Source of the DNA: Pseudomonadota bacterium | GTDB taxonomy: Bacteria > Pseudomonadota > Alphaproteobacteria > Sphingomonadales > Sphingomonadaceae | DNA length: 64,000 nucleotides | Direction of reading: 5' to 3' | Assembly: GCA_034211135.1 (NCBI GenBank) | Contig: JAXHVK010000001.1 | Location: 9,675-73,674, forward strand | Shown: positions 1 to 64,000 of the stretch, piece by piece | Numbering within the stretch: position 1 is the stretch's first letter | Layout of the letters: every line of letters begins with the position of its first letter | Program-made: the position numbers and the translations under genes | The notes under the pieces: generated by a model | Databases searched by the model: none | Seen by the model: the letters and a program-made list of their open reading frames with translations, nothing else | What the model was told of the DNA's origin: nothing

Positions 1-23
1 AAACGGGGTTACCGGCAGATGGA

Positions 24-434
24 TTAGCGCTGCTTTTCAACCTCGCGAATGCACGATGTGCGGTCCGTTGCCTTGCCGCCTTGGCGCAAGCGTGCCTCGA
101 CATGGGTGGCAACGGGTTCTGCTCCGGATCGTAAGGGGTAGAGATATATGTCAAGGATGCAGGCATTACCGCTGAACTGCAATTTGCGCGCATCGCCTTC
201 GGACAGGTCGATGCGCGCAGTGCCAAAGCGCCTCAGAAGGGCACCCGCCTGCGCGCCGATTACGCCATCGAGGCCACGCTGCTGCATGACCTGCGGCGCG
301 CGAAAGCCGGTTTGCGGGCTCGTCTGTACGGGACGGGGTGTGGTGGCCTGGCGTGCACTGCTTGAGACTGATGGCTTGCTACCGGCGCAAGCGGTCAAGG
401 CCAGCGCGGCTATGAGGATCGCAGCGCTACGCAC
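24..434 (-). CDS. Putative lipoprotein, conserved hypothetical
   Basis: Probable GTG start at 434; signal peptide ending in lipobox LTA-C, then a Ser/Pro/Thr-rich linker and a folded C-terminus. Confidence 0.6.
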   Translation of the reverse strand: MRSAAILIAALALTACAGSKPSVSSSARQATTPRPVQTSPQTGFRAPQVMQQRGLDGVIGAQAGALLRRFGTARIDLSEGDARKLQFSGNACILDIYLYPLRSGAEPVATHVEARLRQGGKATDRTSCIREVEKQR

Positions 435-1146
435 GTGGGTGCCCTTTGTCGCAACGTTGCATGTTGGCCTGCGCCAGATGGGTTCCGGCGGCTGCACCGA
501 TGACCGGAGCGAACAGATTGATAACCGGCACCAGCATCAGCCCCGCAACCGAGGCGCCCAGAACGAAGCGTTCGAATTTGGGCACCGGATTGCCTTTCAG
601 ATCGCCTTCGCAATGGCGGAACCATGACATATCGGTCAGCTCACGCCCCAGAAGCACCGCATTGACGAACAGGAAAACCAGAGCCGTCCCGATGCCGGTG
701 ATCAGCAGGATCAGCGCGACTGGAAGGGCCAGCGCATTGAAGAACACAGCGCGCGCGGCGCCTTTGGCCGAATTGCCGATATCCTGATGCAGTGGCAACG
801 CTTTCGCCCGGCAAGCCATATCGGGATAATGCCGTGCCTCTACCGCTGCCACAATCTCGTCCGCGAACAACTGGAGCACTGCCAGAGCCACGATCCGGAA
901 CAGCAGCCAGAACCCGATTATGCCAATCACAAACGCAGCAAATGCGATTGCGGGACCGGCATAGCCTTCTGGCAGGAGGGGTTGCAGCAAAGCCGTGCCC
1001 CAGCTGTCGATCAACCACCAAAGTCCAAAGCCAAGACCCGCGAAAACCAGCAGGGTCACGCCAATCGTCTTCGCCAGCACGTGTAGCACCGCCGGATCGG
1101 CAAGCTGGCCAACCGCTTTGGCAAGGGCATCGAAGACTATGCGCAT
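427..1146 (-). CDS. EI24/CysZ-like membrane protein
   Basis: Several hydrophobic segments and a GRELTDM motif typical of EI24-domain proteins; start trimmed to ATG 1146. Confidence 0.7.
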   Translation of the reverse strand: MRIVFDALAKAVGQLADPAVLHVLAKTIGVTLLVFAGLGFGLWWLIDSWGTALLQPLLPEGYAGPAIAFAAFVIGIIGFWLLFRIVALAVLQLFADEIVAAVEARHYPDMACRAKALPLHQDIGNSAKGAARAVFFNALALPVALILLITGIGTALVFLFVNAVLLGRELTDMSWFRHCEGDLKGNPVPKFERFVLGASVAGLMLVPVINLFAPVIGAAAGTHLAQANMQRCDKGHPRA

Positions 1147-1265
1147 GATGGAATTGCGATGCCCTTTGCAAAGCCTTCGTGTCAAACCGCTTGGCCTCCT
1201 GCGCCCGTCCGGCTAGGCGCTTGCCCACAGCTATCACGCAAACGAATTCAAAGGACGAAAACCCT

Positions 1266-2258
1266 GTGACCGAACCCCGCTATGATGTCATCGCTATCGG
1301 CAACGCCGTGGTGGATGTGATTGCCTCTTGCGAAGAGGAGCTGATCAGCGAACTCCAGCTTAACCGCGGCGGGATGACTCTGATTGATGAGGCGCGCGCT
1401 GACGAGCTTTACGAAGCCATGCCGCCTGCGCGCGAAATCTCCGGCGGATCTGCAGCGAACACCTTGGCGGGGCTTTCAACGCTTGGTCTGCAATGCGCAT
1501 TCATCGGTCAGGTGGCTGATGATCAGCTTGGCAAAGTGTTCCGCCACGACATGCGCGCCACGGGTATCGATTTCGATACGGCCGCCCGCGATGGGGAGCC
1601 GGCCACCGGGCGCGTGCTGATCTTCGTGACACCCGATGGCGAGCGCACGATGAACACCTTCCTTGGCGCGGGGCAGTTCCTGCCGAAAGAGGCGCTGGAC
1701 GAGGAACTGATTGCGAGCGCGGCGATCCTCTATCTCGAAGGGTATCTGTGGGACCCGGAAGAACCGCGTCAGGCCATGCGCCGCGCTATCGAGGTTGCCC
1801 GCGCAGCCGGTCGGAAGGTTGCCTTCACCGCTTCCGAAAGCTTCGTGATCGAACGCCACGGCGACGATTTCCGCGCTATGATTGATCAAGGGCTGATCGA
1901 CATCCTGTTCGTCAATGAGAGCGAGCTTGCTACGCTGACCGGAGAGAGTGATTTTGAAGCCGGCGTTGACAAGGTCGCCGGAAAGGTGCCGGTCCTTGTC
2001 GCGACAAAGGGTGAGCATGGCGCTATCGCAATCGCTCACGGCGAACGAGCCGAAGTTGCAGCGGAGCCCATCGACAAGGTCGTCGACACAACAGGCGCAG
2101 GCGATCAGTTCGCGGCGGGCTTCCTTTCAGGTTATGCGAAGGGCGCGCCGCTCGCTGAATGCCTCAAACGCGGTGCCATCGCGGCAGCCGAAGTGATCGT
2201 CCATTATGGCCCGCGCCCCGAAGCCGACATGAAGGCGCTGATGGCGGATAAGCTTTAG
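1266..2258 (+). CDS. Adenosine kinase / PfkB family carbohydrate kinase
   Basis: PfkB signatures GGSAAN and DTTGAGD; GTG start at 1266. Confidence 0.88.
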   Translation: MTEPRYDVIAIGNAVVDVIASCEEELISELQLNRGGMTLIDEARADELYEAMPPAREISGGSAANTLAGLSTLGLQCAFIGQVADDQLGKVFRHDMRATGIDFDTAARDGEPATGRVLIFVTPDGERTMNTFLGAGQFLPKEALDEELIASAAILYLEGYLWDPEEPRQAMRRAIEVARAAGRKVAFTASESFVIERHGDDFRAMIDQGLIDILFVNESELATLTGESDFEAGVDKVAGKVPVLVATKGEHGAIAIAHGERAEVAAEPIDKVVDTTGAGDQFAAGFLSGYAKGAPLAECLKRGAIAAAEVIVHYGPRPEADMKALMADKL

Positions 2259-2331
2259 GCGCTAGCGTTCTCAAGCGACATGGACCGCATGTTACACGGT
2301 CCTGTGTAAGAAAACCCGTTCTCAAATAGAA

Positions 2332-2363
2332 GGTTCTGACAGTTTGAAAGAGCTGTCAGAACC
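2332..2363. terminator. Hairpin between convergent genes, probable terminator
   Basis: Perfect 11-bp inverted repeat GGTTCTGACAG-N10-CTGTCAGAACC between the kinase stop and the purD stop. Confidence 0.45.
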
Positions 2364-2417
2364 GATAACGATGCGACTGGCTGTAGGAAACCGCGCGGCG
2401 GGCTGCCACCATTGGCG

Positions 2418-3689
2418 TTAGCCGTTTGACTGCGCCTCCCGCGCCACTTCTTTCCAGCCGATATCGCTGCGGTAAAATCCGGTGGGGAAGTCCACTTTCG
2501 CGACCGCTCCATAGGCCGCCGCCTGCGCTTCAGTCACATTCGCGCCGCTGGCGGTTACGTTGAGAACGCGGCCTCCGTTGGAAGTGTAGGCCCCTGCGTG
2601 TCCGGCTGTGCCGGCATGGAAGACCTTTGCGCCGTCTTCACTTTCCAGCGTGCCCAAGTCGATTCTGCCGCCCTTTTCAGGCGTGCCTGGATAGCCGTTG
2701 GCGCACATAACCACGGTTAGCGCGGTGTCATCCGAGAATTCCGCTTCCACAGTGCCGAGTTCTCCCTTCGCGCAGGCCAGCATGATTTGCGCAAGATCGC
2801 TTTCCAGCCGCATCATCAGCACCTGGCACTCGGGATCGCCAAAGCGGCAGTTGTATTCGATCAGCTTTGGCCCGTCCGCCGTCAGCATCAGCCCCGCATA
2901 AAGCACGCCGGAATAGGGCATTCCCTCCGAGCGCATGGTATCGACGGTGGGGCGGATGATTTCATCGATCACACGGCTTTGCAGTTCTGTTGTCAGAACA
3001 GGGGCAGGCGAATAAGCACCCATGCCGCCGGTGTTGGGGCCGACATCGCCTTCGCCGACCTGCTTGTGATCCTGCGCAGTGCCAAAGGGCAGGATGCTTT
3101 CCCCATCAGTCAGGGCAAAGAAGCTGGCTTCTTCCCCTTTCAGGAATTCCTCGATCACGACCTCTGCGCCAACAACCTCGAACATGTTGGCGAGCGTTTC
3201 TTTCGCGCTTTCCAGCGTCTCGGCGATCACAACGCCTTTGCCACCCGCAAGCCCGTCTGCCTTCAGCACGTAGGGCGGCTTGAAGCCTGACAGGGCCGCC
3301 TGCGCGTCCTCCAGTGTTGCCGTGCGCACATAGGCGCCAGTGGGAATATCAGCCTGCTCGCACAGGTCTTTGGTAAAGCCCTTGGACCCTTCCAGTTGCG
3401 CCGCTTTGCCCGACGGGCCGAATACGGCGATGCCTTCGCCGCGAAGTGTATCGGCCAGACCATCGACCAGCGGAGCTTCCGGCCCGATCACAACCAGATC
3501 AATCGCTTGTGCCCTGCACATTTGCAGCACTGCCTTATGATCGTCGGCGTTCAGAGTGACCAATTCGGCCTCTTGAGCGATGCCGGGATTTCCGGGGGCA
3601 GCGATCAGTCGCGTTACGCTGGGGGATTGCGCCAGCTTCCACGCCAGCGCATGTTCGCGCCCTCCCGAACCCAACAGCAGGACTTTCAT
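2418..3689 (-). CDS. purD: Phosphoribosylamine--glycine ligase
   Basis: N-terminus [19 protein letters not shown], plus [18 protein letters not shown] and RFGDPECQ. Confidence 0.97.
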
Positions 3690-5172
3690 GGCGCGTTCCC
3701 CTTCTTCTCGCACGCAAAATCAGACGGATGGCCTCGTAGCGCGTGAGCGGCAGGGCGACAACGCCGAGCCGTTGACGATCAGCGCGATTTCCCAAGCCTT
3801 GAAGCGCACGGTTGAAGATCGCTTTGGCTATGTCCGCCTTCGCGGGGAGCTTTCGGGCGTCAAACGCGCTGCGTCCGGCCACATGTATTGCGCGCTGAAA
3901 GACGATAAGGCTGTGATGGACGGGGTAATGTGGCGCGGCAACGCACAGCGGCTGGCCTTCGCGCCCGAGGACGGGCTGGAGGTGATCGCGACCGGCAAGC
4001 TGACGACCTATCCGGGCCGTTCGAAATATCAGGTCGTGATCGACAGTCTTGAGATCGCGGGTGAGGGCGCTTTGCTCGCCCTGTTGGAGAAAACCCGCGC
4101 AAGGCTGGCGGAAGAAGGGCTGTTTGACGACCGGCGAAAGCGGCGTCTGCCGTTCCTTCCGCGCACCATTGGTGTGGTTACCTCACCAACCGGATCGGTT
4201 ATTCGCGATATCCTCCACCGGTTGGCGGACCGGTTTCCAAGTCATGTGGTTGTCTGGCCGGTTCTGGTCCAGGGGCAGGGCGCGGCAGAGCAGGTGGCGA
4301 ACGCGATACGCGGCTTTTCCGCCTTGGGGGCGGGCGGTCCGGTTGCGCGCCCCGATGTCGTGATCGTTGCGCGTGGCGGCGGATCAATCGAGGATTTGTG
4401 GAGCTTCAACGAAGAAATCGTAGTGCGCGCAATAGCCGAATGTTCCATTCCGGTTATTTCCGCCGTCGGGCACGAGACGGATATGACGCTGGCGGATTAC
4501 GCTGCTGACCGACGTGCGCCAACACCCACTGCGGCTGCGGAGATGGCAGTTCCGGTGCGCGTTGATCTGAATGCGACGCTCGCCGATTTCGCGGCCCGTC
4601 AGCGCCGCGCTGTGCACCGTCCGGTGGAATTGGGGCGCGAAAGGCTGGAGGCGCGTGTGCGCCGCATGCCGCGTCCCGAAGTGCTGTTGCAACCACAGGC
4701 GCAGCGGCTTGATGATCTATCCGAACGGCTGCGGCGCGGCCTCACTACGCGCGCAGGACAGGGGCGGGAGCAATTGGCAGGCGTGGCAGCGCGCCTTTCT
4801 CCCGCTATTCTCCATCGGGCCAGTCGCGATGCGGCGCAACGTTTGCAATCAGCCCGACTGGTGCCTGCACTGGTAGAGCGGCCTTTGGCGCAATCTCGTG
4901 ACAGGCTCGCAGCGCTTTCGCGTCTCGCGAGCCAGTTGCACCCTGAGAAGCCGCTGGAGCGGGGATATGCAATCGTCCGCGATGCTGCCGGTAAAGCTTT
5001 GACGAACCGTATGCAGGCAGCACAGGAAGCCACTTTGTCTCTGCAGTTCCGCGATGGTTCTCTTGGTGTCGCCGCAGCGGGCTCATCGCCGCCGCCTGCA
5101 CCGCCAGCGAAACCCCGGCGAAAGTCAAAGCCTACGCCTGCCACTGATGCGCAAGAAGATTTGTTCGGATAG
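3688..5172 (+). CDS. xseA: Exodeoxyribonuclease VII large subunit
   Basis: OB-fold N-terminus ([16 protein letters not shown]), [11 protein letters not shown] and GHETD, C-terminal LERGY; start at ATG 3688 inferred. Confidence 0.95.
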
Positions 5173-5196
5173 ACCCAACCTGCTAAGGGACGCCCT

Positions 5197-5400
5197 ATGT
5201 TGATGTCTTCCTCCGAAAAACCGGCAAAGTTGTATTACGGTCCCTCGACCTTCCGTGTTCTGCGCCCGGGCCAGCACGTTGTTTGCGCGGTATCCGGTGA
5301 GATCATTCCGCTGGAAGAATTGCGGTATTGGAGCGCGGAGCATCAGGAGGCCTACGCTTCCTGCGAAATCGCGACCAAGCGTCTTCTCGGCGAGGGTTAG
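5197..5400 (+). CDS. DUF2093-like small protein
   Basis: F-x-V-L-x-P-G-x-x-V-x-C-A-V-S-G...L-R-Y-W pattern; this family is commonly found downstream of xseA in alphaproteobacteria. Confidence 0.8.
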   Translation: MLMSSSEKPAKLYYGPSTFRVLRPGQHVVCAVSGEIIPLEELRYWSAEHQEAYASCEIATKRLLGEG

Positions 5401-5404
5401 GCGC

Positions 5405-6337
5405 GTGGCATTTCAGCGGATTCTTGCCGTCGGAGTGATGGCTCTGACCGCTTGCGCAGGAGGCGAGGCTGCCTCAACCGATCCGGCACCCGAAACAGCG
5501 ACAAGCAATCAGCCCGCAATCATCGAAGCTGAGGTAGCGGACGCGCCTCCGACTCAGCCATCACCGGAGCCTGTTGCACCGCCCGAGATCAGCATCACCG
5601 AAGGCAAGCTGACGCAGGGCGGCTTTATTCGCGGCTCCCTTCCAGCGGACACGGCCCGCGCGACATTGGGCGACGAGGCGATCGAGTTTACCGACACAGG
5701 CAGTTTCTTCGCCGCATTCGATCGCGACAGCGGCGGCAAGCTGACGCTGAAAGCCACTTTGAACAGCGGAGAGGTTGTCGCAAAAGAGCTGACAGTCACG
5801 CCCCGCGAATGGAAGATCCAGCGCGTGAACGTCGCCAAGGGTACGGGCCGGTCAAGCGAGGCGTGGTGGCAAAAGCGCAAACCAGAATGGGAAGCCATCA
5901 ACGCTGCACGCGCCAAGCAAACCGCCGCTGATGGATGGAAGCAGGACTTTATCTGGCCGGTAAAGGGGCGCATTTCCGGACTGTTCGGTCGCCAGCGCAT
6001 CTATCGCGGGGAGCCGGGCTCCTACCATTCGGGAATCGATATCGCGCCGGGTAATGGTGTTCCGTTCGTCGCACCTGCCGATGGTGTTGTAGTGCTTGCC
6101 CGGACGGGTTTCAGCCTTGAAGGCAATCTGATTATCATTGATCACGGTGCCGGTTTGAACAGCGCTTTCCTTCACGCCTCCAAGATTGCCGTGAAGGAGG
6201 GTGAGGCGGTGAAGCAGGGCCAGTATATCGGCAATGTCGGCTCTACTGGGCGTTCCACCGGACCGCATTTGCACTGGGGTCTGAAATGGAACAGTGCGCG
6301 GCTCGATCCGTTGCTGTTCACCGGCCCGATGGACTGA
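5405..6337 (+). CDS. M23 family metallopeptidase (lipoprotein)
   Basis: HSGID and STGPHLHW zinc motifs; lipobox LTA-C; start is GTG 5405 or ATG 5438. Confidence 0.88.
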   Translation: MAFQRILAVGVMALTACAGGEAASTDPAPETATSNQPAIIEAEVADAPPTQPSPEPVAPPEISITEGKLTQGGFIRGSLPADTARATLGDEAIEFTDTGSFFAAFDRDSGGKLTLKATLNSGEVVAKELTVTPREWKIQRVNVAKGTGRSSEAWWQKRKPEWEAINAARAKQTAADGWKQDFIWPVKGRISGLFGRQRIYRGEPGSYHSGIDIAPGNGVPFVAPADGVVVLARTGFSLEGNLIIIDHGAGLNSAFLHASKIAVKEGEAVKQGQYIGNVGSTGRSTGPHLHWGLKWNSARLDPLLFTGPMD

Positions 6338-6386
6338 CCATGCTTGATGCGTCGCCCGAACGCGTGCGCCGGGCCTGAATTCACCG

Positions 6387-7439
6387 ATGCGCCGCATACT
6401 TCTTATCATTGTGCTGATGATCATGATCGCGCCGGGCACATGGCTGCGATCAGAGGCGCCTTACAGGCCGCCGATTGACATCACGCTCTCGCAGGTCATG
6501 GGCGCGGCCGATGAAGCGCAAGGCGCGTGGCGTCGAATGGGCGTGTGGGAATACAGCGCAGACAATTACCTGTTCGGAGGATATTCCGCCCTGATCGCGC
6601 TGCCGGATGACAAGCTGATCGCCTTTTCAGACCGCGGCATGCGCTTTTCCCTGATCGAACCGGACAAGCCGCAACCAAAGCAAAGGCCGAGCCAGGCCCA
6701 TCATCCCGCGCACAATGTGAAATTGCAGCGCGTCCCGAAATACAGGGCGCGCTGGTTGTGGGATATCGAATCAGCAACCCGTGATCCGGATACCGGCGAA
6801 TACTGGCTGGGTTTCGAGAATACGCACGCAATCCATAGCTTCGATGAGGATCACGAAGCGCAGGAAGTGCGCCTGCTGACCAAACACGTTGATTGGACCG
6901 TAAATTCTGGCGCAGAAGCCATGACGCGCCTGTCTGATGGACGGTTTGTGCTTCTGCCCGAAGGCAAGCGCGAAGGGCTGATCTTTCCCGATGATCCGAC
7001 GATCAAGGGCGGCGAAATCGGGCGCTTCCCCTATCGCAGTCCCGTCGATGGTTTTGCCGTGGTCGATATGGTTCAGCTGCCCGATGGGCGCTTGTTGTTG
7101 CTGCTGCGCAATCTGGTGTGGGGTCTGCCGCCTTTCGACAGCCTGCTGGCGGTGACTGACCCGCCGGTGGCGGGACAGGAAGAGCCGCTGACGCCCAAAG
7201 TCGTGCTGGATCTGGAAGATCTGGTGCCTGCCGAAAACTACGAAGGCGTCACGTATAAAGAGCGCGCGGAGGGGACGCTCGATGTCTGGATAATCTCAGA
7301 TGATAATCGCGCGGCGATCCAGCGGACGTTGCTGGCCAAGTTAAGGCTGGACCCTGCCTTGCTTGATCAGCCGGAAGAAAAGCCGGCCAAAGTTGAGAGG
7401 CCAAGCAAAGGTCAGGCAAAACAAAAGGCGCGCGAGTAG
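6387..7439 (+). CDS. Esterase-like activity of phytase family protein
   Basis: Signal peptide and the motifs FGGYSAL, SDRG, NYEG and ISDDN. Confidence 0.7.
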   Translation: MRRILLIIVLMIMIAPGTWLRSEAPYRPPIDITLSQVMGAADEAQGAWRRMGVWEYSADNYLFGGYSALIALPDDKLIAFSDRGMRFSLIEPDKPQPKQRPSQAHHPAHNVKLQRVPKYRARWLWDIESATRDPDTGEYWLGFENTHAIHSFDEDHEAQEVRLLTKHVDWTVNSGAEAMTRLSDGRFVLLPEGKREGLIFPDDPTIKGGEIGRFPYRSPVDGFAVVDMVQLPDGRLLLLLRNLVWGLPPFDSLLAVTDPPVAGQEEPLTPKVVLDLEDLVPAENYEGVTYKERAEGTLDVWIISDDNRAAIQRTLLAKLRLDPALLDQPEEKPAKVERPSKGQAKQKARE

Positions 7440-7452
7440 ACTCGCACGCCCT
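7417..7452 (-). terminator. Rho-independent terminator of rpmB
   Basis: Minus strand GGCGTGCGAG-TCTA-CTCGCGCGCC followed by TTTTGTTTT. Confidence 0.65.
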
Positions 7453-7477
7453 TGTTACCGGTTTAAGCCGTGAAAGC

Positions 7478-7765
7478 TCAGGCTGCGGCTGCAGCTTTCT
7501 TCAGCTCGCGCTTCACCTTCAGCGCGCGGGCTGAAAGCTTGTCGTCCTTGGTCTTGAGCAGCCAGTTGTCGAGGCCGCCATTATGCTCGACCGAGCGCAG
7601 ACCGTGGGTCGATACGCGGAACTTGAAGCTGCGATCGAGGGTCTCGCTCAGCAGCGTAACGTTCTGCAGGTTGGGCAGGAAGACGCGCTTCGTCTTGTTG
7701 TTGGCGTGGCTAACATTGTTGCCAACCTGGCGGCCCTTGCCAGTCAGTTCGCAAATACGCGACAT
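7478..7765 (-). CDS. rpmB: 50S ribosomal protein L28
   Basis: [10 protein letters not shown]...[20 protein letters not shown]; 95 aa from ATG 7765. Confidence 0.98.
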
Positions 7766-7912
7766 GATATCTCTCGTCTGTTTACAGTGAAGGGCGCGCC
7801 GCCCAAATGGCGGACCGATCACTCGGTTGTCCCGGAAAGCGCGGCGCATAGCGGGGACCGGGCGAATCGTCAATTGATTCGTAGCCAACGGGCCGTTAGC
7901 CACCTGCAGGTA

Positions 7913-8368
7913 ATGACGCGCTGGCCCCTCCCTGAACCTATGGCAATGGCTTTGCAAGCCGCCAGAGATGCGGCTGCGGCCGGGGAGGTGCCTGTTGGCG
8001 CGGTGGTAGTGAAGGGCGGTGAAGTGATCGCAATCGCGGCCAATGCAACGCGCAACCCTCCCGATCCCACAGGGCACGCAGAAATGGTTGCCATCCGCAA
8101 AGCAGCGCAGGCGCTGGGCGATGATCGGCTGACTGGTTGCGATCTTTACGTCACCCTTGAACCGTGCCCGATGTGCGCTGGCGCAATCAGTCACGCGCGG
8201 ATAGCGCGCCTCTATTACGCCGCCAGTGATCCGAAAGGTGGTGCTGTAGAGCACGGCGCGTGCGTTTTCGATCAGCCACAATGCCTCCACCGGCCCGAAG
8301 TGTATTCAGGGATGGGAGAGGCAGAGGCCGCCGAGTTGCTGCGCGCGTTTTTCAAGGAGCGGCGGTAA
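7913..8368 (+). CDS. tadA: tRNA adenosine deaminase / nucleoside deaminase
   Basis: [11 protein letters not shown] and TLEPCPMC zinc-deaminase motifs. Confidence 0.9.
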
Positions 8369-8818
8369 TCACGCCGCCGCCATTGTGCGCAGTTTCAGCA
8401 GCTGCTTGAACCTTGCCTGCGCCCATGAATCCATGAGCTTTACGGCCGATTTCGAAAGGCTGAGATAGACTACGCGGCTATCCGATTTTGATGGAGTCCT
8501 ATCCACCCAACCTTCGTTTTGGAGAACGGTCAGGTGTCTTAGCATGGTGGCTGGTGGACATTCAGCACCGATCTGCACCTGCTTGATTGACGGTCGATCA
8601 TTCGAAAGCTCGCAGCGGTAGATTTCAGTCAATATCGCCCACGCCACTTTGGATTGCCACGATGAGGGGCAAATTTTTCGCCTCAACTCATGCCCTCTGA
8701 CTTCGTCCAGAAGCGCAATGTAATGCTGTTGATCCTTAGAAATTGCACCCGCCCTAGTTGGCGCTGATTCCAAGTCCAGAATCGGACGCATCCACATATC
8801 TTTTGAATATCTTTTCAT
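8369..8818 (-). CDS. MarR-like winged-helix DNA-binding protein
   Basis: HTH (ATMLRHLTVLQNEGWV) followed by the wing motif DSRVVYLSL; strong AGGAGG ribosome-binding site before ATG 8818. Confidence 0.65.
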   Translation of the reverse strand: MKRYSKDMWMRPILDLESAPTRAGAISKDQQHYIALLDEVRGHELRRKICPSSWQSKVAWAILTEIYRCELSNDRPSIKQVQIGAECPPATMLRHLTVLQNEGWVDRTPSKSDSRVVYLSLSKSAVKLMDSWAQARFKQLLKLRTMAAA

Positions 8819-8968
8819 CGCCCCTCCTAAGTATTTATTCTTATTCGATTGGGCGGAGGATGGCACTTATGAAAATCTGAAGTTTACACAAAAAACATCC
8901 ATTTTGAGGGATTAAAATTCAAACCAAGCAGCGTTTCTGCACATGATTTTTGATGAGAAGCAGCAGCC

Positions 8969-9682
8969 TTACATGCCCCGCCAGATTTTCGCCCGCGCTG
9001 AATCTCGCGCGCCATAGCGACGATCATCGCAGCGCGTCGGGCGGAAACGGATTGAGTAGCAAAGCCGCAATTCCTGCAGCCAGCCGCGCTCGTTCAGTTT
9101 CACGCCTACGGCAGAAGCAGGCCAACCCGCATTGGCATCGGCAAAGGCAGTGCGGATGCGACCTGCGGACAGGTCTTTCTCTCGGCTAATGCGATCAAAA
9201 TCGGGAATGCGCAGCGAATCCCACAATACCCTAGTGATCCCGAAATAGGTTTCCGGCTTCTTCGTCATGCAGCTGCCGTGCTTGGCCCATTGGCGTGCGA
9301 TCAGGCTGGCTGAAGGCATGACGCACATATTTCGGCGCAGCTCTGCCGGGGTAAGGGTGTTGCGGCTGCCGCACCATTGCGGCCAGGTGTTTGACCCTTG
9401 CGGCCACAGGCCGTGCACGACCATGCCGAACCGGCCATTGCTACCCGAACACTGGACGCGGTGGCGCGGGGAATTCTCTCGCCGTTTGCAGAATTCCGGG
9501 CTCCAACTGAGCGCCAGTGTATAGCCGGTGGTAGGCACGCGGCGAGGCCGTTGATCGGCGGAGACTTGCGGCACGCTCGACACTTGCGGAGCGCGGCATT
9601 GATAGACCTGCGCATGGGCAGCGCTTGGCGCTACAACGGCAACTAGTGCCAAAAGGTTAGCTGAAGGTGTCCTTTGCTTCAT
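8969..9682 (-). CDS. Ribonuclease T2 family protein
   Basis: LALSWSPEFC, VHGLWP and QWAKHGSC catalytic motifs; signal peptide. Confidence 0.9.
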   Translation of the reverse strand: MKQRTPSANLLALVAVVAPSAAHAQVYQCRAPQVSSVPQVSADQRPRRVPTTGYTLALSWSPEFCKRRENSPRHRVQCSGSNGRFGMVVHGLWPQGSNTWPQWCGSRNTLTPAELRRNMCVMPSASLIARQWAKHGSCMTKKPETYFGITRVLWDSLRIPDFDRISREKDLSAGRIRTAFADANAGWPASAVGVKLNERGWLQELRLCYSIRFRPTRCDDRRYGARDSARAKIWRGM

Positions 9683-10106
9683 CGCGTCTGCCTTTAAACC
9701 ATTGATTGCTTTGAGGGACAAACAAACAGATCAGCGCCGCTGCAGTCAGCGCCGGCTCCAGCCAGTAATGCCATGATACCGCCCAGCCCACCGCACTTGC
9801 AGCCTGAACCATACCCGGCAGATTTATCAGCTTTATTGCACCCATACAGGTGACGAGGATGCGTGCCGGAGATGCGGCAAACAGGAAAATCCACGCGACG
9901 GGGATGAAAGCGATTGAGAAGACAGCCGACAAGGCCACAATCGTCCAGTCCCTGTTCCAACCTTCCCAGGGGATCATAAGCTGATAGATTTCTTGCTGAA
10001 CGGGAAGGCTGGCAAGCCCCAAGACCAGTCGGTTAAGCGCGGCTATCAGGAACAGGGCTGCAAACACCCAGATTGACCAAGGCCGCGGCCCCTTCGCGAT
10101 TGTCAT
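9657..10106 (-). CDS. Hypothetical membrane protein
   Basis: About four hydrophobic segments; stop and start overlap the neighbouring genes. Confidence 0.6.
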   Translation of the reverse strand: MTIAKGPRPWSIWVFAALFLIAALNRLVLGLASLPVQQEIYQLMIPWEGWNRDWTIVALSAVFSIAFIPVAWIFLFAASPARILVTCMGAIKLINLPGMVQAASAVGWAVSWHYWLEPALTAAALICLFVPQSNQWFKGRRDEAKDTFS

Positions 10107-10969
10107 GCCAATGCGAAATCCAGACCTACATCGGCTGCAGGAGCGCTTTGGGTAAGACGCCCGACCGAGCAGTAATCGACCCCGCTCGCTGCCTTGTCCG
10201 CGATCGTATCCAGATTGATCCCGCCGCTTGCCTCTGTTGCAGCGCGGCCATCAATCATGGCGACAGCGGCGCGGAGCACGTCAGGGCTCATATTATCGAG
10301 CAACAGGTGATGGGCGCCCGCTTCGAGTGCGGGCTCGATCTGGTCCAGCCGGTCCACTTCGCAGATGATCGGCTTCACACCCGCTTCGGCTGCGCGGCGA
10401 ACGGCTTCGCCAACGCTTCCGGCGACAGCGACATGGTTGTCCTTGATCATCGCGGCATCCCACAGGCCCATCCGGTGGTTCTGCGCGCCGCCCTGTTTGG
10501 TCGCGTATTTCTCCAGCGCGCGCAGGCCTGGAAGAGTCTTGCGCGTATCAAGCAGAGTGCAGGTCGCACTGCCGACCCGCATGGCGGCGACGTAATCGCG
10601 GGTCATCGTGGCGATGCCGGAGAGGTGCTGGACGATGTTCAGCGCGCTGCGCTCCGCTGTAAGGAGTGCACGGGCATTGCCTTTCAACCGCATCAAATCG
10701 GTGCCGGGCGCGGCGCTATCGCCGTCGGCAATCAGCGTTTCGATCTCGACATCGGGATCCAGAGCGCGGAAAAACGCCTCTGCCAGCGGTAGGCCAGCGA
10801 CAATGATCGCGTCGCGGCTGTCCATTACCCCTGAAAACCGTGCATCCGCCGGAATAACGCTTTCAGAGGTGACATCCTTGCCGCCGCCCTCAAGCCCTGA
10901 GCCGAGGTCTTCGGCGAGCGTATCGCGGATGAAAGTGTCGAGGTCGAAGCCGGGCAGGGTAAAGGTCAT
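10103..10969 (-). CDS. nadC: Nicotinate-nucleotide diphosphorylase (carboxylating)
   Basis: ERSALN, DTRKTLPGLR, MIKDNH, LLDN and EASGG motifs. Confidence 0.96.
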   Translation of the reverse strand: MTFTLPGFDLDTFIRDTLAEDLGSGLEGGGKDVTSESVIPADARFSGVMDSRDAIIVAGLPLAEAFFRALDPDVEIETLIADGDSAAPGTDLMRLKGNARALLTAERSALNIVQHLSGIATMTRDYVAAMRVGSATCTLLDTRKTLPGLRALEKYATKQGGAQNHRMGLWDAAMIKDNHVAVAGSVGEAVRRAAEAGVKPIICEVDRLDQIEPALEAGAHHLLLDNMSPDVLRAAVAMIDGRAATEASGGINLDTIADKAASGVDYCSVGRLTQSAPAADVGLDFALA

Positions 10970-11080
10970 GCGCTACCCATATACGGACCGGCATTGTCTG
11001 CAAGCGCCACTGCGTGTCGGCGGTGATTGCTGCGCGTCTGGCGGGGTGCAAGGGCGCGTTATATGCCCTTGTGGACCCGA

Positions 11081-11887
11081 TCAGTGTACGAAACGGGCGA
11101 CGACATCGCGGTAAGACCGCGAGACTTTCACTTCCTGACCGCTATCAAGTACAAGGAAGCATTCACCATTGGTGTGCGGTTTCACCTGCCGCACCTGATC
11201 AAGATTGACGATGGTTGAGCGGTGCACGCGCTGGAACTTGCGCGGATCAAGGCGCCGTTCGAGGTCCTTCATCGTCTCTCGCAAAATCAGTGAGTTATCG
11301 GCGGTGCGGATACACATATAGTCGCCTGCAGCCTCGATATGTTCGATGGAGTCGACCTCAACGCGGAAGATCTGGCCGCGATCCTTCACATTGATCAGCT
11401 TTTCAAAGCGATCCGCACTGTCGCCCGTCTCGCCTTCGCTATCGCTGAATTCCGCTGCCCGGTCCGGCGCGACTTCTTCGAGCACTTCAAGCAACTGCTC
11501 GGCATCTTCGGTGGATTTCTTTTCCGCCAGACGCTGGCGCACGCGCTCAATCGTGTCAGCCAGCTTGTCTTCATCGACCGGCTTCATGAGATAATTCACG
11601 GCATTGGCTTCGAAAGCACGGATGGCGTGCTCTTCATAAGCAGTGACGAACACGAACAGGGGCGGTTCGATTTCCATCACGCCCTTGACCACGCTAAACC
11701 CGTCAAAACCGGGCATCTGGATGTCGAGAAAGACGAGATCAGGCTTGGCCGTCTTGATCTTGCGGATTGCTTCTCGCCCATTGGAGCATGTGTCGATCAC
11801 TTCGATGTCGTCAAACGGCTGCAGACGCAGTTGAAGACCTTGGATAGCGAGTTTTTCGTCGTCGACGAGGATTGTGCGGATGGTCAT
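11081..11887 (-). CDS. LytTR family response regulator
   Basis: Receiver domain (VDDE, FLDIQMP, FVTAY) plus LytTR domain (FQRVHRSTIVN). Confidence 0.92.
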   Translation of the reverse strand: MTIRTILVDDEKLAIQGLQLRLQPFDDIEVIDTCSNGREAIRKIKTAKPDLVFLDIQMPGFDGFSVVKGVMEIEPPLFVFVTAYEEHAIRAFEANAVNYLMKPVDEDKLADTIERVRQRLAEKKSTEDAEQLLEVLEEVAPDRAAEFSDSEGETGDSADRFEKLINVKDRGQIFRVEVDSIEHIEAAGDYMCIRTADNSLILRETMKDLERRLDPRKFQRVHRSTIVNLDQVRQVKPHTNGECFLVLDSGQEVKVSRSYRDVVARFVH

Positions 11888-11891
11888 GGCT

Positions 11892-13124
11892 TTATGATCC
11901 GATTGCGGTCTGGGGTTTGTATCGTTGTGCGTCCGGTTGCCCGCTTGATGCGGCAGCTGGAGCGTGTTCGGGGATTTCACTGTCTTGCGAAGCGATTTGT
12001 GAACGCCCGCTGACAGGTTCGGCGAGTGGAGTATCCTGCATGGCCGAAATGAACGGAATCTCGATCAGGACGGTAAATCCGCCGCCGGGTTCCGAACGGG
12101 TCTCAAACAGATGGCTATCGCCATAGGCCTGTACAAGGCGGTTGCGAATATTGGCGAGGCCAACTCCTGTCGATGTCGTATTCGACGCAGGCTGCGTACC
12201 AAGGTCTGCGCCGGGGCCAGTGTCTTCCACACTTAACCGCAGGCGTTCACCGATTACGCGAGCCGTGAGCGAGATGCGCGCGCCCTCTTCACGAGCGCCC
12301 ACGGCATACTTAATCGCATTCTCGATAAGGGGTTGCAGCAGCATTGAGGGGAGCTGCGCATCGCGGGCCAGATCATCAATTTCGAAATGTGTGCGCAAGC
12401 GCTCTTCAAACCGCATCCGTTCGATATCCAGATACAGGCCGAGCGTTTCGATTTCCTGCTCCAGCGTCACCTGACTGCCCGGTTCCGCGATCAGAGTATG
12501 ACGCAAAAAGCCCGAAAGCCGCGTCAGCATGGCATTGGCCTGTTCAGCCTGTTTCAAAAGGACGAGAGTGCTGATCGAATTGAGTGTGTTGAACAAAAAA
12601 TGCGGGTTCAGCTGATAACGCAGCATGGCCAGCTGTGCTGCGGTGGCCTGCGCCTCGAGCCTTTCAAGCCGGTCTGCCTGCCGTTCAACGGTCAGGAAGT
12701 AATTGATGGCGAAATACAGCGCGCTCCAACCGCCCAGAAGGGTCAGCGGGATGAAGCTGAGACCGATGAACCGCTGGGCAAAGGTGGTGGCGCGCAGTTC
12801 GCCATAATAAATCCCCTGCACCCACGCATCGATCGAAGCGTAGATCGCGACAGCCGCCACCAGAACAATGGCCGCCCCGCCCCATGTAACATAGGGTTTA
12901 CGACCGATCAGCTGGCGGTAAACCACTGACAGGATGAGGCTGATCGAAAAGCCCGTGATGGTCGTCACCATAATGACGGCCAGCAGATCAAGCGGGTTGC
13001 CGTTTGCCAGCGCAATCACAGTGCGCAGCAGGAATGCGCCACCCCAGCCCGCCAGCTGGAGGTTCCAGAACGCACGGTTCTTGCTGGTAAAGAACGGCGT
13101 TGGTTGACCCTGTAACATCGACAT
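11892..13124 (-). CDS. LytS/YehU-type sensor histidine kinase
   Basis: N-terminal transmembrane helices, QLNPHFLFNTLNSI H-box, ENAIKY and DTGPG. Confidence 0.9.
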   Translation of the reverse strand: MSMLQGQPTPFFTSKNRAFWNLQLAGWGGAFLLRTVIALANGNPLDLLAVIMVTTITGFSISLILSVVYRQLIGRKPYVTWGGAAIVLVAAVAIYASIDAWVQGIYYGELRATTFAQRFIGLSFIPLTLLGGWSALYFAINYFLTVERQADRLERLEAQATAAQLAMLRYQLNPHFLFNTLNSISTLVLLKQAEQANAMLTRLSGFLRHTLIAEPGSQVTLEQEIETLGLYLDIERMRFEERLRTHFEIDDLARDAQLPSMLLQPLIENAIKYAVGAREEGARISLTARVIGERLRLSVEDTGPGADLGTQPASNTTSTGVGLANIRNRLVQAYGDSHLFETRSEPGGGFTVLIEIPFISAMQDTPLAEPVSGRSQIASQDSEIPEHAPAAASSGQPDAQRYKPQTAIGS

Positions 13125-13253
13125 TTCCCGAACCATGTAGCCCATTTTTGGGCCTTTCGCAGGCAAATTTGCAGAGCGTCAGCGGTGAGCTATCGCAATT
13201 GGGCGCTTGAAAAGGGCTTTCGGGCGCAGTTGCTATTTGACCAATGCCAATTC

Positions 13254-14279
13254 TCAGCGGTTTTTCGCCAGCCCTCCGGCAGGGTTGATTTCTCGCCGGA
13301 AATGCGTCTTCCAGTCCGCTTTGCCCTCATTCGCCATCATCTTTTCAACGATTGCCGCTTCGGCTGCGATATGTTCGGCGCGTTCATCCCATCCTTCATA
13401 GGCGAAGCTGCGGGTCAGGAAGCTGCGGCCATGCTTTTTGCCCCAGCGCTCCATAAAGCGAATAGCTGCGCGCGGGTCGTAACCGGCATTGGCGAGCAGC
13501 CAGGGCATCAGACGGTCCGCTTCCCGCTCCGTCGCGCGCACATGTTTGCGTTTGCGCTTGTTGCGGTCCAGCCAAACCGTGTGGCCGAGCACAGTATGCG
13601 CCATTTCGTGGGCGACCACTCCGGCGAATTCGTCTTCCTCGGCCCAATTGAATGACGGAAACTCATCGCCAATCGCTACCCTTTCGGTATTGCTGACAGC
13701 GCGGCTGGTGCCTGACATCAGTTCAAACCGGACATCGCAGATCGGCACGCCGTTGAGGATTTTAACCTCGCCGTCTCCGAACTGGACGGCAATCGATCCG
13801 CTTTGCTCAAGCTCGCTGGTGATGTGTTTCTGAGTGCGCACCCAACGTTGCCAGTCGAGCTTGTCTTTCGCAGGCCATGTGCTGGGGTCTTGGCCGCCAA
13901 GCCGGGCGATTTCGCGGTTGCGGGCGAAGGCATAGCCCATCGCTGCGGGAGAGCCTTTGGCCACCGATTGGACCGCAAACGCCCCGTCCAGTCGTAACGC
14001 TGCCTTGGCAATGGCAGGGCGCGTGAAGCTTGCCACATCCTGCACCTGCAATCCGATTGATGGAATGACCTTCTGACAGAATGGGGCGTTGGCGCTGGCC
14101 AGTCGCCAGCCGACGTCCTGCAACCTCTGGTCGGTATTCTGAAAGGCTTCGATTGCGGCAATAGTGGCGGAATAATCGACCCGCGGTGGGGCCGCATTGG
14201 CTGGCATTGCGGCGGTGAACCCCAGCCCCGCACTTGTCAGCCCCGCACCCACCAGAAAGGTCAAAAGCCGCCGGCGCAT
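13254..14279 (-). CDS. PDZ-like domain / M48-type metallopeptidase
   Basis: Signal peptide, HEMAH zinc motif, E-x-E-A-D and AGYDP. Confidence 0.65.
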   Translation of the reverse strand: MRRRLLTFLVGAGLTSAGLGFTAAMPANAAPPRVDYSATIAAIEAFQNTDQRLQDVGWRLASANAPFCQKVIPSIGLQVQDVASFTRPAIAKAALRLDGAFAVQSVAKGSPAAMGYAFARNREIARLGGQDPSTWPAKDKLDWQRWVRTQKHITSELEQSGSIAVQFGDGEVKILNGVPICDVRFELMSGTSRAVSNTERVAIGDEFPSFNWAEEDEFAGVVAHEMAHTVLGHTVWLDRNKRKRKHVRATEREADRLMPWLLANAGYDPRAAIRFMERWGKKHGRSFLTRSFAYEGWDERAEHIAAEAAIVEKMMANEGKADWKTHFRREINPAGGLAKNR

Positions 14280-14283
14280 CTGT

Positions 14284-15033
14284 TCAGCCTTCGGCGTTGG
14301 TGCCTGCCCGCGGACCAGCTTCTTCCAGCGCTTTTTTCAGGCCTTCGTAACCCACGGCACCGCCAACGGCCTTGTCACCAGTCACCCATGCGGGCGTGCC
14401 GGTGAAACCGATTGCCCGGGCCAGCGCCTGATTGCGAGCCAGTTCGGTCGTGACCGGATCACTCACCGCGTCAATCTTGGCGCGCTCCAGATCGAGCCCT
14501 GCGGCAACTGCAGCGGCCTCGACACTTTCCAGTGTCGCCGGACCCATTTCGAACATGCGTTCGTGAAAAGCGCGATATTTCCCCTGCATGGCAGCAGCCA
14601 GAGCCATACGTGATGCGATGTCGCTGCCTTCAAAGATCGGCCATTCGCGGACAATCACCTTAAGATCAGGGTCCTCTGCAACCAGGCGCGTCACATCCCT
14701 TAGGCTGGCTTCGCAATAGGGGCAGTTGTAATCGGTGAATTCTACCAGAACTTTTGAACCATTCGGGTTCCCGATAAACGCGCCGGGGAAGGTTTCGTAA
14801 ACTCCGTCACCTGCCTGTGCGAGCCGTTCCGAAGCTTCACGCGCCTGCAACTCCTCCGCCATCATGGGGAGCATTTCGGGATTTTCCATCAGGAATGCTT
14901 TGGTCCGGTTGTCAGCCAATCCCGAAAGGGACCAGATGCCCGCCCCCAGAAAGCCGAACACCAACGCCAGAAGCGCGGTTAGCAGAGCGGAGCGTGTGGA
15001 AGGGGCTTCTTTCGAGGGATCAGACTTGGACAT
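14284..15033 (-). CDS. DsbA family thioredoxin-fold protein
   Basis: FTDYNCPYC (CxxC) and GTP cis-proline motif; N-terminal membrane anchor. Confidence 0.88.
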   Translation of the reverse strand: MSKSDPSKEAPSTRSALLTALLALVFGFLGAGIWSLSGLADNRTKAFLMENPEMLPMMAEELQAREASERLAQAGDGVYETFPGAFIGNPNGSKVLVEFTDYNCPYCEASLRDVTRLVAEDPDLKVIVREWPIFEGSDIASRMALAAAMQGKYRAFHERMFEMGPATLESVEAAAVAAGLDLERAKIDAVSDPVTTELARNQALARAIGFTGTPAWVTGDKAVGGAVGYEGLKKALEEAGPRAGTNAEG

Positions 15034-15107
15034 GATGGATACTCGTTAGCCCGCGTCGCTATCCAGCGCCATAGTGAGCGAGCCGATTTGATGGACTTGG
15101 GTGCAAA

Positions 15108-16499
15108 TTACCGGTCGCGCAGCCGTTCAAGCTCTGCCCGCGCTTGCAGTGCAATATCCTGAGCACGGATCCAGTCCGGCGTTCCTCTCTCAAGGCCAGC
15201 CTCCGCCGCCTGTGCATTGCGCAGGGCCGACGGGTAGCTTCGGCTCATCACCTGCTGTTCTGCACTTGCGAGGCGCGCGCGCGCGATATCGCCCTGCGCG
15301 GCATAAACAACGCCAAGCTGATACCATGCAAACGGATTTAGCCTGTCGCGACCCACCGCTGCGCGCAGGACCTGCTCTGCCTCTTCAAAGTTTGCTTCGT
15401 CCTCCGTCGCGATCAGCGCATGGCCGAACATGGACGCGATCAGCGGGTGGTTGCGCGTGATCAGCGTCGCTCGCCGCAACGGCACAAGCGCATCTACCGG
15501 CCTGCCGGATTCCAGCAGCACTTGCCCCTTCAATTCAAGGTAATAGGGGTTGTCCGGATCGCGCGCGAGTAGGCTGTCCGATTCCGCCAGCGCTTTCTCT
15601 ATCTGCGCGTCTTTGTGATAGGCATAGGCCCGCGCATAGGTTGCAGACAGGCTGGTATCCGTCGCCGGGTAGAGCGAGAAAGTGCGCTGCGGTTCCGCAA
15701 TATACCCGTACAGCTTTGCGCGAACCCGCTCAAAGCGGGCTTGCAGCTCGCCATCGTCTGGTTTGGACCATGCCGGATCGCTTTGCAGCAATTCGCGCAG
15801 GGTAACGATACGATCGCCGGAAAGCGGGTGGGTTCTGCCATAGGCCGCCTCATCCGCTTGACTGTACCCGCGCCGGATCTCAAAACTGCGCAGGCGTTCG
15901 AAGAACTTGATCATGCCGCGCCCCGAAATCCCGGCACCTGACAAGTAACGGGCGCCTGCAAGATCCGTCGAGGCTTCCTGATTGCGGTTGAAGCTGAGGA
16001 AATTGTTCACGCCCGCTTGCAAGCCCAGCCCCAGAGCGCCGAAGGCTGCTTCTGGCGGTGCACCCGCAAGCGCTGCGCCAACAGCGCCAAGCAGGGATAG
16101 CAATAGCGGCGCCTGCATTCCGGCAGTCCGCTCTTCAAACCGAATTACGTGACCGGCTGTAATATGGCCAAGTTCGTGAGCCAGCACGCCCTGGACTTCA
16201 TTTGCCGTTTCAGCCGCGTTGATCAGTCCTGTATGGATGTAGATGACCTGCCCGCCAGCGACGAAGGCGTTGATCGAGTTGTTGTTGATCAGGACGATCT
16301 CGACATTGCCGGGTTCGAGTTCGCTTGCCTCAACCAGAGGGTTGAGCATGTCCAGCAGCAGTTCTTCCGTCTCGGCGTCTCTGATCGGAGAAAGGCTCTG
16401 CGCCTGTGCTGCCGTTGACGTGAGTGTCAGAGACAGCGCGACAAGCAGCGAGACGGCATAGGCGGATAAGGTGCGGAGGAAGCGCATAGGTGATGCCAT
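15108..16499 (-). CDS. M48 family metalloprotease with TPR-like C-terminus (BepA-like)
   Basis: INAF, HELGH, QEASTD and THP motifs; start is ATG 16499 or 16487. Confidence 0.85.
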   Translation of the reverse strand: MASPMRFLRTLSAYAVSLLVALSLTLTSTAAQAQSLSPIRDAETEELLLDMLNPLVEASELEPGNVEIVLINNNSINAFVAGGQVIYIHTGLINAAETANEVQGVLAHELGHITAGHVIRFEERTAGMQAPLLLSLLGAVGAALAGAPPEAAFGALGLGLQAGVNNFLSFNRNQEASTDLAGARYLSGAGISGRGMIKFFERLRSFEIRRGYSQADEAAYGRTHPLSGDRIVTLRELLQSDPAWSKPDDGELQARFERVRAKLYGYIAEPQRTFSLYPATDTSLSATYARAYAYHKDAQIEKALAESDSLLARDPDNPYYLELKGQVLLESGRPVDALVPLRRATLITRNHPLIASMFGHALIATEDEANFEEAEQVLRAAVGRDRLNPFAWYQLGVVYAAQGDIARARLASAEQQVMSRSYPSALRNAQAAEAGLERGTPDWIRAQDIALQARAELERLRDR

Positions 16500-16530
16500 A
16501 GCGCGGTTGGGCCTGAACCGGAACTGAAAG

Positions 16531-17478
16531 CTATTGTACTTCGCTCGCCTGCGCCGTTTCGTTCTGTTTGGCCGGTTTGGCATTGCGAGCGAAATCGGCA
16601 ATGGTTTCCACGATATCGCGATTGCCGCGCCAAGGGGCTGCGATTGAAATGAGCGGATCATTATGCGTCATTTCGGGGTAGGTTTTCAGCGTCGCAGCGC
16701 CGCCTGCTTCGTTGATTGCTGCAGCAAGCTTTTGCGAGTTGTGCACCCCGACAAGCGCGTCTTTCTCTCCGTGGATCAACAACATGGGCGGCGCATCGGC
16801 GCGGATATGGTTCAGCGGCTGGGTCGCTTCATCTGCGTCTGACGGGCCAAACGCGGCTTTGGTCGAATCGCTATCATAAGGGAAGAAATCATACGGGCCG
16901 GACAGGCCGATCACACCGGCAATGGCGTTCGCATCCTTGCCTAGCCGACCGAGCCACTGATGCTCCAGCGCCGTCATCACGACATTATAAGCGCCCGCAG
17001 AATGTCCGGCTATCGTGATGCGCGACGGATCGCCTCCATATTGTTCGATGTCGTCCCGGACAATCGCAATGGCTTGGGCGGTATCTTCGAGCATGGCGGG
17101 ATAGACCCCGTCAGGCGTACCGTCTTTGACAAGACGATAGCCGACCAGGGCGACGACGAACCCTTCTGGCACAAATGCGCGACTAATAAATCCATAATCA
17201 ATCGGGTCGCCTGATCGCCAACTGCCACCATGAACAAAAACGAGCACAGGCAAGGGCGGATCATTCGGATTGCGGTCTTCAGGCCCCCAGATGATCAGTT
17301 TTTCAGACGGGTGCTCCCCTGTCGAAATCGTTGCGCGCAAGGCGGCCCCGCCAGAACCTCCGGTGAGCCTATCTACGCCGCTCAAAACAGCAGGCCCGTT
17401 GCGTGATATCGCGATTTGCAGCGCGATGCCGCCGACAATCAGGATGAGGACAAGTGCGCCCAGCGCCCAAAGAAACAT
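16531..17478 (-). CDS. Alpha/beta hydrolase (carboxylesterase-like)
   Basis: HGGSW oxyanion motif, GHSAG nucleophile, HGEKD and a C-terminal His. Confidence 0.88.
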   Translation of the reverse strand: MFLWALGALVLILIVGGIALQIAISRNGPAVLSGVDRLTGGSGGAALRATISTGEHPSEKLIIWGPEDRNPNDPPLPVLVFVHGGSWRSGDPIDYGFISRAFVPEGFVVALVGYRLVKDGTPDGVYPAMLEDTAQAIAIVRDDIEQYGGDPSRITIAGHSAGAYNVVMTALEHQWLGRLGKDANAIAGVIGLSGPYDFFPYDSDSTKAAFGPSDADEATQPLNHIRADAPPMLLIHGEKDALVGVHNSQKLAAAINEAGGAATLKTYPEMTHNDPLISIAAPWRGNRDIVETIADFARNAKPAKQNETAQASEVQ

Positions 17479-17586
17479 TCGCAAAACCAGCCTCGCAGAT
17501 CGCACTCATCACCGCCAGACGGCGGCCCTCGCTGCGGTCTAGCGGGAGTGTAGCGCGGCGTACAGGCGGTTATGCCGCGCTTGGGC

Positions 17587-19407
17587 TTAGCCCACCAGCT
17601 TGCGCGCGGCACGCTCGATAAGGCTAACGTCTTCTTCGATCTCGCCCAGAACATCGACATTGCCCGAATCGTCACGGCGCACCATGACGAGAGCAAATTC
17701 GGGGCCGGCAGCCTCGATTGCCTCGAACGTCAGAGCTTCGAGTTCGCGCAGCTTTTCAGCAAGCGCAGCCCGGATTGCATCTTCTGGTTCGACTTCCTTG
17801 CCGGCTTCTTCGCGACGCAGACGGCGTTCGGCGTTCACCACACCTTTAAGACCACCTTCGGCTTGCGAAAGAAATTCGGTCAAAGTGCCACGGGCCAGCT
17901 CCAGACGATGCGCATGGTTCAGGACTGCGGCATATTCGGTCAGGCGCGTCTTGTCATATTCGCTGCCGAAAACCAGCTTCACAACCGGAGTCATGGGTGC
18001 GCGATCCTGAACAGTCAGGCCGCTTTCCTTGATCAGCGCGTCAAATTCCGCTGGCTCTTCCTTGGCAGCAAGCGATACGTCATAGGCGCGGCCCACTGCG
18101 GCATAGAGTGCATGACGGCTGCGGTCTTCCGACGCGCGCGCGTTATGGGCAAGCTCCCGTGCGGATGCCAGGCAATCGTGCAGACTTGCATCAGCAGCGA
18201 GATTTAACTCCGGCGTTTCTTCGCTGGCAGTCAGGTTCTCGACGGTTTCGTCCGCACCTGGGCCATCGGCGAAGGCATTGACCTGTTGCTCCGTAGCAAA
18301 AGCAGAGCTGGCGGGGGTGATTTCCTGCTCGGCGCTGTCATCGAAAGACTCTACCGGATCGACCAGTTCATAGCTTTCGGGAATCGGCGGAGTGTTGACC
18401 TCTTCCGGCACGGCGTAGTCGGAAGGATCGAACTTGTCCGCGTCCAGATCTACGGCTTTCTTGGTCGGTGCCTCAATATAGTCGGACAGGCTGGCGAAGC
18501 TGTAGGAGCCCGCGTCATCCTCATCTTCGTCTTCGTACTCATCCTCTTCATCATCGAGGTTGTACTGGCCGAAGTCAGGCATCGGCAGATCATCATGCGC
18601 TGTTTCGGGTTCGTCAAAAACAGGACCGCCAATGTCCGAAACGTTAGTATCGTTTGCGGGCGCCGGATCTCCAGCGGCAAACTCCTCGCCTGCTTCGTGA
18701 CCGGGCGAATCTGCCCAGTCGGTGACGGGATCAGCGTGATGCCGATGCGCTTCCGCTTCGACTTCTTCCTCGTCCTGCCCATCTTCGCCAGAATCGAGCG
18801 CCTGGTCAATTTCGAGCAGAAGTTCGTCAGCGGTTTCCTGATCCGCCATCTCTTTCCAGTTGATCACGCCGTAGATGAAATCGATCGTTTCATCATCACT
18901 GGAAAACGGCAGCAAGATTCCGCGGTAGAGGATTGATGCCCCGCGCTGGTTCATGAACTCGGCTTCGAAACCTATGGGGGCCTCATTGGCCATGATCTGA
19001 AGGTAGTGATCGGTGATGCGGCTGAGCAAAGAGCGTGGCGGCACATCCGACAGGCGCTGGATCAAATGATCTTCTGCACCGCATTCTTCAGCGAGCTTGA
19101 AGCCCAGATACTGAACAACAGGGTCCTCAATACCGGCAGAGAAATCGAGCAGCACAGAATGTGGCCCGAAATCAGGCAATTCGTGCGGTTCGAGGTCTTC
19201 GATAGAAGGGAAAGTGCGCTCGCCAAGCAGGCTGGCCCAGTGATTATAGGCGCGCACCTGCATTCGGCGTTCGTCCTGGCCGATGGCTTCGGGCGGTAGC
19301 TCGCGCGAAGTTTCTTCGGATGTGGCACTGTCCCAATCGTGCCCCTCGTCGAAATCAAGACGATCGGCGGCTTCGTTGGATTCAAAAGTGCCCCGCAGCG
19401 TGTCCAT
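17587..19407 (-). CDS. PAS-like domain protein with long acidic linker
   Basis: N-terminal region resembles PAS_5/DUF1457 (YRGILLPF); central D/E-rich stretch; helical C-terminal domain. Confidence 0.65.
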   Translation of the reverse strand: MDTLRGTFESNEAADRLDFDEGHDWDSATSEETSRELPPEAIGQDERRMQVRAYNHWASLLGERTFPSIEDLEPHELPDFGPHSVLLDFSAGIEDPVVQYLGFKLAEECGAEDHLIQRLSDVPPRSLLSRITDHYLQIMANEAPIGFEAEFMNQRGASILYRGILLPFSSDDETIDFIYGVINWKEMADQETADELLLEIDQALDSGEDGQDEEEVEAEAHRHHADPVTDWADSPGHEAGEEFAAGDPAPANDTNVSDIGGPVFDEPETAHDDLPMPDFGQYNLDDEEDEYEDEDEDDAGSYSFASLSDYIEAPTKKAVDLDADKFDPSDYAVPEEVNTPPIPESYELVDPVESFDDSAEQEITPASSAFATEQQVNAFADGPGADETVENLTASEETPELNLAADASLHDCLASARELAHNARASEDRSRHALYAAVGRAYDVSLAAKEEPAEFDALIKESGLTVQDRAPMTPVVKLVFGSEYDKTRLTEYAAVLNHAHRLELARGTLTEFLSQAEGGLKGVVNAERRLRREEAGKEVEPEDAIRAALAEKLRELEALTFEAIEAAGPEFALVMVRRDDSGNVDVLGEIEEDVSLIERAARKLVG

Positions 19408-19555
19408 GGCCTAAAATGCCCCTTATTGACGTGTTCGGGGCCAGTTTTCGCGTTACGTGGTAAACATCGCGTTAAGTTGCGCCGAAAATTCGTGCGACTT
19501 GTAAAGTTATGTGCAGCGGCGGCTCGGGCCCGGCAAATACCTCATAAAAAAGCGC

Positions 19556-19993
19556 TTAGAGGAAATAGCGCATTTTGATCGTCATGCTTTGTTTGCCCTC
19601 CGAGTGATTGAACACAGCATCTTCGAACTTGGGCGGGCCCATCCGAACCTTTGCATCCCGCGAGAACCCGAAACCTTCTTTCGGCATCATGCCCAAAGCA
19701 CGATTGGCCTTGCCATCATTGTTCTCATCATGAAGCAGGGCGATCGCGTATTCGCCGGGTTTCACTCCGGTGAAACGGATGACAACTTTGTCTCCGGCCG
19801 GAACGACAGTACGATGCGCTGAGGGATCCTTGCGGCATTTGGGAAAGACGGTTTCCTTGGTTGTCATGCATGCACGAACCACGCCCTTGGTCGAACGGAC
19901 ATCGGTGATGGTGATGACGACTTCACTGGCCGCAGCCGGTGCCCCGCTGACGAAGACTGCGGCCACAGTGCCGAATATCCCTAAACGCATCAT
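19556..19993 (-). CDS. DUF2141 domain protein
   Basis: PGEYAIALLHDENNDG and PKEGFGFSRDA; signal peptide. Confidence 0.85.
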   Translation of the reverse strand: MMRLGIFGTVAAVFVSGAPAAASEVVITITDVRSTKGVVRACMTTKETVFPKCRKDPSAHRTVVPAGDKVVIRFTGVKPGEYAIALLHDENNDGKANRALGMMPKEGFGFSRDAKVRMGPPKFEDAVFNHSEGKQSMTIKMRYFL

Positions 19994-20775
19994 GCTTTTG
20001 CTCCCTTAGCGAGGCGGCGATGCGCCTCTGCGTCCTCCACGATGCGGTCTGAAAAGCCGTGATCTGTCCCGCAAAGTCGATCCCAAAAGCGGAAATAGAG
20101 GCCATAATTGCACCGATACGCTTCATGGTGCCGCTCGTGATGGCTGGCTGTTATCACCCATTTCCCCAACGGGGAGTGAACGAACCAGCGCGGAAACACT
20201 TCCCAGCCCATATGGTTGGTCACGCCCATGACTGTAGCGATTGTCAGCACGACTGCGATCATTGCGATGTGAATGGGTACTAAAAACACCAGAACCGGCA
20301 ATACAACCGCGCCGCTGAGTGATTCAACCGGATGAAAACTCATCGCTGTCCACGCAGTGGGCGGTTTGCTTTGATGATGCACTGCATGCGCGATCCGGAA
20401 AAGGCGCGGCTGATGCATTGCGCGATGGGTCCAGTAAAACCAGCCATCCTGAACAGCCAGGTAGATGACCACAGAAAGCGGGGCATACCAGATTGGGTAC
20501 GCCCCGAAATCGGAATAGATCTGCGTCCAGCCATGATGGTTCCAGCCCCAGATGATGAGGCCTGTCGGGGCACCGTAGATAAAAGCCGCGATCAGGGACC
20601 AACGCACTTCCCGAAAGATCTGCTTGCCCAATCCTTCATAAAGGCCGGGCCGGAAACGTGCGGTTGCAAAGGCAAATGCACCGCTCGAAATCCCATAACG
20701 CAAAGCGACCATTACAGTCATCGCCAGACCCGCAATTATCGCGGCCAGCCAGATGGGCGTATCGCCCGGTATCAT
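19990..20775 (-). CDS. Sterol desaturase / fatty acid hydroxylase family protein
   Basis: His boxes HRAMH, HAVHH and HHERHH; NYG...FWDRLCGT. Confidence 0.88.
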   Translation of the reverse strand: MIPGDTPIWLAAIIAGLAMTVMVALRYGISSGAFAFATARFRPGLYEGLGKQIFREVRWSLIAAFIYGAPTGLIIWGWNHHGWTQIYSDFGAYPIWYAPLSVVIYLAVQDGWFYWTHRAMHQPRLFRIAHAVHHQSKPPTAWTAMSFHPVESLSGAVVLPVLVFLVPIHIAMIAVVLTIATVMGVTNHMGWEVFPRWFVHSPLGKWVITASHHERHHEAYRCNYGLYFRFWDRLCGTDHGFSDRIVEDAEAHRRLAKGAKA

Positions 20776-20885
20776 CGATCTAATCCCTCCACACCTCCAG
20801 CTTATGAGGCGAAAGCGGGTCAAATGACACGAAAAAAGCAAACACCGCGTGCTTTGCCTGACGCTTGGCATTCACGGCGATGTGG

Positions 20886-21395
20886 TCAGCCCCCTGCGCC
20901 GATGTCAGCGCAATGCGGATCAAGCAATGCGGTATGCCGCCGCATTGCCACACGCGCCAGGCTTTCAATCTGCACCTTGCGCCGTGCCGGAGCCAGCTTT
21001 GTCAATGACGCTTGCCGCAGGATCTCCGCGTCATAGCCGTCAGCGACAATCACGCCGCACGTGTCAGGACAATATGCCGCGCTTTCTAGCGGGGCGCGAT
21101 CAAGCCCGGGCGGCACGGCCCAGTAAAACCGGTCGCAGTAATCGAGATAATCGGGCCATTTCGTATCACCCAACAAATCGCTGCGGGCGACCTTGATCTC
21201 GACAATCACGACCAGCCCCTTGGCATCTATGCCCATAAGGTCGGCGCGCCTGCCATTCTTCAGCGATACTTCCCGCTCGCAGCAGATGCCGTTGCGCGCG
21301 AACAGCCGCGAAACACCACGGGCCACCTGATCGGCACCAATCGAATTGGCTGCAGAAACTGGGTTGTCTATCTGAATTTGAGCGCCGTCCGTCAT
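20886..21395 (-). CDS. mmcB: MmcB family DNA repair protein (PD-(D/E)XK-like)
   Basis: GRRADL...IVEIK...DTKWPDYLDYCDRFYWAV. Confidence 0.85.
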   Translation of the reverse strand: MTDGAQIQIDNPVSAANSIGADQVARGVSRLFARNGICCEREVSLKNGRRADLMGIDAKGLVVIVEIKVARSDLLGDTKWPDYLDYCDRFYWAVPPGLDRAPLESAAYCPDTCGVIVADGYDAEILRQASLTKLAPARRKVQIESLARVAMRRHTALLDPHCADIGAGG

Positions 21396-21453
21396 TCCGC
21401 TCGGTTGGAACATAAAACGAACATGGTCAAGTCAATTGACGACCCTGCCCGTC

Positions 21454-21837
21454 TTACGCGGGTGCGAATTCCTCTGGCCGCACCAGCGCCAGAACTGTCT
21501 CGCGCGCATTGTAGAATTCACGCCAAAGTGCCAAAGCGGGCGCGTGAGCAGAGACATCGCGAGAAACGAGTGTGTCGATCGCTGTCATGCCCGGTTGCAT
21601 CATGGCAGCCATGTCGGAAATATGCTGCTCGATCACATTGCGACGCCAGTCACTGGCGAGAGCAAGCCTGTCAAGGAACGCCTCGATCTCACCGGCAAAA
21701 GGTTCTGGCGAAAGCTCTGCCAAAATTGCGAGCCGGCAGGATTGATCGTGCAAGGAACGCCATCGCTCGGCCAAATTTCCGGCGGCGGCGGCATCGATGC
21801 GCATGGAGCGCGCTTGATCAGGCATGAGAGCAGACAT
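21454..21837 (-). CDS. Hypothetical helical protein
   Basis: 127-aa ORF filling the gap between mmcB and the tRNA locus; GPGLTAL-like motif (QPGMTAI). Confidence 0.5.
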   Translation of the reverse strand: MSALMPDQARSMRIDAAAAGNLAERWRSLHDQSCRLAILAELSPEPFAGEIEAFLDRLALASDWRRNVIEQHISDMAAMMQPGMTAIDTLVSRDVSAHAPALALWREFYNARETVLALVRPEEFAPA

Positions 21838-21972
21838 GAGCTATGGAATAATCCCTGTGTCTTTCGACGAAGTTAAGCGTGGCTCCGCTTGCCTGCTAAT
21901 TTGATCGCAAACCATAATGGGGTAGCGGGCTCGCAAACAGCTTGCTAATGGCGCCAAAGATCATCGCGATCA

Positions 21973-22015
<43 letters not shown>

Positions 22016-22100
22016 GATGTCAAGTCTGGCGATTGTTGCAGGTGTTGGACGAAAGAATTGACTAAACAACGGTTTGAGCGGATGTCGGGTTCGCTCTTTA

Positions 22101-23490
<1,390 letters not shown>

Positions 23491-23511
23491 GCCACGATCT
23501 TTCTTCTAAAA

Positions 23512-23526
23512 AATAATATGATTATT
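23512..23526. promoter_or_regulatory. Candidate TetR operator
   Basis: Perfect inverted repeat AATAAT-N3-ATTATT in the AT-rich gap between the divergent hydrolase and TetR genes. Confidence 0.5.
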
Positions 23527-23568
23527 AAATAGATTCCCTATATGAAAACGAAAGTCTAGAGAGAATTT

Positions 23569-24189
23569 GTGATGGATCCGGGTAAGATAAATGGACGGCG
23601 CAGGCCCAAGGGGGACAAACGCGCACGTACGCGTGCCAAGCTCATTGAGGCCGCGCGAGACTTGATTCGCGAAAAGGGCTACGAACGCACCACCATGGAG
23701 GATGTGGCCCGCCGGGCAGGCATGACTACCGGCGCGATTTACGGCAACTTCAAAAACCGGAATGAGCTTTTCATCGCGCTGTCAGAGACTTACTGGCCGC
23801 CGATTACGCCAAAATTCAAGCCGGGCTCGAACTTTGCCGAAATCATGCACGCCTTTGCAGAGGCGACGATTGCGGCAATTCCCGAACGGCACGCGGCGGC
23901 GGTTGGCTTTCTAACCGGCAGAGCTTATGCGCTAAGTCATGAGGAGATGCGTGTCCGTGTGCGGAAAATCACTGCGGAGAGCTACAACATTGGAGCCGAG
24001 TGGCTCCGTGACGTTGCCGACGAAGATGAATTACCAATGCCTCCAGAAACTCTAGTCCGTATCATCCATGCTATGACAGATGGCCTCCTGCTTCAGCGAT
24101 TCCTCACGCCGGAATTGATGTCGGATGAGGTGTTCCGCGCGGCTTTCGAAGCGCTCGCAACCACCCAACGGATAACTCAATCTGGGTGA
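23569..24189 (+). CDS. TetR/AcrR family regulator
   Basis: GYERTTMEDVARRAGMTTGAIYGNF helix-turn-helix. Confidence 0.9.
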   Translation: MMDPGKINGRRRPKGDKRARTRAKLIEAARDLIREKGYERTTMEDVARRAGMTTGAIYGNFKNRNELFIALSETYWPPITPKFKPGSNFAEIMHAFAEATIAAIPERHAAAVGFLTGRAYALSHEEMRVRVRKITAESYNIGAEWLRDVADEDELPMPPETLVRIIHAMTDGLLLQRFLTPELMSDEVFRAAFEALATTQRITQSG

Positions 24190-24395
24190 AGGAAACTGCC
24201 ACCGGTGCCCATGCTGAAACCGCCAGTTCGCATTTTCAGCGCTCACGGCGGCCACTCCCCGCAGTTTGCAGTCTAACTCACGTCATCAAGTGTATTGTTG
24301 TAGAGGTCCAAGCTCTGTCTTCCGGGCGGATCGAAACAGCGGGATTGAAGTCCCCGTTGATTCTGAGCTCGGTCACGGTCGAACCTATCTCTCCG

Positions 24396-25070
24396 CTAGA
24401 ATTTTTCGGTTTGGGGACGCAGATCCAACTCGAACGTCCAGGCCGATTGTCGTTGCTTCGCCAGCCAGACGAAGGCCTCACCGGCCTCTAGAGGATCGAT
24501 ACTGCGGTTGTCGCTGCCGTCAAACTGATTCACCGAAGGAGTGCCACGCATCAGGCCGTCCAAGATCACATGCGCGGCGTGTACTCCCTTTGGTTGCACC
24601 TCGCGCGCCAGCGATTGTGTAAACCCTCTGAGAGCAAATTTGGCTGAGGCGAATGCGGCGAAATTCGCGCCACCCCGGATAGATGCCGTCGCACCGGAGA
24701 CGAGGATTGATCCCGATCCGCGCTGCAGCATGGTGGGAAGGACGGCCTGTACACCGTTTACGGCCCCAAGTACGGCAACCCGCCAAGCCCGCTCGAAGTC
24801 CTCGGGCTTCGTCTCGGTCAGCGTGCCGTTGTGCAGCAGGGCCGCGTTATGCACGTAGACATCCACGGGCCCGATCGACTCGGTAATGCCTCCAATTGCA
24901 CTGGTGACCGCATCGGGGTTGATCAGATCGACCTTGCAACTGTGATGCGCGCCGTGGGCGTTACCGCGTCTCGACAGACCAACGGTCTCGTAGCCTGCGT
25001 TTGCAAAGGCTGAGACCAAGCCCGCGCCCAGCCCCGGTCCGACACCAGCGATCATTGCGACAGGTTTCAT
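24396..25070 (-). CDS. SDR family oxidoreductase
   Basis: GVGPGLG Rossmann motif, HNAA, FASAK (F in place of the catalytic Y); start ATG 25070 overlaps the MAPEG stop. Confidence 0.85.
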   Translation of the reverse strand: MKPVAMIAGVGPGLGAGLVSAFANAGYETVGLSRRGNAHGAHHSCKVDLINPDAVTSAIGGITESIGPVDVYVHNAALLHNGTLTETKPEDFERAWRVAVLGAVNGVQAVLPTMLQRGSGSILVSGATASIRGGANFAAFASAKFALRGFTQSLAREVQPKGVHAAHVILDGLMRGTPSVNQFDGSDNRSIDPLEAGEAFVWLAKQRQSAWTFELDLRPQTEKF

Positions 25071-25468
25071 GCGATCACTCCGGTTGCCACGGCCAGCACG
25101 ATCATTGTCGCAGCCCAGCCCACCAGAAACGCAACGGTGCGGATGACTGGTACTCCTGCGGAAAAGACAACGTAATGGATGAGACGCGCCCAGAAATATA
25201 CAGCGCAAGCAGCGCCGGCGACCGAGGTGTTCCGACCCAGGAGTTCGACTAGAAGGACGGCGGGTGCGAAAACACACAGGTTTTCGATAGCGTTCGCATG
25301 CGCCAGTTGCGCTCGGACCGCCCAGGCCGACTGAGGTTTGGCGTCCGGCGACGGATTGGCCATCGTTCCCATGAGGCCGCGCACCAGGATTCGATCCAAG
25401 ACGTAAGGCAGGGGCATCAGCCCGGTCAGGAAGGTCGTCGTCGCCAACCAGAATAGTTCTTGTGACAT
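25067..25468 (-). CDS. MAPEG family membrane protein
   Basis: RAQLAHANAIENL and ARLIH motifs; four transmembrane helices. Confidence 0.85.
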   Translation of the reverse strand: MSQELFWLATTTFLTGLMPLPYVLDRILVRGLMGTMANPSPDAKPQSAWAVRAQLAHANAIENLCVFAPAVLLVELLGRNTSVAGAACAVYFWARLIHYVVFSAGVPVIRTVAFLVGWAATMIVLAVATGVIA

Positions 25469-25709
25469 TGCGTCATCTCCTCAGGTTCGCTTGCCTGTTG
25501 CGCTAGACTGCCTCCGCCTACCGCCGATCCTTGCTCCCGCTGGGCAACAGACCCAACCTGGGCAACAGACCCAATGGGTGATGCCGAGGCGGACAGGTTT
25601 CGGCGCGTCAGCTCATTTTTTTGCATTCTCCGCTGGCGGCTATTTGACCGATCATGCATTCTTGTTAGAACACCTATTAATAAAATATATCTATCGGAAA
25701 AACCTATTA

Positions 25710-26624
25710 ATGACGCCGACGATCGTGCAACTGCGTAACGCGGCCCTCGTGGCGGAGGTGGGGTCCTTCAGCGAAGCCGCGCGGCGCGCTAACATGTCTC
25801 AGCCCAGCATCTCGGCTTCGGTGTCTGATCTCGAGGGCATGTTGGGCCGGTCCCTGTTCGCGCGGACGACCCGAAAGGTAGAACTGACCGCGTTCGGGCG
25901 CGCCCTCATGCCGTCGGTGCACGAGGTTCTTGCCGCTCTGAGCAATCTTCAACACGAAGCGGCAGCACTGATCGAGCCTGAGCGCAAAATGATCCGCGTG
26001 GCCTATTCGCCGCTGCTCGACATTCGGCGCGTCGATGCCATGTTCTCGCGTTACCGGCGTGACAATCCGGCGGTCGAAGTCATCTTCAAGGAGTGCAGCG
26101 TTGGCGGCCTCGAGAAGCGCCTGGTTGATGAGCAGGTTGATATCGCATTCGGTGTCGGGCTCTCGGCGGAGCGTGGTCGCAGTCGCTGCGCGCTCTTTGA
26201 GGACCGGCTGCATCTTGTCCCTCCCTTTGGCTTTTCAGACAGCCCGACTGTTGAGAAAGAGCTGCGAGAACTCCGCGCAGAAACCATTCTTCTGACATCG
26301 GGAGAGTGCGGCCTAGCTCCTGCCACAGAGGCACTGTTAGTAAGTGCCGGGATCGATGTGTGCTACTATGTTGGGCGGGCGATGTCTCACACTGCCTTGC
26401 AGGAATGGGCGGAACTGGGCCTTGGGGCGGCGTTGCTTCCAGCGTCACGCATCACAGGTGATGCCGGCCGCTTTCCAGGACTGGTTCGGGAGGGCCAGCC
26501 CGTGACGATTAGGCACGAGGCCGTGTGGCTAAAAGATGTGAGGGCCGTTCCGCATATCAATGCCTTTCTGAAAGGCCTGCCCGAAATTGCCCGCGCGATG
26601 GCGAAATCAGGGGTATGGGCCTGA
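25710..26624 (+). CDS. LysR family regulator
   Basis: GSFSEAARRANMSQPSISASVSDLEGMLGRSLFARTTR; divergent from the MAPEG-SDR pair. Confidence 0.9.
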   Translation: MTPTIVQLRNAALVAEVGSFSEAARRANMSQPSISASVSDLEGMLGRSLFARTTRKVELTAFGRALMPSVHEVLAALSNLQHEAAALIEPERKMIRVAYSPLLDIRRVDAMFSRYRRDNPAVEVIFKECSVGGLEKRLVDEQVDIAFGVGLSAERGRSRCALFEDRLHLVPPFGFSDSPTVEKELRELRAETILLTSGECGLAPATEALLVSAGIDVCYYVGRAMSHTALQEWAELGLGAALLPASRITGDAGRFPGLVREGQPVTIRHEAVWLKDVRAVPHINAFLKGLPEIARAMAKSGVWA

Positions 26625-26668
26625 GGTCTGTCACTCTCGACGACGGCCATTCATCGCTTTCCAGTTTG

Positions 26669-26875
26669 CTAGCCGAGTGCGGACACGCCAAGACGATCCT
26701 GGAGGTAGACGATAATCTCGTCGCGGGCAGCGATGGTGGGCTCGCCATCTCGGTCGATCAGGTGCTGTGTGACCACACCGTGAGGCGACGGGACATGTTT
26801 TACGAAGAAGGGCGACGGGTCTGGGATGGCTGCGTTTTTTGGCAGGTCATGTAGCTCGAAACGGCTCCCGAAATG
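26669..26875 (-). pseudogene. C-terminal remnant of a dienelactone-hydrolase-like gene
   Basis: RFELHDLP...PFFVKHVPSPHGVVTQHLIDRDGEPTIAARDEIIVYLQDRL resembles dienelactone hydrolase family C-termini (recalled); no intact N-terminus. Confidence 0.5.
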
Positions 26876-27257
26876 GGGACTGTCGGCTCCCCGCCTAGCT
26901 GCGGCACTGAAATATAGCTCGGCCCTATTGAGCATTGGGCGGCACATCACCAGCGACTGCGCGCCGAACACCTGAGCTATTGGATGGCTCTACACTCAGC
27001 GCGCTCGCCGCTCTCGAAAACAATGAACTATGAAGGGAAGAAAATCCCCGAATAACTGCGAAGCCCGAGGAGCGTAGTCCAAGATGAGTACCAATATACT
27101 TCCTACCCACCGGATGCGGCAGTTCGCCTTTTAGCGCTTGGGATGCGCCAATCTCAAAACTAAACGTCCTTAGGCGCCGCTTTAAGCGCATTGGTACGTA
27201 TCTGAGTTTTGCGTTGCCCGGCGCTATGGAGTTCTCTGGGCATCAGATCATTTGCCG

Positions 27258-27740
27258 TCAATCGCCGCCGAAAGGATGGTCGATCAAGAAGCGCCATTGG
27301 CCATCAGCCTCCTTGCGCATCACTTCAATGCCATTCCCCGCCATGGCCACCTCGCCTTCATTTTCGATCCTCCACGATGTCTTGCTGAGAGCCATATTGT
27401 TGGTTTCGACAACTTCAACGGTGTCGATGGTCATGGTGCCGGGAACGCCTAGAAACCCAGTCAGGGCCTCGCGGATCTCGGCATGACCCGAGGACAGAAC
27501 GCCAGGTTTTGGCACCAGCGTCCCATCGACAACGAACAGGACGGTCATCGCGTCGATATCGCGGGCGTTGAAGGCTTCGGCCAAAGCGGCCTGGAGCAGT
27601 TGGGGTGACGTGATCATGCGCATGTTTCCTTGTGCAGCGACAGTGGGCGGACGGAATTGCGCTGTCACGCCGACCAGTGCCGTAGCAGCGCCGTTTCGGC
27701 CGAAAACTCTTCGTGTTAGCGACCGGTTGTTCCGGGTCAT
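27258..27740 (-). CDS. NTF2-like/SnoaL-fold (YybH family) protein with putative Tat signal
   Basis: AFNARDID...EVMRKEADGQWRFLIDHPFG; N-terminal TRRVF. Confidence 0.75.
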   Translation of the reverse strand: MTRNNRSLTRRVFGRNGAATALVGVTAQFRPPTVAAQGNMRMITSPQLLQAALAEAFNARDIDAMTVLFVVDGTLVPKPGVLSSGHAEIREALTGFLGVPGTMTIDTVEVVETNNMALSKTSWRIENEGEVAMAGNGIEVMRKEADGQWRFLIDHPFGGD

Positions 27741-27867
27741 CTTACCTCTATCCACCTGTTGTCAGTTTCAGACACTGAGAAACATAGATGGTGCGCTATT
27801 GCAGCGCTAGGTTGACCAAATTCACCTTCCCGGTGCAAAAAACCGCCAAACCGGCAGGAGAGCGCCC

Positions 27868-28734
27868 ATGACCGATCAACATTTCAACTGGGATGACCTC
27901 CGCATCATTCTGGCGGTAGCGCGATGCGGCTCGGTGCGCAGAGGAGCAGCCCAGTTGACTATGCATCACTCCTCGGTGGTGCGCCGGATCAATGCATTTG
28001 AGGAAAGACATGATGTCAAAGTCTTCGAGCGGCAGAGCTCCGGCTACGTCCCAACTACCAGTGGTGAGGACATCGTAGCTGCCGGCGAGGTGATTGAAGC
28101 AGAGGCGCTGGCTCTGGAACGAAGGACCATGGGTCTTGATGGTCGAGTTAGTGGGAAACTCCGGGTGACACTGCCCACAGCGCTTGCCTCCCATCTTCTG
28201 ATGCCGCAAATCGTCGCGTTCTGTCGGGCCCATAAAGGGATCGAACTGGTCATCAACGCAACGCCGGAGTTGTCTGACCTGACCCGGCGCGAGGCCGATA
28301 TAGCAATCCGCATCACGGCAAGCTCACCGCCTGAGCACTTGATCGGGCGCCGCGCGGGTCGCTGCGCCTTTGCCTATTACGGGTATTCGTCAGGTGACGG
28401 ACATTTGGGGTGGACGGCCGAGGCGCGGTTTCATGGTCTTGGCTCCTCGCGAGAGACGTTGCCATTGGCCATGAACGACGTGCATCTGCACCTCGCAGCG
28501 TCCAAAGCCGGTTACGGGCAGGCCTTGTTGCCGCGCTTCATAGGCGATGCCGAACCGGACCTGCTCTTTCTCGGGCCAGAGGAGACCGGAAAGGCGGTAG
28601 ACATCTGGGTGCTGACCCATTCGGACCTTGCCCGAACGGCGCGTGTCAGAGCCTTCACCGAATTTGCGTTTCAGGCTTTACGGTCTCATCAAAGCGTGCT
28701 GGACCCCGAAAGTTATCAAGTACAGAACGATTGA
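27868..28734 (+). CDS. LysR family regulator
   Basis: NWDDLR...SSVVRRINAFEE helix-turn-helix; RREADIAIR. Confidence 0.9.
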   Translation: MTDQHFNWDDLRIILAVARCGSVRRGAAQLTMHHSSVVRRINAFEERHDVKVFERQSSGYVPTTSGEDIVAAGEVIEAEALALERRTMGLDGRVSGKLRVTLPTALASHLLMPQIVAFCRAHKGIELVINATPELSDLTRREADIAIRITASSPPEHLIGRRAGRCAFAYYGYSSGDGHLGWTAEARFHGLGSSRETLPLAMNDVHLHLAASKAGYGQALLPRFIGDAEPDLLFLGPEETGKAVDIWVLTHSDLARTARVRAFTEFAFQALRSHQSVLDPESYQVQND

Positions 28735-28918
28735 ACACCCACAATGTCGCCTGCCATGTCCAGCCGGGGGTAGCTTCAAAGAAATTTAGTGGGGTCATGC
28801 GCCGACGGACAAAGAGGACCGCCGCAGGCTAAGAAGCGAACTACACTTTCGATACTTTCGATAGTGCCCCGAGTGCGAGCTGCCGATCCAGAGAAACGAA
28901 GTGTTGACGATCTCAAGC

Positions 28919-28932
28919 CGACCTACTAGTAG
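28919..28932. promoter_or_regulatory. Candidate operator 1 of the NemR-like TetR, overlapping its promoter
   Basis: CGACCTACTAGTAG lies within TTGACG-N17-TAGTAG; 12/14 identical to the site at 29521. Confidence 0.6.
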
Positions 28933-28938
28933 ATTGAT

Positions 28939-29499
28939 ATGGATACTCGTGATGCCCTCCTCGACAGTGCCGAGCAGCTCGTCCGCAGTCGCGGGTTTGA
29001 TGCGATCAGTTATGCTGATCTGTCTCACGAGGTCGGTATCCGAAAAGCGAGTATTCATCATCATTTTCCCGCAAAGGCGGATTTGGCGCTTGCGCTGATC
29101 AAACGATATCGAACGCACTTCGACGAGGTGCTGGAACGCATCGCGGATGAAGCGCCGACTGGGGGCGCTCGGCTGGATGGCTATTTGGACGCTTATCGAG
29201 CAGCACTGAAGGGGGGATGCGCTGTCTGCCTCTGTGTCGCTTTGAGCGCCGGGCGTGACAGCTTCAGCGATCCCGTTTTGGCAGAGCTCAACGCGTTTAA
29301 TGAAAGTAGCATGCGCTGGTTGCGCGAGACGTTCGAGGTGGGTCTCGAAGACGGTTCGATCCGCGATGTGGCCACCCCAATCGACGAAGCCGCCGGAGCG
29401 CTCGCCGTTGTGGAGGGCGCGCAGCTTATAGCGCGCGCCGCCGGTGACGTCGCTCACTACGACGCGGCAACGGCGCTGCTCAGAGGCAGGGCCTCCTGA
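28939..29499 (+). CDS. TetR family regulator, NemR-like
   Basis: GFDAISYADLSHEVGIRKASIHHHF helix-turn-helix; Cys cluster GCAVCLC. Confidence 0.88.
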   Translation: MDTRDALLDSAEQLVRSRGFDAISYADLSHEVGIRKASIHHHFPAKADLALALIKRYRTHFDEVLERIADEAPTGGARLDGYLDAYRAALKGGCAVCLCVALSAGRDSFSDPVLAELNAFNESSMRWLRETFEVGLEDGSIRDVATPIDEAAGALAVVEGAQLIARAAGDVAHYDAATALLRGRAS

Positions 29500-29520
29500 G
29501 CTACCATTTATCCACGAAAC

Positions 29521-29534
29521 CTACCTATTAGTAG
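29521..29534. promoter_or_regulatory. Candidate operator 2
   Basis: Pseudo-palindrome CTACCTATTAGTAG just upstream of the SDR ribosome-binding site. Confidence 0.6.
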
Positions 29535-29547
29535 AAAGGCATGTAAA

Positions 29548-30321
29548 ATGACACGACGCTTCGAAAATAAAGTCGGGATCGTCACCGGCGGCGGTTCCGG
29601 GATCGGTCAGGAGGTCGCAAGACGCTTTGTAGCAGAGGGTGGTCTTGTTGTTCTGAACGGACGGGACGAGGAAAAGCTCAAGGCCGCGGCGAGCGAAATC
29701 GGTTCGGACGACCAGATCGCAATCGTCGCTGCCGATGTGGCAGATGTGGCCACAGGAGCGCGGCTCACTGAAGTCGCAACAGAACGTTTCGGTGGCTGCG
29801 ATGTCCTCTTCAACAACGCAGGCGTCTTTGCGCCGAAGCCCTTCGTCGAGCTGACCGAGGCGGACTATGACCGATTTCTGGACATCATTCTAAAGGGCAA
29901 ATTCTTCGTCGCGCAAGCGGCCGCCAAAGAAATGATAAAGCGCGGGGGTGGCGCGATCGTGCAAACGGGTTCGATGTGGGCGATCCAGGCGATCGGCGCG
30001 ACACCGTCGTCGGCCTATTCGGCCGCCAATGCAGGTGTACATCAGCTCGTCAGGAACCTCGCGATCGAACTCGCGGGCGACAAGATCAGAGTGAACGCCG
30101 TCGCGCCCGCCGTCGTGGAGACACCCGTCTACAACACCTTCATGTCTGACGAAGAAGTCGCAGCGACTCTGCCCACTTTCGACGCCTTTCATCCGCTTGG
30201 ACGCAATGGTCAGCCTGCCGACATTGCAGAAGCGATCCTGTTTCTCGCTTCTGAAAGCGCCGGGTGGATCACCGGGCAGGTGCTCTCCGTCGACGGCGGC
30301 GTAACCGCCGGTCGTCAGTAG
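29548..30321 (+). CDS. SDR family oxidoreductase
   Basis: TGGGSGIG, NNAG, YSAAN (N in place of the usual K), RVNAVAP and VDGG. Confidence 0.92.
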   Translation: MTRRFENKVGIVTGGGSGIGQEVARRFVAEGGLVVLNGRDEEKLKAAASEIGSDDQIAIVAADVADVATGARLTEVATERFGGCDVLFNNAGVFAPKPFVELTEADYDRFLDIILKGKFFVAQAAAKEMIKRGGGAIVQTGSMWAIQAIGATPSSAYSAANAGVHQLVRNLAIELAGDKIRVNAVAPAVVETPVYNTFMSDEEVAATLPTFDAFHPLGRNGQPADIAEAILFLASESAGWITGQVLSVDGGVTAGRQ

Positions 30322-30332
30322 GAGGCTCCCCG

Positions 30333-30653
30333 ATGTTTGACATAAAGAACCTCACCCGCCTGAGCGAACTCGGACAGGACGCTGCCGATCCGTGGGCCGC
30401 GTTCAAAGCCTTCGACGAAGCTGCGCTCAAGGACGGAGCGATCCCGAAGAAATACAAGGAGCTCATCGCCCTCGGCGTCGCCCTGACGACACAGTGCGGC
30501 TACTGTGTGGAAGTCCACAGACGCGCTGCGACCGCCGCCGGTGCGACGCCCGAGGAGTTGGCCGAGGCGACCTTTGTCGCCGCGGCGCTTCGGGCTGGCG
30601 CGGCAGTGACGCACGGCACCCATCTACTCGCCTTCAAAGGGACGCAGCCGTGA
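30333..30653 (+). CDS. Carboxymuconolactone decarboxylase / AhpD-like protein
   Basis: KELIALGVALTTQCGYCVEVH (CxxC). Confidence 0.88.
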   Translation: MFDIKNLTRLSELGQDAADPWAAFKAFDEAALKDGAIPKKYKELIALGVALTTQCGYCVEVHRRAATAAGATPEELAEATFVAAALRAGAAVTHGTHLLAFKGTQP

Positions 30654-31360
30654 TGCTCGTCAACGCGGACTTCGACGCCCCCGTCACGATCCGCCCCCAA
30701 GATCGGCGATGGGTGCCCTCGCCGACGGGCGGCGTCGAGCGCTGCATGCTCGACCGAGTGTCGCTCGACGGCGCTGTCGGCGAAGTCGCACGCGCGACTT
30801 CGCTGGTGCGCTTCGCTCCCGGATCGTCCTTTCCCACGCACACCCATGGGGGCGGGGAAGAGTACCTGGTGCTCGACGGAACATTTTCGGACGAGACGGG
30901 CGATTTTCCGACTAGCACCTACGTACGCAACCCGATCGGCACGGCCCATGCGCCACACACGAAGGATGGCTGCACGATCTTCGTGAAGCTGCACCAGTTC
31001 TCCAATGACGACACCTTGGGGTTTGACGTCGACCTGGCAGGCCAACTCGCATCCGCCCCAGAGATCGGCGGCGTCAGAGAGACGCTGCTCCATAGCACCG
31101 AAGACGAGCAGGTGCGGGCGGTCGCTCTCGAAGCAGAGGCCATGCTGGACCACGACGGAGTAGGCGGCGCGGAGCTGCTGGTCCTCGAAGGGGCCCTTGT
31201 CGTCCTGGGCGACGATTGGCCCTCGGGCACCTGGGCGCGCCAGCCGGACGGCGTACCGCTCGTGGCACGGGCGGGACCGGAGGGCGCGACGCTCTGGATC
31301 AAGACTGGGCACCTCACCGCGCAAGCCGTCGCGGCGACTACGCGATCACCCAGTCCGTGA
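30653..31360 (+). CDS. ChrR-like double cupin protein
   Basis: HTHGGGEEYLVLDGTFSDE and HAPHT; TGATG overlap with the upstream gene. Confidence 0.85.
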   Translation: MLVNADFDAPVTIRPQDRRWVPSPTGGVERCMLDRVSLDGAVGEVARATSLVRFAPGSSFPTHTHGGGEEYLVLDGTFSDETGDFPTSTYVRNPIGTAHAPHTKDGCTIFVKLHQFSNDDTLGFDVDLAGQLASAPEIGGVRETLLHSTEDEQVRAVALEAEAMLDHDGVGGAELLVLEGALVVLGDDWPSGTWARQPDGVPLVARAGPEGATLWIKTGHLTAQAVAATTRSPSP

Positions 31361-32418
31361 GCCGGATGGACGTCGCTATCGTCGGAGGCGGGTTGAGCGG
31401 CCTCACGCTCCTCGAGAGGTTGCTCGCAGCGGGCGCCGATGCACACCTTTTCGAGGCGCGGTCGCGCTTCGGCGGGCGAGTTTTGACCGAATGGGTGGAC
31501 GGCGCGCCGCTCGACCTCGGGCCGTCCTGGTTCTGGCCCAGCCAACCACGCATGGCCGCTCTGGTGAGACGTCTGGGTCTAGAAGTGTTCGAGCAGCACG
31601 CCTCCGGCGACCTCATGTTCGAGGATGCTGCCGGCCGACGGCGCGTGCCCGGCATGGCGACGATGGCGGGTGCGCTCCGCGTGCAAGGTGGGATGGGCGC
31701 GATCACTGACGGGATCTCAAGCGCGCTGCCGACCGACCGGTTGCATGCGAACGCCCCGGTCGCATCCATCAGTTCTGACGGCGTTCTGACGTTCACGGAT
31801 GGCACGCGTCACCGCGCCGCCCGGATCGTCCTCGCCCTTCCGCCTAGGATCGCGGCGACCCTTGTCTGCGACCCGCCACTCGATCCGACCATGCGCAGGA
31901 GGATGGACGAGGTGCCGACTTGGATGGCGGGACACGCCAAGTTCGTGGCGAGCTACCAATCGCCCTTCTGGCGAGGGCAAGGCCTGTGTGGCGACGCGAT
32001 TAGCCGGGTGGGACCGCTCGTAGAAATCCACGACGCCTCTCCCTCGGACGGCACGCGGGGTGCGCTGTTCGGCTTCGTGGGCTTGAATGCCACCTCGCGA
32101 ACGGGCCGCGGCCCGGAGATCGAGCGCGCGGCCATCGAGCAGCTCACGCGGCTTTTCGGTACCGAGGCGACCACGCCGCTGGGAATGCGCATGGTCGATT
32201 GGTCGAACGAGAGGGCGACCGCGATGGCGGCCGACCGCAGCATACCCGCGACGCATCCGCGATACCGTCGGCTTCCGGCACCTGTAGGGGCGTGGGAGGA
32301 CCGGCTCTTGTTCGCGGGCTCGGAACAGGCGGAGACGAATGGCGGCTTGCTTGAAGGCGCTCTAGAGGCGACCGACGCAGCGATGCGCGAGCTGACGACG
32401 ACGGGATCGTTCGCTTGA
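31357..32418 (+). CDS. Flavin monoamine oxidase family protein
   Basis: GGGLSG, EARSRFGGR, DLGPSWFW, LLFAGSE and GLLEGAL. Confidence 0.88.
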   Translation: MSRMDVAIVGGGLSGLTLLERLLAAGADAHLFEARSRFGGRVLTEWVDGAPLDLGPSWFWPSQPRMAALVRRLGLEVFEQHASGDLMFEDAAGRRRVPGMATMAGALRVQGGMGAITDGISSALPTDRLHANAPVASISSDGVLTFTDGTRHRAARIVLALPPRIAATLVCDPPLDPTMRRRMDEVPTWMAGHAKFVASYQSPFWRGQGLCGDAISRVGPLVEIHDASPSDGTRGALFGFVGLNATSRTGRGPEIERAAIEQLTRLFGTEATTPLGMRMVDWSNERATAMAADRSIPATHPRYRRLPAPVGAWEDRLLFAGSEQAETNGGLLEGALEATDAAMRELTTTGSFA

Positions 32419-32492
32419 TCCGGCGCGGCGCTTCAAGGGGAACTGCGGATGACGGCCTCCGCGCGATCCTGCTCGGTTCGTCAGCTTTGAGG

Positions 32493-33455
32493 ATGAATAA
32501 GAAAAGCAACTATCACGACTTAGTGGTCCCTGCGTCAGGCATTGATCTGGCGGGCGTCGAAATCTCGCAGCTTATCAGCTTCCTCACTGTCGCAGAGGTG
32601 GGCGGCTTCCGCCGAGCTGCACAGAGGCTGGGCGTCGGACAACCGGCGGTCAGTCGGCGGGTGCAACGCCTCGAAGACCATCTTGGAGTCTCGCTTTTCG
32701 AACGTCGGGCCAGCGGTGCGCAACTGACGTCAGCGGGTAAACGCTTTTCCGCGCTTGGCCGCGCGGTCCTATCCGATCTGGCCAGTGCAGTGGACACCGC
32801 GAGGGCCAGTGGCGTTGCCGGAAATGGAGATCTAACTATCGGATTGATCGCCTCTTTATCGCATGGCCCTTTTCGTGCGCTCATCAATCGGTTCAGAGTG
32901 GAGCATGAAAACGTCGATCTTTACCTGACCGAGGCAAACAGAGGCGAACTCCTTTCGTTGCTCAGCCACCGTCGCGTGGACGCGGTGCTGGCATCGGGCG
33001 AGCCGAGCCCGGAAGACGGTGACGGCCTGCTTTTTGCAGATGAAAAGATCTTCCTCGCAGTCGCTTCCGACCACCATTGGGCCAAGTTGACTCGGCTCCG
33101 CTGGGACGATGTCCGGGAAGAGACATTCGTCGTCAGCAACTGCGAGCCCGGTCAGGAAATTCACGACTACATCTTACGGCGCTTAAGCGGCTTAGGCCGG
33201 ACTGTGAATTTCCGACGTCACCGACTTGGAAGAGAAGGCGTTATGAACTTGGTCGGTCTGGGTTTCGGCGTCAGCCTCGTCGCGGACCATTGGCGCGGCG
33301 TTCGGTATCCGAACGTCACCTTCGTTCCGATCGGCGACGAAGACGAGACGATCCCGTTTTCGCTCATCTGGCGTCCCGAAAACGACAACCCTGCACTCCG
33401 CCGGTTCATCTCTCTGGCGCGGATTGAGGCGCAGAATAACGGCGTTCTTTCCTGA
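32493..33455 (+). CDS. LysR family regulator at the ICE backbone edge
   Basis: GGFRRAAQRLGVGQPAVSRRVQRLE; converges on DUF2274, as recalled for related ICEs. Confidence 0.88.
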   Translation: MNKKSNYHDLVVPASGIDLAGVEISQLISFLTVAEVGGFRRAAQRLGVGQPAVSRRVQRLEDHLGVSLFERRASGAQLTSAGKRFSALGRAVLSDLASAVDTARASGVAGNGDLTIGLIASLSHGPFRALINRFRVEHENVDLYLTEANRGELLSLLSHRRVDAVLASGEPSPEDGDGLLFADEKIFLAVASDHHWAKLTRLRWDDVREETFVVSNCEPGQEIHDYILRRLSGLGRTVNFRRHRLGREGVMNLVGLGFGVSLVADHWRGVRYPNVTFVPIGDEDETIPFSLIWRPENDNPALRRFISLARIEAQNNGVLS

Positions 33456-33654
33456 GCTTGGCGAACCCTCGATCAGTTTTCATGAACCGTTCCAGCATCG
33501 GTGCGATCAGTTTCGCTGGTTCCAGTTCCTGACCATTCTCAGCACCAAGAATCTCCGCATAGACCGTTAGATCCCGATACACTTGCGCTGGCAGTTCCAC
33601 GGTCAGCTTGATCGGCTTGTGGTCACGAATATCGTCTAGCTTCAACTTGCTCAT
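33406..33654 (-). CDS. DUF2274 domain protein
   Basis: KLKL...KPIKLTVELPA...LIAPMLERFMKTDRGF; lies after trbI. Confidence 0.85.
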   Translation of the reverse strand: MSKLKLDDIRDHKPIKLTVELPAQVYRDLTVYAEILGAENGQELEPAKLIAPMLERFMKTDRGFAKLRKERRYSAPQSAPER

Positions 33655-34847
33655 CGGGTTTCTTCTTCCGGTTCGAGGACCAAATCGCGGGTGACCATGA
33701 CCCGCACCGGGAAACCCGGTCGAATGGTCAGGGTCGGTGGAATTGAAATTTGACGACGAACAATGTCGTCGCCGGCGCGACCGACGGTGTCCTGCGTTCC
33801 CTCACGAATGGCGCGGGCGATGTCGTCATCATCGTCGGCGCCAAGCTCCACCCCGATATTCAGGATGGTGGCGAGCCCGGCCGCCATGAACAGACGTCCC
33901 CAGTGATGATCGACGCCATCTTCGAGCCCGGCGTAGCCGGCTTCGTCGGCGCCGGGTTGGCGTTCAAGGGTGATGGAGCGGCCGTTGGGCAGGATCAGCC
34001 GTGTCCAGGCAAGAAGCACGCGGCTCTGCCCGAAGGCGACACGGCTGTCATATTCGCCGATGAGGCGCGACCCTTGAGGGATCAGCAGGAAACGCCCCGT
34101 CGGGCTGTCATAGACGTGGGATGTCACCTGGGCAGTGATCTGGCCGGGAAGATCAGAGCGCAGGCCGGTAACAAGCGCCGCCGGAATGACCGCGCCGGCC
34201 TGGACGACATACGGGCTCGGCGGATCGGTAAGCCGGTCGGGGCTCGTCGTGCGGCGATCGACAGGTTCGTCGAGAAAGGCCTCGCGCCGTTCCGTCGCGT
34301 CCGGCGCGGCGGAAGCCGCATCGGCGGGAAAGAATGACTCGGCGGTGGATGGAGCGGCAGCCACTTGCGTGGTTTGCAGTGGTTCCCGAACGGTCGTGTT
34401 GGCATCAGCGAAGAGTTGGCTGAGGCGAGCCGCTTCCATTTCCTGGGCGCGGCGCTGTTCCTCCGGATCGGCGGCCGGGGTGGTGACGACTGGCGAGGGG
34501 ACCGGCTCGCCGCGCCGTTGTGCTGACAGGATCGGCCGTCCGAGTTCGCCAGGCAGCGGCGGCCCGAGCTGCGGCACATCCGTGTAATCCGCCGGCAGGC
34601 GCGACAGGCCTTCGGCTTCCTGAATGCGCTCTGTGGAATAGAGCTCTTGCGGACCATCGACAGGTTCGCGGTTCTGCAGGGCAACGATCAGGATGGCCCC
34701 GAGCCCAAGACCGCCTACCGTTCCCAGAACCATGAGCGTCCGGCGTGAGAGCCGCATCACACGCGGTGGATCGGCGCGCAGTCTCAGCGACGCAGCGATG
34801 TCCTCCCCGTCTTCGATCTCGGGACTTTTCTCGGGTTTCTCGCTCAT
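33651..34847 (-). CDS. trbI: TrbI/VirB10
   Basis: AGAVIPAALVTGLRSDLPGQI, PQGSRLIG and PTLTIRPG. Confidence 0.95.
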   Translation of the reverse strand: MSEKPEKSPEIEDGEDIAASLRLRADPPRVMRLSRRTLMVLGTVGGLGLGAILIVALQNREPVDGPQELYSTERIQEAEGLSRLPADYTDVPQLGPPLPGELGRPILSAQRRGEPVPSPVVTTPAADPEEQRRAQEMEAARLSQLFADANTTVREPLQTTQVAAAPSTAESFFPADAASAAPDATERREAFLDEPVDRRTTSPDRLTDPPSPYVVQAGAVIPAALVTGLRSDLPGQITAQVTSHVYDSPTGRFLLIPQGSRLIGEYDSRVAFGQSRVLLAWTRLILPNGRSITLERQPGADEAGYAGLEDGVDHHWGRLFMAAGLATILNIGVELGADDDDDIARAIREGTQDTVGRAGDDIVRRQISIPPTLTIRPGFPVRVMVTRDLVLEPEEETR

Positions 34848-35875
34848 TCGCGACCTCCACCGGAGGCATGGTGTGCGGCTACGGCTTGTCGCACGCCGTC
34901 GGTGCGGACGATCCGTACCCGTTTTTGTTCGTCGCCGAGGCGTAGCTCGGCGGCGGCGAAGAGCCGATCGACGATCATGTAGTTGCGGCGGATGCGGTAG
35001 TTGACGAGCTGGCCTTTGCCTTCGGGCCCAATGACAAAAAGCGGCGGCATCTCGCCCTGGCCGATCCCGCGCGGAAACTCGATGAAGACCTGCCGCCCAT
35101 CGTCGAAAGCGCGCAGCGGCCGCCAGGGCGTGCGGTCGCCCTCGATCCGGTAGCGGAAACGCAGAGAGTCGAGCGCCACGTCACGTTCGATCGGCAGAGC
35201 AGATTCAGCCTCGGCATTGCGCCGCCTAAGGGCGATCAAGGCATCCTCGGCGTAGGTCCAGGAGACGGACGCCATATAGGCGGAGGGGTTCGCTCTCAGT
35301 TCGAGGTGGTAGGTCCGCTTGTCGGTGTTGATGACAAGGTTGGTTTGAAGATCGGGCCGTGTCGGTTTGACCAGAATGTGGATGCGCTGGGAGCTGCCCG
35401 AACCGCTTTGCGTGTCGCCGATGATCCAGCGCGCCGTGTCGCCGGCCGCAATAGGGCCGGAGCCGACCAGGCTCTCGCCGGGCTGCAGGGCGATGTCGGT
35501 GATCTGTCCCGGCGACGCGTAGACCTGATAGAGTGCGCCTTCGCTGTAGGGGTAGAGCTGCACCGCGTTGATGAACCCGTCGCGCACAGGCTCCATGCGC
35601 GCGGCGGCGTTCGCTTCATTCACCCGTTCGGCGGGATTGGCAGCTTCCGGTTCCGGCGCTTCCCCATCAACTGGCTTGAGCTGCCCCGGCAATGGAAGCA
35701 GTTCGGCGCGTTCGACGATACGCACAGGGTGCTCGGGCTCAGGAAGAAGCGTCGCTTCGATGGGTGGCTCGTCATAGGCGATTTCGGGTGGCTTGAACGT
35801 CGCGCAGCCCGACAGCGCCGAAGCGGCAAGCAGAACTGCGATGGAGGCTTTGTTCAGGCGAATTGATTTTATCAT
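34844..35875 (-). CDS. trbG: TrbG/VirB9
   Basis: ALYQVY, TDIALQPGE, GDTARW, TNLVINTDKRTY and DDGRQVFI. Confidence 0.95.
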   Translation of the reverse strand: MIKSIRLNKASIAVLLAASALSGCATFKPPEIAYDEPPIEATLLPEPEHPVRIVERAELLPLPGQLKPVDGEAPEPEAANPAERVNEANAAARMEPVRDGFINAVQLYPYSEGALYQVYASPGQITDIALQPGESLVGSGPIAAGDTARWIIGDTQSGSGSSQRIHILVKPTRPDLQTNLVINTDKRTYHLELRANPSAYMASVSWTYAEDALIALRRRNAEAESALPIERDVALDSLRFRYRIEGDRTPWRPLRAFDDGRQVFIEFPRGIGQGEMPPLFVIGPEGKGQLVNYRIRRNYMIVDRLFAAAELRLGDEQKRVRIVRTDGVRQAVAAHHASGGGRE

Positions 35876-36558
35876 TGGGCGGACTCCCGGGACCAGTTGA
35901 TGGCGTTGACGAAGATGCCGAGCGGGTTTTTGCGCAGGCGCTCGGCATCGCGCGGCTGCTGCAAAACAATAGTGAGAATGGCGGTCCAGCGTTCGGTGGC
36001 GGCGAGTTGGCCGTTGGCGTAGCGGCGCTCGATCCAGGCGATGCGGAAGCTGCTCTCGGAGGCGCGGATAACGCTGGAGACTTCGACGGAGGTCTGGGTG
36101 TCGCCAACCTTGGCGAAGGGGTCGTTCACCCTGGCGTAGTCGTTGAGCGCCAGCGCACCTTTGTCGGTCGTGAAATCATACGCGTGCAGCCAGTTCTGGC
36201 GCAGCACGATCGGATCGGCGGGAATCTGGCGCACATTCTCGATGAAGCGCGAGAGGTGATAAGCGATCTGCGGATCGGTCGGTCGGAAGTCGGCGGCGGC
36301 GGGCGTCACGGCTTGCGCCGCGCCGAGCCTGTCCACTTCGACGACATAGGGCGTGATCGTCCCTTGTGTGGACTGCCAGACCAGCGCGGCGCTGAGCCCG
36401 CCTGAGAGCAGCAGGGAGCCGAACGCCATCAGCCGCCAGTTCCTGGCTTGCACGCGGGCCGATCCGATGCGTTCGTCCCAGACCTGCGCGGCCTTCTGAT
36501 ACGGCGTGACGGGCTCGGGAGTCTTGGAATAACGAACGCTCGGGCGACGGAACATCAT
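35872..36558 (-). CDS. trbF: TrbF/VirB8
   Basis: TPYQKAAQVWDERIGSARVQA...NPLGIFV. Confidence 0.95.
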   Translation of the reverse strand: MMFRRPSVRYSKTPEPVTPYQKAAQVWDERIGSARVQARNWRLMAFGSLLLSGGLSAALVWQSTQGTITPYVVEVDRLGAAQAVTPAAADFRPTDPQIAYHLSRFIENVRQIPADPIVLRQNWLHAYDFTTDKGALALNDYARVNDPFAKVGDTQTSVEVSSVIRASESSFRIAWIERRYANGQLAATERWTAILTIVLQQPRDAERLRKNPLGIFVNAINWSRESAQ

Positions 36559-37841
36559 GATTTCTCCGAAAGGCTGACAGCGGTCCCGCCGCCGCCATGG
36601 TCGCCGGAGCGAACGGCATGGGCGGCGACGGCGGCGCCGTGGTGAAGGGTTTGCTGTTGTTTCATGCGACGCGCCCAGGCTGGCGGTCCGCTACTGGCAG
36701 AGGGCGAGACGTCGGGGCTGTTACTGAACCTGCCGCCGGTCGCTTCGAAGGCCGCGCGCGCGCCGGAGCGGTAGCTTCCGCTCATGGAACGGCGGAGCGG
36801 GTTCGTAGCGGCGCCGACGCCGGCTTTTCCAACGCTGGCGAGACCGGCGGCTACGCCGGAAGCGCCGCCGCCAGCGGCCGCGCTTCCCATGCTGTAGGCG
36901 GTCGAGGCGCCACCGGCGACTGCCGCAGCGCCGCGCGCTCCTGCGCCGGCCGCTCCCACGGCCATCCGGGCGCCAGCGACCCCGCCGACAGCAAGCCCGC
37001 CGGCGGCGAGGCCTGCGCCAACCGCAGCGCCTGCGCCGAGTTGCGGTCCGCCCGAGACGATGCCGTTGGCGATGCCCGGACCGAAGATGCCGAGCGCGAG
37101 TATGGAGAGCGCGGCCAGAACGATGGCCATGGCGTCTTCGATTGTCGGCTCGCCCGTGAACCCGGCGGTGAACTCGCCAAAGATGGTCGAGCCGATGCCA
37201 ACGATCACGGCGAGCACCAGCACCTTGACCCCGGACGAGATCACCAGCCCGAGCACCCGCTCGGCCATGAAGGCGGTTTTGTTGAAGAGGCCGAAGGGCA
37301 CGAGGATGAAGCCGGCCAGCGTGGCGAGCTTGAACTCGATCAGCGTGACGAAGAGCTGGATCGCTAAAATGAAGAAGGACAGGAGGACGACCAACCAGGC
37401 GAACAACAGAATGATGATCTGGAGGAAATTCTCGAAGAAAGAGACAAAGCCCATCAGATCGGAAATCGACGCGAGAATCGGACGGCCCGCATCAAGGCCG
37501 ATCTCGGCGATGCGGCCGGGCTGAAGCAGCTCGCCGGGGCTAAGGCTGCCTCCCGAAGCGATGAGACCGAGCCCGGCGAAGCTTTCGAAAACTATGCGGG
37601 CGAGCGCGTTCCAGTTGCCGATGATGTAGGCGAAGACGCCGACGAAGAGCGTTTTCTTGATGAGCCGGGCGAGGATGTCGTCGTCGGCGCCCCAGGCCCA
37701 GAAGAGCGCGGCGAGCGTCACGTCGATGACGATCAGCGTCGTTGCGAGGAAGGCGACATCACCGCCGAGCAGGCCGAAGCCGCTGTCGATGTAGGAGGTG
37801 AAGACCTGCAGGAACCGGTCAATGACGCCAACGCCGCCCAT
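36555..37841 (-). CDS. trbL: TrbL/VirB6
   Basis: YIDSGFGLL, EFKL and a Gly/Ala-rich C-terminal tail. Confidence 0.95.
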   Translation of the reverse strand: MGGVGVIDRFLQVFTSYIDSGFGLLGGDVAFLATTLIVIDVTLAALFWAWGADDDILARLIKKTLFVGVFAYIIGNWNALARIVFESFAGLGLIASGGSLSPGELLQPGRIAEIGLDAGRPILASISDLMGFVSFFENFLQIIILLFAWLVVLLSFFILAIQLFVTLIEFKLATLAGFILVPFGLFNKTAFMAERVLGLVISSGVKVLVLAVIVGIGSTIFGEFTAGFTGEPTIEDAMAIVLAALSILALGIFGPGIANGIVSGGPQLGAGAAVGAGLAAGGLAVGGVAGARMAVGAAGAGARGAAAVAGGASTAYSMGSAAAGGGASGVAAGLASVGKAGVGAATNPLRRSMSGSYRSGARAAFEATGGRFSNSPDVSPSASSGPPAWARRMKQQQTLHHGAAVAAHAVRSGDHGGGGTAVSLSEKS

Positions 37842-37844
37842 GTC

Positions 37845-38117
37845 CTACTCCTTCTCGGGATCGTCGCCGGGAAGCCCGAGAAACCGGCGGCGCTGCTCTG
37901 CCCAGGCGGCGCGACACGTCGTGTCGGTTTCCAGCTCTTCCGGCGTCACCGTCCGGCAGCGAGAAAGTTCCGCCTGCAACGGATCGTCGGTCACGGGCGG
38001 AACCGAAGGCGTTTCCGGAGCGACCGTGCTCGCCAGCTCAACCGCGGCGAAGAGTGCAGCGAGCCCGCCCAAGGCGATGGCGACGAGCCTGATGATTTGG
38101 TCGGGAGAGCTGCGCAC
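37845..38117 (-). CDS. trbK: Putative entry-exclusion protein TrbK-alt
   Basis: L-x-R-C...C-x-x-A-W-x-x-x-R-R-R-F-L-G pattern; located between trbJ and trbL. Confidence 0.75.
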   Translation of the reverse strand: MRSSPDQIIRLVAIALGGLAALFAAVELASTVAPETPSVPPVTDDPLQAELSRCRTVTPEELETDTTCRAAWAEQRRRFLGLPGDDPEKE

Positions 38118-38122
38118 GGAAC

Positions 38123-38863
38123 TTACCGGAACATGCTGACGGCGGTTGGCGTGTAGCCGGTCCCGTAGTCGAGGAAACGGCTGAGGTTCTCCCGCCCCTG
38201 CGCTTCAGCGGAGGCGCGCCGAGCCGCGTCCAGCGCGTCCGCGCGGTTCTGCGCCGCGATGGCGGCGGTAAGGTCCGTCATCTGTTGGCTTTGCAATGCC
38301 AAAAGTTGATTGCCGGCCTGCGCCGCCTGCAAGGCGCCGACCGCACCCTGGCTTTGCGAGACGAGAGTGCTGAGTTCCGCGCGCGTCGCTTCAATATTGC
38401 CGACGACGCCGGCCTGGACCTTCAATGCGTCTTCATAGCCGGCAACCGAGGTCCGCCAGCGCGCCTCGGCATTGGCGTTCATGGCGGCGAAATCGCCGGT
38501 TGCTGCGGCGTCTCCATATTGTTCGGAGAAGACGCGTTCGATTTCGGAGACGACGTATCTAACGCGCTGGGCTTCGCCCAACAGATCTTCCGTCTGCTGC
38601 ATGATCGACCGCAGACGCGCCAACGATGAGTGCGGCAGGTTTGCGAGGTTGCGTCCCTGGTTGATCAACATCTGCGCCTCGTTCTGAAGCTGCGTGATCT
38701 GATTGTTGATCATTTCGAGGGTGCGCGCGGCGGTGAGAATGTTCTGCGCGAGGTTGGTCGGATCGATGACGACGTCGCCGACGCCGAACAGCGCATAGGC
38801 CGGTTGCATCGGCGCCAAGGCGATTGCGCCAGTTATCATGAGGGCGGCGAGTTTCTTACGCAT
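38123..38863 (-). CDS. trbJ: TrbJ/VirB5
   Basis: Signal peptide; DPTNLAQNILTAARTLEMINNQI and GALQAAQAGNQL. Confidence 0.93.
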   Translation of the reverse strand: MRKKLAALMITGAIALAPMQPAYALFGVGDVVIDPTNLAQNILTAARTLEMINNQITQLQNEAQMLINQGRNLANLPHSSLARLRSIMQQTEDLLGEAQRVRYVVSEIERVFSEQYGDAAATGDFAAMNANAEARWRTSVAGYEDALKVQAGVVGNIEATRAELSTLVSQSQGAVGALQAAQAGNQLLALQSQQMTDLTAAIAAQNRADALDAARRASAEAQGRENLSRFLDYGTGYTPTAVSMFR

Positions 38864-41315
38864 GAGTGATCTCCGTGGTTTGAGGGGATGGGATCGGATC
38901 AGGTGCTTGGCCGAGCAGTTCGACCGCCCAATCAAGACCGCGACGGGCGAGCCAGGCTGCGGCGAAGCCGTCTCGTCCGTGTTCGGCGAGGATGTCGGTG
39001 ATGGCGGCGTGATCGGTCTTCGACGATGCGGCCGTGAAGGCGAGTGCGACCTCGCCGAGACCGAGCGAGAAAAGCCGATTGCCGCGCCGCGACTGGCAGT
39101 AATAGTCCCGCTTCGGCATGGCCCGCGCGACGATCTCGATCTGGCGTTCATTGAGGCCGAAGCGGCGGTAGATGTCGGCGACCTGCGGTTCGAAGGCGCG
39201 CTCGTTCGGCAAGAATATCCGCGTGGGGCAGCTCTCGATGATGGCCGGCGCAATCGCGGAATTGTCGATATCGGCGAGCGACTGCGTGGCGAAGAGGACG
39301 GACGCGTTCTTCTTTCTCAGAGTCTTCAGCCATTCGCGGAGCTGGCCGCCAAACGTCCCGTCATCGAGCGCGAGCCAGCCTTCATCGACGATGATGAGGC
39401 TCGGCCGTCCGTCGAGGCGATCCTCAATCCGATGGAACAGATAGGCGAGCACGGCGGGCGCCGCGGCCGATCCGATCAGTCCTTCTGTCTCGAAGGCTTG
39501 GAAGTCGGCCGTTCCGAGCTCTTCTGTTTCGGCGTCGAGCAAACGTCCGAAGGGACCGTCAAGACAGAACGGCGCCAATGCCTGTTTGAGTTCGGTTGAC
39601 TGCAATAGTACGGAAAGCCCTGTGAGCGTTCGTTCTCTGACCGGCGCTGAGGCGAGAGACATCAACGCCGACCAGAGATGATCCCGTGCGACCGGATCGA
39701 TGGTGACGCCTTCGCGCGCGATCAGGCCGGATAGCCAGTCCTGCGCCCAGGCGCGCTCGCTCATTTCGTCAATGTTGCGGAGCGGTTGAAGCTGGACGGC
39801 GGCTTCGTCATCCGAGAGCGCGCCGGCGAGATCCTGCCAGTCTCCGCCACAGGCGACGGTCGCGCAGCGGATCGAGCCGCCGAAGTCGAAGGCGAAGACT
39901 TGGCTACGCCCGTAGCGGCGAAATTGCAGCGCCATCAACGCCAGCAACACGGATTTGCCCGCGCCGGTCGGACCGACGACCAGTGTGTGCCCGACGTCGC
40001 CGACATGAGGCGAAAAGCGAAACGGGGTTGAGCCTTCCGTCTCCGCGTAAAAGAGCGGCGGACCGTCCAGATGATCGTTTCGCGGCGGTCCTGCCCAGAC
40101 CGCCGAGATCGGGATCATGTGGACGAGATTGAGCGTAGAAACCGGCGGTTGACGGACATTGGCGTAGAGATGGCCGGGCAACGAGCCAAGCCACGCCTCG
40201 ATGGCGTTCAAAGTCTCGGGCATGCAGGTGAAGTCACGACCCTGAATGACCTTTTCCGCCGCCTTTAGCTTGGCGTCCGCGACGGCTTCGTCCTCATCCC
40301 AGACGGTCAGCGTAGCGGTGATGTAGGCGGCGCCCGCTATGTCGGCGCCAAGCTCTTGCAAGGCTTCATCGGCGTCGGCGGCCTTGTTCGCCGCGTCGCT
40401 ATCGAGCAGCGTCGAAGCCTCGTTGGTCATCACCTCTTTCAGGATCGCGGCGATGGATTTGCGCTTAGCGAACCATTGCCGGCGGATGCGCGTCAGCAGT
40501 TTGGTCGCGTCGGTCTTGTCGAGGCAGATAGCGCGCGTGACCCAGCGATATTCGAAGGGTTGGCTGTTGAGCTCATCCAGCAGTCCCGGCCATGTGGCCG
40601 TGGGGAACCCGATGATGGAGAGGCTGCGCAGATGCGCCCCGCCCAAACTCGGCGCCAACCCGCCGACGAGCGCGCTGTCGGCCAGGAGCGCATCGAGATG
40701 CATCGGCGTTTCCGGTACGCGCACGCGCTGGCGGCGCGTCGAAACAGTCGAATGCAGAAAGGTCAGTGTCTCTTCGTCGGAGAGCCAGGCGGCCTCCGGC
40801 ATGAAGCCGTCGAGGAGATCGAGCAGACGATCCGTCCGCGCCGTAAAACTCTCGACATGCTCTTGCGGGTTGAGGCCGCTGTCAGGTGCGTCCTCATAAA
40901 GCCATCGTCCCGCGCGGCTCGTATCGTCGAGCGGCGGCATCCAGACGAAAGTCAGGAAGTAGCTGTTTTCGAAATGTCTGGACGCATCTTCAAACTGGGC
41001 GCGTCGCTCCGCGTCGACGAGGGCGGAGACCGGATCAGAAAATTCAGAGAGCGGATAATCGCGCGCCGGCGCCCGCTGCGCTTCGACGAACACCGCCCAA
41101 CCCGATCCAAGCCGGCGTAGGGCGTTGTTGAGCCGGCCGGACACGGCGACGAGCTCTGACGGCGTCGCGGAGTCGAGGTCAGGCCCCCGAAACCGTGCGG
41201 TGCGTTGCAGACTGCCATCCTTGTTGAGGATGACGCTCTCCGCGACAAGCGCCGCCCACGGAAGAAAATCTGCCAATAGCGAGGTGGTCGAGCGATATTC
41301 GGCAAGGCGCATCAT
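38856..41315 (-). CDS. trbE: TrbE/VirB4 ATPase
   Basis: GPTGAGKS, IVDEGW and LRKKN; 819 aa, uninterrupted. Confidence 0.96.
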   Translation of the reverse strand: MMRLAEYRSTTSLLADFLPWAALVAESVILNKDGSLQRTARFRGPDLDSATPSELVAVSGRLNNALRRLGSGWAVFVEAQRAPARDYPLSEFSDPVSALVDAERRAQFEDASRHFENSYFLTFVWMPPLDDTSRAGRWLYEDAPDSGLNPQEHVESFTARTDRLLDLLDGFMPEAAWLSDEETLTFLHSTVSTRRQRVRVPETPMHLDALLADSALVGGLAPSLGGAHLRSLSIIGFPTATWPGLLDELNSQPFEYRWVTRAICLDKTDATKLLTRIRRQWFAKRKSIAAILKEVMTNEASTLLDSDAANKAADADEALQELGADIAGAAYITATLTVWDEDEAVADAKLKAAEKVIQGRDFTCMPETLNAIEAWLGSLPGHLYANVRQPPVSTLNLVHMIPISAVWAGPPRNDHLDGPPLFYAETEGSTPFRFSPHVGDVGHTLVVGPTGAGKSVLLALMALQFRRYGRSQVFAFDFGGSIRCATVACGGDWQDLAGALSDDEAAVQLQPLRNIDEMSERAWAQDWLSGLIAREGVTIDPVARDHLWSALMSLASAPVRERTLTGLSVLLQSTELKQALAPFCLDGPFGRLLDAETEELGTADFQAFETEGLIGSAAAPAVLAYLFHRIEDRLDGRPSLIIVDEGWLALDDGTFGGQLREWLKTLRKKNASVLFATQSLADIDNSAIAPAIIESCPTRIFLPNERAFEPQVADIYRRFGLNERQIEIVARAMPKRDYYCQSRRGNRLFSLGLGEVALAFTAASSKTDHAAITDILAEHGRDGFAAAWLARRGLDWAVELLGQAPDPIPSPQTTEITHA

Positions 41316-41318
41316 CGC

Positions 41319-41588
41319 TCAGACTCCGAACCAGGTTGGGAAACGGAGATGCCGGCGCGCGACATCGACGATCTGGGCGTCGCGTTTTGCGGCCCAGACC
41401 GCGAGGAGATGGCCGACAAGCCAGAGTGCGATCCCGACCACCCAGAGCCTGAGGCCAAGTCCGACGGCCGCTGCGAGCGTGCCGTTGGCAATGGCCACCG
41501 TGCGGGGGGCGCCGCCGAGCAGGATCGGCTCGACCAAGGCGCGGTGGACGGGCGCGTAAAAGCCCGGAATGTCGGCCAGCTCGCGCAT
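41319..41588 (-). CDS. trbD: TrbD/VirB3
   Basis: PVHRALVEPILLGGAPR; start ATG 41588. Confidence 0.92.
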   Translation of the reverse strand: MRELADIPGFYAPVHRALVEPILLGGAPRTVAIANGTLAAAVGLGLRLWVVGIALWLVGHLLAVWAAKRDAQIVDVARRHLRFPTWFGV

Positions 41589-41917
41589 CAGATCAGTGCT
41601 CCGCCGCCAAACGAGAAGAAGGACAGGAAGAAGCTCGACGCCGCGAAGGCTATGGAGAGGCCGAAGACGATCTGCACGAGGCGGCGAAAACCGCCAGAGG
41701 TGTCGCCGAAGGCGAGCGTCAGTCCCGTGACGATGATGATGATCACCGCGACGATCTTGGCGACCGGCCCTTCGATGGATTCCAGGATTGACTGGAGCGG
41801 CGCCTCCCAGGGCATGCCCGAGCCCGCCGCATGGGCGGGCGCGACGAGCAGAAGGCTGAACGCAAGCGCCGTCGCGTAGAGCGGCCAGCGTGGATAGAGA
41901 ATTGTGGTTTTGGTCAT
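41588..41917 (-). CDS. trbC: TrbC/VirB2 pilin
   Basis: AGSGMPWEAPLQSILESIEGPVAK. Confidence 0.95.
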   Translation of the reverse strand: MTKTTILYPRWPLYATALAFSLLLVAPAHAAGSGMPWEAPLQSILESIEGPVAKIVAVIIIIVTGLTLAFGDTSGGFRRLVQIVFGLSIAFAASSFFLSFFSFGGGALI

Positions 41918-42897
41918 GGATGGTCTCCTGTCTGGGGGTGAAGAAGTGGTTGGATCTGGTAATCCCCGGTCGCATCGAGGCCCTCGACGCGAGCGAGCTC
42001 GGAAAGCCGGCGCGCCGATCCGCGCCCCGAGAGGACGGCGATCAGGTCGATCGTCTCTGCGATCATCGCGCGGGGCACGGTGACGACGGCTTCCTGGATG
42101 AGTTGTTCGAGGCGGCGCAGCGCACCGAGCGCTGAACCGGCATGGATGGTGCCGATGCCGCCGGGATGGCCGGTGCCCCAGGCTTTCAAGAGATCGAGCG
42201 CCTCAGCGCCGCGCACCTCTCCAATGGGAATGCGGTCAGGACGAAGGCGGAGCGAGGAGCGAACGAGATCGGAGAGCGACGCAACGCCATCCTTGGTCCG
42301 CAGAGCGACAAGGTTGGGCGTCAGGCATTGGAGTTCACGCGTATCTTCGATCAGAACGACGCGGTCGGAGGATTTGGCGACCTCTGCGAGCAGCGCGTTG
42401 GTAAGAGTGGTTTTGCCGGTCGAGGTGCCGCCGGCGACAAGGATGTTGGCGCGGGATGTGATGGCGTCGCACAATGCCGCCGCCGCATCGTCCGGCATGA
42501 TCCCGGCGCGGACATAGTCTTCGAGCGTGAAGACGGCGACGGCCGGTTTGCGGATCGCGAAGACCGGCGCGGCGACGACAGGCGGCAACAGCCCCTCGAA
42601 CCGCTCCCCCGTTCCCGGCAGCTCCGCGGACACACGCGGGGATCCTGCATGGACCTCTGCGCCGATATGGTGCGCAACCAGACGGACGATGCGTTCGCCG
42701 TCAGCGGCGGAGAGCTCTTCACCTGTGTCGGCGAGACCTTCGCATAGCCGGTCTACCCAAAGACGTCCGTCCGGATTGAGCATCACCTCGACAACTGCAG
42801 GGTCTTCGAGCCATGCAGCTACATCAGCTCCCAGAGCGGTCCTGAGCATGCGTGCGCCACGAGCGAGCGCTTCGGATTTGAATGTGTGGACGGTCAT
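41914..42897 (-). CDS. trbB: TrbB/VirB11 ATPase
   Basis: [16 protein letters not shown] and GEVRG. Confidence 0.95.
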
Positions 42898-43075
42898 TGG
42901 CGGCCCCGCATTGGATTACGGGGTCGATCAAGAAGACCGTTAAAGGCTCAGCGGCAACAGCTTAGAAGGCGTAGTAGTACAACGGCGTGGAACGGCAGGA
43001 AATTGCGTAGGTCGCGGAGTTGAATAAGGGCGGGTTTGCGAACCGAGCGGTCATAGATCAAGTGGCCGAGTCCAG

Positions 43076-43936
43076 CTATCCAAGTGCAACTAGCTCTTTG
43101 AAGTCAGTCTCGCGGATGATGCGGAGCGGCTGACCGGCAGAGACAAGGTCTTCTGCCTTCCGATGCTTCGAGGATTTGTCATGTCCGGCCAATTTGGTCA
43201 CGTCCATGTCACCGACGACGAGCATCGTCGTCTTCTTCGTCACGCTGTTCGCCACGGTGCACCCAGCCGACGCCGCAAGATCAGCAGCCTCGCGACGCGG
43301 TATCTCAAGTGCACCTGTGAACACAATCACTTCACCTGCAAAAGGTCCATCAGGATTTCCGTCACGTGTGATTGAGGCCGCGCCGGTTGATGATGGGTCT
43401 ATAGGTTGCAGGACTCGTCTCTGCATTGCATCGAGGTCGAGACCGCTTTCCTGCATCGCGGCAAGCATGACATGGCCCGCCGCCTTGGCATCCTCCAAAG
43501 CGTTGTGATGCTCGAAGGTGTAACCGATCATCTTGCAGACGTTGGCCAAACCGTAACCCGACTGTGCGCACTCTGACCAAACGCGACGTGCGACGCGTGC
43601 GGAGTCGAGCCATGTGCAGGAAGGGGCAGTGATCGACCACCGACCCGCTGCTTGGCGCATCGCGACACGGTCGAAGTGCGTATGAGTAACAACGACCTGT
43701 CCACCAAGGAATCGGGCAATTTCGGATGCTGCGTCACTGAATGTCGGTGCGCCTTGCACATCGCCTTCCGAGATACCATGGATCGAAATGTTGACGGGAT
43801 CGAAGAAGTCGTCCGGATCGATGAGGGAATACCATTCTGTCGCAATCGCGCCATTCTCGAAAGCAACTACTCCAATAGAACAGATCGAAGCCATGTCAGC
43901 GTTTGCGGTTTCAACGTCGATCGCGACAAATCGCAT
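43076..43936 (-). CDS. DEDDh 3'-5' exonuclease with C-terminal BRCT domain
   Basis: IDVET, HFD and HNALED; BRCT-like VFTG...SVTKKTTMLVVG. Confidence 0.85.
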   Translation of the reverse strand: MRFVAIDVETANADMASICSIGVVAFENGAIATEWYSLIDPDDFFDPVNISIHGISEGDVQGAPTFSDAASEIARFLGGQVVVTHTHFDRVAMRQAAGRWSITAPSCTWLDSARVARRVWSECAQSGYGLANVCKMIGYTFEHHNALEDAKAAGHVMLAAMQESGLDLDAMQRRVLQPIDPSSTGAASITRDGNPDGPFAGEVIVFTGALEIPRREAADLAASAGCTVANSVTKKTTMLVVGDMDVTKLAGHDKSSKHRKAEDLVSAGQPLRIIRETDFKELVALG

Positions 43937-44067
43937 AGACAAGCCCTCCAGCAAATGACGGGTACAAATACATGCAACGAGATCAATGCAGGCATTGTTT
44001 ATCCGTCAATCATGCCGGAAAACATCGATATTCAAAATAGGCTCAAAGACGTTATTGACCAGAACAG

Positions 44068-44472
44068 TCACCTAATGTCCTCAGACACTTCCTTCACCAA
44101 TGAGTTGCCCTTCGCCAAGCGTCGACCAAGGGTCTTCACAAAGCCTTCATACCGCTCGCGGCCTTTCGCTTGCGCAGCATCGCGCATCGACTCTGGTAAT
44201 GGCGGAGTCGTCGTAAGCCAGAAACGGACAAACAGAGCGACCGCTTCGTTGCCGATGGTCACGTCCCGCTCAAGGCGTTCGACGGCGCGAGTCAGCCGAT
44301 CGAGACGCCGCGTGATCGCTGCCTCACGCTGATCGGCGGCGTCCGGTGAGAGATAGGAGGCCAGCGCCGCTTCCACGATCTGAGATTTCGAAACTTTGCG
44401 CCGCGCCGCCAGCGCGTCGAGCTCCGCTGACAACGACGGATCGAAATAGACATTGAGCCGATCTTTCTTCAT
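44068..44472 (-). CDS. CopG/ribbon-helix-helix regulator of the ICE
   Basis: RLNVYF...SKSQIVEAALASYLSPD; lies downstream of traG. Confidence 0.85.
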   Translation of the reverse strand: MKKDRLNVYFDPSLSAELDALAARRKVSKSQIVEAALASYLSPDAADQREAAITRRLDRLTRAVERLERDVTIGNEAVALFVRFWLTTTPPLPESMRDAAQAKGRERYEGFVKTLGRRLAKGNSLVKEVSEDIR

Positions 44473-44480
44473 GGCGAGCC

Positions 44481-46490
44481 TCAAAGATCGATGCCGTCAT
44501 CGGGATCAAGCGAGGCCTGCCGGGCGATGCTCCGGAAGCGGCCCTGCATCTGGCGGGCGCGCTGCGCGTCGTCATCCGGCTCGTCGTCGAGACTCGCGAA
44601 CTCCTCCCGTGCCGACTGCGCCGGTTCCGGCGCGATGTCTTCATGCTCGGGCAATTCAGGCTCGCGGCGGATACCCCCATCGGCGTCTTCGCCCGCATCG
44701 CCAGACCTCTTCTTCCGGGGCTTGGGAGCAACGATGGGCGCTCGGCCGCTCCAATCATCCCTCTGCACTTCGTTTGGTGCGGCTACTTCAGCGATAAGGT
44801 TCGGCGGCGACTGGATGCGTGTCTTGAGCTGCGGGTCGGCATAGTAGCGCGCCTTCTTCCCCCGGACCGGCGGCGCGCCAGAGATGAGAACGATTTCATC
44901 ATCGGGGGGAAGTTGCATGATCTCGCCGGGCGTCAGCAAAGGCCGCGCGGTCTCTTGCCGGGAGACCATGAGATGGCCAAGCCAGGGCGACAATCTGTGC
45001 CCGGCGTAGTTCTTCATCGCCCGCATCTCGGTCGCCGTGCCGAGGGCGTCGGACACGCGCTTGGCGGTGCGTTCGTCATTCGTCGCGAAGCTCACCCGAA
45101 CATGGCAGTTGTCGAGGATGGCGTTGTTCTGGCCGTAGGCCTTCTCGATCTGATTGAGGGACTGGGCGATGAGGAATGCCTTGAGCCCATAGCCTGCCAT
45201 GAAGGCAAGCTGACTCTCGAAGAAATCGAGACGCCCGAGCGCGGGAAACTCGTCGAGCATAAGCAACAGGCGATGGCGCTTGCGATTGGCGTTCAACTCT
45301 TCTGTCAGCCTGCGTCCGATCTGGTTCAGCACAAGCCGGACGAGCGGCTTTGTGCGGCTGATGTCGGAGGGCGGCACGACGAGATAGAGCGTGGTCGGCC
45401 GCGCGCCGGAGACCAGATCCTTGATCCGCCAATCGCAGCGGCTCGTGACCCTAGCGACGACGGGATCGCGATAGAGGCCCAGAAAACTCATCGCCGTAGA
45501 CAGAACACCGGAGCGTTCGTTTTCCGACTTGTTGAGGAGTTCACGCGCCGCCTGCGCCACGACCGGGTGCGGCCGGTCGCCAAGATGTGGGGTGCGCATC
45601 ATCGCCGCGAGCGTCGCCTCGATCGGCCGGCCCGGATCAGAGAGGAAGGCGGCGACGCCGGCGAGCGTCTTGTCCGCCTCAGCGTAGAGGACATGGAGGA
45701 TCGCGCCGACGAGCAGCGAATGGCTGGTCTTCTCCCAATGGTTCCGGCGTTCGAGCAGACCTTCCGGATCGACGAGGATGTCGGCGACGTTCTGGACGTC
45801 GCGTACTTCGCTGTCGCCGCGCCGGACTTCGAGCAGTGGATTGTAGGCCGCGCTCTTCGCGTCGGTCGGATCGAACAGGATGGTGCGGGTGAACCGCGCC
45901 CGCCACCCGGCGGTGAGCTGCCAATTCTCTCCCTTGATGTCATGGACGATGGCCGAGCCCGGCCAGGTCAAGAGACTCGGGACGACGAGGCCGACGCCCT
46001 TGCCCGAGCGGGTTGGCGCGAAGCAGAGCACATGCTCCGGGCCGTCATGCCGGAGGTAGTGGTTCTCGAAGCGGCCAAGCACGACGCCGTCCGCGGCAAG
46101 CAACCCGGACGATTCAACGTCCTTCCGCTCCGCCCATCGGGCTGAGCCGTAGGTGGTTACGTCGCGCGCCTCGCGAGCCCGGAGGACGGAGAGGAAAATC
46201 GCGACACCGATCGCGGCGATCCCGCCGCTGCCGGCAATGATCGCGCCTTCGACGAACACACGCGGCGCATAGGCGTCGTAGAAATACCACCAGACGAAGA
46301 AGCTCCAGGGCGGATAGATCGGCCATCCGAGAATGTCCGTCGTCGGCGCGCCGAGCTGAGGCTGAAAGCCGAGCCGCCATGCGGTCCACTGTGTTGCGGC
46401 CCAGATGAAACCGACCACAACGAGCGAGACAATGATGATCTGGCCCCAGAGGATTTTGGTGGCCTGTGTTGGCTGTGTCTTGATCGGCAT
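44481..46490 (-). CDS. traG: TraG/VirD4 type IV coupling protein
   Basis: FAPTRSGKGVG, DIKGE and LDEF. Confidence 0.95.
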   Translation of the reverse strand: MPIKTQPTQATKILWGQIIIVSLVVVGFIWAATQWTAWRLGFQPQLGAPTTDILGWPIYPPWSFFVWWYFYDAYAPRVFVEGAIIAGSGGIAAIGVAIFLSVLRAREARDVTTYGSARWAERKDVESSGLLAADGVVLGRFENHYLRHDGPEHVLCFAPTRSGKGVGLVVPSLLTWPGSAIVHDIKGENWQLTAGWRARFTRTILFDPTDAKSAAYNPLLEVRRGDSEVRDVQNVADILVDPEGLLERRNHWEKTSHSLLVGAILHVLYAEADKTLAGVAAFLSDPGRPIEATLAAMMRTPHLGDRPHPVVAQAARELLNKSENERSGVLSTAMSFLGLYRDPVVARVTSRCDWRIKDLVSGARPTTLYLVVPPSDISRTKPLVRLVLNQIGRRLTEELNANRKRHRLLLMLDEFPALGRLDFFESQLAFMAGYGLKAFLIAQSLNQIEKAYGQNNAILDNCHVRVSFATNDERTAKRVSDALGTATEMRAMKNYAGHRLSPWLGHLMVSRQETARPLLTPGEIMQLPPDDEIVLISGAPPVRGKKARYYADPQLKTRIQSPPNLIAEVAAPNEVQRDDWSGRAPIVAPKPRKKRSGDAGEDADGGIRREPELPEHEDIAPEPAQSAREEFASLDDEPDDDAQRARQMQGRFRSIARQASLDPDDGIDL

Positions 46491-46512
46491 GTCTTTTCCT
46501 TCCGGGCAATGC

Positions 46513-48270
46513 TCAGATGCCAAGCCCGCGCTTGCGGCCAAGGCTCCAGTCGATCCCACCGCCCGGCGTCATCGTTCCCATCACGGTCTGGCTGAGATGG
46601 CGTTCGAGCTGGGGTTTCCACGGGACGAGTTCGAAGCCGAGGCCGTCATCGACCATGGCGAAACGGCCTGAGGCGAGATCGAGACGCTGGCGATAAGTGC
46701 CCGAGATGCGATCGCCTTCTGCAGAATTTCTGCGAAGCAAGCCGGTCTCGGCTTCGATAGTGGCGGCCGCTGCGTCGAGCTCCCGTTCGCGCAACGTCTT
46801 CAGGAGATCCCGGGCGAAGGTGACGCGTCGTCCGTTCCTTGTCGCAAGCCCCTCGGCGACCAGATGATCGGCGCGCCGGTCGAGCGCGTCGCGAACTTCA
46901 GCGCCGAAGCCGCCCATGCTGAGCGGCGCTTGGGTCCTGGCGAGTTGCAGCCGATCGAGCCAGGTCGCGCCGTTCGCACCGATCTGGGTTTGGAGATTGA
47001 CGTCAGAGCGGCCGACGAGGGCCATACGCTGATGGCCTCCATCGTCCGAGCGCCAGACCCGCGTTTCAACAATCCCGCCTTCGGGCGTGTCGCCCGTGGC
47101 GTCGAGATCGCTGAAGCGCAGATGATGGACGCGGCCGTCCACCGCGTCGATCACGGCATAGGCCTCGCCGCGCAACTCGTCATGAAGTCCGCGCTCGACC
47201 AGCCGTCCCAGGACTGGGACGCTCGGTGTTTCCTCGATCGCGAAGTCCGTTTGTGTGCGTCCTGGTCCGCCGGACATGGCGCGGTGCATGGTCTTGATGA
47301 TGTCGCCACGCTCGGCAAGATCGCGCAACGTTTCCTGTGCGCCCGGTTTCAGGGACCAGACCGCGGGGGCGAGCCTGTCGGCGAGGCCGAGCCGCTCCAG
47401 CATCTGGGCGCGACCGATAAGAAGTCTGCGCAGTTGCGGATCGCGCGGTTCGGGAGAGCCGGGACGCAGATCAGCAACCCCGGCGCCGTCATCGGCAAGC
47501 CCCTGAAGCGCGCGGTCAAGACCCGTCCAGCGTTCGGCTTTCACTTCCGCCTGAAGCCCGGCTGCGATCTCCCGCTCGGTGCGCGGCCCGAGCTCCAGTT
47601 CGACCAATTGCTCGGCGCGGCTGCGGAGCCCTCGGCTGATATAGTCGCGGGCGATGACGAGGTCCTTGCCATCATCCGCTCGGCCGCGCACGAGAACATG
47701 GATGTGCGGATTGTCGGTGTTCCAATGATCGACGCCGATCCAGTCAAGCTTCGTGCCGAGATCGCGCTCGGCCTGGCTCATCAGGTCGCGTGTGTAGGCG
47801 CGCAGGTCTTCGAGGCGGTCGGCGTCTTCGGGCGAGACGATGAAGCGGAAATGATGGCGGTCCTCTTCGCAACGTTCGGCGAAGGCGCGATCATCGACGC
47901 TGTCCGCTTCGGCGTTGAACATGCCCGCATCAAGCCCGTCGCGGGTCACACCCTCACGCTTGAGATAGGCGATGTGTTTGGCGAGCGGGGCGGAACGGAA
48001 ACGTGCGCCACGATGACGGACGATCCGCGCCTTGACGACGACGCGCCGCTGGGTGCGCGCGAGCCCCCGTGCCGCACCGGCGAAGCGGCCCCGGCCGAAT
48101 TGCGATCCGCGACGACGTCCTTTCGAACCGTTCAGCTTGTATCCGGTGTGTCCGGCCTTGCGGGCGGCGCCCATGACCTGGCCGACAAAGCTTTGCGCCT
48201 TCCGGGCGCTTGTCCCCTTGTTGCGGATGCGGCCGGGCCGGATGCGCATGTCATTATCGCGGTCGCTCAT
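46513..48270 (-). CDS. Relaxase (MOBP/VirD2-like, RlxS-like with DUF3363)
   Basis: YLKREG motif I, HFRFIVSPED and HWNTDNPHIH HUH motif. Confidence 0.93.
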   Translation of the reverse strand: MSDRDNDMRIRPGRIRNKGTSARKAQSFVGQVMGAARKAGHTGYKLNGSKGRRRGSQFGRGRFAGAARGLARTQRRVVVKARIVRHRGARFRSAPLAKHIAYLKREGVTRDGLDAGMFNAEADSVDDRAFAERCEEDRHHFRFIVSPEDADRLEDLRAYTRDLMSQAERDLGTKLDWIGVDHWNTDNPHIHVLVRGRADDGKDLVIARDYISRGLRSRAEQLVELELGPRTEREIAAGLQAEVKAERWTGLDRALQGLADDGAGVADLRPGSPEPRDPQLRRLLIGRAQMLERLGLADRLAPAVWSLKPGAQETLRDLAERGDIIKTMHRAMSGGPGRTQTDFAIEETPSVPVLGRLVERGLHDELRGEAYAVIDAVDGRVHHLRFSDLDATGDTPEGGIVETRVWRSDDGGHQRMALVGRSDVNLQTQIGANGATWLDRLQLARTQAPLSMGGFGAEVRDALDRRADHLVAEGLATRNGRRVTFARDLLKTLRERELDAAAATIEAETGLLRRNSAEGDRISGTYRQRLDLASGRFAMVDDGLGFELVPWKPQLERHLSQTVMGTMTPGGGIDWSLGRKRGLGI

Positions 48271-48296
48271 GACAAAGCGCCCGCTTGAAAGCGCGC

Positions 48297-48442
48297 GGCA
48301 CGGTGAAACCCGCATAAAAACAGTGGGTTGGGCGATGAGATGGCACTGTGCCCATGACCGCAGCGGGCGAAATACCCAACAACAACAATGACATAGCGGG
48401 CATCGGTGCCGCGCCTTTTATCTCGCCCTCCCGTTGTTGTTG
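48297..48442. other. Candidate oriT
   Basis: Intergenic region upstream of the relaxase with nested inverted repeats and TATCTCGC, resembling a MOBP nick site. Confidence 0.55.
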
Positions 48443-48517
48443 CGCCTTCCGTCCCCTTCCTTCCTCCCGGAAACACGCCATCGCACGACGGACTGCGCGA
48501 GAGTGCAATCAGCGAGA

Positions 48518-49201
48518 TCATCGCTGATCCCCGGTTCCATGTGGCGGGAATAGGCTGTCCGAAGCTCCGGATGTGTGCGGAGGATAAGCATCGGCGCCGC
48601 TGCCTGGGTGCGTTTCGTCAGCAGCCGTCTGCCGATCAGTATGTGCGGCGAATAGCGGCGCTGTGCGCCAGTCCACGGTCAGAAACGCACTCTGTTCATG
48701 CCGTTCCGCTGCAACCGATGCGCCGATGAGCGGCGCCAGCGCCGCAACATAATCGCGGGTTTCTCTGGGTAGCTGGCGACCTGTGGCTAGATGCTCGGCA
48801 TAGCGTGTCGGTCCCGCATTGTAGGCGGCGAGGAAGCCCGGCGATCCGAAGCGGTCATGCAGTTCACGGAGATAAGCGGCGCCCGCCAGAATGTTGTCGC
48901 GAGGATCGAACGGATCGCGCCCCAGACCGTAACGCGCGCGCAGCTCATCCCAGGTGTCGGGCATGATCTGCATCAGCCCCATCGCGCCTTTTTCGCTGAC
49001 GGCGCGCACGTCGCCGGCGCTTTCCTCGCGCATAACGGCGAGGATCCCATGCGCGGGGACGCCGAAGCGCTGCGCAGCTTCGGCGATAAAGGCAGCATAG
49101 GAATTGCCGCCTTGTTCCGTCCTGGAGGATGCGGTTTCTGCTGATACGGCGTGAGAGACAACCACGCCGGAGAGCAGACCGCAGAGGAGGAACTTCGCCA
49201 T
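48518..49201 (-). CDS. Lytic transglycosylase
   Basis: ES...GAMGLMQIMP and AAYNAGP. Confidence 0.9.
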   Translation of the reverse strand: MAKFLLCGLLSGVVVSHAVSAETASSRTEQGGNSYAAFIAEAAQRFGVPAHGILAVMREESAGDVRAVSEKGAMGLMQIMPDTWDELRARYGLGRDPFDPRDNILAGAAYLRELHDRFGSPGFLAAYNAGPTRYAEHLATGRQLPRETRDYVAALAPLIGASVAAERHEQSAFLTVDWRTAPLFAAHTDRQTAADETHPGSGADAYPPHTSGASDSLFPPHGTGDQR

Positions 49202-49223
49202 AATCGCGCAGCGCCGAGACGGT

Positions 49224-49571
49224 CTAGCCGCGCTCATCGCGTTTCTCGGGGCGCTTTGCAGGGCGGTTCCAATAGAGCGCCCAATTTCCGTCCTCGGCGT
49301 CGGTCTTGAAGAGATTGGCGCGGATCGGAAACGCAAAGGTCGGGTCGTCGATCTGCAAAGAGATGTATTCACCGGCTTTCTCGCCGGTGCGTTTCCAGCC
49401 GGCGCCGATTTCCGGCCCGTCATCATCGCCGTGATGGACGCGATAGTCGGGTGCGTTCTCGCTGTCTGACGGTGTTGCCGGAACGAGGGTGATTTCACGG
49501 TAGAGAATGAGCGTGTGAAGCCGACCGGTGAAGCCGGTTTCTGTGCGCGTGAATTGACCGATCTGAGCCAT
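49224..49571 (-). CDS. DUF736 domain protein
   Basis: APDYRV...IGAGWKR...YISLQIDDP. Confidence 0.88.
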   Translation of the reverse strand: MAQIGQFTRTETGFTGRLHTLILYREITLVPATPSDSENAPDYRVHHGDDDGPEIGAGWKRTGEKAGEYISLQIDDPTFAFPIRANLFKTDAEDGNWALYWNRPAKRPEKRDERG

Positions 49572-49584
49572 GGGGAAGTTCCTT

Positions 49585-50163
49585 TCATTTGCGGTCGGAA
49601 GATTTTTGGGAGGCCCCGGCGTCGCGATCGGCGCGCCAGACATACCGGCCGTCGCCGTCTTCATCGGTGAGGATCGGAACGGCGCGTCCGATCACGGCGT
49701 CCGCCGGGAGCGCGCCGAAATAGCGACCATCGAGACTGTCGGGATGGCTGGGATTCAGGAGGAAGAGCTCTGTTCTGGCGACGATGTGGCAGCCCTGCCA
49801 AACGGGCAGGTCGCGTCCGAAGCGGTCGCTCGGCCTAGCCTGCGCCAGGGTGATGTCGTCGACAGTGACAGCGGCGCCATCGCGGCAGACACGCTGTCCT
49901 GGAAGCGCAGCGATATGCTTGAGGAGCGGCACGCCTTCAGGCAGATAGCCGCGCTCGTCGAGATAGATCGCAAGCGATTTCGGCGGATCGACGACGACCA
50001 GATCGCCTACGGCAAGATCGTCTTCCGACGCGACGGCGTAGAGTCCAATGGGCGCGCTCGCGGACGCGTTCCAGATCAGCTTTGGGCTCACATGGACGAA
50101 GGCCAGTCCGCCGATCGCGAGCACGGAGAAATAGGTCGTCATGACGTAGCCGAACCGGGTCAT
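49585..50163 (-). CDS. traF: TraF / S26 signal peptidase-like pilin maturase
   Basis: WNASASAPIGLY, LLKHIAALPG and SLDGRYFG. Confidence 0.9.
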   Translation of the reverse strand: MTRFGYVMTTYFSVLAIGGLAFVHVSPKLIWNASASAPIGLYAVASEDDLAVGDLVVVDPPKSLAIYLDERGYLPEGVPLLKHIAALPGQRVCRDGAAVTVDDITLAQARPSDRFGRDLPVWQGCHIVARTELFLLNPSHPDSLDGRYFGALPADAVIGRAVPILTDEDGDGRYVWRADRDAGASQKSSDRK

Positions 50164-50666
50164 GACGCGCTCCCCGCCGATGTGGCGCGCTGTGTCTTTA
50201 GAGCGGGCGGACAAGTTTGGCGCAGGAGCCAGGCGCGATGCTGAACGGCTGTGTAGAAGCGCGGCTCCAAGCCTGCAGACAGCCTGTTGTGAACGTGGCG
50301 CCAATAGTCCGGCACGGCGTCAGCGGGGTCGATGTCGAGCGCTTCGATCGCATCGGCGAACTGAAGAACCCGTTCGACTTTGGGCCAGCCGGAGAGACGC
50401 AACAGACTGTCGCCGCCGGGTGTCACATGCGGCACGGTCGCATAGGGCTCACCTGCTCTGGGCGCGCGCAGGATGTCGATCCGGCTTTCCGCCGTACCGA
50501 AATCATTTGCCTGCCAGCGGACGAAGGCGAAGACGGCGCCGGGATCGAATGCGACGGTGCTGCGGCTACGGCTCTGGATCGTTGTCCGCACGATCCGGCC
50601 GAAGCGAATCCAGTGCTCGATCTGCTTCTCGATCCAGACGAGCTCGACAATGGCGCCGCCGCTCAT
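50160..50666 (-). CDS. DUF2840 domain protein
   Basis: VELVWIEKQIEHWIRFG and FVRWQANDFGT. Confidence 0.88.
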   Translation of the reverse strand: MSGGAIVELVWIEKQIEHWIRFGRIVRTTIQSRSRSTVAFDPGAVFAFVRWQANDFGTAESRIDILRAPRAGEPYATVPHVTPGGDSLLRLSGWPKVERVLQFADAIEALDIDPADAVPDYWRHVHNRLSAGLEPRFYTAVQHRAWLLRQTCPPALKTQRATSAGSAS

Positions 50667-50947
50667 GAGCGGGCCTTCCGTGCATAGGCGGGCGAGATCG
50701 CTGCATGCCGCTTGGCGGGCAGCACCTCGTCGCCCGTGTCGTCCGAGGTCGAGTTCTTCTCTCCCCGGCTAACCCAGGCTTGCAAATCCTCGATCGCGTA
50801 GACGACACGCCCGCCGATCTTCGAGTAGCGCGGTCCCGTGCCGTAGGTGCGATGTTTTTCGAGCGTCCGCCCCGAAAGGCCGAGAAAACGGGCCGCTTCA
50901 GGCGTTCGTAAATAGCGTGGGGGAAGTCCGGCATTGGGATCGGGCAT
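50663..50947 (-). CDS. rdfS: AlpA/MerR-like excisionase (RdfS homolog)
   Basis: YLRTPEAARFLGLSGRTLEKHRTYGTGP; first gene of the DUF2840-traF operon. Confidence 0.88.
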   Translation of the reverse strand: MPDPNAGLPPRYLRTPEAARFLGLSGRTLEKHRTYGTGPRYSKIGGRVVYAIEDLQAWVSRGEKNSTSDDTGDEVLPAKRHAAISPAYARKARS

Positions 50948-51034
50948 AGGTCGCGTCTCCGGTTAGGCCATCCCGCTGCGGGAAGCGCGGGACTGTCGGA
51001 GACGAGAAAAGCGTAAGATGCGCGCCGGGAGGGA

Positions 51035-51062
51035 TGACGATCAGAGCGCGGCGAAAACGTCA
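51035..51062. promoter_or_regulatory. Candidate FseA-type activator box at the rdfS promoter
   Basis: TGACGA-N16-ACGTCA (5/6 inverted), about 90 bp upstream of the rdfS start. Confidence 0.45.
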
Positions 51063-51103
51063 CCCCCAAATGATCGGCGGTATCGGCGTTTCGTCAGGCT
51101 CGA

Positions 51104-51967
51104 TCAGAACGGAATTTCGTCGTCCAGATCCGCGACTGGTGTCTGACGGGAAGCTTCGATGCGCTCGATAAACGCAAGCGATGCGAGGACGCTGTCTATG
51201 ATGAATTGCGCTTCCGAGACGTCGAGGAGCTCATTGTCATGGGCGAAAGAGCGCTTGTTGCGCGCCTGGTTCAGACCGTCGAAGAGCTTGTGCTGAACGC
51301 GGAGTGTCGGCAGGGCGAACTCGCTGACGGCGCCTTCATCACGTAAGGCCTTGCCGTATGCGCCGAATATGGCGTCGAGCGGAGTCTTTGCATCGACGAC
51401 CTGGTCCCGCGATGCCAGCAGATCGCGGAAGCGTTTGACGCAATAGGTATGCACACGATCCAGTGCGACATCCGGTTTTTCCGCTACAAGATCGGCGGCG
51501 ATGGACGCACGTAGTTTGGGCAGCGTGGTGTCGCGCGAGAAGTCCTTGAACGCGTCGTCGAGGTTCAGCGTAGACGCATTTTCAAGCTCATTCGTGAACT
51601 GCTCAAGCCATGCTTTCAGGCGCTCTTCTTTCGCGGCGTCCGCATCCACATAGCCATCGAGACTGCAACGATACGCCCACAAGACGCGAAGAACCTGAGC
51701 GACGAGGCGCGGTTCAGCGACCTCGACAAAGCCTCTGAGTGTTTTGCCCTTGCTCGCGCCTTCGACCTGGAAGCGTTCTTGGAATATCTGGATGTCGAAA
51801 TTTTCCTCAAACCACTCGGCCATGGTTCGGTCGGAAAAGTCGAGAACGTAGCCGCCGCCACTATGAAATATCTGGTCAAAGACAGCTCGTTGCTGAGACG
51901 GCAGCCGGCGCGTGCGTCCGATAATCCTGGGAAGGTTGGAATCAAGGTCTTGCGAAGGCTGAGTCAT
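51104..51967 (-). CDS. Abortive infection family protein (AbiJ-like N-terminus, Abi_C-like C-terminus)
   Basis: GGYVLDFSDRT N-terminus; LDRVHTY and RNKRSFAHDN (RxxxxxxH, HEPN-like). Confidence 0.7.
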   Translation of the reverse strand: MTQPSQDLDSNLPRIIGRTRRLPSQQRAVFDQIFHSGGGYVLDFSDRTMAEWFEENFDIQIFQERFQVEGASKGKTLRGFVEVAEPRLVAQVLRVLWAYRCSLDGYVDADAAKEERLKAWLEQFTNELENASTLNLDDAFKDFSRDTTLPKLRASIAADLVAEKPDVALDRVHTYCVKRFRDLLASRDQVVDAKTPLDAIFGAYGKALRDEGAVSEFALPTLRVQHKLFDGLNQARNKRSFAHDNELLDVSEAQFIIDSVLASLAFIERIEASRQTPVADLDDEIPF

Positions 51968-52025
51968 CCGATGAACATACCGAAAACCTTCCGTGGCGCA
52001 CAGTCACTGTGAAGTATTGGCGGCC

Positions 52026-52740
52026 TCAGCGGCCTTTGCCCTGAAGAAGTTGGCGATAACCGCGATCGATCATCATCCGCCCGTAAGTGGCCAGCCGCGC
52101 AACCTGCGCCTTGAGCGAACTGGTCTTTCACGGTTCGGCGGCGACGCGATCAGCGCCGAAGAAGGCCGTGGCAATGGCACGATAGCTGGCGCCGCTCTGG
52201 CGTCCGTCGATCGTGCGGAGGGCGCGTTTCAGTCGCTCGCGCCGATGTGGCGTAATCGGCGGATCTGAGTCGCGCTCGATAAGTTGGCGATACAGTCTGT
52301 CAGCGGCAGCAAGCCGAACGGGCCAGGCGTCATCGAGAGGAAGCAGGAGACCTACAGGCCGATCATCGACCAGATTACCGACAAGATTGACGCCGTTCTC
52401 CAATCGCATCCACGACAGTCCGTCGTCGCCCGTTTCGCGATCTGTGATGCTGTCGGGAGGAATGGCGGCGGTCAGGCCGATGTCGGGCAGAGACGCGATC
52501 AGGTGAACCACTGCGGGTGCAGCGGAAGGCAGCCAGAAGACCGGGGCGCCAAGTGCGTTGAGCTCCGGGTCTACCGGGAAATCGCAACCCCCAATCGGCT
52601 GGAGCGCCGCCGCCCTCCTGCATCATGTCGTAGTCTTTGCGATAATGCGTGTTCCGCCGAAGGCACTCCCAGGCAAGCCCCGAGATGTCGAGCTGATCGA
52701 AATGATCATATTGGTGATCGTCGCGCCAGTCGGCCGGCAT
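52026..52740 (-). pseudogene. fseA: FseA-like activator (DUF6499 + DUF2285 joined by a +1 frameshift), with a premature stop at 52128-52130
   Basis: AWECLRRN...WGLRF, then after the +1 shift PVDP...LRTIDG...ASYRAIA, then TGA, then in-frame KTSSL...GYRQLL. Confidence 0.8.
52576..52596 (-). other. +1 programmed ribosomal frameshift site
   Basis: GAT.TGG.GGG.TTG.CGA.TTT.CCC matches the recalled msi172-msi171 consensus SRV.TGG.GGN.NTN.NNN.TTT.CSY at all but one position. Confidence 0.8.
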
Positions 52741-52869
52741 GGCGAACTTCTCCCAATCACACGCCGAAATGTTGGACGGCGTCAGCTAGTTGGGATGTTT
52801 CGCCGTAAATCGGCGGGTGCATAGTACGGGCACAAGCATCGTGCGATGCGTACAGTGCATCGCTACCGC

Positions 52870-53145
52870 CTATTCCAGGGGAAGACCGTTCCTGAGAATG
52901 TCCCGATATCCTTGTTCGGTCATCCAACGCGCGCGGGACAGGTGGCTGTCGTGCACACGGCGGGCCCGCTCCGGCTCCGCCCTCGCGTCGATGCCAAGCA
53001 AGACCGGCGACACCTCTTCCAGCGATGCTCCGGCGTCATTGGCGTCGAGAAGTCGCATGTAAAGCTTGAGGTGATCGCGATCATAGACGGTCACGGCCGC
53101 ATCGTTCGGCGGGGCATCTGCGATCGTAAGCGGGGTGGCGGGCAT
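52870..53145 (-). CDS. qseM: QseM-like antiactivator (stand-alone DUF2285), 91 aa
   Basis: YD..H...YMRLLDA...S..E....LGID...EPERAR....SHL.RA.WM...GY closely matches Mesorhizobium QseM as recalled. Confidence 0.85.
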   Translation of the reverse strand: MPATPLTIADAPPNDAAVTVYDRDHLKLYMRLLDANDAGASLEEVSPVLLGIDARAEPERARRVHDSHLSRARWMTEQGYRDILRNGLPLE

Positions 53146-53268
53146 CGGCGTCCTGGCGAGTGTGGCACAATTGTTAATGAACCGGAAACCATGACGCATG
53201 CAAGCGCCGGCCGGTTGAAATGCCACCGGTGCGACGACTGCGGTGCGCTTCGGTCGGCATGTCGTCCG

Positions 53269-53297
53269 CGTATTATAATACGTCGCATCAAAATACG
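53269..53297. promoter_or_regulatory. Tandem C-protein-type operators (OL/OR)
   Basis: Perfect palindrome CGTATTATAATACG (53269-53282) and degenerate copy CGCATCAAAATACG (53284-53297), offset by 15 bp. Confidence 0.7.
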
Positions 53298-53318
53298 CGA
53301 TCCGCATTTTACTTGCGG

Positions 53319-53537
53319 ATGGATATTCGTGACGTTTTTGGAAAGAATCTCAAGCACTACCGGATGAAAATCGGCATCAGCCAGGACGCGCTGGCGGCCA
53401 AAATGGGCGTTGATCGCGCCCATGTGAGTTCGATGGAGCGCGGCCAGCAGAACGTGACCATCATCACCCTTTGGCATGCGGCGCTCGCGCTTGACGTGAA
53501 GCCGGCTGCACTTCTCGACGATCAGGCTCAGGATTAG
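53319..53537 (+). CDS. qseC: XRE-family controller protein (QseC homolog)
   Basis: FGKNLKHYR...SQDALA...DRAHVSSMERGQQNVT; divergent from qseM; no Shine-Dalgarno sequence seen. Confidence 0.8.
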   Translation: MDIRDVFGKNLKHYRMKIGISQDALAAKMGVDRAHVSSMERGQQNVTIITLWHAALALDVKPAALLDDQAQD

Positions 53538-53578
53538 AATTAGAGGCGCCCCGCCCGCTGAGCGGGGCGCCGGAAGCG

Positions 53579-53911
53579 TCAGTCGCCGTTCTGGCGGCGG
53601 GACCGCGACCAGATGAGACTGAAGCTCTCTTCGCCCTCGATGACGGTGTCGTCGAAGAGGTTGGCGTAGATCGGCGCGGTGAAGCTTGGATCGTCGAGCT
53701 TGAGGCTCAGATAGTCGCGACCTTCGTTCGAGCGTTTGGACCAAGCGGCGCCGATTTCGACGCGGCCTACGAAGACGCGGTGCGAGGGAGCGTTGTCGTT
53801 AGATGACCCCTCTTCAGGGACGATGCGGACGTTCTTCGCCTGAACATTCAGGGTGACGATCTCGCCGACGAACTCGTTGCCGGTCTTCTTGAAGGTTCCG
53901 ATGGTGGCCAT
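53579..53911 (-). CDS. DUF736 domain protein (second paralog)
   Basis: MATIGTF...APSHRV...[10 protein letters not shown]...[11 protein letters not shown]. Confidence 0.9.
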
Positions 53912-54529
53912 GTCAGTTCTCCTTTTGGCTTTCGAGCCCGCGCCCATCGCGGCCTCGATGGCGATCGGCACGGCCGGGGCGACCGCCGACGCAGTCCTTG
54001 CGACCCGCAGCGCAAGCGGAGGACAGCGGAGACGGAGTTTCTTGTTCCGCGAGGAATGGGCGAAGCCCAGGGGACGAAAGTCCGGCTCCGCCGTTGCGGC
54101 CAAGGGGGTCGAGGCATCAGCCGATCCCGGCCAGATCAGTCCATGAGAGGCTGAGACGGGCGTGGGGGAGGTTCAGGAGACCTGTAGAAAGTCGCCTGCG
54201 AATACCGATAAACGCCGGCAATATGTTTTGAAGGGTGGTCGCCCGCATTGGGCCAAGAGAAGAATGACGTCATCCGGGAGAGGGCAGATCGACAAGGCTG
54301 TGACCTGTCGTCGTCCGACGCGGCGCCCGATCGGCCCCCGCTGCCAGCGCACGAATTCGGCCACAGGACTCTCTAGCGAACCCGGTGCACGCGCGGCCAA
54401 TTTCAGTCGATAAGCTGACAACTGGACGGAGCGGTTGGGAAAGGAGCTATGCGGACAAAACCGCCAACCGGACGGCACCAATGAATGTCCTCTTCGCGGC
54501 AAAATAGAATTTGTATCTGAGGCAACAAA

Positions 54530-54556
54530 TGCCCGGCGACCATTGGCCGCCGGGCA
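54530..54556 (-). terminator. Probable terminator of the tandem ABM gene
   Basis: GCCCGGCG-N9-CGCCGGGC hairpin followed on the minus strand by ATTTGTT. Confidence 0.5.
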
Positions 54557-54577
54557 CTCGATAAAGGCACTCGTTAC

Positions 54578-55303
54578 TTACTTGATTGCCAGAATGTCGA
54601 AGTTACTGACGTTGGCGACCACGCCGTCGTCCCAACCGCCCTCGACCAGAACCGACGCTTTTTCGTTCAGAAGCCCGGCAACCTGCCCAGCAAAGTGTGC
54701 CTCGCGACCTGAGTTGTCGGCGAAGATGTCAAAGATTGCGAAGTTGTTTTCGTCAATCTGCAAAGCCGCCCAGAACAGCGTCTTTGGCTCTGTATCGGCC
54801 ACGATCGGGCCAGCCGCCGTCAACAATGCAGCCAGATTATCGGCCTGTCCTGGAGCCGCTTCGAGCCGGATATATGTTGCAGTTGTGGCACTGTAGAGAT
54901 CAACCGGTGCTTTGGCTGACAGAACGTCCGAGTTGTTGATGTTGGCGACAACTCCAGCATCCCAACCGCCGTCTACTAATGTGTCTGCGTTTCCATTCAG
55001 TGCGCCTGCGACAGCACCTGAAAAATGGGCATTGCGGGCAGCTTCATCCTCAAAGACATCGAAGATCGCTAGGCTGTCGCCTGCTTGCAAAGCAAACCAG
55101 AGTTTGGTGCCGGGCTCGGTTTCTGCGACCAGTGGGGCAGCACCTGCAAGAAACTCGGCAAATGCGTCGGTCTGGCCGGATGCGGCGGGCATTTCGATAA
55201 AGCTGGCAGTGTGATCGTTCATGACGTTTTCCTGTGCGTTTGCGGAAGTTGTTGCAGAAATCAAAGCGAGTGCTGAGATGGTGTGAAGGATTATGGATTT
55301 CAT
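54578..55303 (-). CDS. Secreted protein with two tandem ABM/Dabb-like domains
   Basis: Signal peptide (ANA-Q); two ~100-aa repeats, each with EP..T..W.ALQ...AIFD.F...R.AHF.G.VAG.L. Confidence 0.75.
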   Translation of the reverse strand: MKSIILHTISALALISATTSANAQENVMNDHTASFIEMPAASGQTDAFAEFLAGAAPLVAETEPGTKLWFALQAGDSLAIFDVFEDEAARNAHFSGAVAGALNGNADTLVDGGWDAGVVANINNSDVLSAKAPVDLYSATTATYIRLEAAPGQADNLAALLTAAGPIVADTEPKTLFWAALQIDENNFAIFDIFADNSGREAHFAGQVAGLLNEKASVLVEGGWDDGVVANVSNFDILAIK

Positions 55304-55453
55304 TGGTCTTCTCCTGAGTTTGGGTTCATCGTTCGGTTTCGATGAGCCCTTGTCCCATGTGCCACCCTCATGACTCCAATCTTGAAGTCCTATACTTCGA
55401 TAGGCATTGACTATGATTGATGCGCGGTTGAGGTTGCGTATGAGGAGGACGTC

Positions 55454-56320
55454 ATGGAAATGAATCAGGTCCGCTACTTTTTGGCGGTTTGCGAGCATCG
55501 CAATTTCACCCATGCCGCGAGTGCTTCCAACGTATCGCAACCCTCGCTTACGGCGGCGATCAAAAAACTTGAGGACGAATTGGGCGATGCATTGTTCATC
55601 CGAGATCGTGCTGGCTGCCGCCTGACAGCGCTTGGTAAGCTTATGCAGCCAAGATTGGAACGTATGCAGTCTGAGGCAAGGGAGGCAAAAGCCGAGGCTG
55701 TCCGACATACGCGGCTAGAAAGAGTCCCGATTAGCATCGGAATAGGTGAAACGATAGGCCATGCCAAAGTCTCGGAGGCCGTCGAACGGTTTCGTCAACG
55801 CGTGCCGCAAGCCGAGATAGAACTGATCGTCGACGCAAACGACACTTTGTTGGCGGGACTTCGCGAGGGAGAATTTGATCTCGTGATATCAACAGTAGAG
55901 GTCAGTGAGGAGCTTTATCGCATAGACCCACTCTATCAAGAGGCCTATCGTGTGGTTGTGGCGAAAGGTCATCCCCTGTCTGAGTTGCCGGCCGTATCGC
56001 TTGCTGATTTGGCAGATACAACCATGTTGGATCGCCCAAATTGTGAAATGCGAGAGGCATTGCATGGGGCGTGCACGGACCATGGTCATACGCTCTATGC
56101 GGCATACCGGTCAAACCGCGTGGACTGGTTGGTCGAGCTCGCGCGGCGAGGCTCGGGGGCCGTTATCCTTCCCGAAACGTCGATCCCTGACCATGACAAT
56201 CTCGTCTCACTTCCGATAGCCGACATGGAAATTGCAAGAGATGTGGCAGCGCTTCGTTTCCGCCATCAGGCTTCTCGCTCAGAAACAAACGAACTGGTGC
56301 GGGAGTTTTCGCGGAACTGA
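55454..56320 (+). CDS. LysR family regulator
   Basis: MEMNQVRYF...NFTHAA...SQPSLTAAIKKLEDELG. Confidence 0.92.
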   Translation: MEMNQVRYFLAVCEHRNFTHAASASNVSQPSLTAAIKKLEDELGDALFIRDRAGCRLTALGKLMQPRLERMQSEAREAKAEAVRHTRLERVPISIGIGETIGHAKVSEAVERFRQRVPQAEIELIVDANDTLLAGLREGEFDLVISTVEVSEELYRIDPLYQEAYRVVVAKGHPLSELPAVSLADLADTTMLDRPNCEMREALHGACTDHGHTLYAAYRSNRVDWLVELARRGSGAVILPETSIPDHDNLVSLPIADMEIARDVAALRFRHQASRSETNELVREFSRN

Positions 56321-56413
56321 GCTTTGTAAAGAGCGGACATTGGCGCTTCGTGCAGCATCGGTCAAAGTGGGCTCGAAGTATGAATTCGCTGCGATCGCTT
56401 CGAACGGCCGCTT

Positions 56414-56839
56414 TCAAACCGGCTGAGGTGATTCTGGCGCTGCAAGGGACGCAATGCGCAGCCATGCAGTGACACCGACAATGATCGCGCCGACGCTGGC
56501 GAAGACGAGCGTCAAAGTCTCACCTGCGCCGCCGACTTGTGAGAGACCTTTCACTGCATGGAACCCAGCAAGACCTGCCGGCAAGGCGTAAAGTGCCCCG
56601 AGCGCAAGGCGGATGATCGGTGAGCGGATCGTTGCAAAGGCCACCTGCCCGAGAACAAGAGCTGCGGCGCCGACAAACAGTGCGACAACAATGGAGCCGA
56701 TCAGTCCCGCATCGCTTTCAAACGCATAGTAGCCGACGGTGATGGCGACGAAGAAGGGAAGCGCATATACGGCCAAGCTGAACAGAAGCCAGCAGAGAAA
56801 ACCGAGGCCGATGACACTGAGCAATGCGGACAGGAACAT
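56414..56839 (-). CDS. Conserved ICE membrane protein
   Basis: Hydrophobic protein with LAVYALPFF and ALPAGLAG motifs. Confidence 0.7.
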   Translation of the reverse strand: MFLSALLSVIGLGFLCWLLFSLAVYALPFFVAITVGYYAFESDAGLIGSIVVALFVGAAALVLGQVAFATIRSPIIRLALGALYALPAGLAGFHAVKGLSQVGGAGETLTLVFASVGAIIVGVTAWLRIASLAAPESPQPV

Positions 56840-56956
56840 GGCGGTCTCCTTGTCGAGGGAGCGCCTCCACCAACCGCCACGGCGCTTCTGGCAGTATAGC
56901 GAAGAGTAACGCGTGCCGGAACCGTCCGGCGCGCATCAGGTGATGCATATGGCGCA

Positions 56957-57895
56957 TCACGTCGCCTGCGTTGAACTTTGCCGGGACCGGAAGTCGTAAA
57001 GCGGCACGCCGAGCTTGCGGGCCTTGTCGGCGAGATTGTCGGTGATCCCGGACCCCGGAAAGAGGATGAGTCCGATGGGCATGGCCTCGAGAAGCACGTC
57101 GTTGCGCTTGAACGGTGCGGCCTTGCCGTGGCGTTTCCAGTCCGGCTTGAAGACGATTTGCTGGCATTTGCGGGCGTCGGCCCAGCAGGCGGCGATCTTC
57201 TCGGCGCCTTTGGGCGATCCGCCATGCAGCAGCACCATGTCGGCGTGTTTGGCCATCACTCGGTCGAGCGCCTTCCAGATGGTCCGATGATCGGTGACGT
57301 CGAGCCCGCCAGAGAATGCGACGCGTGGCCCGGTTGGCAGAAGTGGTTCGATCTCCGCGCGCCGCTTCGCCGTCAGATAGTCGCGGCTGTCGATCATGGA
57401 GGCCGTCAGCGTGCGGTGGCTGATCCGCGATCCCGAGTGCGGACGCCAGGTCTGGCCAATATGGGTCTCGAAGTGATCAGCGGCGATGTCGCGCATGAGT
57501 TCGTAGGCGTTGCGCCGCTCGATCAGCGTGACGCCCTGCGCCGTCAGGGCTTCGAGTTCGACAGAGCGTACTTCGGAACCGTCCTGTTCGCGCTGCGCGC
57601 GTTTCTGGGCCTGTTCGTTGTCGTCGAGGTCGCGATCGACACGGGCCGCTGTGCGATGAAACAGGTTCGTCACGGACCAAAAAAGGTCTTCGAGGTCCGG
57701 TTCCAGCCGCGTGTCGCCCAGCGTCGCGGCGAGCGCGTCGAAGATGTCCGTCATCGCGCCCTGGAGGGCGTCGATTTCGGGTAAAGGTCTCGAATCGGGC
57801 TCGTCGGCGAAAGGCCGATAGCCGTAGAGTTGCAATTCTTCGAGCACGGCGGCGGTTGCGGAACTGGCGTGTCGTTCGATGGTCTCGGCTGTCAT
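56957..57895 (-). CDS. DUF2493 (SLOG-like) domain protein
   Basis: EELQLYGYRP; LLHGGSPKGAEKIAACWA; FPGSGIT. Confidence 0.85.
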   Translation of the reverse strand: MTAETIERHASSATAAVLEELQLYGYRPFADEPDSRPLPEIDALQGAMTDIFDALAATLGDTRLEPDLEDLFWSVTNLFHRTAARVDRDLDDNEQAQKRAQREQDGSEVRSVELEALTAQGVTLIERRNAYELMRDIAADHFETHIGQTWRPHSGSRISHRTLTASMIDSRDYLTAKRRAEIEPLLPTGPRVAFSGGLDVTDHRTIWKALDRVMAKHADMVLLHGGSPKGAEKIAACWADARKCQQIVFKPDWKRHGKAAPFKRNDVLLEAMPIGLILFPGSGITDNLADKARKLGVPLYDFRSRQSSTQAT

Positions 57896-58244
57896 GGGAT
57901 CGTCTCCTGTTCGGCGTGGGCCGCGCCTCTCGCGGCCTTCCCGAGCGACGGAAAAGCGGGGGCTGGCCGGGACTGCACCGCCGTTCCCGGCGGCCGGAGC
58001 CACAGGCGGAGGACGGCGGAGGCGGCGCTCTTTTGCTTCGCGATGCAAAGCCGGGCGCACACATGGTCTGTTTTGCCACGCGGAACGCGTGGGTGGGCCC
58101 GGCGGCGGAAAAGAGCGCCGCCGCAGCCGTTGCCTGCCGGGCCGGGCTCCGCTCCGTCTCGCTCCTCCCGGAAGGCCGAAGGCGTGACTCTCGGGCAAGG
58201 AGACGACGATGTAGGCGAGAGCCGCGACAGGCCTGCTCAGCTGC

Positions 58245-59285
58245 TCAGGGGTCGCAGGAAAGCAGCCGCGATAGATCAGCCGTGGCCAATTGCGGGCCGA
58301 GATGCGCCCGCAGGTCTTCTCGTCCGAGCTTGCGGAGATCTTCGTTGAAATCATCGCCAAGGGGAGCAAGCCGGATCGTCTCGATGCCGACGGCATCTGC
58401 GCGTTCCGTCAGTTTGTCAGCCGCCATGGCGCCTGCTTCGTCGGCGTCGGCCGCGATATAGAGACGCCGAAGCCCTGCCGGCAGGATCAGCGCGGCGAGA
58501 TGGTTGGCCGATAACGCGGCGATGACCGGCAGGTCGGGTAACGCCATGCGCAGTGACAGCGTGCTTTCAAGCCCTTCGCCGGCAGTGAGAATGTCGGTCG
58601 CGATGCCGACCCGCACACCGTGCCCGAGCAGATGCCCCATCGCCTTGCGCGGTGGGTCAAGCGGGGCCTTGCGAGCCGTCGCCGGATCGAGCCAGGTGCG
58701 GTGGACGCCGGTGAGATTGCCTTGTCCGTCCGTGACCTTCGCGAGCAATGCGGGCCAAGTCTCCGACGGTGCATCTTTCGGCTGACCTTCACGCCAATAG
58801 TAGCAGCACGGATGAAATCGCAGCGCTGGCGCGCCGCCAAGCCCGGAAAGACCGCGCCGATGCAGATAGCGCTCGGCAAGCGTTCTACCGACAGGTCTTC
58901 CCATGGCGAAGAGGCGCCGTGCGGCCTCCGGCGATCCGGTGGGTGCGACCACTCGTTCGCGAGTTGGCGGTTCAGGTCGTGGGAGGCTCAGGAAGATCCT
59001 CGCCTCATCAAGCGTCTCGCCGAAGGTGCGAAGTTGCCGGGCGCCTGCAATGAGATCTAGCAGGTCACCATGTTCGCCTGTGGCGGCGTCTGTCCATTTG
59101 CCGGCAGCGCCAGGACCGTGGGTTGGTCCAGTGAGGCGAACGTAAAGACTGCGACCGGACGTGTTCTCGATGTCGCCGACGATCCAGTAGCGGCCCTGCT
59201 TGCGGCCGTTGGAGAGGTAATGGCGACAAACGGCCTCCGCCTCGCGGCCGAGCCGCTGCGCGATGTCGGATGCAGCGCTGTTCAT
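58245..59285 (-). CDS. Toprim domain protein (primase-like)
   Basis: GKWTDAATGEHGDLLDL, GEGLES and IAADAD. Confidence 0.88.
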   Translation of the reverse strand: MNSAASDIAQRLGREAEAVCRHYLSNGRKQGRYWIVGDIENTSGRSLYVRLTGPTHGPGAAGKWTDAATGEHGDLLDLIAGARQLRTFGETLDEARIFLSLPRPEPPTRERVVAPTGSPEAARRLFAMGRPVGRTLAERYLHRRGLSGLGGAPALRFHPCCYYWREGQPKDAPSETWPALLAKVTDGQGNLTGVHRTWLDPATARKAPLDPPRKAMGHLLGHGVRVGIATDILTAGEGLESTLSLRMALPDLPVIAALSANHLAALILPAGLRRLYIAADADEAGAMAADKLTERADAVGIETIRLAPLGDDFNEDLRKLGREDLRAHLGPQLATADLSRLLSCDP

Positions 59286-59380
59286 TTGCGCCTCCATGCT
59301 GAGAGCAAAAAAGAAGGAGCCCGCCACAGTGGGCGGGCTCCAGGGGCGGCTGCGGGAGCCGTTGGGGGCTTGGCTCCCGG

Positions 59381-61438
59381 TCACTCGGCCGCAGTGGCGA
59401 AGGCGTTACCGGTGACAGGTTCATCATCGGTGATGACGGCGGAATCGCCCATGGCCGGTTCGCCGCCGTTATCCGCCGATTGCGCTTCGCTTTCAGGGAG
59501 AGCCGGCATGCGCAGGACTTCGGGCAACCAACCGGTTCCTTCGAGAAGCTCTTCGGCCGCCGCGACCATGTCCGGTTTCTTGAGGCCGGCGATGCGGTCT
59601 GATGCTTCCGCGCCCTTCGCCTCGCGCACGGCCTCCAGAATGCGGGCCTTGGTGACGCGAGCGAGATAGCTCTCGCCCGTCGGCGCCCAGCCCGCCGCCG
59701 CCATGTCGAGACCGAGCGTCGCCGCCAGCACATCGGCATGGGCGAGCGCCCGCGGACGGCGGTTGTACGGTTCCTGGACGACGTTGACGGTCATGGCGAC
59801 GCAATGTGCGAACAGCGCCTCGCGGCTGTCGTTGTCGAACCCGACCAGTGCCTCCCACAGATCCTCAGGCGCTTTCGGCAGCGCCCCTAGCCAGCTCGTC
59901 GTGCGATCGTCGATGCTGAGCGCATAGGCCGTGTCGCCGAGACCCGGCGCCTGAGCGCCGAAACCGGCGCTGTGCGGCGTGATCTCGACGCAGCTATCCA
60001 GCGGATAGTGATAGAAGAGCGGCAGCGTCATCGCGTGCAGGGCGGCGAGGAACGCCGTCTGCGGGTCGTTGGCGAGTGCGTCGCGAAGGGCGAGCGTGCG
60101 ATGCGCTGTCAACTCCATGACGAGGCGGTCGGAGAGCGGCTTCAGGCCATCGTCTTCCTCTTCCGCCTCTTCGCTGGCGTCGGGGGTCGTAACTTCGTCG
60201 ACGTCCTCGTCGTTGGAGGCGGTAATCCCGTCGACCTCATCCTGCCCATCGGATTCGACCGAAGGTTCATCCTCGGGGCGGACATAGCCACGTTCGGCGC
60301 GCAGGCGGCCGTCTTGACCGATGCTGACGAAGACGCCGGCCATGGCGATTTCATCCGGCTCGAAGCGGACGGGCCGCTCCTGCAAGGCTTCCATCGCCGT
60401 TTCGATCTCGCCGAGCCGGGTGTCGATCTCTTCCGGGAATTCCTCGGCGTCGGCGTACTCGTCTTCAAGCTGATCGTACTCGGCCTTCAGCGCGTGGAAG
60501 CTCGCGATCTCGTCCTCGCTCATCGGCTCGGTCTCGCCGATGATCCGGCGCAGACCGTAGGTATGGCCGTAGGGAAAGTCCGTGCCGATCTCGATCCATT
60601 TCCAGCCCTCGGCGCGGATTGCTTCCGCATCGGTTTCGAGCTTTTCATCGACGAGTTTCGCAAGCAGGCCTGCATCCTGCAGCCAACCGCCATCATCGGA
60701 CTGGAAGAGATCGCGAAGGATGCCGCCGCCGGCCGCCTCATAGGCGCCCAGCCCGACGAACTGCGCCCGCCGGTCGGAGGCGCGCACGGCGCCTTCGGTC
60801 AGCATGCGGCGGATTTCATAGGGCTGTTTCGCGTAAGTCCGTTTGATCGACTCCCAGACCTGTTCCTGGCGCTCATGGTCGGGATTGACCGTGAAGGCCA
60901 TGAGCTGGTCGAGGGTCAGTTCCTCCTCGGCGTAGGCGTCGAGAAGCGACGGCGCGATAGCGGCGAGCTTAAGCCGCTGCTTGACAACATTCGCCGAGAC
61001 AAAGAAGGCCGCCGCGATCTCTTCCTCGCTCTTGCCTTTCTCGCGCATCGCCTGGAAGGCGCGGAACTGGTCGAGCGGATGAAGCGGCGCACGCTGAACA
61101 TTCTCGGCGAGACTGTCTTCTTCGGCGAGGCCGTCCGTTCGCACGATGCAGGGCACGGGCGCTGTGCGGTTCAGCCGCTTCTGCTTGACCAGTAGTTCGA
61201 GCGCCCGGTAGCGGCGTCCGCCGGCCGGGATCTCGAACATGCCGGTTTCCGCGCCGTCCTCGTCCAGCACCGGCCGGACGGTGATCGAGGACAGGAGCGT
61301 GCGCCGGGCGATGTCCTCGGCGAGCTCCTCGATCGAGACGCCGGCCTTGATGCGCCGAACATTGGACTGGCTCAGCACCAGCTTGTTGAAGGGGATGTCG
61401 CACGAGGCGCTGAGGGTGATTTTCTGAGACTTGGTCAT
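59381..61438 (-). CDS. ParB-like nuclease domain protein
   Basis: SQSNVR, AGGRR and SLAENVQR; long C-terminus. Confidence 0.9.
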   Translation of the reverse strand: MTKSQKITLSASCDIPFNKLVLSQSNVRRIKAGVSIEELAEDIARRTLLSSITVRPVLDEDGAETGMFEIPAGGRRYRALELLVKQKRLNRTAPVPCIVRTDGLAEEDSLAENVQRAPLHPLDQFRAFQAMREKGKSEEEIAAAFFVSANVVKQRLKLAAIAPSLLDAYAEEELTLDQLMAFTVNPDHERQEQVWESIKRTYAKQPYEIRRMLTEGAVRASDRRAQFVGLGAYEAAGGGILRDLFQSDDGGWLQDAGLLAKLVDEKLETDAEAIRAEGWKWIEIGTDFPYGHTYGLRRIIGETEPMSEDEIASFHALKAEYDQLEDEYADAEEFPEEIDTRLGEIETAMEALQERPVRFEPDEIAMAGVFVSIGQDGRLRAERGYVRPEDEPSVESDGQDEVDGITASNDEDVDEVTTPDASEEAEEEDDGLKPLSDRLVMELTAHRTLALRDALANDPQTAFLAALHAMTLPLFYHYPLDSCVEITPHSAGFGAQAPGLGDTAYALSIDDRTTSWLGALPKAPEDLWEALVGFDNDSREALFAHCVAMTVNVVQEPYNRRPRALAHADVLAATLGLDMAAAGWAPTGESYLARVTKARILEAVREAKGAEASDRIAGLKKPDMVAAAEELLEGTGWLPEVLRMPALPESEAQSADNGGEPAMGDSAVITDDEPVTGNAFATAAE

Positions 61439-61444
61439 ATCAGT

Positions 61445-61497
61445 TCTCCGCGACGGGCTGGCCGAAAGCCTCTCTCTCGACCTCCAAACCCGTCACG
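61445..61497. repeat. Structured leader repeat, copy A (before parB)
   Basis: Near-identical to 62768-62821. Confidence 0.85.
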
Positions 61498-61541
61498 AAA
61501 AACCCGGCCCGCCTCTTCCTCTTGAGGAAGCGACGGACCGG
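61498..61541 (-). terminator. Rho-independent terminator after DUF932
   Basis: Long GC-rich stem (CCGGTCCGTCGCTTCCTC / GAGGAAGAGGCGGGCCGG) followed by GTTTTT. Confidence 0.7.
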
Positions 61542-61563
61542 AGAGGCGGAGCGCTGGCCGCAG

Positions 61564-62760
61564 CTACGCCGCGCGCTCCAGGAGCTTCTTCGCCTTGCCC
61601 TCCATATCGAGCCGGGCGTCCTGCTGAGGTTTCGAGCGGGCGACGGCGGTGATGCCCTGCACGAAGTCGAACACGGACTCGGGCGGCCGGCCTTCCTCGG
61701 CGAGGACTGTCTCAACGATCCTGGCCGTTTCCGCCTTGGAGAAGCCCCGCCTACGGAGGAAGTCGGTGCGATCGTCATCGTTGCGCGCGACGATCCGCTC
61801 GCGCGCTGCTCGAATGCCTTCGACGAAAGGCCGCGGCGAGGAATCTGCGAAGCGGGTCAGAGCTGGCGCCGCCTCGTGCGCGAAGCGATTGGCGGCGTAT
61901 TTGGAGTGCCGGATGCTGATTTCCTGGAAGTCCTCGACGCCCCAAAGATTGCGGTTCTGGCAGACGGCGCGCAGATAGAAACTGGCGATGCCGAGCGTCT
62001 TCGCGCCGACCTCCGAGTTCCAGCAATAGAAGCCCCGGAAATAGAGATCCGGAGATCCGTCGGGCAGCTTGCCCGCTTCGATCGGGTTCATGTCGTCGAC
62101 CAGGAAGAGGAAGACGTCTCGGTCGGAGGCGTAGAGCGTGGTCGTGTCCTTGGTGATGTCGACCATCGGATTGTAGACGCCGCTCGACCAGTCGAGCGTG
62201 CCGGGCACTTTCCAGCGGGTATCGCCAGTGCCGTTCCCCGCGATCTTCTGCACCGCTGCGACGAGTTCATGGTCGTAGATGCGGCCATAGTCCGGGCCGG
62301 TGACGGCGCGCAGTTCCGTGCGCCCGTCTTCGGTTTCCAGCGTCTTGATCTGTTCGGCCCGGTGCGAGGTGAGCCCGTATTGCAGGTTGATGCCCGCAAG
62401 CGGCGCCGGGAGCTGGCGAAGATAGGCCGCTGGCGCGCTGACGAGGCTTGCAAGCTGGCCGAAGCTCCAATGGGTCGGCGCGACCGGGGCCTCGGCTTCA
62501 GGCAGGATGAGCGCCAGGTTTTCCGGATCGTCGCGATGGGCTTCAACGCGGATCGCCGCGCTCTCGACCGTCCGCGTGCGGCTGCGCTCGGCGCGGCCTT
62601 TCACCGACGCGTAGAGCTCCGACAGGGACAGATAGCGTTCGTCATCCGGCCGCGAAAACCATTCCGAGGAAACGCGGCCGATCCGCTCTCCGCGCGAGAT
62701 ATCAACTTTGTAGCCGCCGCTCGCGTCGCGTCGGCCGTCCAGGGTTTCAAGGTTCGTCAT
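61564..62760 (-). CDS. DUF932 domain protein
   Basis: WFSRPDDERYLSL, THWSFGQL, YASDRDVF and CQNRNLWG. Confidence 0.88.
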   Translation of the reverse strand: MTNLETLDGRRDASGGYKVDISRGERIGRVSSEWFSRPDDERYLSLSELYASVKGRAERSRTRTVESAAIRVEAHRDDPENLALILPEAEAPVAPTHWSFGQLASLVSAPAAYLRQLPAPLAGINLQYGLTSHRAEQIKTLETEDGRTELRAVTGPDYGRIYDHELVAAVQKIAGNGTGDTRWKVPGTLDWSSGVYNPMVDITKDTTTLYASDRDVFLFLVDDMNPIEAGKLPDGSPDLYFRGFYCWNSEVGAKTLGIASFYLRAVCQNRNLWGVEDFQEISIRHSKYAANRFAHEAAPALTRFADSSPRPFVEGIRAARERIVARNDDDRTDFLRRRGFSKAETARIVETVLAEEGRPPESVFDFVQGITAVARSKPQQDARLDMEGKAKKLLERAA

Positions 62761-62767
62761 GGGTCAA

Positions 62768-62821
62768 TCTCCGTGGGCGGGCCGGCCGAGAGCCTCTCTC
62801 TCGACCTCCAAACCCGTCACG
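62768..62821. repeat. Structured leader repeat, copy B (before DUF932)
   Basis: Near-identical to 61445-61497. Confidence 0.85.
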
Positions 62822-63072
62822 GCGAGAGCCGCCGAACTCTCACTCTCTCTTGCACCTGCGAAAGCAAAGAATCTCAGCCTTGCGACACCGCCCCAACAAG
62901 AAGGTCGTTGGCAATATGTTGGCGTCCAGACGGCATATTTGCATCGATATTTGGCGCAAATTTCTCCAAAATATTTCGAAATATGGCATGAAATTCATGG
63001 AATCTATTGACTCAAAGAGATGTAGAAACTACCTGAATTTCAGCGAAGGATGCAGAAGGCGGTGATAGATTG

Positions 63073-63303
63073 ATGTCTGAAGACAGCGAGAAACGGGAGA
63101 AGTTTGTTCGGCTGGCCGAGGGGCGGACTCAGTCTGCGCTCGACGCCATTCGGAAACTTGGCAATCTCTCGAACCGCCGGGCTTACGAATACAACGATGC
63201 TGACGTGAAGAAGATCATCAAAGCGCTCCGAGATGCGACAGGCGAGATAGAGCGAAAGTTCGGATCGACTTCGGGCGATGGCGCAGACAAGTTCAAGCTG
63301 TAG
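63073..63303 (+). CDS. Small helical conserved protein
   Basis: KREKFVRLAEGRT...IRKLGNLSNRRAYEY...DVKKI; I recall this family preceding restriction/defence operons; preceded by TTGACT-N17-TACCTG. Confidence 0.65.
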   Translation: MSEDSEKREKFVRLAEGRTQSALDAIRKLGNLSNRRAYEYNDADVKKIIKALRDATGEIERKFGSTSGDGADKFKL

Positions 63304-63315
63304 GGGGCGCAATCC

Positions 63316-64000
63316 ATGAAGGCTGAACCACTTAACATTCGCGACAAGCGATTTCTCATAAACCGGCTGATCGAACAGGCGCCCGTGAGCACGCTGGTTC
63401 GCGAGTTCTTCAAGAATGCCGACGAAAGCGCTGTTCTGGCGGAAGCGGGGAATCGTCGTATCGAAATCTACCCCACGACGATCGATGGCGTACGCAAGCT
63501 GACCTTCTGGAACACGGGCGTGGGCATGGACGATAGAGAGTTGAAGCAAGCGACCGATCTATCGTCTTCGATCAACAAAGAGATGGCGCTTGATGGCAAT
63601 TTCGGGATTGGGGCGAAGGTCTCAGGTCTCACCATGTCGCGCGAAGGGATACGCTATCGGTCGTGCAAGAGTGGCATCGTCAACGAAGTCACCATCGGCT
63701 TCGATGCTGACGAAGGCACCTATGTCCGCTTTCCTGTCGAATTGCCTGACGGCAGCTCCGACACTGTCTATGACGTTACCGACGTGGCCCGTGAAGCGGG
63801 ACAGGACACCGCGTTCGACTGGACGGAAGTCGTCCTGCTCGGTCAAAGCGAAGATCACGACACCGTAGCCGAGCCGCTGGGCAAAGGGAAAAGTCTGGAC
63901 CGAAGCTTCATTCCGTCGGCGATCTTCCGGCGTTTTGCGCGTTTTGGAGAGGGAGTCGAAGTTCGCGTCGATGTTGCCATGACCAAAGGCGGCGGCAAAG
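63316..64000 (+). CDS. GHKL (HATPase_c, MORC/HtpG-like) ATPase, N-terminal 228 aa, runs off the window
   Basis: Manual translation is open to the window end: MKAEPLN...REFFKNADES (N box), WNTGVGMD (G1), GNFGIGAK (G2). Absent from the ORF track. Confidence 0.8.
   Translation, partial: MKAEPLNIRDKRFLINRLIEQAPVSTLVREFFKNADESAVLAEAGNRRIEIYPTTIDGVRKLTFWNTGVGMDDRELKQATDLSSSINKEMALDGNFGIGAKVSGLTMSREGIRYRSCKSGIVNEVTIGFDADEGTYVRFPVELPDGSSDTVYDVTDVAREAGQDTAFDWTEVVLLGQSEDHDTVAEPLGKGKSLDRSFIPSAIFRRFARFGEGVEVRVDVAMTKGGGK

Follow-up and report, generated by a model that had tools for sequence, protein, structure and literature searches.

Does a single premature stop codon in the gene for an FseA-type master activator shut down an otherwise complete ICE? 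The question is raised by a locus in the window, i.e., the whole stretch of 64,000 nucleotides analyzed here, which holds most of a ~57-kb ICE situated at a tRNA-Arg and provided with a control circuit of the ICEMlSymR7A type. The original prediction for this locus, made from the letters of the DNA alone, was that one TGA cuts off the DNA-binding end of the activator and leaves the element in a domesticated state.

The frameshifted fseA gene and its premature stop

The FseA-type activator gene is on the minus strand, and its translation begins at the ATG at 52740 and reaches its natural stop, a TGA, at 52025-52023 (Table 1). Frame A translates as MPADWRDD...GLAWECLRRN...ADWGLRF, and frame B as FPVDPELNALGAP...FFGADRVAAEP-TGA(52130-52128)-KTSSLKAQVARLATYGRMMIDRGYRQLLQGKGR-TGA(52025-52023). 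A +1 slip at UUU-C (52581-52578) would shift translation from the former into the latter. This site closes the stretch UGGGGG UUG CGA UUU C (52593-52578), the G-rich part of which (UGGGGG, 52593-52588) is upstream of the slip, and the two frames overlap as they do in the relatives; by sequence, the gene thus shows the UUUC motif, the upstream G-rich tract, and the frame layout that characterize frameshifting in the FseA family. A +1 frameshift at UUUC with a G-rich tract is found in ~61% of FseA homologues. Once the frameshift is counted, the product is 203 aa long, as opposed to 237 aa if the first TGA is read through, and both these lengths and the arrangement AAEP-TGA-tail-TGA of the DUF2285 frame are as originally predicted.

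Table 1. Features of the fseA locus and of the surrounding element, in window coordinates
Feature	Position	Strand	Basis
fseA 5' part (msi172-like frame; frame A)	52578..52740	-	Translation; PF20109; same two-frame layout in relatives
fseA +1 frame (msi171-like), middle domain and DUF2285 H1, H2, H2b, to ...AAEP (residue 203)	52131..52580	-	Translation, PF10074, AlphaFold2 helices
Premature TGA at invariant Trp (residue 204)	52128..52130	-	Plus-strand T at 52128, C in relatives
Orphaned 34-codon tail (KTSSLKAQVARL...QGKGR), terminal long helix (H3 recognition helix and H4)	52026..52127	-	End of PF10074; AlphaFold2 helix 155-180
Natural fseA stop TGA	52023..52025	-	Homologues end within a few residues of the same point
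qseM-like antiactivator, 91 aa, DUF2285 only	52870..53145	-	PF10074, E = 1.4e-8; 91-aa gene in L023
qseC-like HTH_3 repressor, divergent from qseM	53319..53537	+	PF01381, E = 2.1e-11; 72-aa gene
Putative FseA box TGACGT-N16-TCGTCA	51035..51062	-	88-115 nt upstream of rdfS ATG
rdfS-like excisionase, HTH_17, 94 aa, presumed FseA target	50663..50947	-	PF12728; length as in relative
Abi_C-domain gene between fseA and the rdfS promoter	51104..51967	-	PF14355
Transfer backbone, full length: DUF2840, traF (S26 peptidase), DUF736, SLT, relaxase (DUF3363), traG coupling protein, trbB-E, J, L, F, G, I	33651..50666	-	Pfam
Left att repeat, 3' half of tRNA-Arg(CCG): 3' 45 nt and TTT	22184..22231	+	44/48 identical to partner

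The N-terminal region matches PF20109 (the DUF6499-type N-terminal domain) over residues 4-55 (E = 3.2e-17), and within it AWECLRRN (residues 23-30) takes the form of the AWEFLRRN-like motif of the DUF6499 helix alpha-2. When the gene is read through, PF10074 (DUF2285/RovC_DNA-bd) aligns over its entire length (profile positions 1-107 of 107; residues 132-233; E = 4.6e-31), and this alignment spans the stop at 204 without interruption. The qseM-like ORF matches the end of the same profile, which fits the earlier suggestion that the tail is coding-like and resembles the end of the neighboring QseM paralog. The complete extended-turn HTH of the DUF2285 domain (H1, H2, H2b, Trp, H3, and H4) is accordingly encoded in the DNA, but is absent from the translated product. 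Judging by these matches, the gene belongs to the FseA-type family by descent, with a product that is predicted to be truncated.

We collected relatives by a six-frame search together with a scan of GTDB genomes, which gave 11 loci, 60-99% identical, from Hyphomonas, Ponticaulis, Hyphococcus, Psychromarinibacter, Roseitalea, Roseibium, and unclassified MAGs; a separate homologue set comprised the 120 best cluster representatives from a collection of 5.8 billion proteins. At the position of the stop all 11 loci have TGG, in the context ...EPWKTSSLKAQ..., and the Trp is kept in 120/120 of the best cluster representatives, each of which extends 32-43 residues past it. The same column is invariant in a 91-sequence alignment. 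Neither the related loci (0/11) nor the best cluster representatives (0/120) have a stop here, and none of the homologues in these two sets ends at the same point, where shared end points would have told against the original prediction; its statement that homologues have a Trp here, and with it the change from TGG to TGA, is borne out by both sets. Five short matches (103-130 aa) were considered as natural truncations and rejected, as they are N-terminally short calls that retain the Trp and the tail. Likewise, the single TGAs flagged in two distant relatives (G016 and G018) proved to be +1-frame stops just upstream of the frameshift site, and do not concern the Trp.

By sequence comparison the stop is recent, because the closest intact copy (locus L025, GCA_001306275.1) differs from the window at just 6 of 4,212 positions (51300-55511), one of these being the stop base at 52128. 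In the 718-nt fseA itself, a further locus (L013) differs twice, viz., at the stop and at a third position where the change leaves the protein unaffected. The orphaned tail has 0-1 nucleotide differences from the intact alleles and shows no decay, so that the gene has the profile of a recent pseudogene, with near-identical copies free of the defect and no secondary defects of its own. The recent loss envisaged in the original prediction is in line with both the position of the stop among these six differences and the undecayed tail. A single G-to-A transition changed the Trp204 codon from UGG to UGA and very likely disables the activator, which would make this an ordinary recent loss-of-function in a well-known type of regulator.

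Predicted effect on DNA binding and on the rdfS promoter

An AlphaFold2 model was computed for the +1-frame part only, with the TGA read as Trp and 91 sequences as input. In it the DUF2285 domain has a pLDDT of 84-93, and the modeled helices 111-128, 133-141, and 143-148 (H2b) are followed by Trp151 (equivalent to residue 204) and then by a long helix at 155-180. A Foldseek search recovered RovC (6xz5) as the top match for the model and also found the NMR structure of QseM; when the whole model was used, the N-terminal half of which is of low confidence, the matches beyond RovC and QseM were noise. RovC 6xz5 was also the only solved relative found by sequence, through a weak phmmer match (E = 2.3e-7, in two short stretches) that covers the C-terminal domain, with the Trp among the aligned residues, as well as the AWECLRRN motif.

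In FseA, Trp235 closes helix H2b and lies in a hydrophobic pocket that H2 and H3 help to form, and the W235A substitution abolishes activation; R243A, R247A, and R248A in H3 lower activation, DNA binding is strongly down in the R247A-R248A double mutant, and H1 and H4 jointly clasp helix alpha-2 of DUF6499 (PMC10359603). Residue 204 probably corresponds to Trp235 of R7A FseA, as suggested by its conservation, its position in the modeled fold, and its distance from the C-terminus (33 residues from the Trp to the end here, 31 in R7A). In the model the stop falls immediately ahead of the final long helix, and W235A, R243A, R247A, and R248A all impair FseA (PMC10359603), both of which agree with the predicted loss of the DNA-binding end. 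Expression of msi172/msi171 is moreover required for that of rdfS in R7A (PMC4755241), and from the Mesorhizobium protein we infer that DNA binding and excision would be lost here.

The neighborhood contains the further parts that such a circuit would need. The putative FseA box upstream of rdfS has the geometry described for FseA boxes, with inverted hexamers 15-16 bp apart (PMC10359603), and is conserved across 9 related loci, in which the letters of the spacer vary. In the 3.1-Mb genome a strict match to it is present at the rdfS promoter only. By analogy with ICEMlSymR7A, the rdfS promoter is presumed to be activated in an FseA-like manner, and this activation to be inhibited by QseM. A promoter and terminator scan of 50800-53700 yielded nothing useful.

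Two other FseA-like DUF2285 genes are found elsewhere in the genome (G000:C23:16297-16587 and G000:C84:11085-11324); both are single ORFs of ~280 aa with no frameshift, are ~31-35% identical to fseA, and are presumably part of other mobile elements. We also considered a resident trans-activator that replaces FseA, which is unlikely because these other DUF2285 ORFs are so divergent and there is no second FseA box in the genome.

Given this organization, we propose that the G-to-A change, by turning the Trp204 codon UGG into UGA, would end post-frameshift translation at residue 203 and yield a product without the final long helix of the DUF2285 HTH, i.e., the recognition helix H3 along with H4, the latter of which would normally pack against the N-terminal DUF6499 domain. 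Such a truncated FseA should neither bind TGACGT-N16-TCGTCA nor activate the rdfS promoter, so that rdfS would stay off and excision and transfer would be abolished or strongly reduced, with the rest of the element left intact. As the best explanation of the locus we therefore favor, with good confidence, a recent G-to-A knock-out of the ICE activator FseA, or at least a severe knock-down in which Trp read-through of ~1% persists. An element in this state may be "locked" or "domesticated", as the original prediction put it, and could be reactivated by reversion, by recombination with a related ICE, or by an incoming relative that uses the same FseA box.

Leakiness of the stop, the base call, and the truncated product

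It is conceivable, if unlikely, that the stop, though genuine, lets enough ribosomes through to be of consequence, with Trp-tRNA(CCA) restoring FseA at the Pro-UGA-A context and the element being merely attenuated, with excision at a lower rate. UGA is the leakiest of the stop codons, and in E. coli its read-through goes up at low temperature and with the level of tRNA-Trp. Hayes and colleagues reportedly found in 2002 that a Pro codon before the stop makes a poor context for termination in E. coli, where the C-terminal Pro slows the process (cited in PMC3834316), and a comparable effect of the Pro-UGA context may be expected in this host. In E. coli reporters UGA read-through amounts to ~2-4%, with Trp as the inserted amino acid (PMC10570021). 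As Trp is also the native residue at this position, its insertion by ordinary read-through would restore wild-type FseA at a low level, and we estimate that near-cognate Trp read-through might leave ~1% of the frameshifted ribosomes producing full-length FseA. In R7A, once the system is induced, excision proceeds even where activation reaches no more than 0.8% of the fused-gene level (PMC4755241).

Several observations weigh against an element that is only attenuated. The stop would impose a 25- to 100-fold drop atop a frameshift of 4-13%, with QseM encoded just upstream, and the resulting level is probably under the activation threshold. Read-through does not appear to be programmed, because the stop is conserved in none of more than 130 relatives, and the downstream sequence is that of the intact alleles, so that it holds no evolved read-through signal. 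Aragorn found neither a tRNA-Sec nor a suppressor tRNA with a UCA anticodon in the assembly, which is 92% complete, and the anticodon stem of the single tRNA-Trp(CCA) is of the normal 5-bp length, not the 4 bp of the decoding variant considered (cf. PMC13092985). That TGA is a stop in this organism is shown by the natural terminator of fseA, itself a TGA; selenocysteine, a suppressor tRNA, and genetic code 4 were rejected on this ground and for want of a decoder tRNA. By sequence, then, there is no programmed read-through here, but the ordinary leakiness of UGA.

The base call itself deserves scrutiny, as the TGA might have arisen in sequencing, assembly, or consensus calling, or represent a minor variant picked up in a metagenome-assembled genome, while the organism itself has TGG and a normal FseA. 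The draft genome is fragmented (277 contigs, 92% complete, 2.9% contamination), and the intact alleles differ by one base only at the stop. The public collection indexes an intact but otherwise identical +1-frame ORF of 161 aa in 60 blocks, and the truncated ORF of 127 aa in a single contig (L023). This contig, a Logan assembly of SRR24907499, matches the window with 100% identity across 6,384 bases, the TGA included. An assembler error is unlikely because this separate assembly agrees on the stop, even though the contig possibly comes from the same sample as GCA_034211135.1 and would then be independent in the assembler only. Consensus substitution errors are, further, rare at normal depth, and the other ICE genes show no frame defects. 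We accordingly consider an artefact or a minor variant to be quite improbable and return to a genuine knock-out or severe knock-down of fseA as the preferred reading.

A variant of the leaky stop would make the UGA a second translational gate, such that both the +1 slip and Trp read-through are needed for active FseA and the abundant 203-aa product meanwhile binds QseM; the element would in that case be under an ultra-low-frequency or condition-dependent switch, and not dead. We regard this as very improbable. Finally, that the truncated protein has a role of its own, whether in titrating QseM or in forming dominant-negative dimers with a co-resident FseA and thereby conferring immunity to related incoming ICEs, strains belief: residues 1-85 of FseA do equal the full-length protein in their binding of QseM, FseA is dimeric (PMC10359603), and the 203-aa product keeps the DUF6499 region, but the allele has been seen once and so gives no sign of spread or selection, the loss of H4 probably destabilizes the fold, untagged FseA is already insoluble in vitro (PMC10359603), and the Pro-stop end may draw tagging by tmRNA, the gene for which is present. 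The recent loss of FseA function accordingly remains the explanation that we carry forward.

Architecture of the ICE and comparison with known systems

The att repeats bound an element of ~57.4 kb, the right third of which is outside the window and carries defence-type cargo. The partner of the left repeat is at C1:89215-89262, beyond the window (equivalent to 79541-79588); it was missed by an exact 14-mer search and recovered by a short-word BLAST as a 44/48 repeat, and the differences between the two copies are compensatory changes in the T-stem. Adjoining the right repeat is a P4-type integrase gene (C1:87711-89147) that is intact and encodes a protein of 478 aa, which includes an Arm DNA-binding domain. 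A partial 5' tRNA copy is also seen at ~21973 of the window. The defence-type cargo comprises a GHKL ATPase (start 63316), an AbiEi-like regulator, an AAA_21 ATPase and a UvrD-like helicase (a Gabija-like pair), and a DpnII/MboI-type restriction endonuclease; to the right of the window such cargo occupies the region before the integrase (L033, G000:C1:73001-90853). The ORFs shared with the related ICE in genome G041 are of equal length in the two elements, with the sole exception of the fseA +1-frame ORF (127 vs 161 aa), a comparison that upholds the original claim that the other transfer genes are intact.

The ICE is a mosaic, as judged from its identity profile against related elements. The stretch at ~51.3-58.2 kb, which takes in most of the Abi_C gene, fseA, qseM, qseC, DUF736, ABM, LysR, and the SLOG/YAcAr gene, is ~99.9% identical to the ICEs at L025 and in G041; from rdfS through the trb genes identity is 85-90%, and the profile puts a recombination breakpoint near 51250, at the 3' end of the Abi_C gene. 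An ABM-domain and LysR cassette (54451-56374) is 99.9% identical to a segment of G041 that is in another place and in the opposite orientation there, which suggests that this cargo module is mobile or has been recombined. Between trbB and traG there is a gene for an RNase_T exonuclease with a BRCT domain (43076-43954); it is missing from the G041 ICE, where ~2.4 kb of different DNA occupies that spot. The identical intact 161-aa ORF has its 60 blocks in public assemblies, and relatives of 75-92% identity are found in Hyphomonas, Ponticaulis, Hyphococcus, Kaustia, Pelagibacterium, Qipengyuania, and Psychromarinibacter, a distribution that points to an ICE family widely spread in marine bacteria.

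What this locus may capture is the earliest visible step of ICE immobilization, with one base changed at the residue where the master activator is most sensitive and a ~57-kb element whose full transfer machinery and defence cargo are intact despite the fseA stop. As many marine Alphaproteobacteria possess this regulatory module, complete with a DUF2285 ORF that is intact and otherwise identical, the TGA copy offers a natural isogenic control for how much FseA an ICE of this family requires. For the rest, it is a point mutation of an ordinary kind, in a regulator already well described, and reveals no new mechanism. What is new is a further ICE under FseA/QseM/RdfS control, in a marine genome that probably belongs to Hyphomonas, judging by its closest relatives; the FseA family is already known, as are pseudogenes and recombination in the ICE regulatory loci of Mesorhizobium (PMC8627217).

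The closest known counterpart is FseA (Msi172-Msi171) of M. japonicum ICEMlSymR7A, with which the protein shares a DUF6499 domain with the AWE(F/C)LRRN motif and a DUF2285 domain; by sequence, the two genes also share a site for +1 programmed frameshifting, a UUUC that a G-rich tract precedes. In msi172 the slip is one of tRNA-Phe on UUUC, with an upstream G-rich tract and a reported frameshift rate of 4-13% (PMC4755241). The R7A protein is longer (266 aa, against 237 aa here when read through) and has a codon for Trp235, whereas the equivalent here is a stop and the H3/H4 end is not made. Also common to the two elements are an adjacent, divergent qseC/qseM pair and inverted hexamers 16 bp apart before an HTH_17 excisionase gene, which is followed by traF, SLT, and relaxase genes. 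They differ in layout: here fseA follows qseM on the same strand, with 129 nt between them, whereas in ICEMlSymR7A a TraR-driven fseA operon converges on qseM, and an Abi_C gene is here interposed between fseA and the rdfS promoter. Pfam matches of the ORFs of at least 150 aa included no traR or traI.

RovC of Yersinia (6xz5), the solved structure closest to the model, is by contrast a single-ORF activator of type VI secretion, as against the ICE regulator encoded here, and FseA and RovC are 22% identical (PMC10359603). In Mesorhizobium, ICE regulatory loci concentrate loss-of-function changes and recombination (PMC8627217), and the mosaic structure described above fits this pattern of recombination at the regulatory locus. 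The Mesorhizobium cases, however, involve copies of traR/traI and truncated genes, whereas the present element, in a marine Hyphomonas-like host, has a single nonsense codon in fseA and no further decay.

Follow-up and report, generated by a model that had tools for sequence, protein, structure and literature searches.

The +1 frameshift that yields FseA of ICEMlSymR7A, an element of Mesorhizobium japonicum/loti, was reportedly described by Ramsay et al. in PNAS in 2015. [quoted passage not shown] The first-pass annotation of the locus examined here named the msi172-msi171 genes of ICEMlSymR7A as its precedent, and that case is indeed published: FseA is made by a +1 shift at UGGGGG...UUUC, where the codons specify 'WGL' (PMC4755241, PMC10359603). 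In the R7A system, tRNA-Phe slips from UUU to UUC at UUUC downstream of a G-rich element, with an efficiency of 4-13%, and UGGGGG encoding WGL has been described as a pause site that resembles a ribosome-binding site (PMC4755241, PMC10359603). The split gene gives approximately 0.8% of the promoter activation obtained with a fused gene, and only the fused product activates PrdfS. Curation of 4,709 FseA homologues has shown that about 61% are split at the conserved site, and these genes are often misannotated (PMC4755241, PMC10359603). We take the letters of the R7A site and the mass-spectrometry data second-hand from the same two publications (PMC4755241, PMC10359603).

According to the published account, RovC of Yersinia pseudotuberculosis activates a type VI secretion locus, not ICE excision, and lacks helix alpha-1. 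Its structure (PDB 6xz5) is the closest solved structure to the protein considered here and contains a DUF2285 extended-turn helix-turn-helix. The release factor 2 gene, prfB, is also decoded through a +1 programmed frameshift, in which a Shine-Dalgarno-like element lies 3 nt from the slippery codon.

Here, we examine two overlapping minus-strand ORFs (52740..52375 and 52511..52128) in a 64,000-nt stretch of DNA, hereafter the window. We conclude with high confidence that the ORFs form one gene, a homologue of fseA (msi172-msi171) that would require a +1 shift and is truncated in this copy. The first-pass annotation had proposed that +1 joining of the ORFs produces an FseA-like activator. Domain content, the motif and 40 related loci uphold the joining, but the product encoded here is a truncated protein of 203 aa rather than a full-length activator. 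The feature is the published FseA +1 frameshift in an ordinary member of a known family, and its differences from the R7A system are modest.

Organization of the split gene

The features of the locus are collected in Table 1. ORF1 carries a complete DUF6499 domain (PF20109, profile positions 1-60 of 60, residues 4-55, E = 7e-17), and the domain therefore ends at the shift site. ORF2, in the +1 frame, encodes a DUF2285/RovC_DNA-bd domain (PF10074). The GGAG core of the Shine-Dalgarno-like element upstream of ORF1 is kept in most related loci, and a sigma-70 promoter scan of positions 50900-53700 gave no matches.

Table 1. Coordinates of features at and around the split fseA gene of the window.
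Feature	Position	Strand	Remarks
qseC-like XRE helix-turn-helix gene, 72 aa, HTH_3	53319..53537	+	divergent from qseM
qseM-like gene, 91 aa, DUF2285 only (PF10074)	52870..53145	-	net charge -4, pI 5.3
Shine-Dalgarno-like GGGAGAA	52748..52754	-	7 nt 5' of the fseA ATG (52740)
fseA codons 1-54, 0 frame; DUF6499 with AWECLRRN (residues 23-30)	52579..52740	-	Pfam, alignment A3
Predicted +1 frameshift signal UGG GGG UUG CGA UUU C	52578..52593	-	sequence, conservation, literature
ORF1 0-frame continuation, 67 codons plus TAA	52375..52578	-	overlaps the +1-frame coding region
fseA codons 55-203, +1 frame; middle region and start of DUF2285 (profile 1-76 of 107)	52131..52577	-	
In-frame TGA at the invariant Trp204 codon	52128..52130	-	TGG in all relatives
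Last 33 codons of DUF2285 and normal stop TGA 52028..52026	52026..52127	-	cut off by the premature stop
FseA-box-like inverted repeat TGACGT-N16-TCGTCA	51035..51062	-	87 nt upstream of the rdfS ATG
rdfS-like excisionase gene (HTH_17)	50663..50947	-	first of rdfS-DUF2840-traF-SLT-relaxase

Positions 52596..52578 read GAT TGG GGG TTG CGA TTT C on the minus strand, with GAT at 52596-52594 (D49), TGG at 52593-52591 (W50), GGG at 52590-52588, TTG at 52587-52585, CGA at 52584-52582, TTT at 52581-52579 (F54) and the single C at 52578. This second reading reproduced exactly the coordinates, the assignment of the slip to codon 54 and the slip-site peptide given in the first-pass annotation. The signal comprises a Shine-Dalgarno-like G run, an invariant CGA, the slippery UUU and the skipped C. 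When C 52578 is skipped, translation continues as F-PVDPELNALGAPVFWLP and enters ORF 52511..52128; read with TTTC as a single step, the joined sequence is MPADW...DWGLRF-PVDPELNALGAPVFWLPSAAPAVVHLIAS..., in frame with the same ORF. The predicted junction peptide is FPVDPELNALGAPVFWLP..., and the predicted tryptic junction peptide is FPVDPELNALGAPVFWLPSAAPAVVHLIASLPDIGLTAAIPPDSITDR. The unshifted ORF1 product, starting at ATG 52740, is 121 aa long.

The slip-site motif is not a chance match. The 3.1-Mb genome contains a single copy of the pattern TGGGG[GC]YTRCGATTT[CT], located precisely where DUF6499 and DUF2285 meet. Of 401 genomes of the class, 2 contain a slightly longer version, GAYTGGGGNYTNCGATTTC, and none contains a reversed control pattern. 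In this genome, each of the G-L-R-F codons is a minority choice for its amino acid (GGG 0.15, TTG 0.12, CGA 0.07 and TTT 0.33), and CGA, presumably decoded by the single tRNA-Arg(ACG) found, may contribute to the slip, as the G run may contribute to the pause. The A-site codon of the 0 frame, CCC, is not rare: among Pro codons its share is 27%, and the genome has a tRNA-Pro(GGG) gene, and therefore a hungry codon or a stop cannot account for the pause. A search for a downstream stimulatory RNA structure found none, the alifold energy being -4.6 kcal/mol with trivial pairs and the single-sequence z-scores ranging from -0.2 to -1.0. The signal thus appears to be a linear motif alone.

The site resembles that of prfB in that a P-site tRNA would slip by +1 onto an overlapping cognate codon downstream of a Shine-Dalgarno-like, G-rich element. 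However, the A site here holds CCC rather than an in-frame stop, the slippery sequence is UUU-C instead of CUU-U, and the shift limits an activator, whereas the prfB shift autoregulates release factor. Because the G run is 6 nt from the slippery codon, compared to 3 nt in prfB, the analogy is a loose one. The short homopolymer runs at the site (GGGGG, TTT and CCC) could also invite transcriptional slippage, in which the G5, T3 or C3 run would lose a base in the mRNA without any part played by the ribosome. Productive transcriptional slippage occurs at runs of about 7 or more identical bases, however, and the runs here are 3-5 bases long. Moreover, the invariant CGA and the exact UUU-C layout suit re-pairing of a tRNA, and the R7A site is described as ribosomal. 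We find slippage of the polymerase scarcely plausible and retain ribosomal frameshifting as the explanation.

Conservation of the +1 arrangement in related loci

A scan of one genome per species recovered 42 related loci, which belong to Hyphomonas, Henriciella, Maricaulis, Oceanicaulis, Roseibium, Roseitalea, Sulfitobacter, Inquilinus and other genera. Conservation of the motif across homologs, which the first-pass annotation had proposed as a check, was found throughout: all 40 genome loci that span the junction have the +1 arrangement at the identical motif. The offset at the motif is exactly +1 in 38 of them (L009-L038 and L040-L047) and in 3 metagenome contigs, and the other two, L039 and L048, have WxLRF in frame x and PVDP in frame x+1. 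A search with blastn in distant mode for annotated plasmid relatives returned no match.

The codons of the site are constrained at synonymous positions. A comparison of 30 distinct sequences showed CGA at codon 53 and TTT at codon 54 without exception; 29 of the 30 have GGG at codon 51, and 29 retain the skipped C. Other invariant residues use their codons freely; R29 is encoded by CGG, CGC, CGA or CGT, and P58 by CCG, CCA or CCC. The frame in which third positions vary changes from 0 to +1 precisely between codons 54 and 55. Conservation of the trans-frame protein continues through the junction, with W50, G51, L52, R53, F54, P58, W69, A74 and A76 invariant in the alignment, and AWECLRRN is invariant in 24 relatives. 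The 0-frame tail that follows TTT varies from 3 to 114 codons among relatives and shows no conservation.

These data bear on whether the ORFs could instead be expressed without a frameshift, as a DUF6499 protein and a separate DUF2285 protein initiated at GTG 52511 that act apart or as a non-covalent pair. This GTG does exist, and gene callers use it for 161-aa proteins, but only 12 of 32 distinct relatives have a start codon at this point. No +1-frame start position is conserved among the loci, and 2 relatives have no +1-frame start at all before codon 100 of the fused frame. Within the window, there is no +1-frame start codon between the upstream stop and GTG 52511, and no Shine-Dalgarno sequence precedes the GTG. 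The 22 codons on its 5' side are conserved as protein in the +1 frame, with free third positions. Separate proteins would also leave the synonymous invariance of GGG-xxx-CGA-UUU-C without explanation, and they do not fit the R7A precedent, in which PrdfS responds to the fused product only. Initiation at GTG 52511, the alternative that the first-pass annotation had put forward, is thus unsupported, and we consider a two-protein arrangement very improbable. One gene joined by a +1 shift remains our interpretation, under which a trans-frame product would be made here at low frequency.

The split could also be a disabling frameshift mutation or a sequencing indel, with a pseudogene at the junction. 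The long-read assembly of L048 has an additional frame change upstream in ORF1, which speaks for this explanation. However, the same offset and motif recur in 40 loci, drawn from isolates and MAGs of many genera, and in 3 independent metagenome contigs, and both halves of the gene are still under protein-level constraint. The conservation data exclude a disabling indel, and we give this explanation practically no weight beside a programmed +1 shift.

Two loci depart from the common arrangement. In L048 (a long-read MAG, positions 3000-3760), AWECLRRN lies one frame off WGLRF, in addition to the normal +1 junction; either an additional indel or a sequencing error would produce this change. We considered L048 as a single-frame relative and rejected it, because the extra frame change is inside ORF1 and the +1 junction is retained. 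The second, L052 (positions 200-330 of an ENA contig with 1.5x coverage), has lost 58 nt between GCGCTCC direct repeats when compared with L017 (3100-3290). The frameshift site is lost entirely with this segment, and the DUF6499 and DUF2285 domains become joined in frame in a 218-aa protein (P0004). L052 would be either a natural fseA without its brake or an artefact of low-coverage assembly.

Genetic neighborhood and structural model

The genes of the module are arranged in the order qseC-like, qseM-like, fseA, Abi_C, rdfS, DUF2840, S26 peptidase (traF), SLT, DUF3363 relaxase, traG and trbB-trbI. Backbone genes match HTH_17, DUF2840, Peptidase_S26, SLT, DUF3363, T4SS-DNA_transf, T2SSE, VirB3, VirB4-like, TrbL, VirB8, CagX and TrbI domains, and ParB-like, Toprim and DUF736 genes lie upstream of the qseC-like gene. 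By this gene content, the neighborhood belongs to an integrative conjugative element of the ICEMlSymR7A type and forms its control and transfer module.

The locus shares with the R7A system an FseA with an N-terminal DUF6499 domain containing an AWE(F/C)LRRN helix and a C-terminal DUF2285 domain, encoded in two ORFs that differ by a +1 offset, where UGGGGG at 'WGL' precedes slippery UUU-C. An adjacent acidic, DUF2285-only QseM-like protein, a QseC-like XRE regulator and the rdfS-traF-SLT-relaxase-trb backbone are likewise common to both, as is a hexamer-N16-hexamer inverted repeat upstream of rdfS. In its hexamer-16 bp-hexamer geometry, the repeat resembles the published FseA box, in which inverted hexamers separated by 15-16 bp adjoin the rdfS promoter (PMC10359603). 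It is kept in 35 of 35 rdfS upstream regions, with a variable spacer. The net charge of the QseM-like protein (-4) contrasts with that of the strongly basic DUF2285 part encoded by the split gene (+12), in agreement with the published difference between QseM and FseA.

In contrast to R7A, the window has no traR, traI or tra-box operon upstream, and fseA lies downstream of qseM on the same strand. Among the scanned ORFs from the ICE portion of the window, none gave a LuxR or LuxI domain (traR/traI). In the genome as a whole, a single Autoind_bind gene lies on another contig and LuxI gave no match, in an assembly that is 92% complete and in which the control search was silent as well. The missing traR and traI in the window indicate that the upstream signal differs from that of R7A; quorum-sensing input is a feature of R7A and does not define the FseA family. 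Other differences are of distance and size. Here, rdfS lies about 1.8 kb downstream of fseA with an Abi_C gene between them, the intact form of FseA would have 237 aa compared to 266 aa in R7A, and the inverted repeat is farther from the rdfS ATG (Table 1) than the 62-67 nt quoted for the alphaproteobacterial logo.

The 161-aa ORF2 protein recovered by the homology search (P0005) was modelled, and its DUF2285 part is confident (pLDDT 84-92). Foldseek with this model returned RovC (6xz5) as the top fold match (E = 6.8e-4, probability 1.00, identity of approximately 18%) and the NMR structure of QseM as the third; the profile match to RovC has an E-value of 2.5e-5.

Several further observations concern the surroundings of the gene. 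A dyad, GCGATGC-N7-GCATCGC, lies between the qseM stop and the fseA start (52843-52863, minus strand). Its GATGC...GCATC core is kept in nearly all of about 30 related loci and its center varies; one flanking pair co-varies (C/G here and T/A in L011), and no T-run follows. The dyad is a candidate operator or hairpin that might control fseA expression. The locus is also a mosaic when compared with L006, L007 and L009 over positions 49027-54456. Only 2 differences separate the control module (51400-54456; DUF736, qseC, qseM, fseA and most of Abi_C) from these loci, whereas the region from about 51300 down to 49027 (rdfS, DUF2840, traF and SLT) is approximately 13% divergent, and homology ends at 54456. 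Such a pattern implies recombination, with one breakpoint in the 3' end of Abi_C and another upstream of DUF736. The spacing between fseA and rdfS falls into classes, with rdfS starting at about 3977, 4331, 4520, 4794 or above 5100 in locus coordinates, and Abi_C (51104-51967 in the window) accordingly resembles variable cargo placed between the activator and the promoter that it targets; it is apparently absent from copies of the Henriciella/Oceanicaulis type.

The same genome contains two further, distant FseA-like genes with 31-33% identity, at about 15700-16900 of one contig (G000:C23, L004) and at 10752-11336 of another (G000:C84, L003). The first is a single continuous frame with both domains and no frameshift, has FGMQFMPDP in place of WGLRFPVDP, and is followed by an HTH_17 excisionase-like ORF. 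The second is given without internal stops.

A premature stop codon at Trp204

As encoded here, the joined frame gives 203 aa and ends at TGA 52130..52128, whereas the intact length is 237 aa. The DUF2285 domain is left incomplete (profile 1-76 of 107, 63 bits); with the TGA read as Trp, the match extends over the entire profile (1-107 of 107, 108 bits). Trp204 is invariant in alignments A2, A3 and A5, and its codon is TGG in 41 of 41 other loci. The 33 codons that follow the TGA are intact and differ from their counterparts in relatives only by a single synonymous change, in L006.

In the structural model, this Trp comes after a short helix, H2b, and before the final long helix (residues 132-157 of the 161-aa protein). 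By position and conservation, it matches Trp235 of R7A FseA, which is located at the end of H2b. The W235A substitution abolishes activation in R7A, and R247/R248 in H3 are required for DNA binding. The TGA means that the frameshift product would lack both the Trp and the C-terminal helices after it. This copy of FseA is therefore probably inactive, unless the TGA is a variant of the assembly. By its sequence the gene is a member of the FseA family by descent, truncated in this copy.

Rather than a fixed mutation, the TGA may be a variant of the consensus or of the population in this 277-contig assembly. If it were an assembly or minority-variant artefact, the true element would carry TGG, and the +1 shift would produce a normal, active FseA of 237 aa. 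The genome is fragmented and 92% complete, the remaining ICE genes appear intact, and TGG is found in three near-identical JGI marine metagenome contigs (L006-L008), one of which, L008, differs from the window by this single base in 1,456 nt. However, substitution errors are uncommon in consensus contigs, the base is not marked as ambiguous in the sequence, and TGG to TGA is a simple transition. Pseudogenization of ICE transfer regulators has also been documented (PMC8627217). We regard an artefact as rather unlikely and favor a genuine truncation of this copy.

We also weighed a double recoding, in which, after the +1 shift, a near-cognate tRNA-Trp would read through UGA-A at codon 204, so that traces of full-length FseA would be made under a second brake. 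Readthrough by tRNA-Trp would restore exactly the conserved residue, and the codons after the TGA are intact. A recent mutation accounts equally well for these codons, however. Among more than 40 loci and 120 protein relatives the TGA is present in this assembly only, which argues that it is not selected. No suppressor or Sec tRNA(UCA) gene turned up among 37 tRNAs of the genome, there is no indication of an alternative genetic code, and TGA, at 53% of stops, is the normal stop codon used most often. The restriction of the TGA to one assembly and the negative search for a suppressor tRNA gene make programmed readthrough unlikely, and we consider double recoding extremely doubtful compared to simple truncation. 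If it did occur, excision of the ICE would be throttled by orders of magnitude beyond that of relatives, but not abolished. A 'TGA inside' flag on L004, one of the two distant copies in the genome, was discarded because it marks the normal stop of that gene.

Discussion

The data suggest the following course of expression, in which initiation and truncation are read from the sequence, and the steps between them draw on conservation and on the published R7A work. Translation would start at ATG 52740 and proceed through the DUF6499 domain. At UGG-GGG-UUG-CGA-UUU-C, the majority of ribosomes would remain in frame and complete the 121-aa protein, which contains DUF6499 only. In a minority (4-13% in the R7A system), peptidyl-tRNA-Phe would re-pair from UUU to UUC, probably aided by the Shine-Dalgarno-like GGGGG located 6 nt upstream and by the invariant, rare CGA in the E site. 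Shifted ribosomes would skip C 52578 and enter the +1 frame to translate the middle and DUF2285 domains. The shift would keep the activator scarce, and the adjacent acidic QseM-like protein could bind the DUF6499 part as an anti-activator. With the stop at TGA 52130..52128, the joined product would most likely be unable to activate the FseA box at 51062..51035.

The importance of the locus is mainly for annotation. The first-pass annotation had warned that automated calling would treat the ORFs as two unrelated genes, and the JGI calls on the near-identical contigs L006 and L007 go further: of the two halves, they include only the 161-aa DUF2285 ORF, begun at a false GTG, and assign no gene to the DUF6499 half. 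Because callers miss this half and misplace the start of the other, the master switch of a 57-kb ICE goes unrecognized. The locus adds one more marine alphaproteobacterial case to a family for which the frameshift has been established before, and the constraint on the GGG, CGA and UUU-C codons is shown across many genera. The stop at codon 204 is an ordinary loss of function and is relevant only to judging the mobility of the element; this strain-specific change suggests that the ICE copy can no longer switch on its own excision.

Follow-up and report, generated by a model that had tools for sequence, protein, structure and literature searches.

The genes qseM, qseC and fseA in the stretch of DNA analyzed here (64,000 nucleotides, referred to below as the window) very likely belong to the transfer-control module of an ICEMlSymR7A-family ICE, in a form that lacks genes for quorum sensing. 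Judging by gene content, the quorum-independent reading is correct for this element, and it is typical of the family. Our finding mainly confirms what is known: versions without quorum sensing are common in marine Alphaproteobacteria and have already been published. In this copy the switch appears intact, while its output is probably disabled by a dead activator. A conserved box upstream of fseA is the single new lead, and also the only one toward a signal other than TraR/AHL. The genes of the module and the structure between two of them are as follows.

50663-50947, minus strand: rdfS excisionase gene (HTH_17), with an FseA-box-like repeat upstream.
52026-52740, minus strand: fseA, a DUF6499 frame starting at 52740 with a +1 frameshift into a DUF2285 frame; the normal stop is at 52026-52028.
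52870-53145, minus strand: qseM, ATG at 53145, encoding a 91-aa lone-DUF2285 antiactivator, with an AGGAC Shine-Dalgarno sequence at 53150-53154.
53319-53537, plus strand: qseC, encoding a 72-aa controller (C-protein)-type HTH_3 regulator, without a Shine-Dalgarno sequence.
53545-53571, no strand: GC-rich hairpin with a stem of 10 bp, located where the genes qseC and DUF736 converge.
53579-53914, minus strand: DUF736 gene (Pfam E value of 9e-35), oriented convergently to qseC in almost every related locus.

As the preliminary description had it, qseM and qseC are divergent: the two open reading frames, running from 53145 down to 52870 and from 53319 to 53537, match PF10074 and HTH_3, respectively, with 173 bp between them. 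Its placement of qseM directly upstream of fseA was equally borne out, given that the DUF6499 frame begins at 52740 on the same strand, leaving a gap of 129 bp, and one RNA contig spans qseM, the gap and into fseA. The same-strand order 3' of qseM continues with an Abi_C gene after fseA, the rdfS-like HTH_17 gene, DUF2840 and a TraF-type S26 peptidase. Upstream of rdfS, an alignment of 61 distinct upstream regions displayed a conserved FseA-box-like repeat, GGGGTGACG-N16-TCGTCATCC. The hairpin at 53545-53571, read from the sequence, is likely a two-way terminator; the consensus terminator scan did not flag it because it has no T run. A search of positions 50000 to 58500 against Rfam gave no match.

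The ICE measures 57.5 kb, from about 22010, where a tRNA-Arg is split, to about 79560, where the other tRNA half is found (window coordinates), and lies wholly within contig C1 of a 3.1-Mb MAG that is 92% complete. The RodA protein of the host shares 80% identity with its counterpart from an uncultured Erythrobacter genome, 51 to 56% with those of other sphingomonads, and 40 to 44% with that of Hyphomonas. By this marker, the host is an Erythrobacter-like sphingomonad, in agreement with the non-rhizobial host described previously. Hyphomonas, in which one locus (L004) encodes a 100% identical QseC, was ruled out as the host by its RodA identity and also by the chromosomal DNA, which gave only short matches of 70 to 77%. 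The ICE also carries four LysR-type regulator genes, all of them within cargo regions (window positions 25491-33455 and 55454-56320). One LysR gene, together with an ABM-domain gene, is inserted between the DUF736 gene and a membrane-protein gene that adjoin each other in canonical loci such as L026. Elsewhere in the genome there are two more DUF2285 proteins, with open frames of ca. 280 aa (C23:16297-16587 and C84:11085-11324), which may be FseA-like regulators of other elements.

All three regulators could be recognized from their domains. QseM matched DUF2285 (Pfam PF10074) with an E value of 4.6e-9 and the structure of QseM from R7A (PDB 7UQT) with an E value of 3.7e-18 over 77 residues. 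It is a lone DUF2285 domain without DUF6499, acidic and homologous to QseM, with a net charge of -4 versus +8 for the DUF2285 region of FseA. The alignment to 7UQT showed that the R-x-x-W and GY motifs, whose residues are critical for antiactivation by QseM (PMC10359603), are kept. FseA has both of its domains (Pfam PF20109 and PF10074), the DUF6499 part with the motif LAWECLRRN. QseC matched Pfam HTH_3 (E value of 1.1e-11) and, among PDB sequences, C.AhdI (4.7e-11) and C.BclI (1.6e-9) better than QseC from R7A (9XZ9; only 1.5e-4). Therefore, as far as these matches tell, it is of another specificity type than the R7A protein, which fits the report that at least six QseC/C-protein families adjoin qseM on alphaproteobacterial ICEs (PMC8789080). 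The single HTH_3 protein encoded on contig C1 is QseC itself; a second C-protein was not found there, and hence there is no qseC2 and the word "minimal" used in the preliminary description is fair.

Between the two divergent genes, the following features were recognized.

53267-53299, no strand: double-box operator of 33 bp, consisting of OL, a central T at 53283, OR and outer CGCG flanks.
53174-53219, minus strand: conserved blocks in the qseM 5' region, from a MAFFT alignment of 70 distinct intergenic regions.

The two 14-bp operators offset by 15 bp that had been noted earlier are indeed there. OL (CGTATTATAATACG, 53269-53282) is a perfect palindrome and OR (CGCATCAAAATACG, 53284-53297) differs at 3 of 14 positions, with a centre-to-centre offset of 15 bp. 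They were the only two matches in the 64 kb when up to three mismatches were allowed (0.43 expected), and together with the CGCG flanks and the central T they make up one 33-bp near-palindrome. In 80 out of 80 related loci, the spacing between the box and the qseC start is the same, OR being separated from the start codon by 21 bp in all of them, while the flanks and the sequence further upstream are unconserved. Where the recognition helix of QseC changes from DRAHVSS to DRAYVSG, the boxes shift to GTGTATTATAACAC and GCGATATAATGCAC. This co-variation supports QseC as the putative binder of the boxes, and it amounts to a single evolutionary event.

The promoters were harder to place, and a consensus scan of the region found no full sigma-70 promoter. 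OL holds TATAAT on both strands, and its variants keep only the copy reading toward qseM, which points to a leftward -10 element that is likely located within OL. The conserved blocks, which read TTCAACC ... TTGCAT-N18-CATTAA on the sense strand and precede the qseM ATG by 25 to 75 nt, may be a proximal qseM promoter or the site of another protein. An alternative candidate for the promoter of qseM is the conserved proximal element at 53174-53203; at 64 bp or more from the operators, it would not fit simple occlusion by QseC. On the opposite side, the ATG of qseC lacks a preceding GGAG or AGGA, as the preliminary description had observed, and the sequence CGGATGGAT is fixed in all loci. The qseC mRNA is probably leaderless. 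RNA contigs from two studies begin 8 to 15 nt inside qseC (at 53327 and 53334) and the one over qseM ends at 53160, with none over the intergenic 53161-53326, a weak hint only, as these are metatranscriptome assemblies, given with neither strand nor true ends, which could derive from DNA.

Extrapolating from the work on Mesorhizobium and on C proteins, QseC dimers would fill the perfect OL first and then, cooperatively, the weaker OR. Bound QseC would stimulate a weak and probably leaderless qseC promoter, whose -35 would fall in OR, and at the same time shut the leftward qseM promoter, for which the TATAAT inside OL is the likely -10. Two cell states would result. With QseC low and QseM high, FseA would be sequestered and the ICE silent, while with QseC high and QseM low, FseA would be free and rdfS, by analogy the output of the switch, would be turned on, leading to excision and transfer of the ICE. 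Above this switch, a TraR/AHL layer is missing. The transcription of fseA would come from qseM read-through, from a promoter of its own with a GATGC-N7-GCATC box, or from both. Since qseM and fseA are in tandem here, repression of the qseM promoter could also lower fseA transcription, and the logic may differ from that of R7A.

Quorum-sensing genes are missing well beyond the window. The preliminary description had found no traR or traI within it and had named a cognate pair elsewhere on the element among the findings that would refute its reading; our profile searches for Autoind_synth, Autoind_bind and GerE (PF00765, PF03472 and PF00196) gave no match on contig C1, which contains the whole ICE. 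With neither LuxI/LuxR-type domains nor a second C-protein on this contig, the minimal quorum-independent version proposed before stands. LuxI was absent from the 92%-complete genome altogether, and the same PF00765 search had matches in 15 of 17 related genera, which served as the positive control. Within the host genus, LuxI appeared in 1 of 24 genomes, and among carriers of the same module, 19 of 50 genomes had no LuxI anywhere. Two candidates for an ICE-borne LuxI in relatives were discarded. The strongest, in a Roseovarius relative at 38 kb from the locus and part of the only nearby luxRI pair that we inspected, sits beside trigger factor and SufBD and is therefore chromosomal, and the one in a Mesorhizobium relative is on another contig.

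The module is far from exclusive to this genome. In a species-representative collection (one genome per species), we found 158 relatives of this QseC, of which 80 loci were fetched. The order rdfS-fseA-qseM/qseC-DUF736 was maintained in 78 to 79 of these 80 loci, which cover five orders, with qseM and fseA in tandem in 78. Carriers include Hyphomonas, Maricaulis, roseobacters, sphingomonads, Acetobacteraceae and Hyphomicrobiales. Cultured strains are among them, such as Psychromarinibacter sediminicola C21-152 (QseC 99%), Hyphomonas pacifica T16B2 and Maricaulis maris DSM 4734. Near-identical DNA (positions 52100-53950) was present in at least 14 DNA runs from at least 12 studies, mostly marine metagenomes and one activated sludge; the near-identical runs include two labelled with a single organism, and parts of the module DNA also appeared in four metatranscriptome runs. 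With at least 158 genomes and near-identical copies across orders, the design without quorum sensing is therefore widespread, and the near-identity points to recent spread. The novelty implied in the preliminary description does not hold: QseM and FseA were described in 2015 on numerous ICEs without quorum-sensing genes (PMC4755241), QseC families beside qseM are also on record (PMC8789080), and FseA homologues number 4,709 (PMC10359603). In the literature that we searched, there was no experimental study of any member without quorum sensing. As was known before, the QseC/QseM/FseA switch is an ICE-wide device, to which quorum sensing has been added in rhizobial symbiosis islands.

One of these relatives bears on how the module moves. 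Positions 51.4 to 54.4 kb are about 100% identical to the ICE in the Hyphomonas MAG (L004), while identity drops to 80 to 90% across the transfer genes of that element. Taken as far as the adjacent cargo, the stretch from 51400 to 56374 has 99.6 to 100% identity, versus 80 to 90% in the relaxase, coupling and traF region. From these identities, there is a recent recombination breakpoint near 51.4 kb, and backbones have therefore recently swapped the regulatory module, something that has also been reported for ICEs of Mesorhizobium.

This copy also has a defect. A three-frame comparison with L004, L005, L007 and L018 revealed a premature TGA in fseA at 52128-52130, where the near-identical L004 has TGG, and the genome search returned one TGA inside the fseA match. 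The change cuts the last 33 residues of the DNA-binding DUF2285 domain of FseA, including its GY turn, so that what the switch controls in this genome is probably a dead activator. The preliminary description did not connect the switch with this stop. Whether the whole module is a relic in this genome, with a truncated FseA, no switching on of rdfS and a QseC/QseM pair without function here, is in our estimate an even bet. The replaced TGG is conserved, and FseA of R7A loses its activity when a W at another place in the domain is replaced by A, and also when contacts of the C-terminal helix are altered (PMC10359603), all of which argues for a loss. However, apart from this codon the module has 100% identity to a copy from another order, and the stop-codon change must therefore be very recent. 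It may also be confined to this MAG, represent a minority variant or stem from an error of the assembly, and read-through or suppression is conceivable. In any case, a relic in one genome is silent on the family as a whole, for which the quorum-independent switch remains our reading.

As to what could set such a switch in motion, the gap between qseM and fseA contains a box that recurs once more in the window.

52836-52863, minus strand: site A, GCGATGC-N7-GCATCGC-AC-GATGC, located between qseM and fseA, ca. 105 nt before the start codon of fseA.
56942-56958, minus strand: site B, GTGATGC-N7-GCATCAC-CT-GATGC, overlapping the stop of a YAcAr/DUF2493 gene.

Site B lies about 100 nt upstream of a gene for a 141-aa membrane protein. 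The exact core occurs twice in the window, each time in the same three-part arrangement, versus about 0.06 expected, and in the 80 loci (1.47 Mb) there were more than 100 exact cores against 1.4 expected. The general form is YGATGC-N7-GCATCR-N2-4-GATGC. Genome-wide, the box was mildly enriched (12 versus 3.6 expected), and the third half-site was found only at the two ICE sites. An exact core precedes fseA in 43 of the 80 loci. Relative to qseC, the boxes of L004 to L060 are at about -475 and at +1.7 to +8 kb, while in 12 distant loci (L064 and L071 to L083) the box is at -109, within the qseM-qseC spacer; in L038, where an insertion parts fseA from qseM, it stays with fseA. The spacer is always 7, the core is invariant and there are no compensatory changes, a pattern that is expected of a protein site rather than of an RNA stem. 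According to the alignment of rdfS upstream regions, the box is distinct from the FseA box.

A possible, if not the favored, explanation is that a transcription factor acts on the fseA box (together with a second promoter in the backbone) in the place that TraR and the tra box have in R7A, so that transfer would answer a signal and not noise alone. The excess of exact cores, the constant spacer, the way in which the box follows fseA in L038 or is relocated to -109 in the 12 distant loci, and its distinctness from the FseA box all speak for such an upstream input. With TACTAT as the putative -10, moreover, the centre of the palindrome would fall near -40, a class II activator position, although this promoter assignment is itself provisional. 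Against the proposal, the box is degenerate or missing before fseA in about 25 loci, and it might just as well fold into a stem within the transcript of qseM and fseA (-14.6 kcal/mol, z of -2.25); flanks of the wobble type and of the C-A type are both present, and the RNA reading gave no strand signal. Nor did we find a candidate binder. A second HTH_3 protein was ruled out, as QseC is the only one on the ICE, and the four LysR genes are cargo. DUF736 was set aside on the grounds of its model, a predicted beta barrel without a DNA-binding fold (best VIA Z of 6.4, Foldseek E value of 0.028). In Sulfitobacter, what looked like a site beside luxI proved to lie on another contig than that gene.

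The DUF736 protein is conserved at 72 to 94% identity across loci where QseM is about 50% identical. Its predicted barrel has eight strands (pLDDT of 85) and no clear PDB match, and neither DUF736 nor DUF2840 had a sequence match in the PDB. A second DUF736-like segment (37% identity; 49251-49571) forms the N-terminal end of a 356-aa ORF (48518-49588) downstream of traF.

If the upstream input is real, the fseA box marks a transcription factor, and hence a signal, that feeds the QseC/QseM switch in place of TraR/AHL. The tandem qseM-fseA arrangement with its conserved box is, in this sense, a concrete handle on how transfer is triggered without TraR.

A further repeat is located at the start of qseC.

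53300-53320, no strand: inverted repeat ATCCGCA-N7-TGCGGAT, which extends over the -10 region as far as the second base of the qseC ATG (53319-53321).

The overlap with the start codon is as the preliminary description reported. We consider it rather unlikely that the repeat is functional, be it as a hairpin hiding the AUG in a leadered transcript, as a terminator for antisense transcription from DUF736 or as the site of a further protein. Its 7-bp arms would form a hairpin of -13 kcal/mol and it was flagged as terminator-like on the minus strand; inverted repeats of at least 5 bp occurred at the qseC start in 17 of 42 distinct related promoters, versus about 10% in shuffles, with two unrelated versions of the arms (ATCCGC...GCGGAT and TCCATCC-N3-GGATGGA). 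However, the repeat is lacking in the whole roseobacter group, the constancy of its right arm (CGGATGG) across all loci has other causes, and compensatory changes were not seen. The U tract begins 6 nt past the stem, the z value is only about -2, and a leaderless mRNA could not form the hairpin. From this distribution, the repeat over the ATG is lineage-specific.

Finally, quorum sensing acting in trans, by which neighbours' AHLs and a chromosomal orphan LuxR would act on the ICE under the restraint of QseM, is very improbable: the genome does encode one orphan LuxR-type protein (Autoind_bind and GerE) beside rodA (contig C20:7199-7789, chromosomal), and QseM of R7A binds TraR (PMC4755241), but the sequences preceding fseA, qseM and qseC showed no CTG-N10-CAG palindrome of the lux-box or tra-box kind, LuxI occurs in just that one genome of the host genus, and the module resides in hosts of five orders, with 19 of the 50 carriers devoid of LuxI.

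The quorum-independent switch can be set beside three known systems. The first is the QseC-QseM-FseA-RdfS control of ICEMlSymR7A in Mesorhizobium japonicum R7A (PMC4755241, PMC8789080 and PMC10359603). The two elements share the lone-DUF2285 antiactivator (a QseM homologue, with the E value of 3.7e-18 given above), a divergently transcribed, C-protein-like regulator whose gene lacks a Shine-Dalgarno sequence and is accompanied by two neighbouring operators, an FseA composed of DUF6499 and DUF2285 through a +1 frameshift, and an FseA-box-like repeat before rdfS-traF. Transfer control in ICEMlSymR7A has reportedly been worked out by Ramsay in 2013 and 2015. Unlike our ICE, that element has traR, traI1, traI2 and a tra box. 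It also has qseC2, operators of the qseC2 type (ATCC-N7-GGAT) and an antisense-qseC promoter, none of which is found here, where the 3' side of qseC has the hairpin and the convergent DUF736 gene and no second C-protein arrangement. In R7A, qseM is convergent with fseA, and transcription that starts at the promoter of qseM continues into fseA in the antisense direction, whereas in the tandem arrangement described here the read-through from qseM is sense. The GATGC-N7-GCATC box, located before fseA where R7A has the tra box, is a feature of the element analyzed here, and the truncation of FseA is a feature of this copy.

The second comparison is with the C proteins C.AhdI, C.BclI, C.Esp1396I and C.PvuII, some of which are the best PDB sequence matches of this QseC. 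As in those systems, a pair of palindromic boxes with an offset of 15 bp flanks a central T, the outer flanks are complementary, the distal box is strong and the proximal one weak (the strengths are predicted here), and the logic is that of an autoregulatory switch. The C gene is leaderless in them, as qseC probably is. The operator architecture matches the C.PvuII-like double-box class, whose motifs are associated with leaderless C genes (PMC2632904). In contrast to restriction-modification C systems, no restriction or methylase gene is nearby and the divergent partner is qseM; the neighbours of qseC are qseM, fseA, rdfS and DUF736 in 78 to 79 of the 80 loci, not an endonuclease or methyltransferase. 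The C-boxes of restriction-modification systems have the form GACT...AGTC, from which the box found here, GTATTATAATAC, differs.

The third and closest comparison is with the QseM/FseA ICEs of Alphaproteobacteria that lack quorum sensing. The element described here is exactly of that class and differs from it in nothing of substance.
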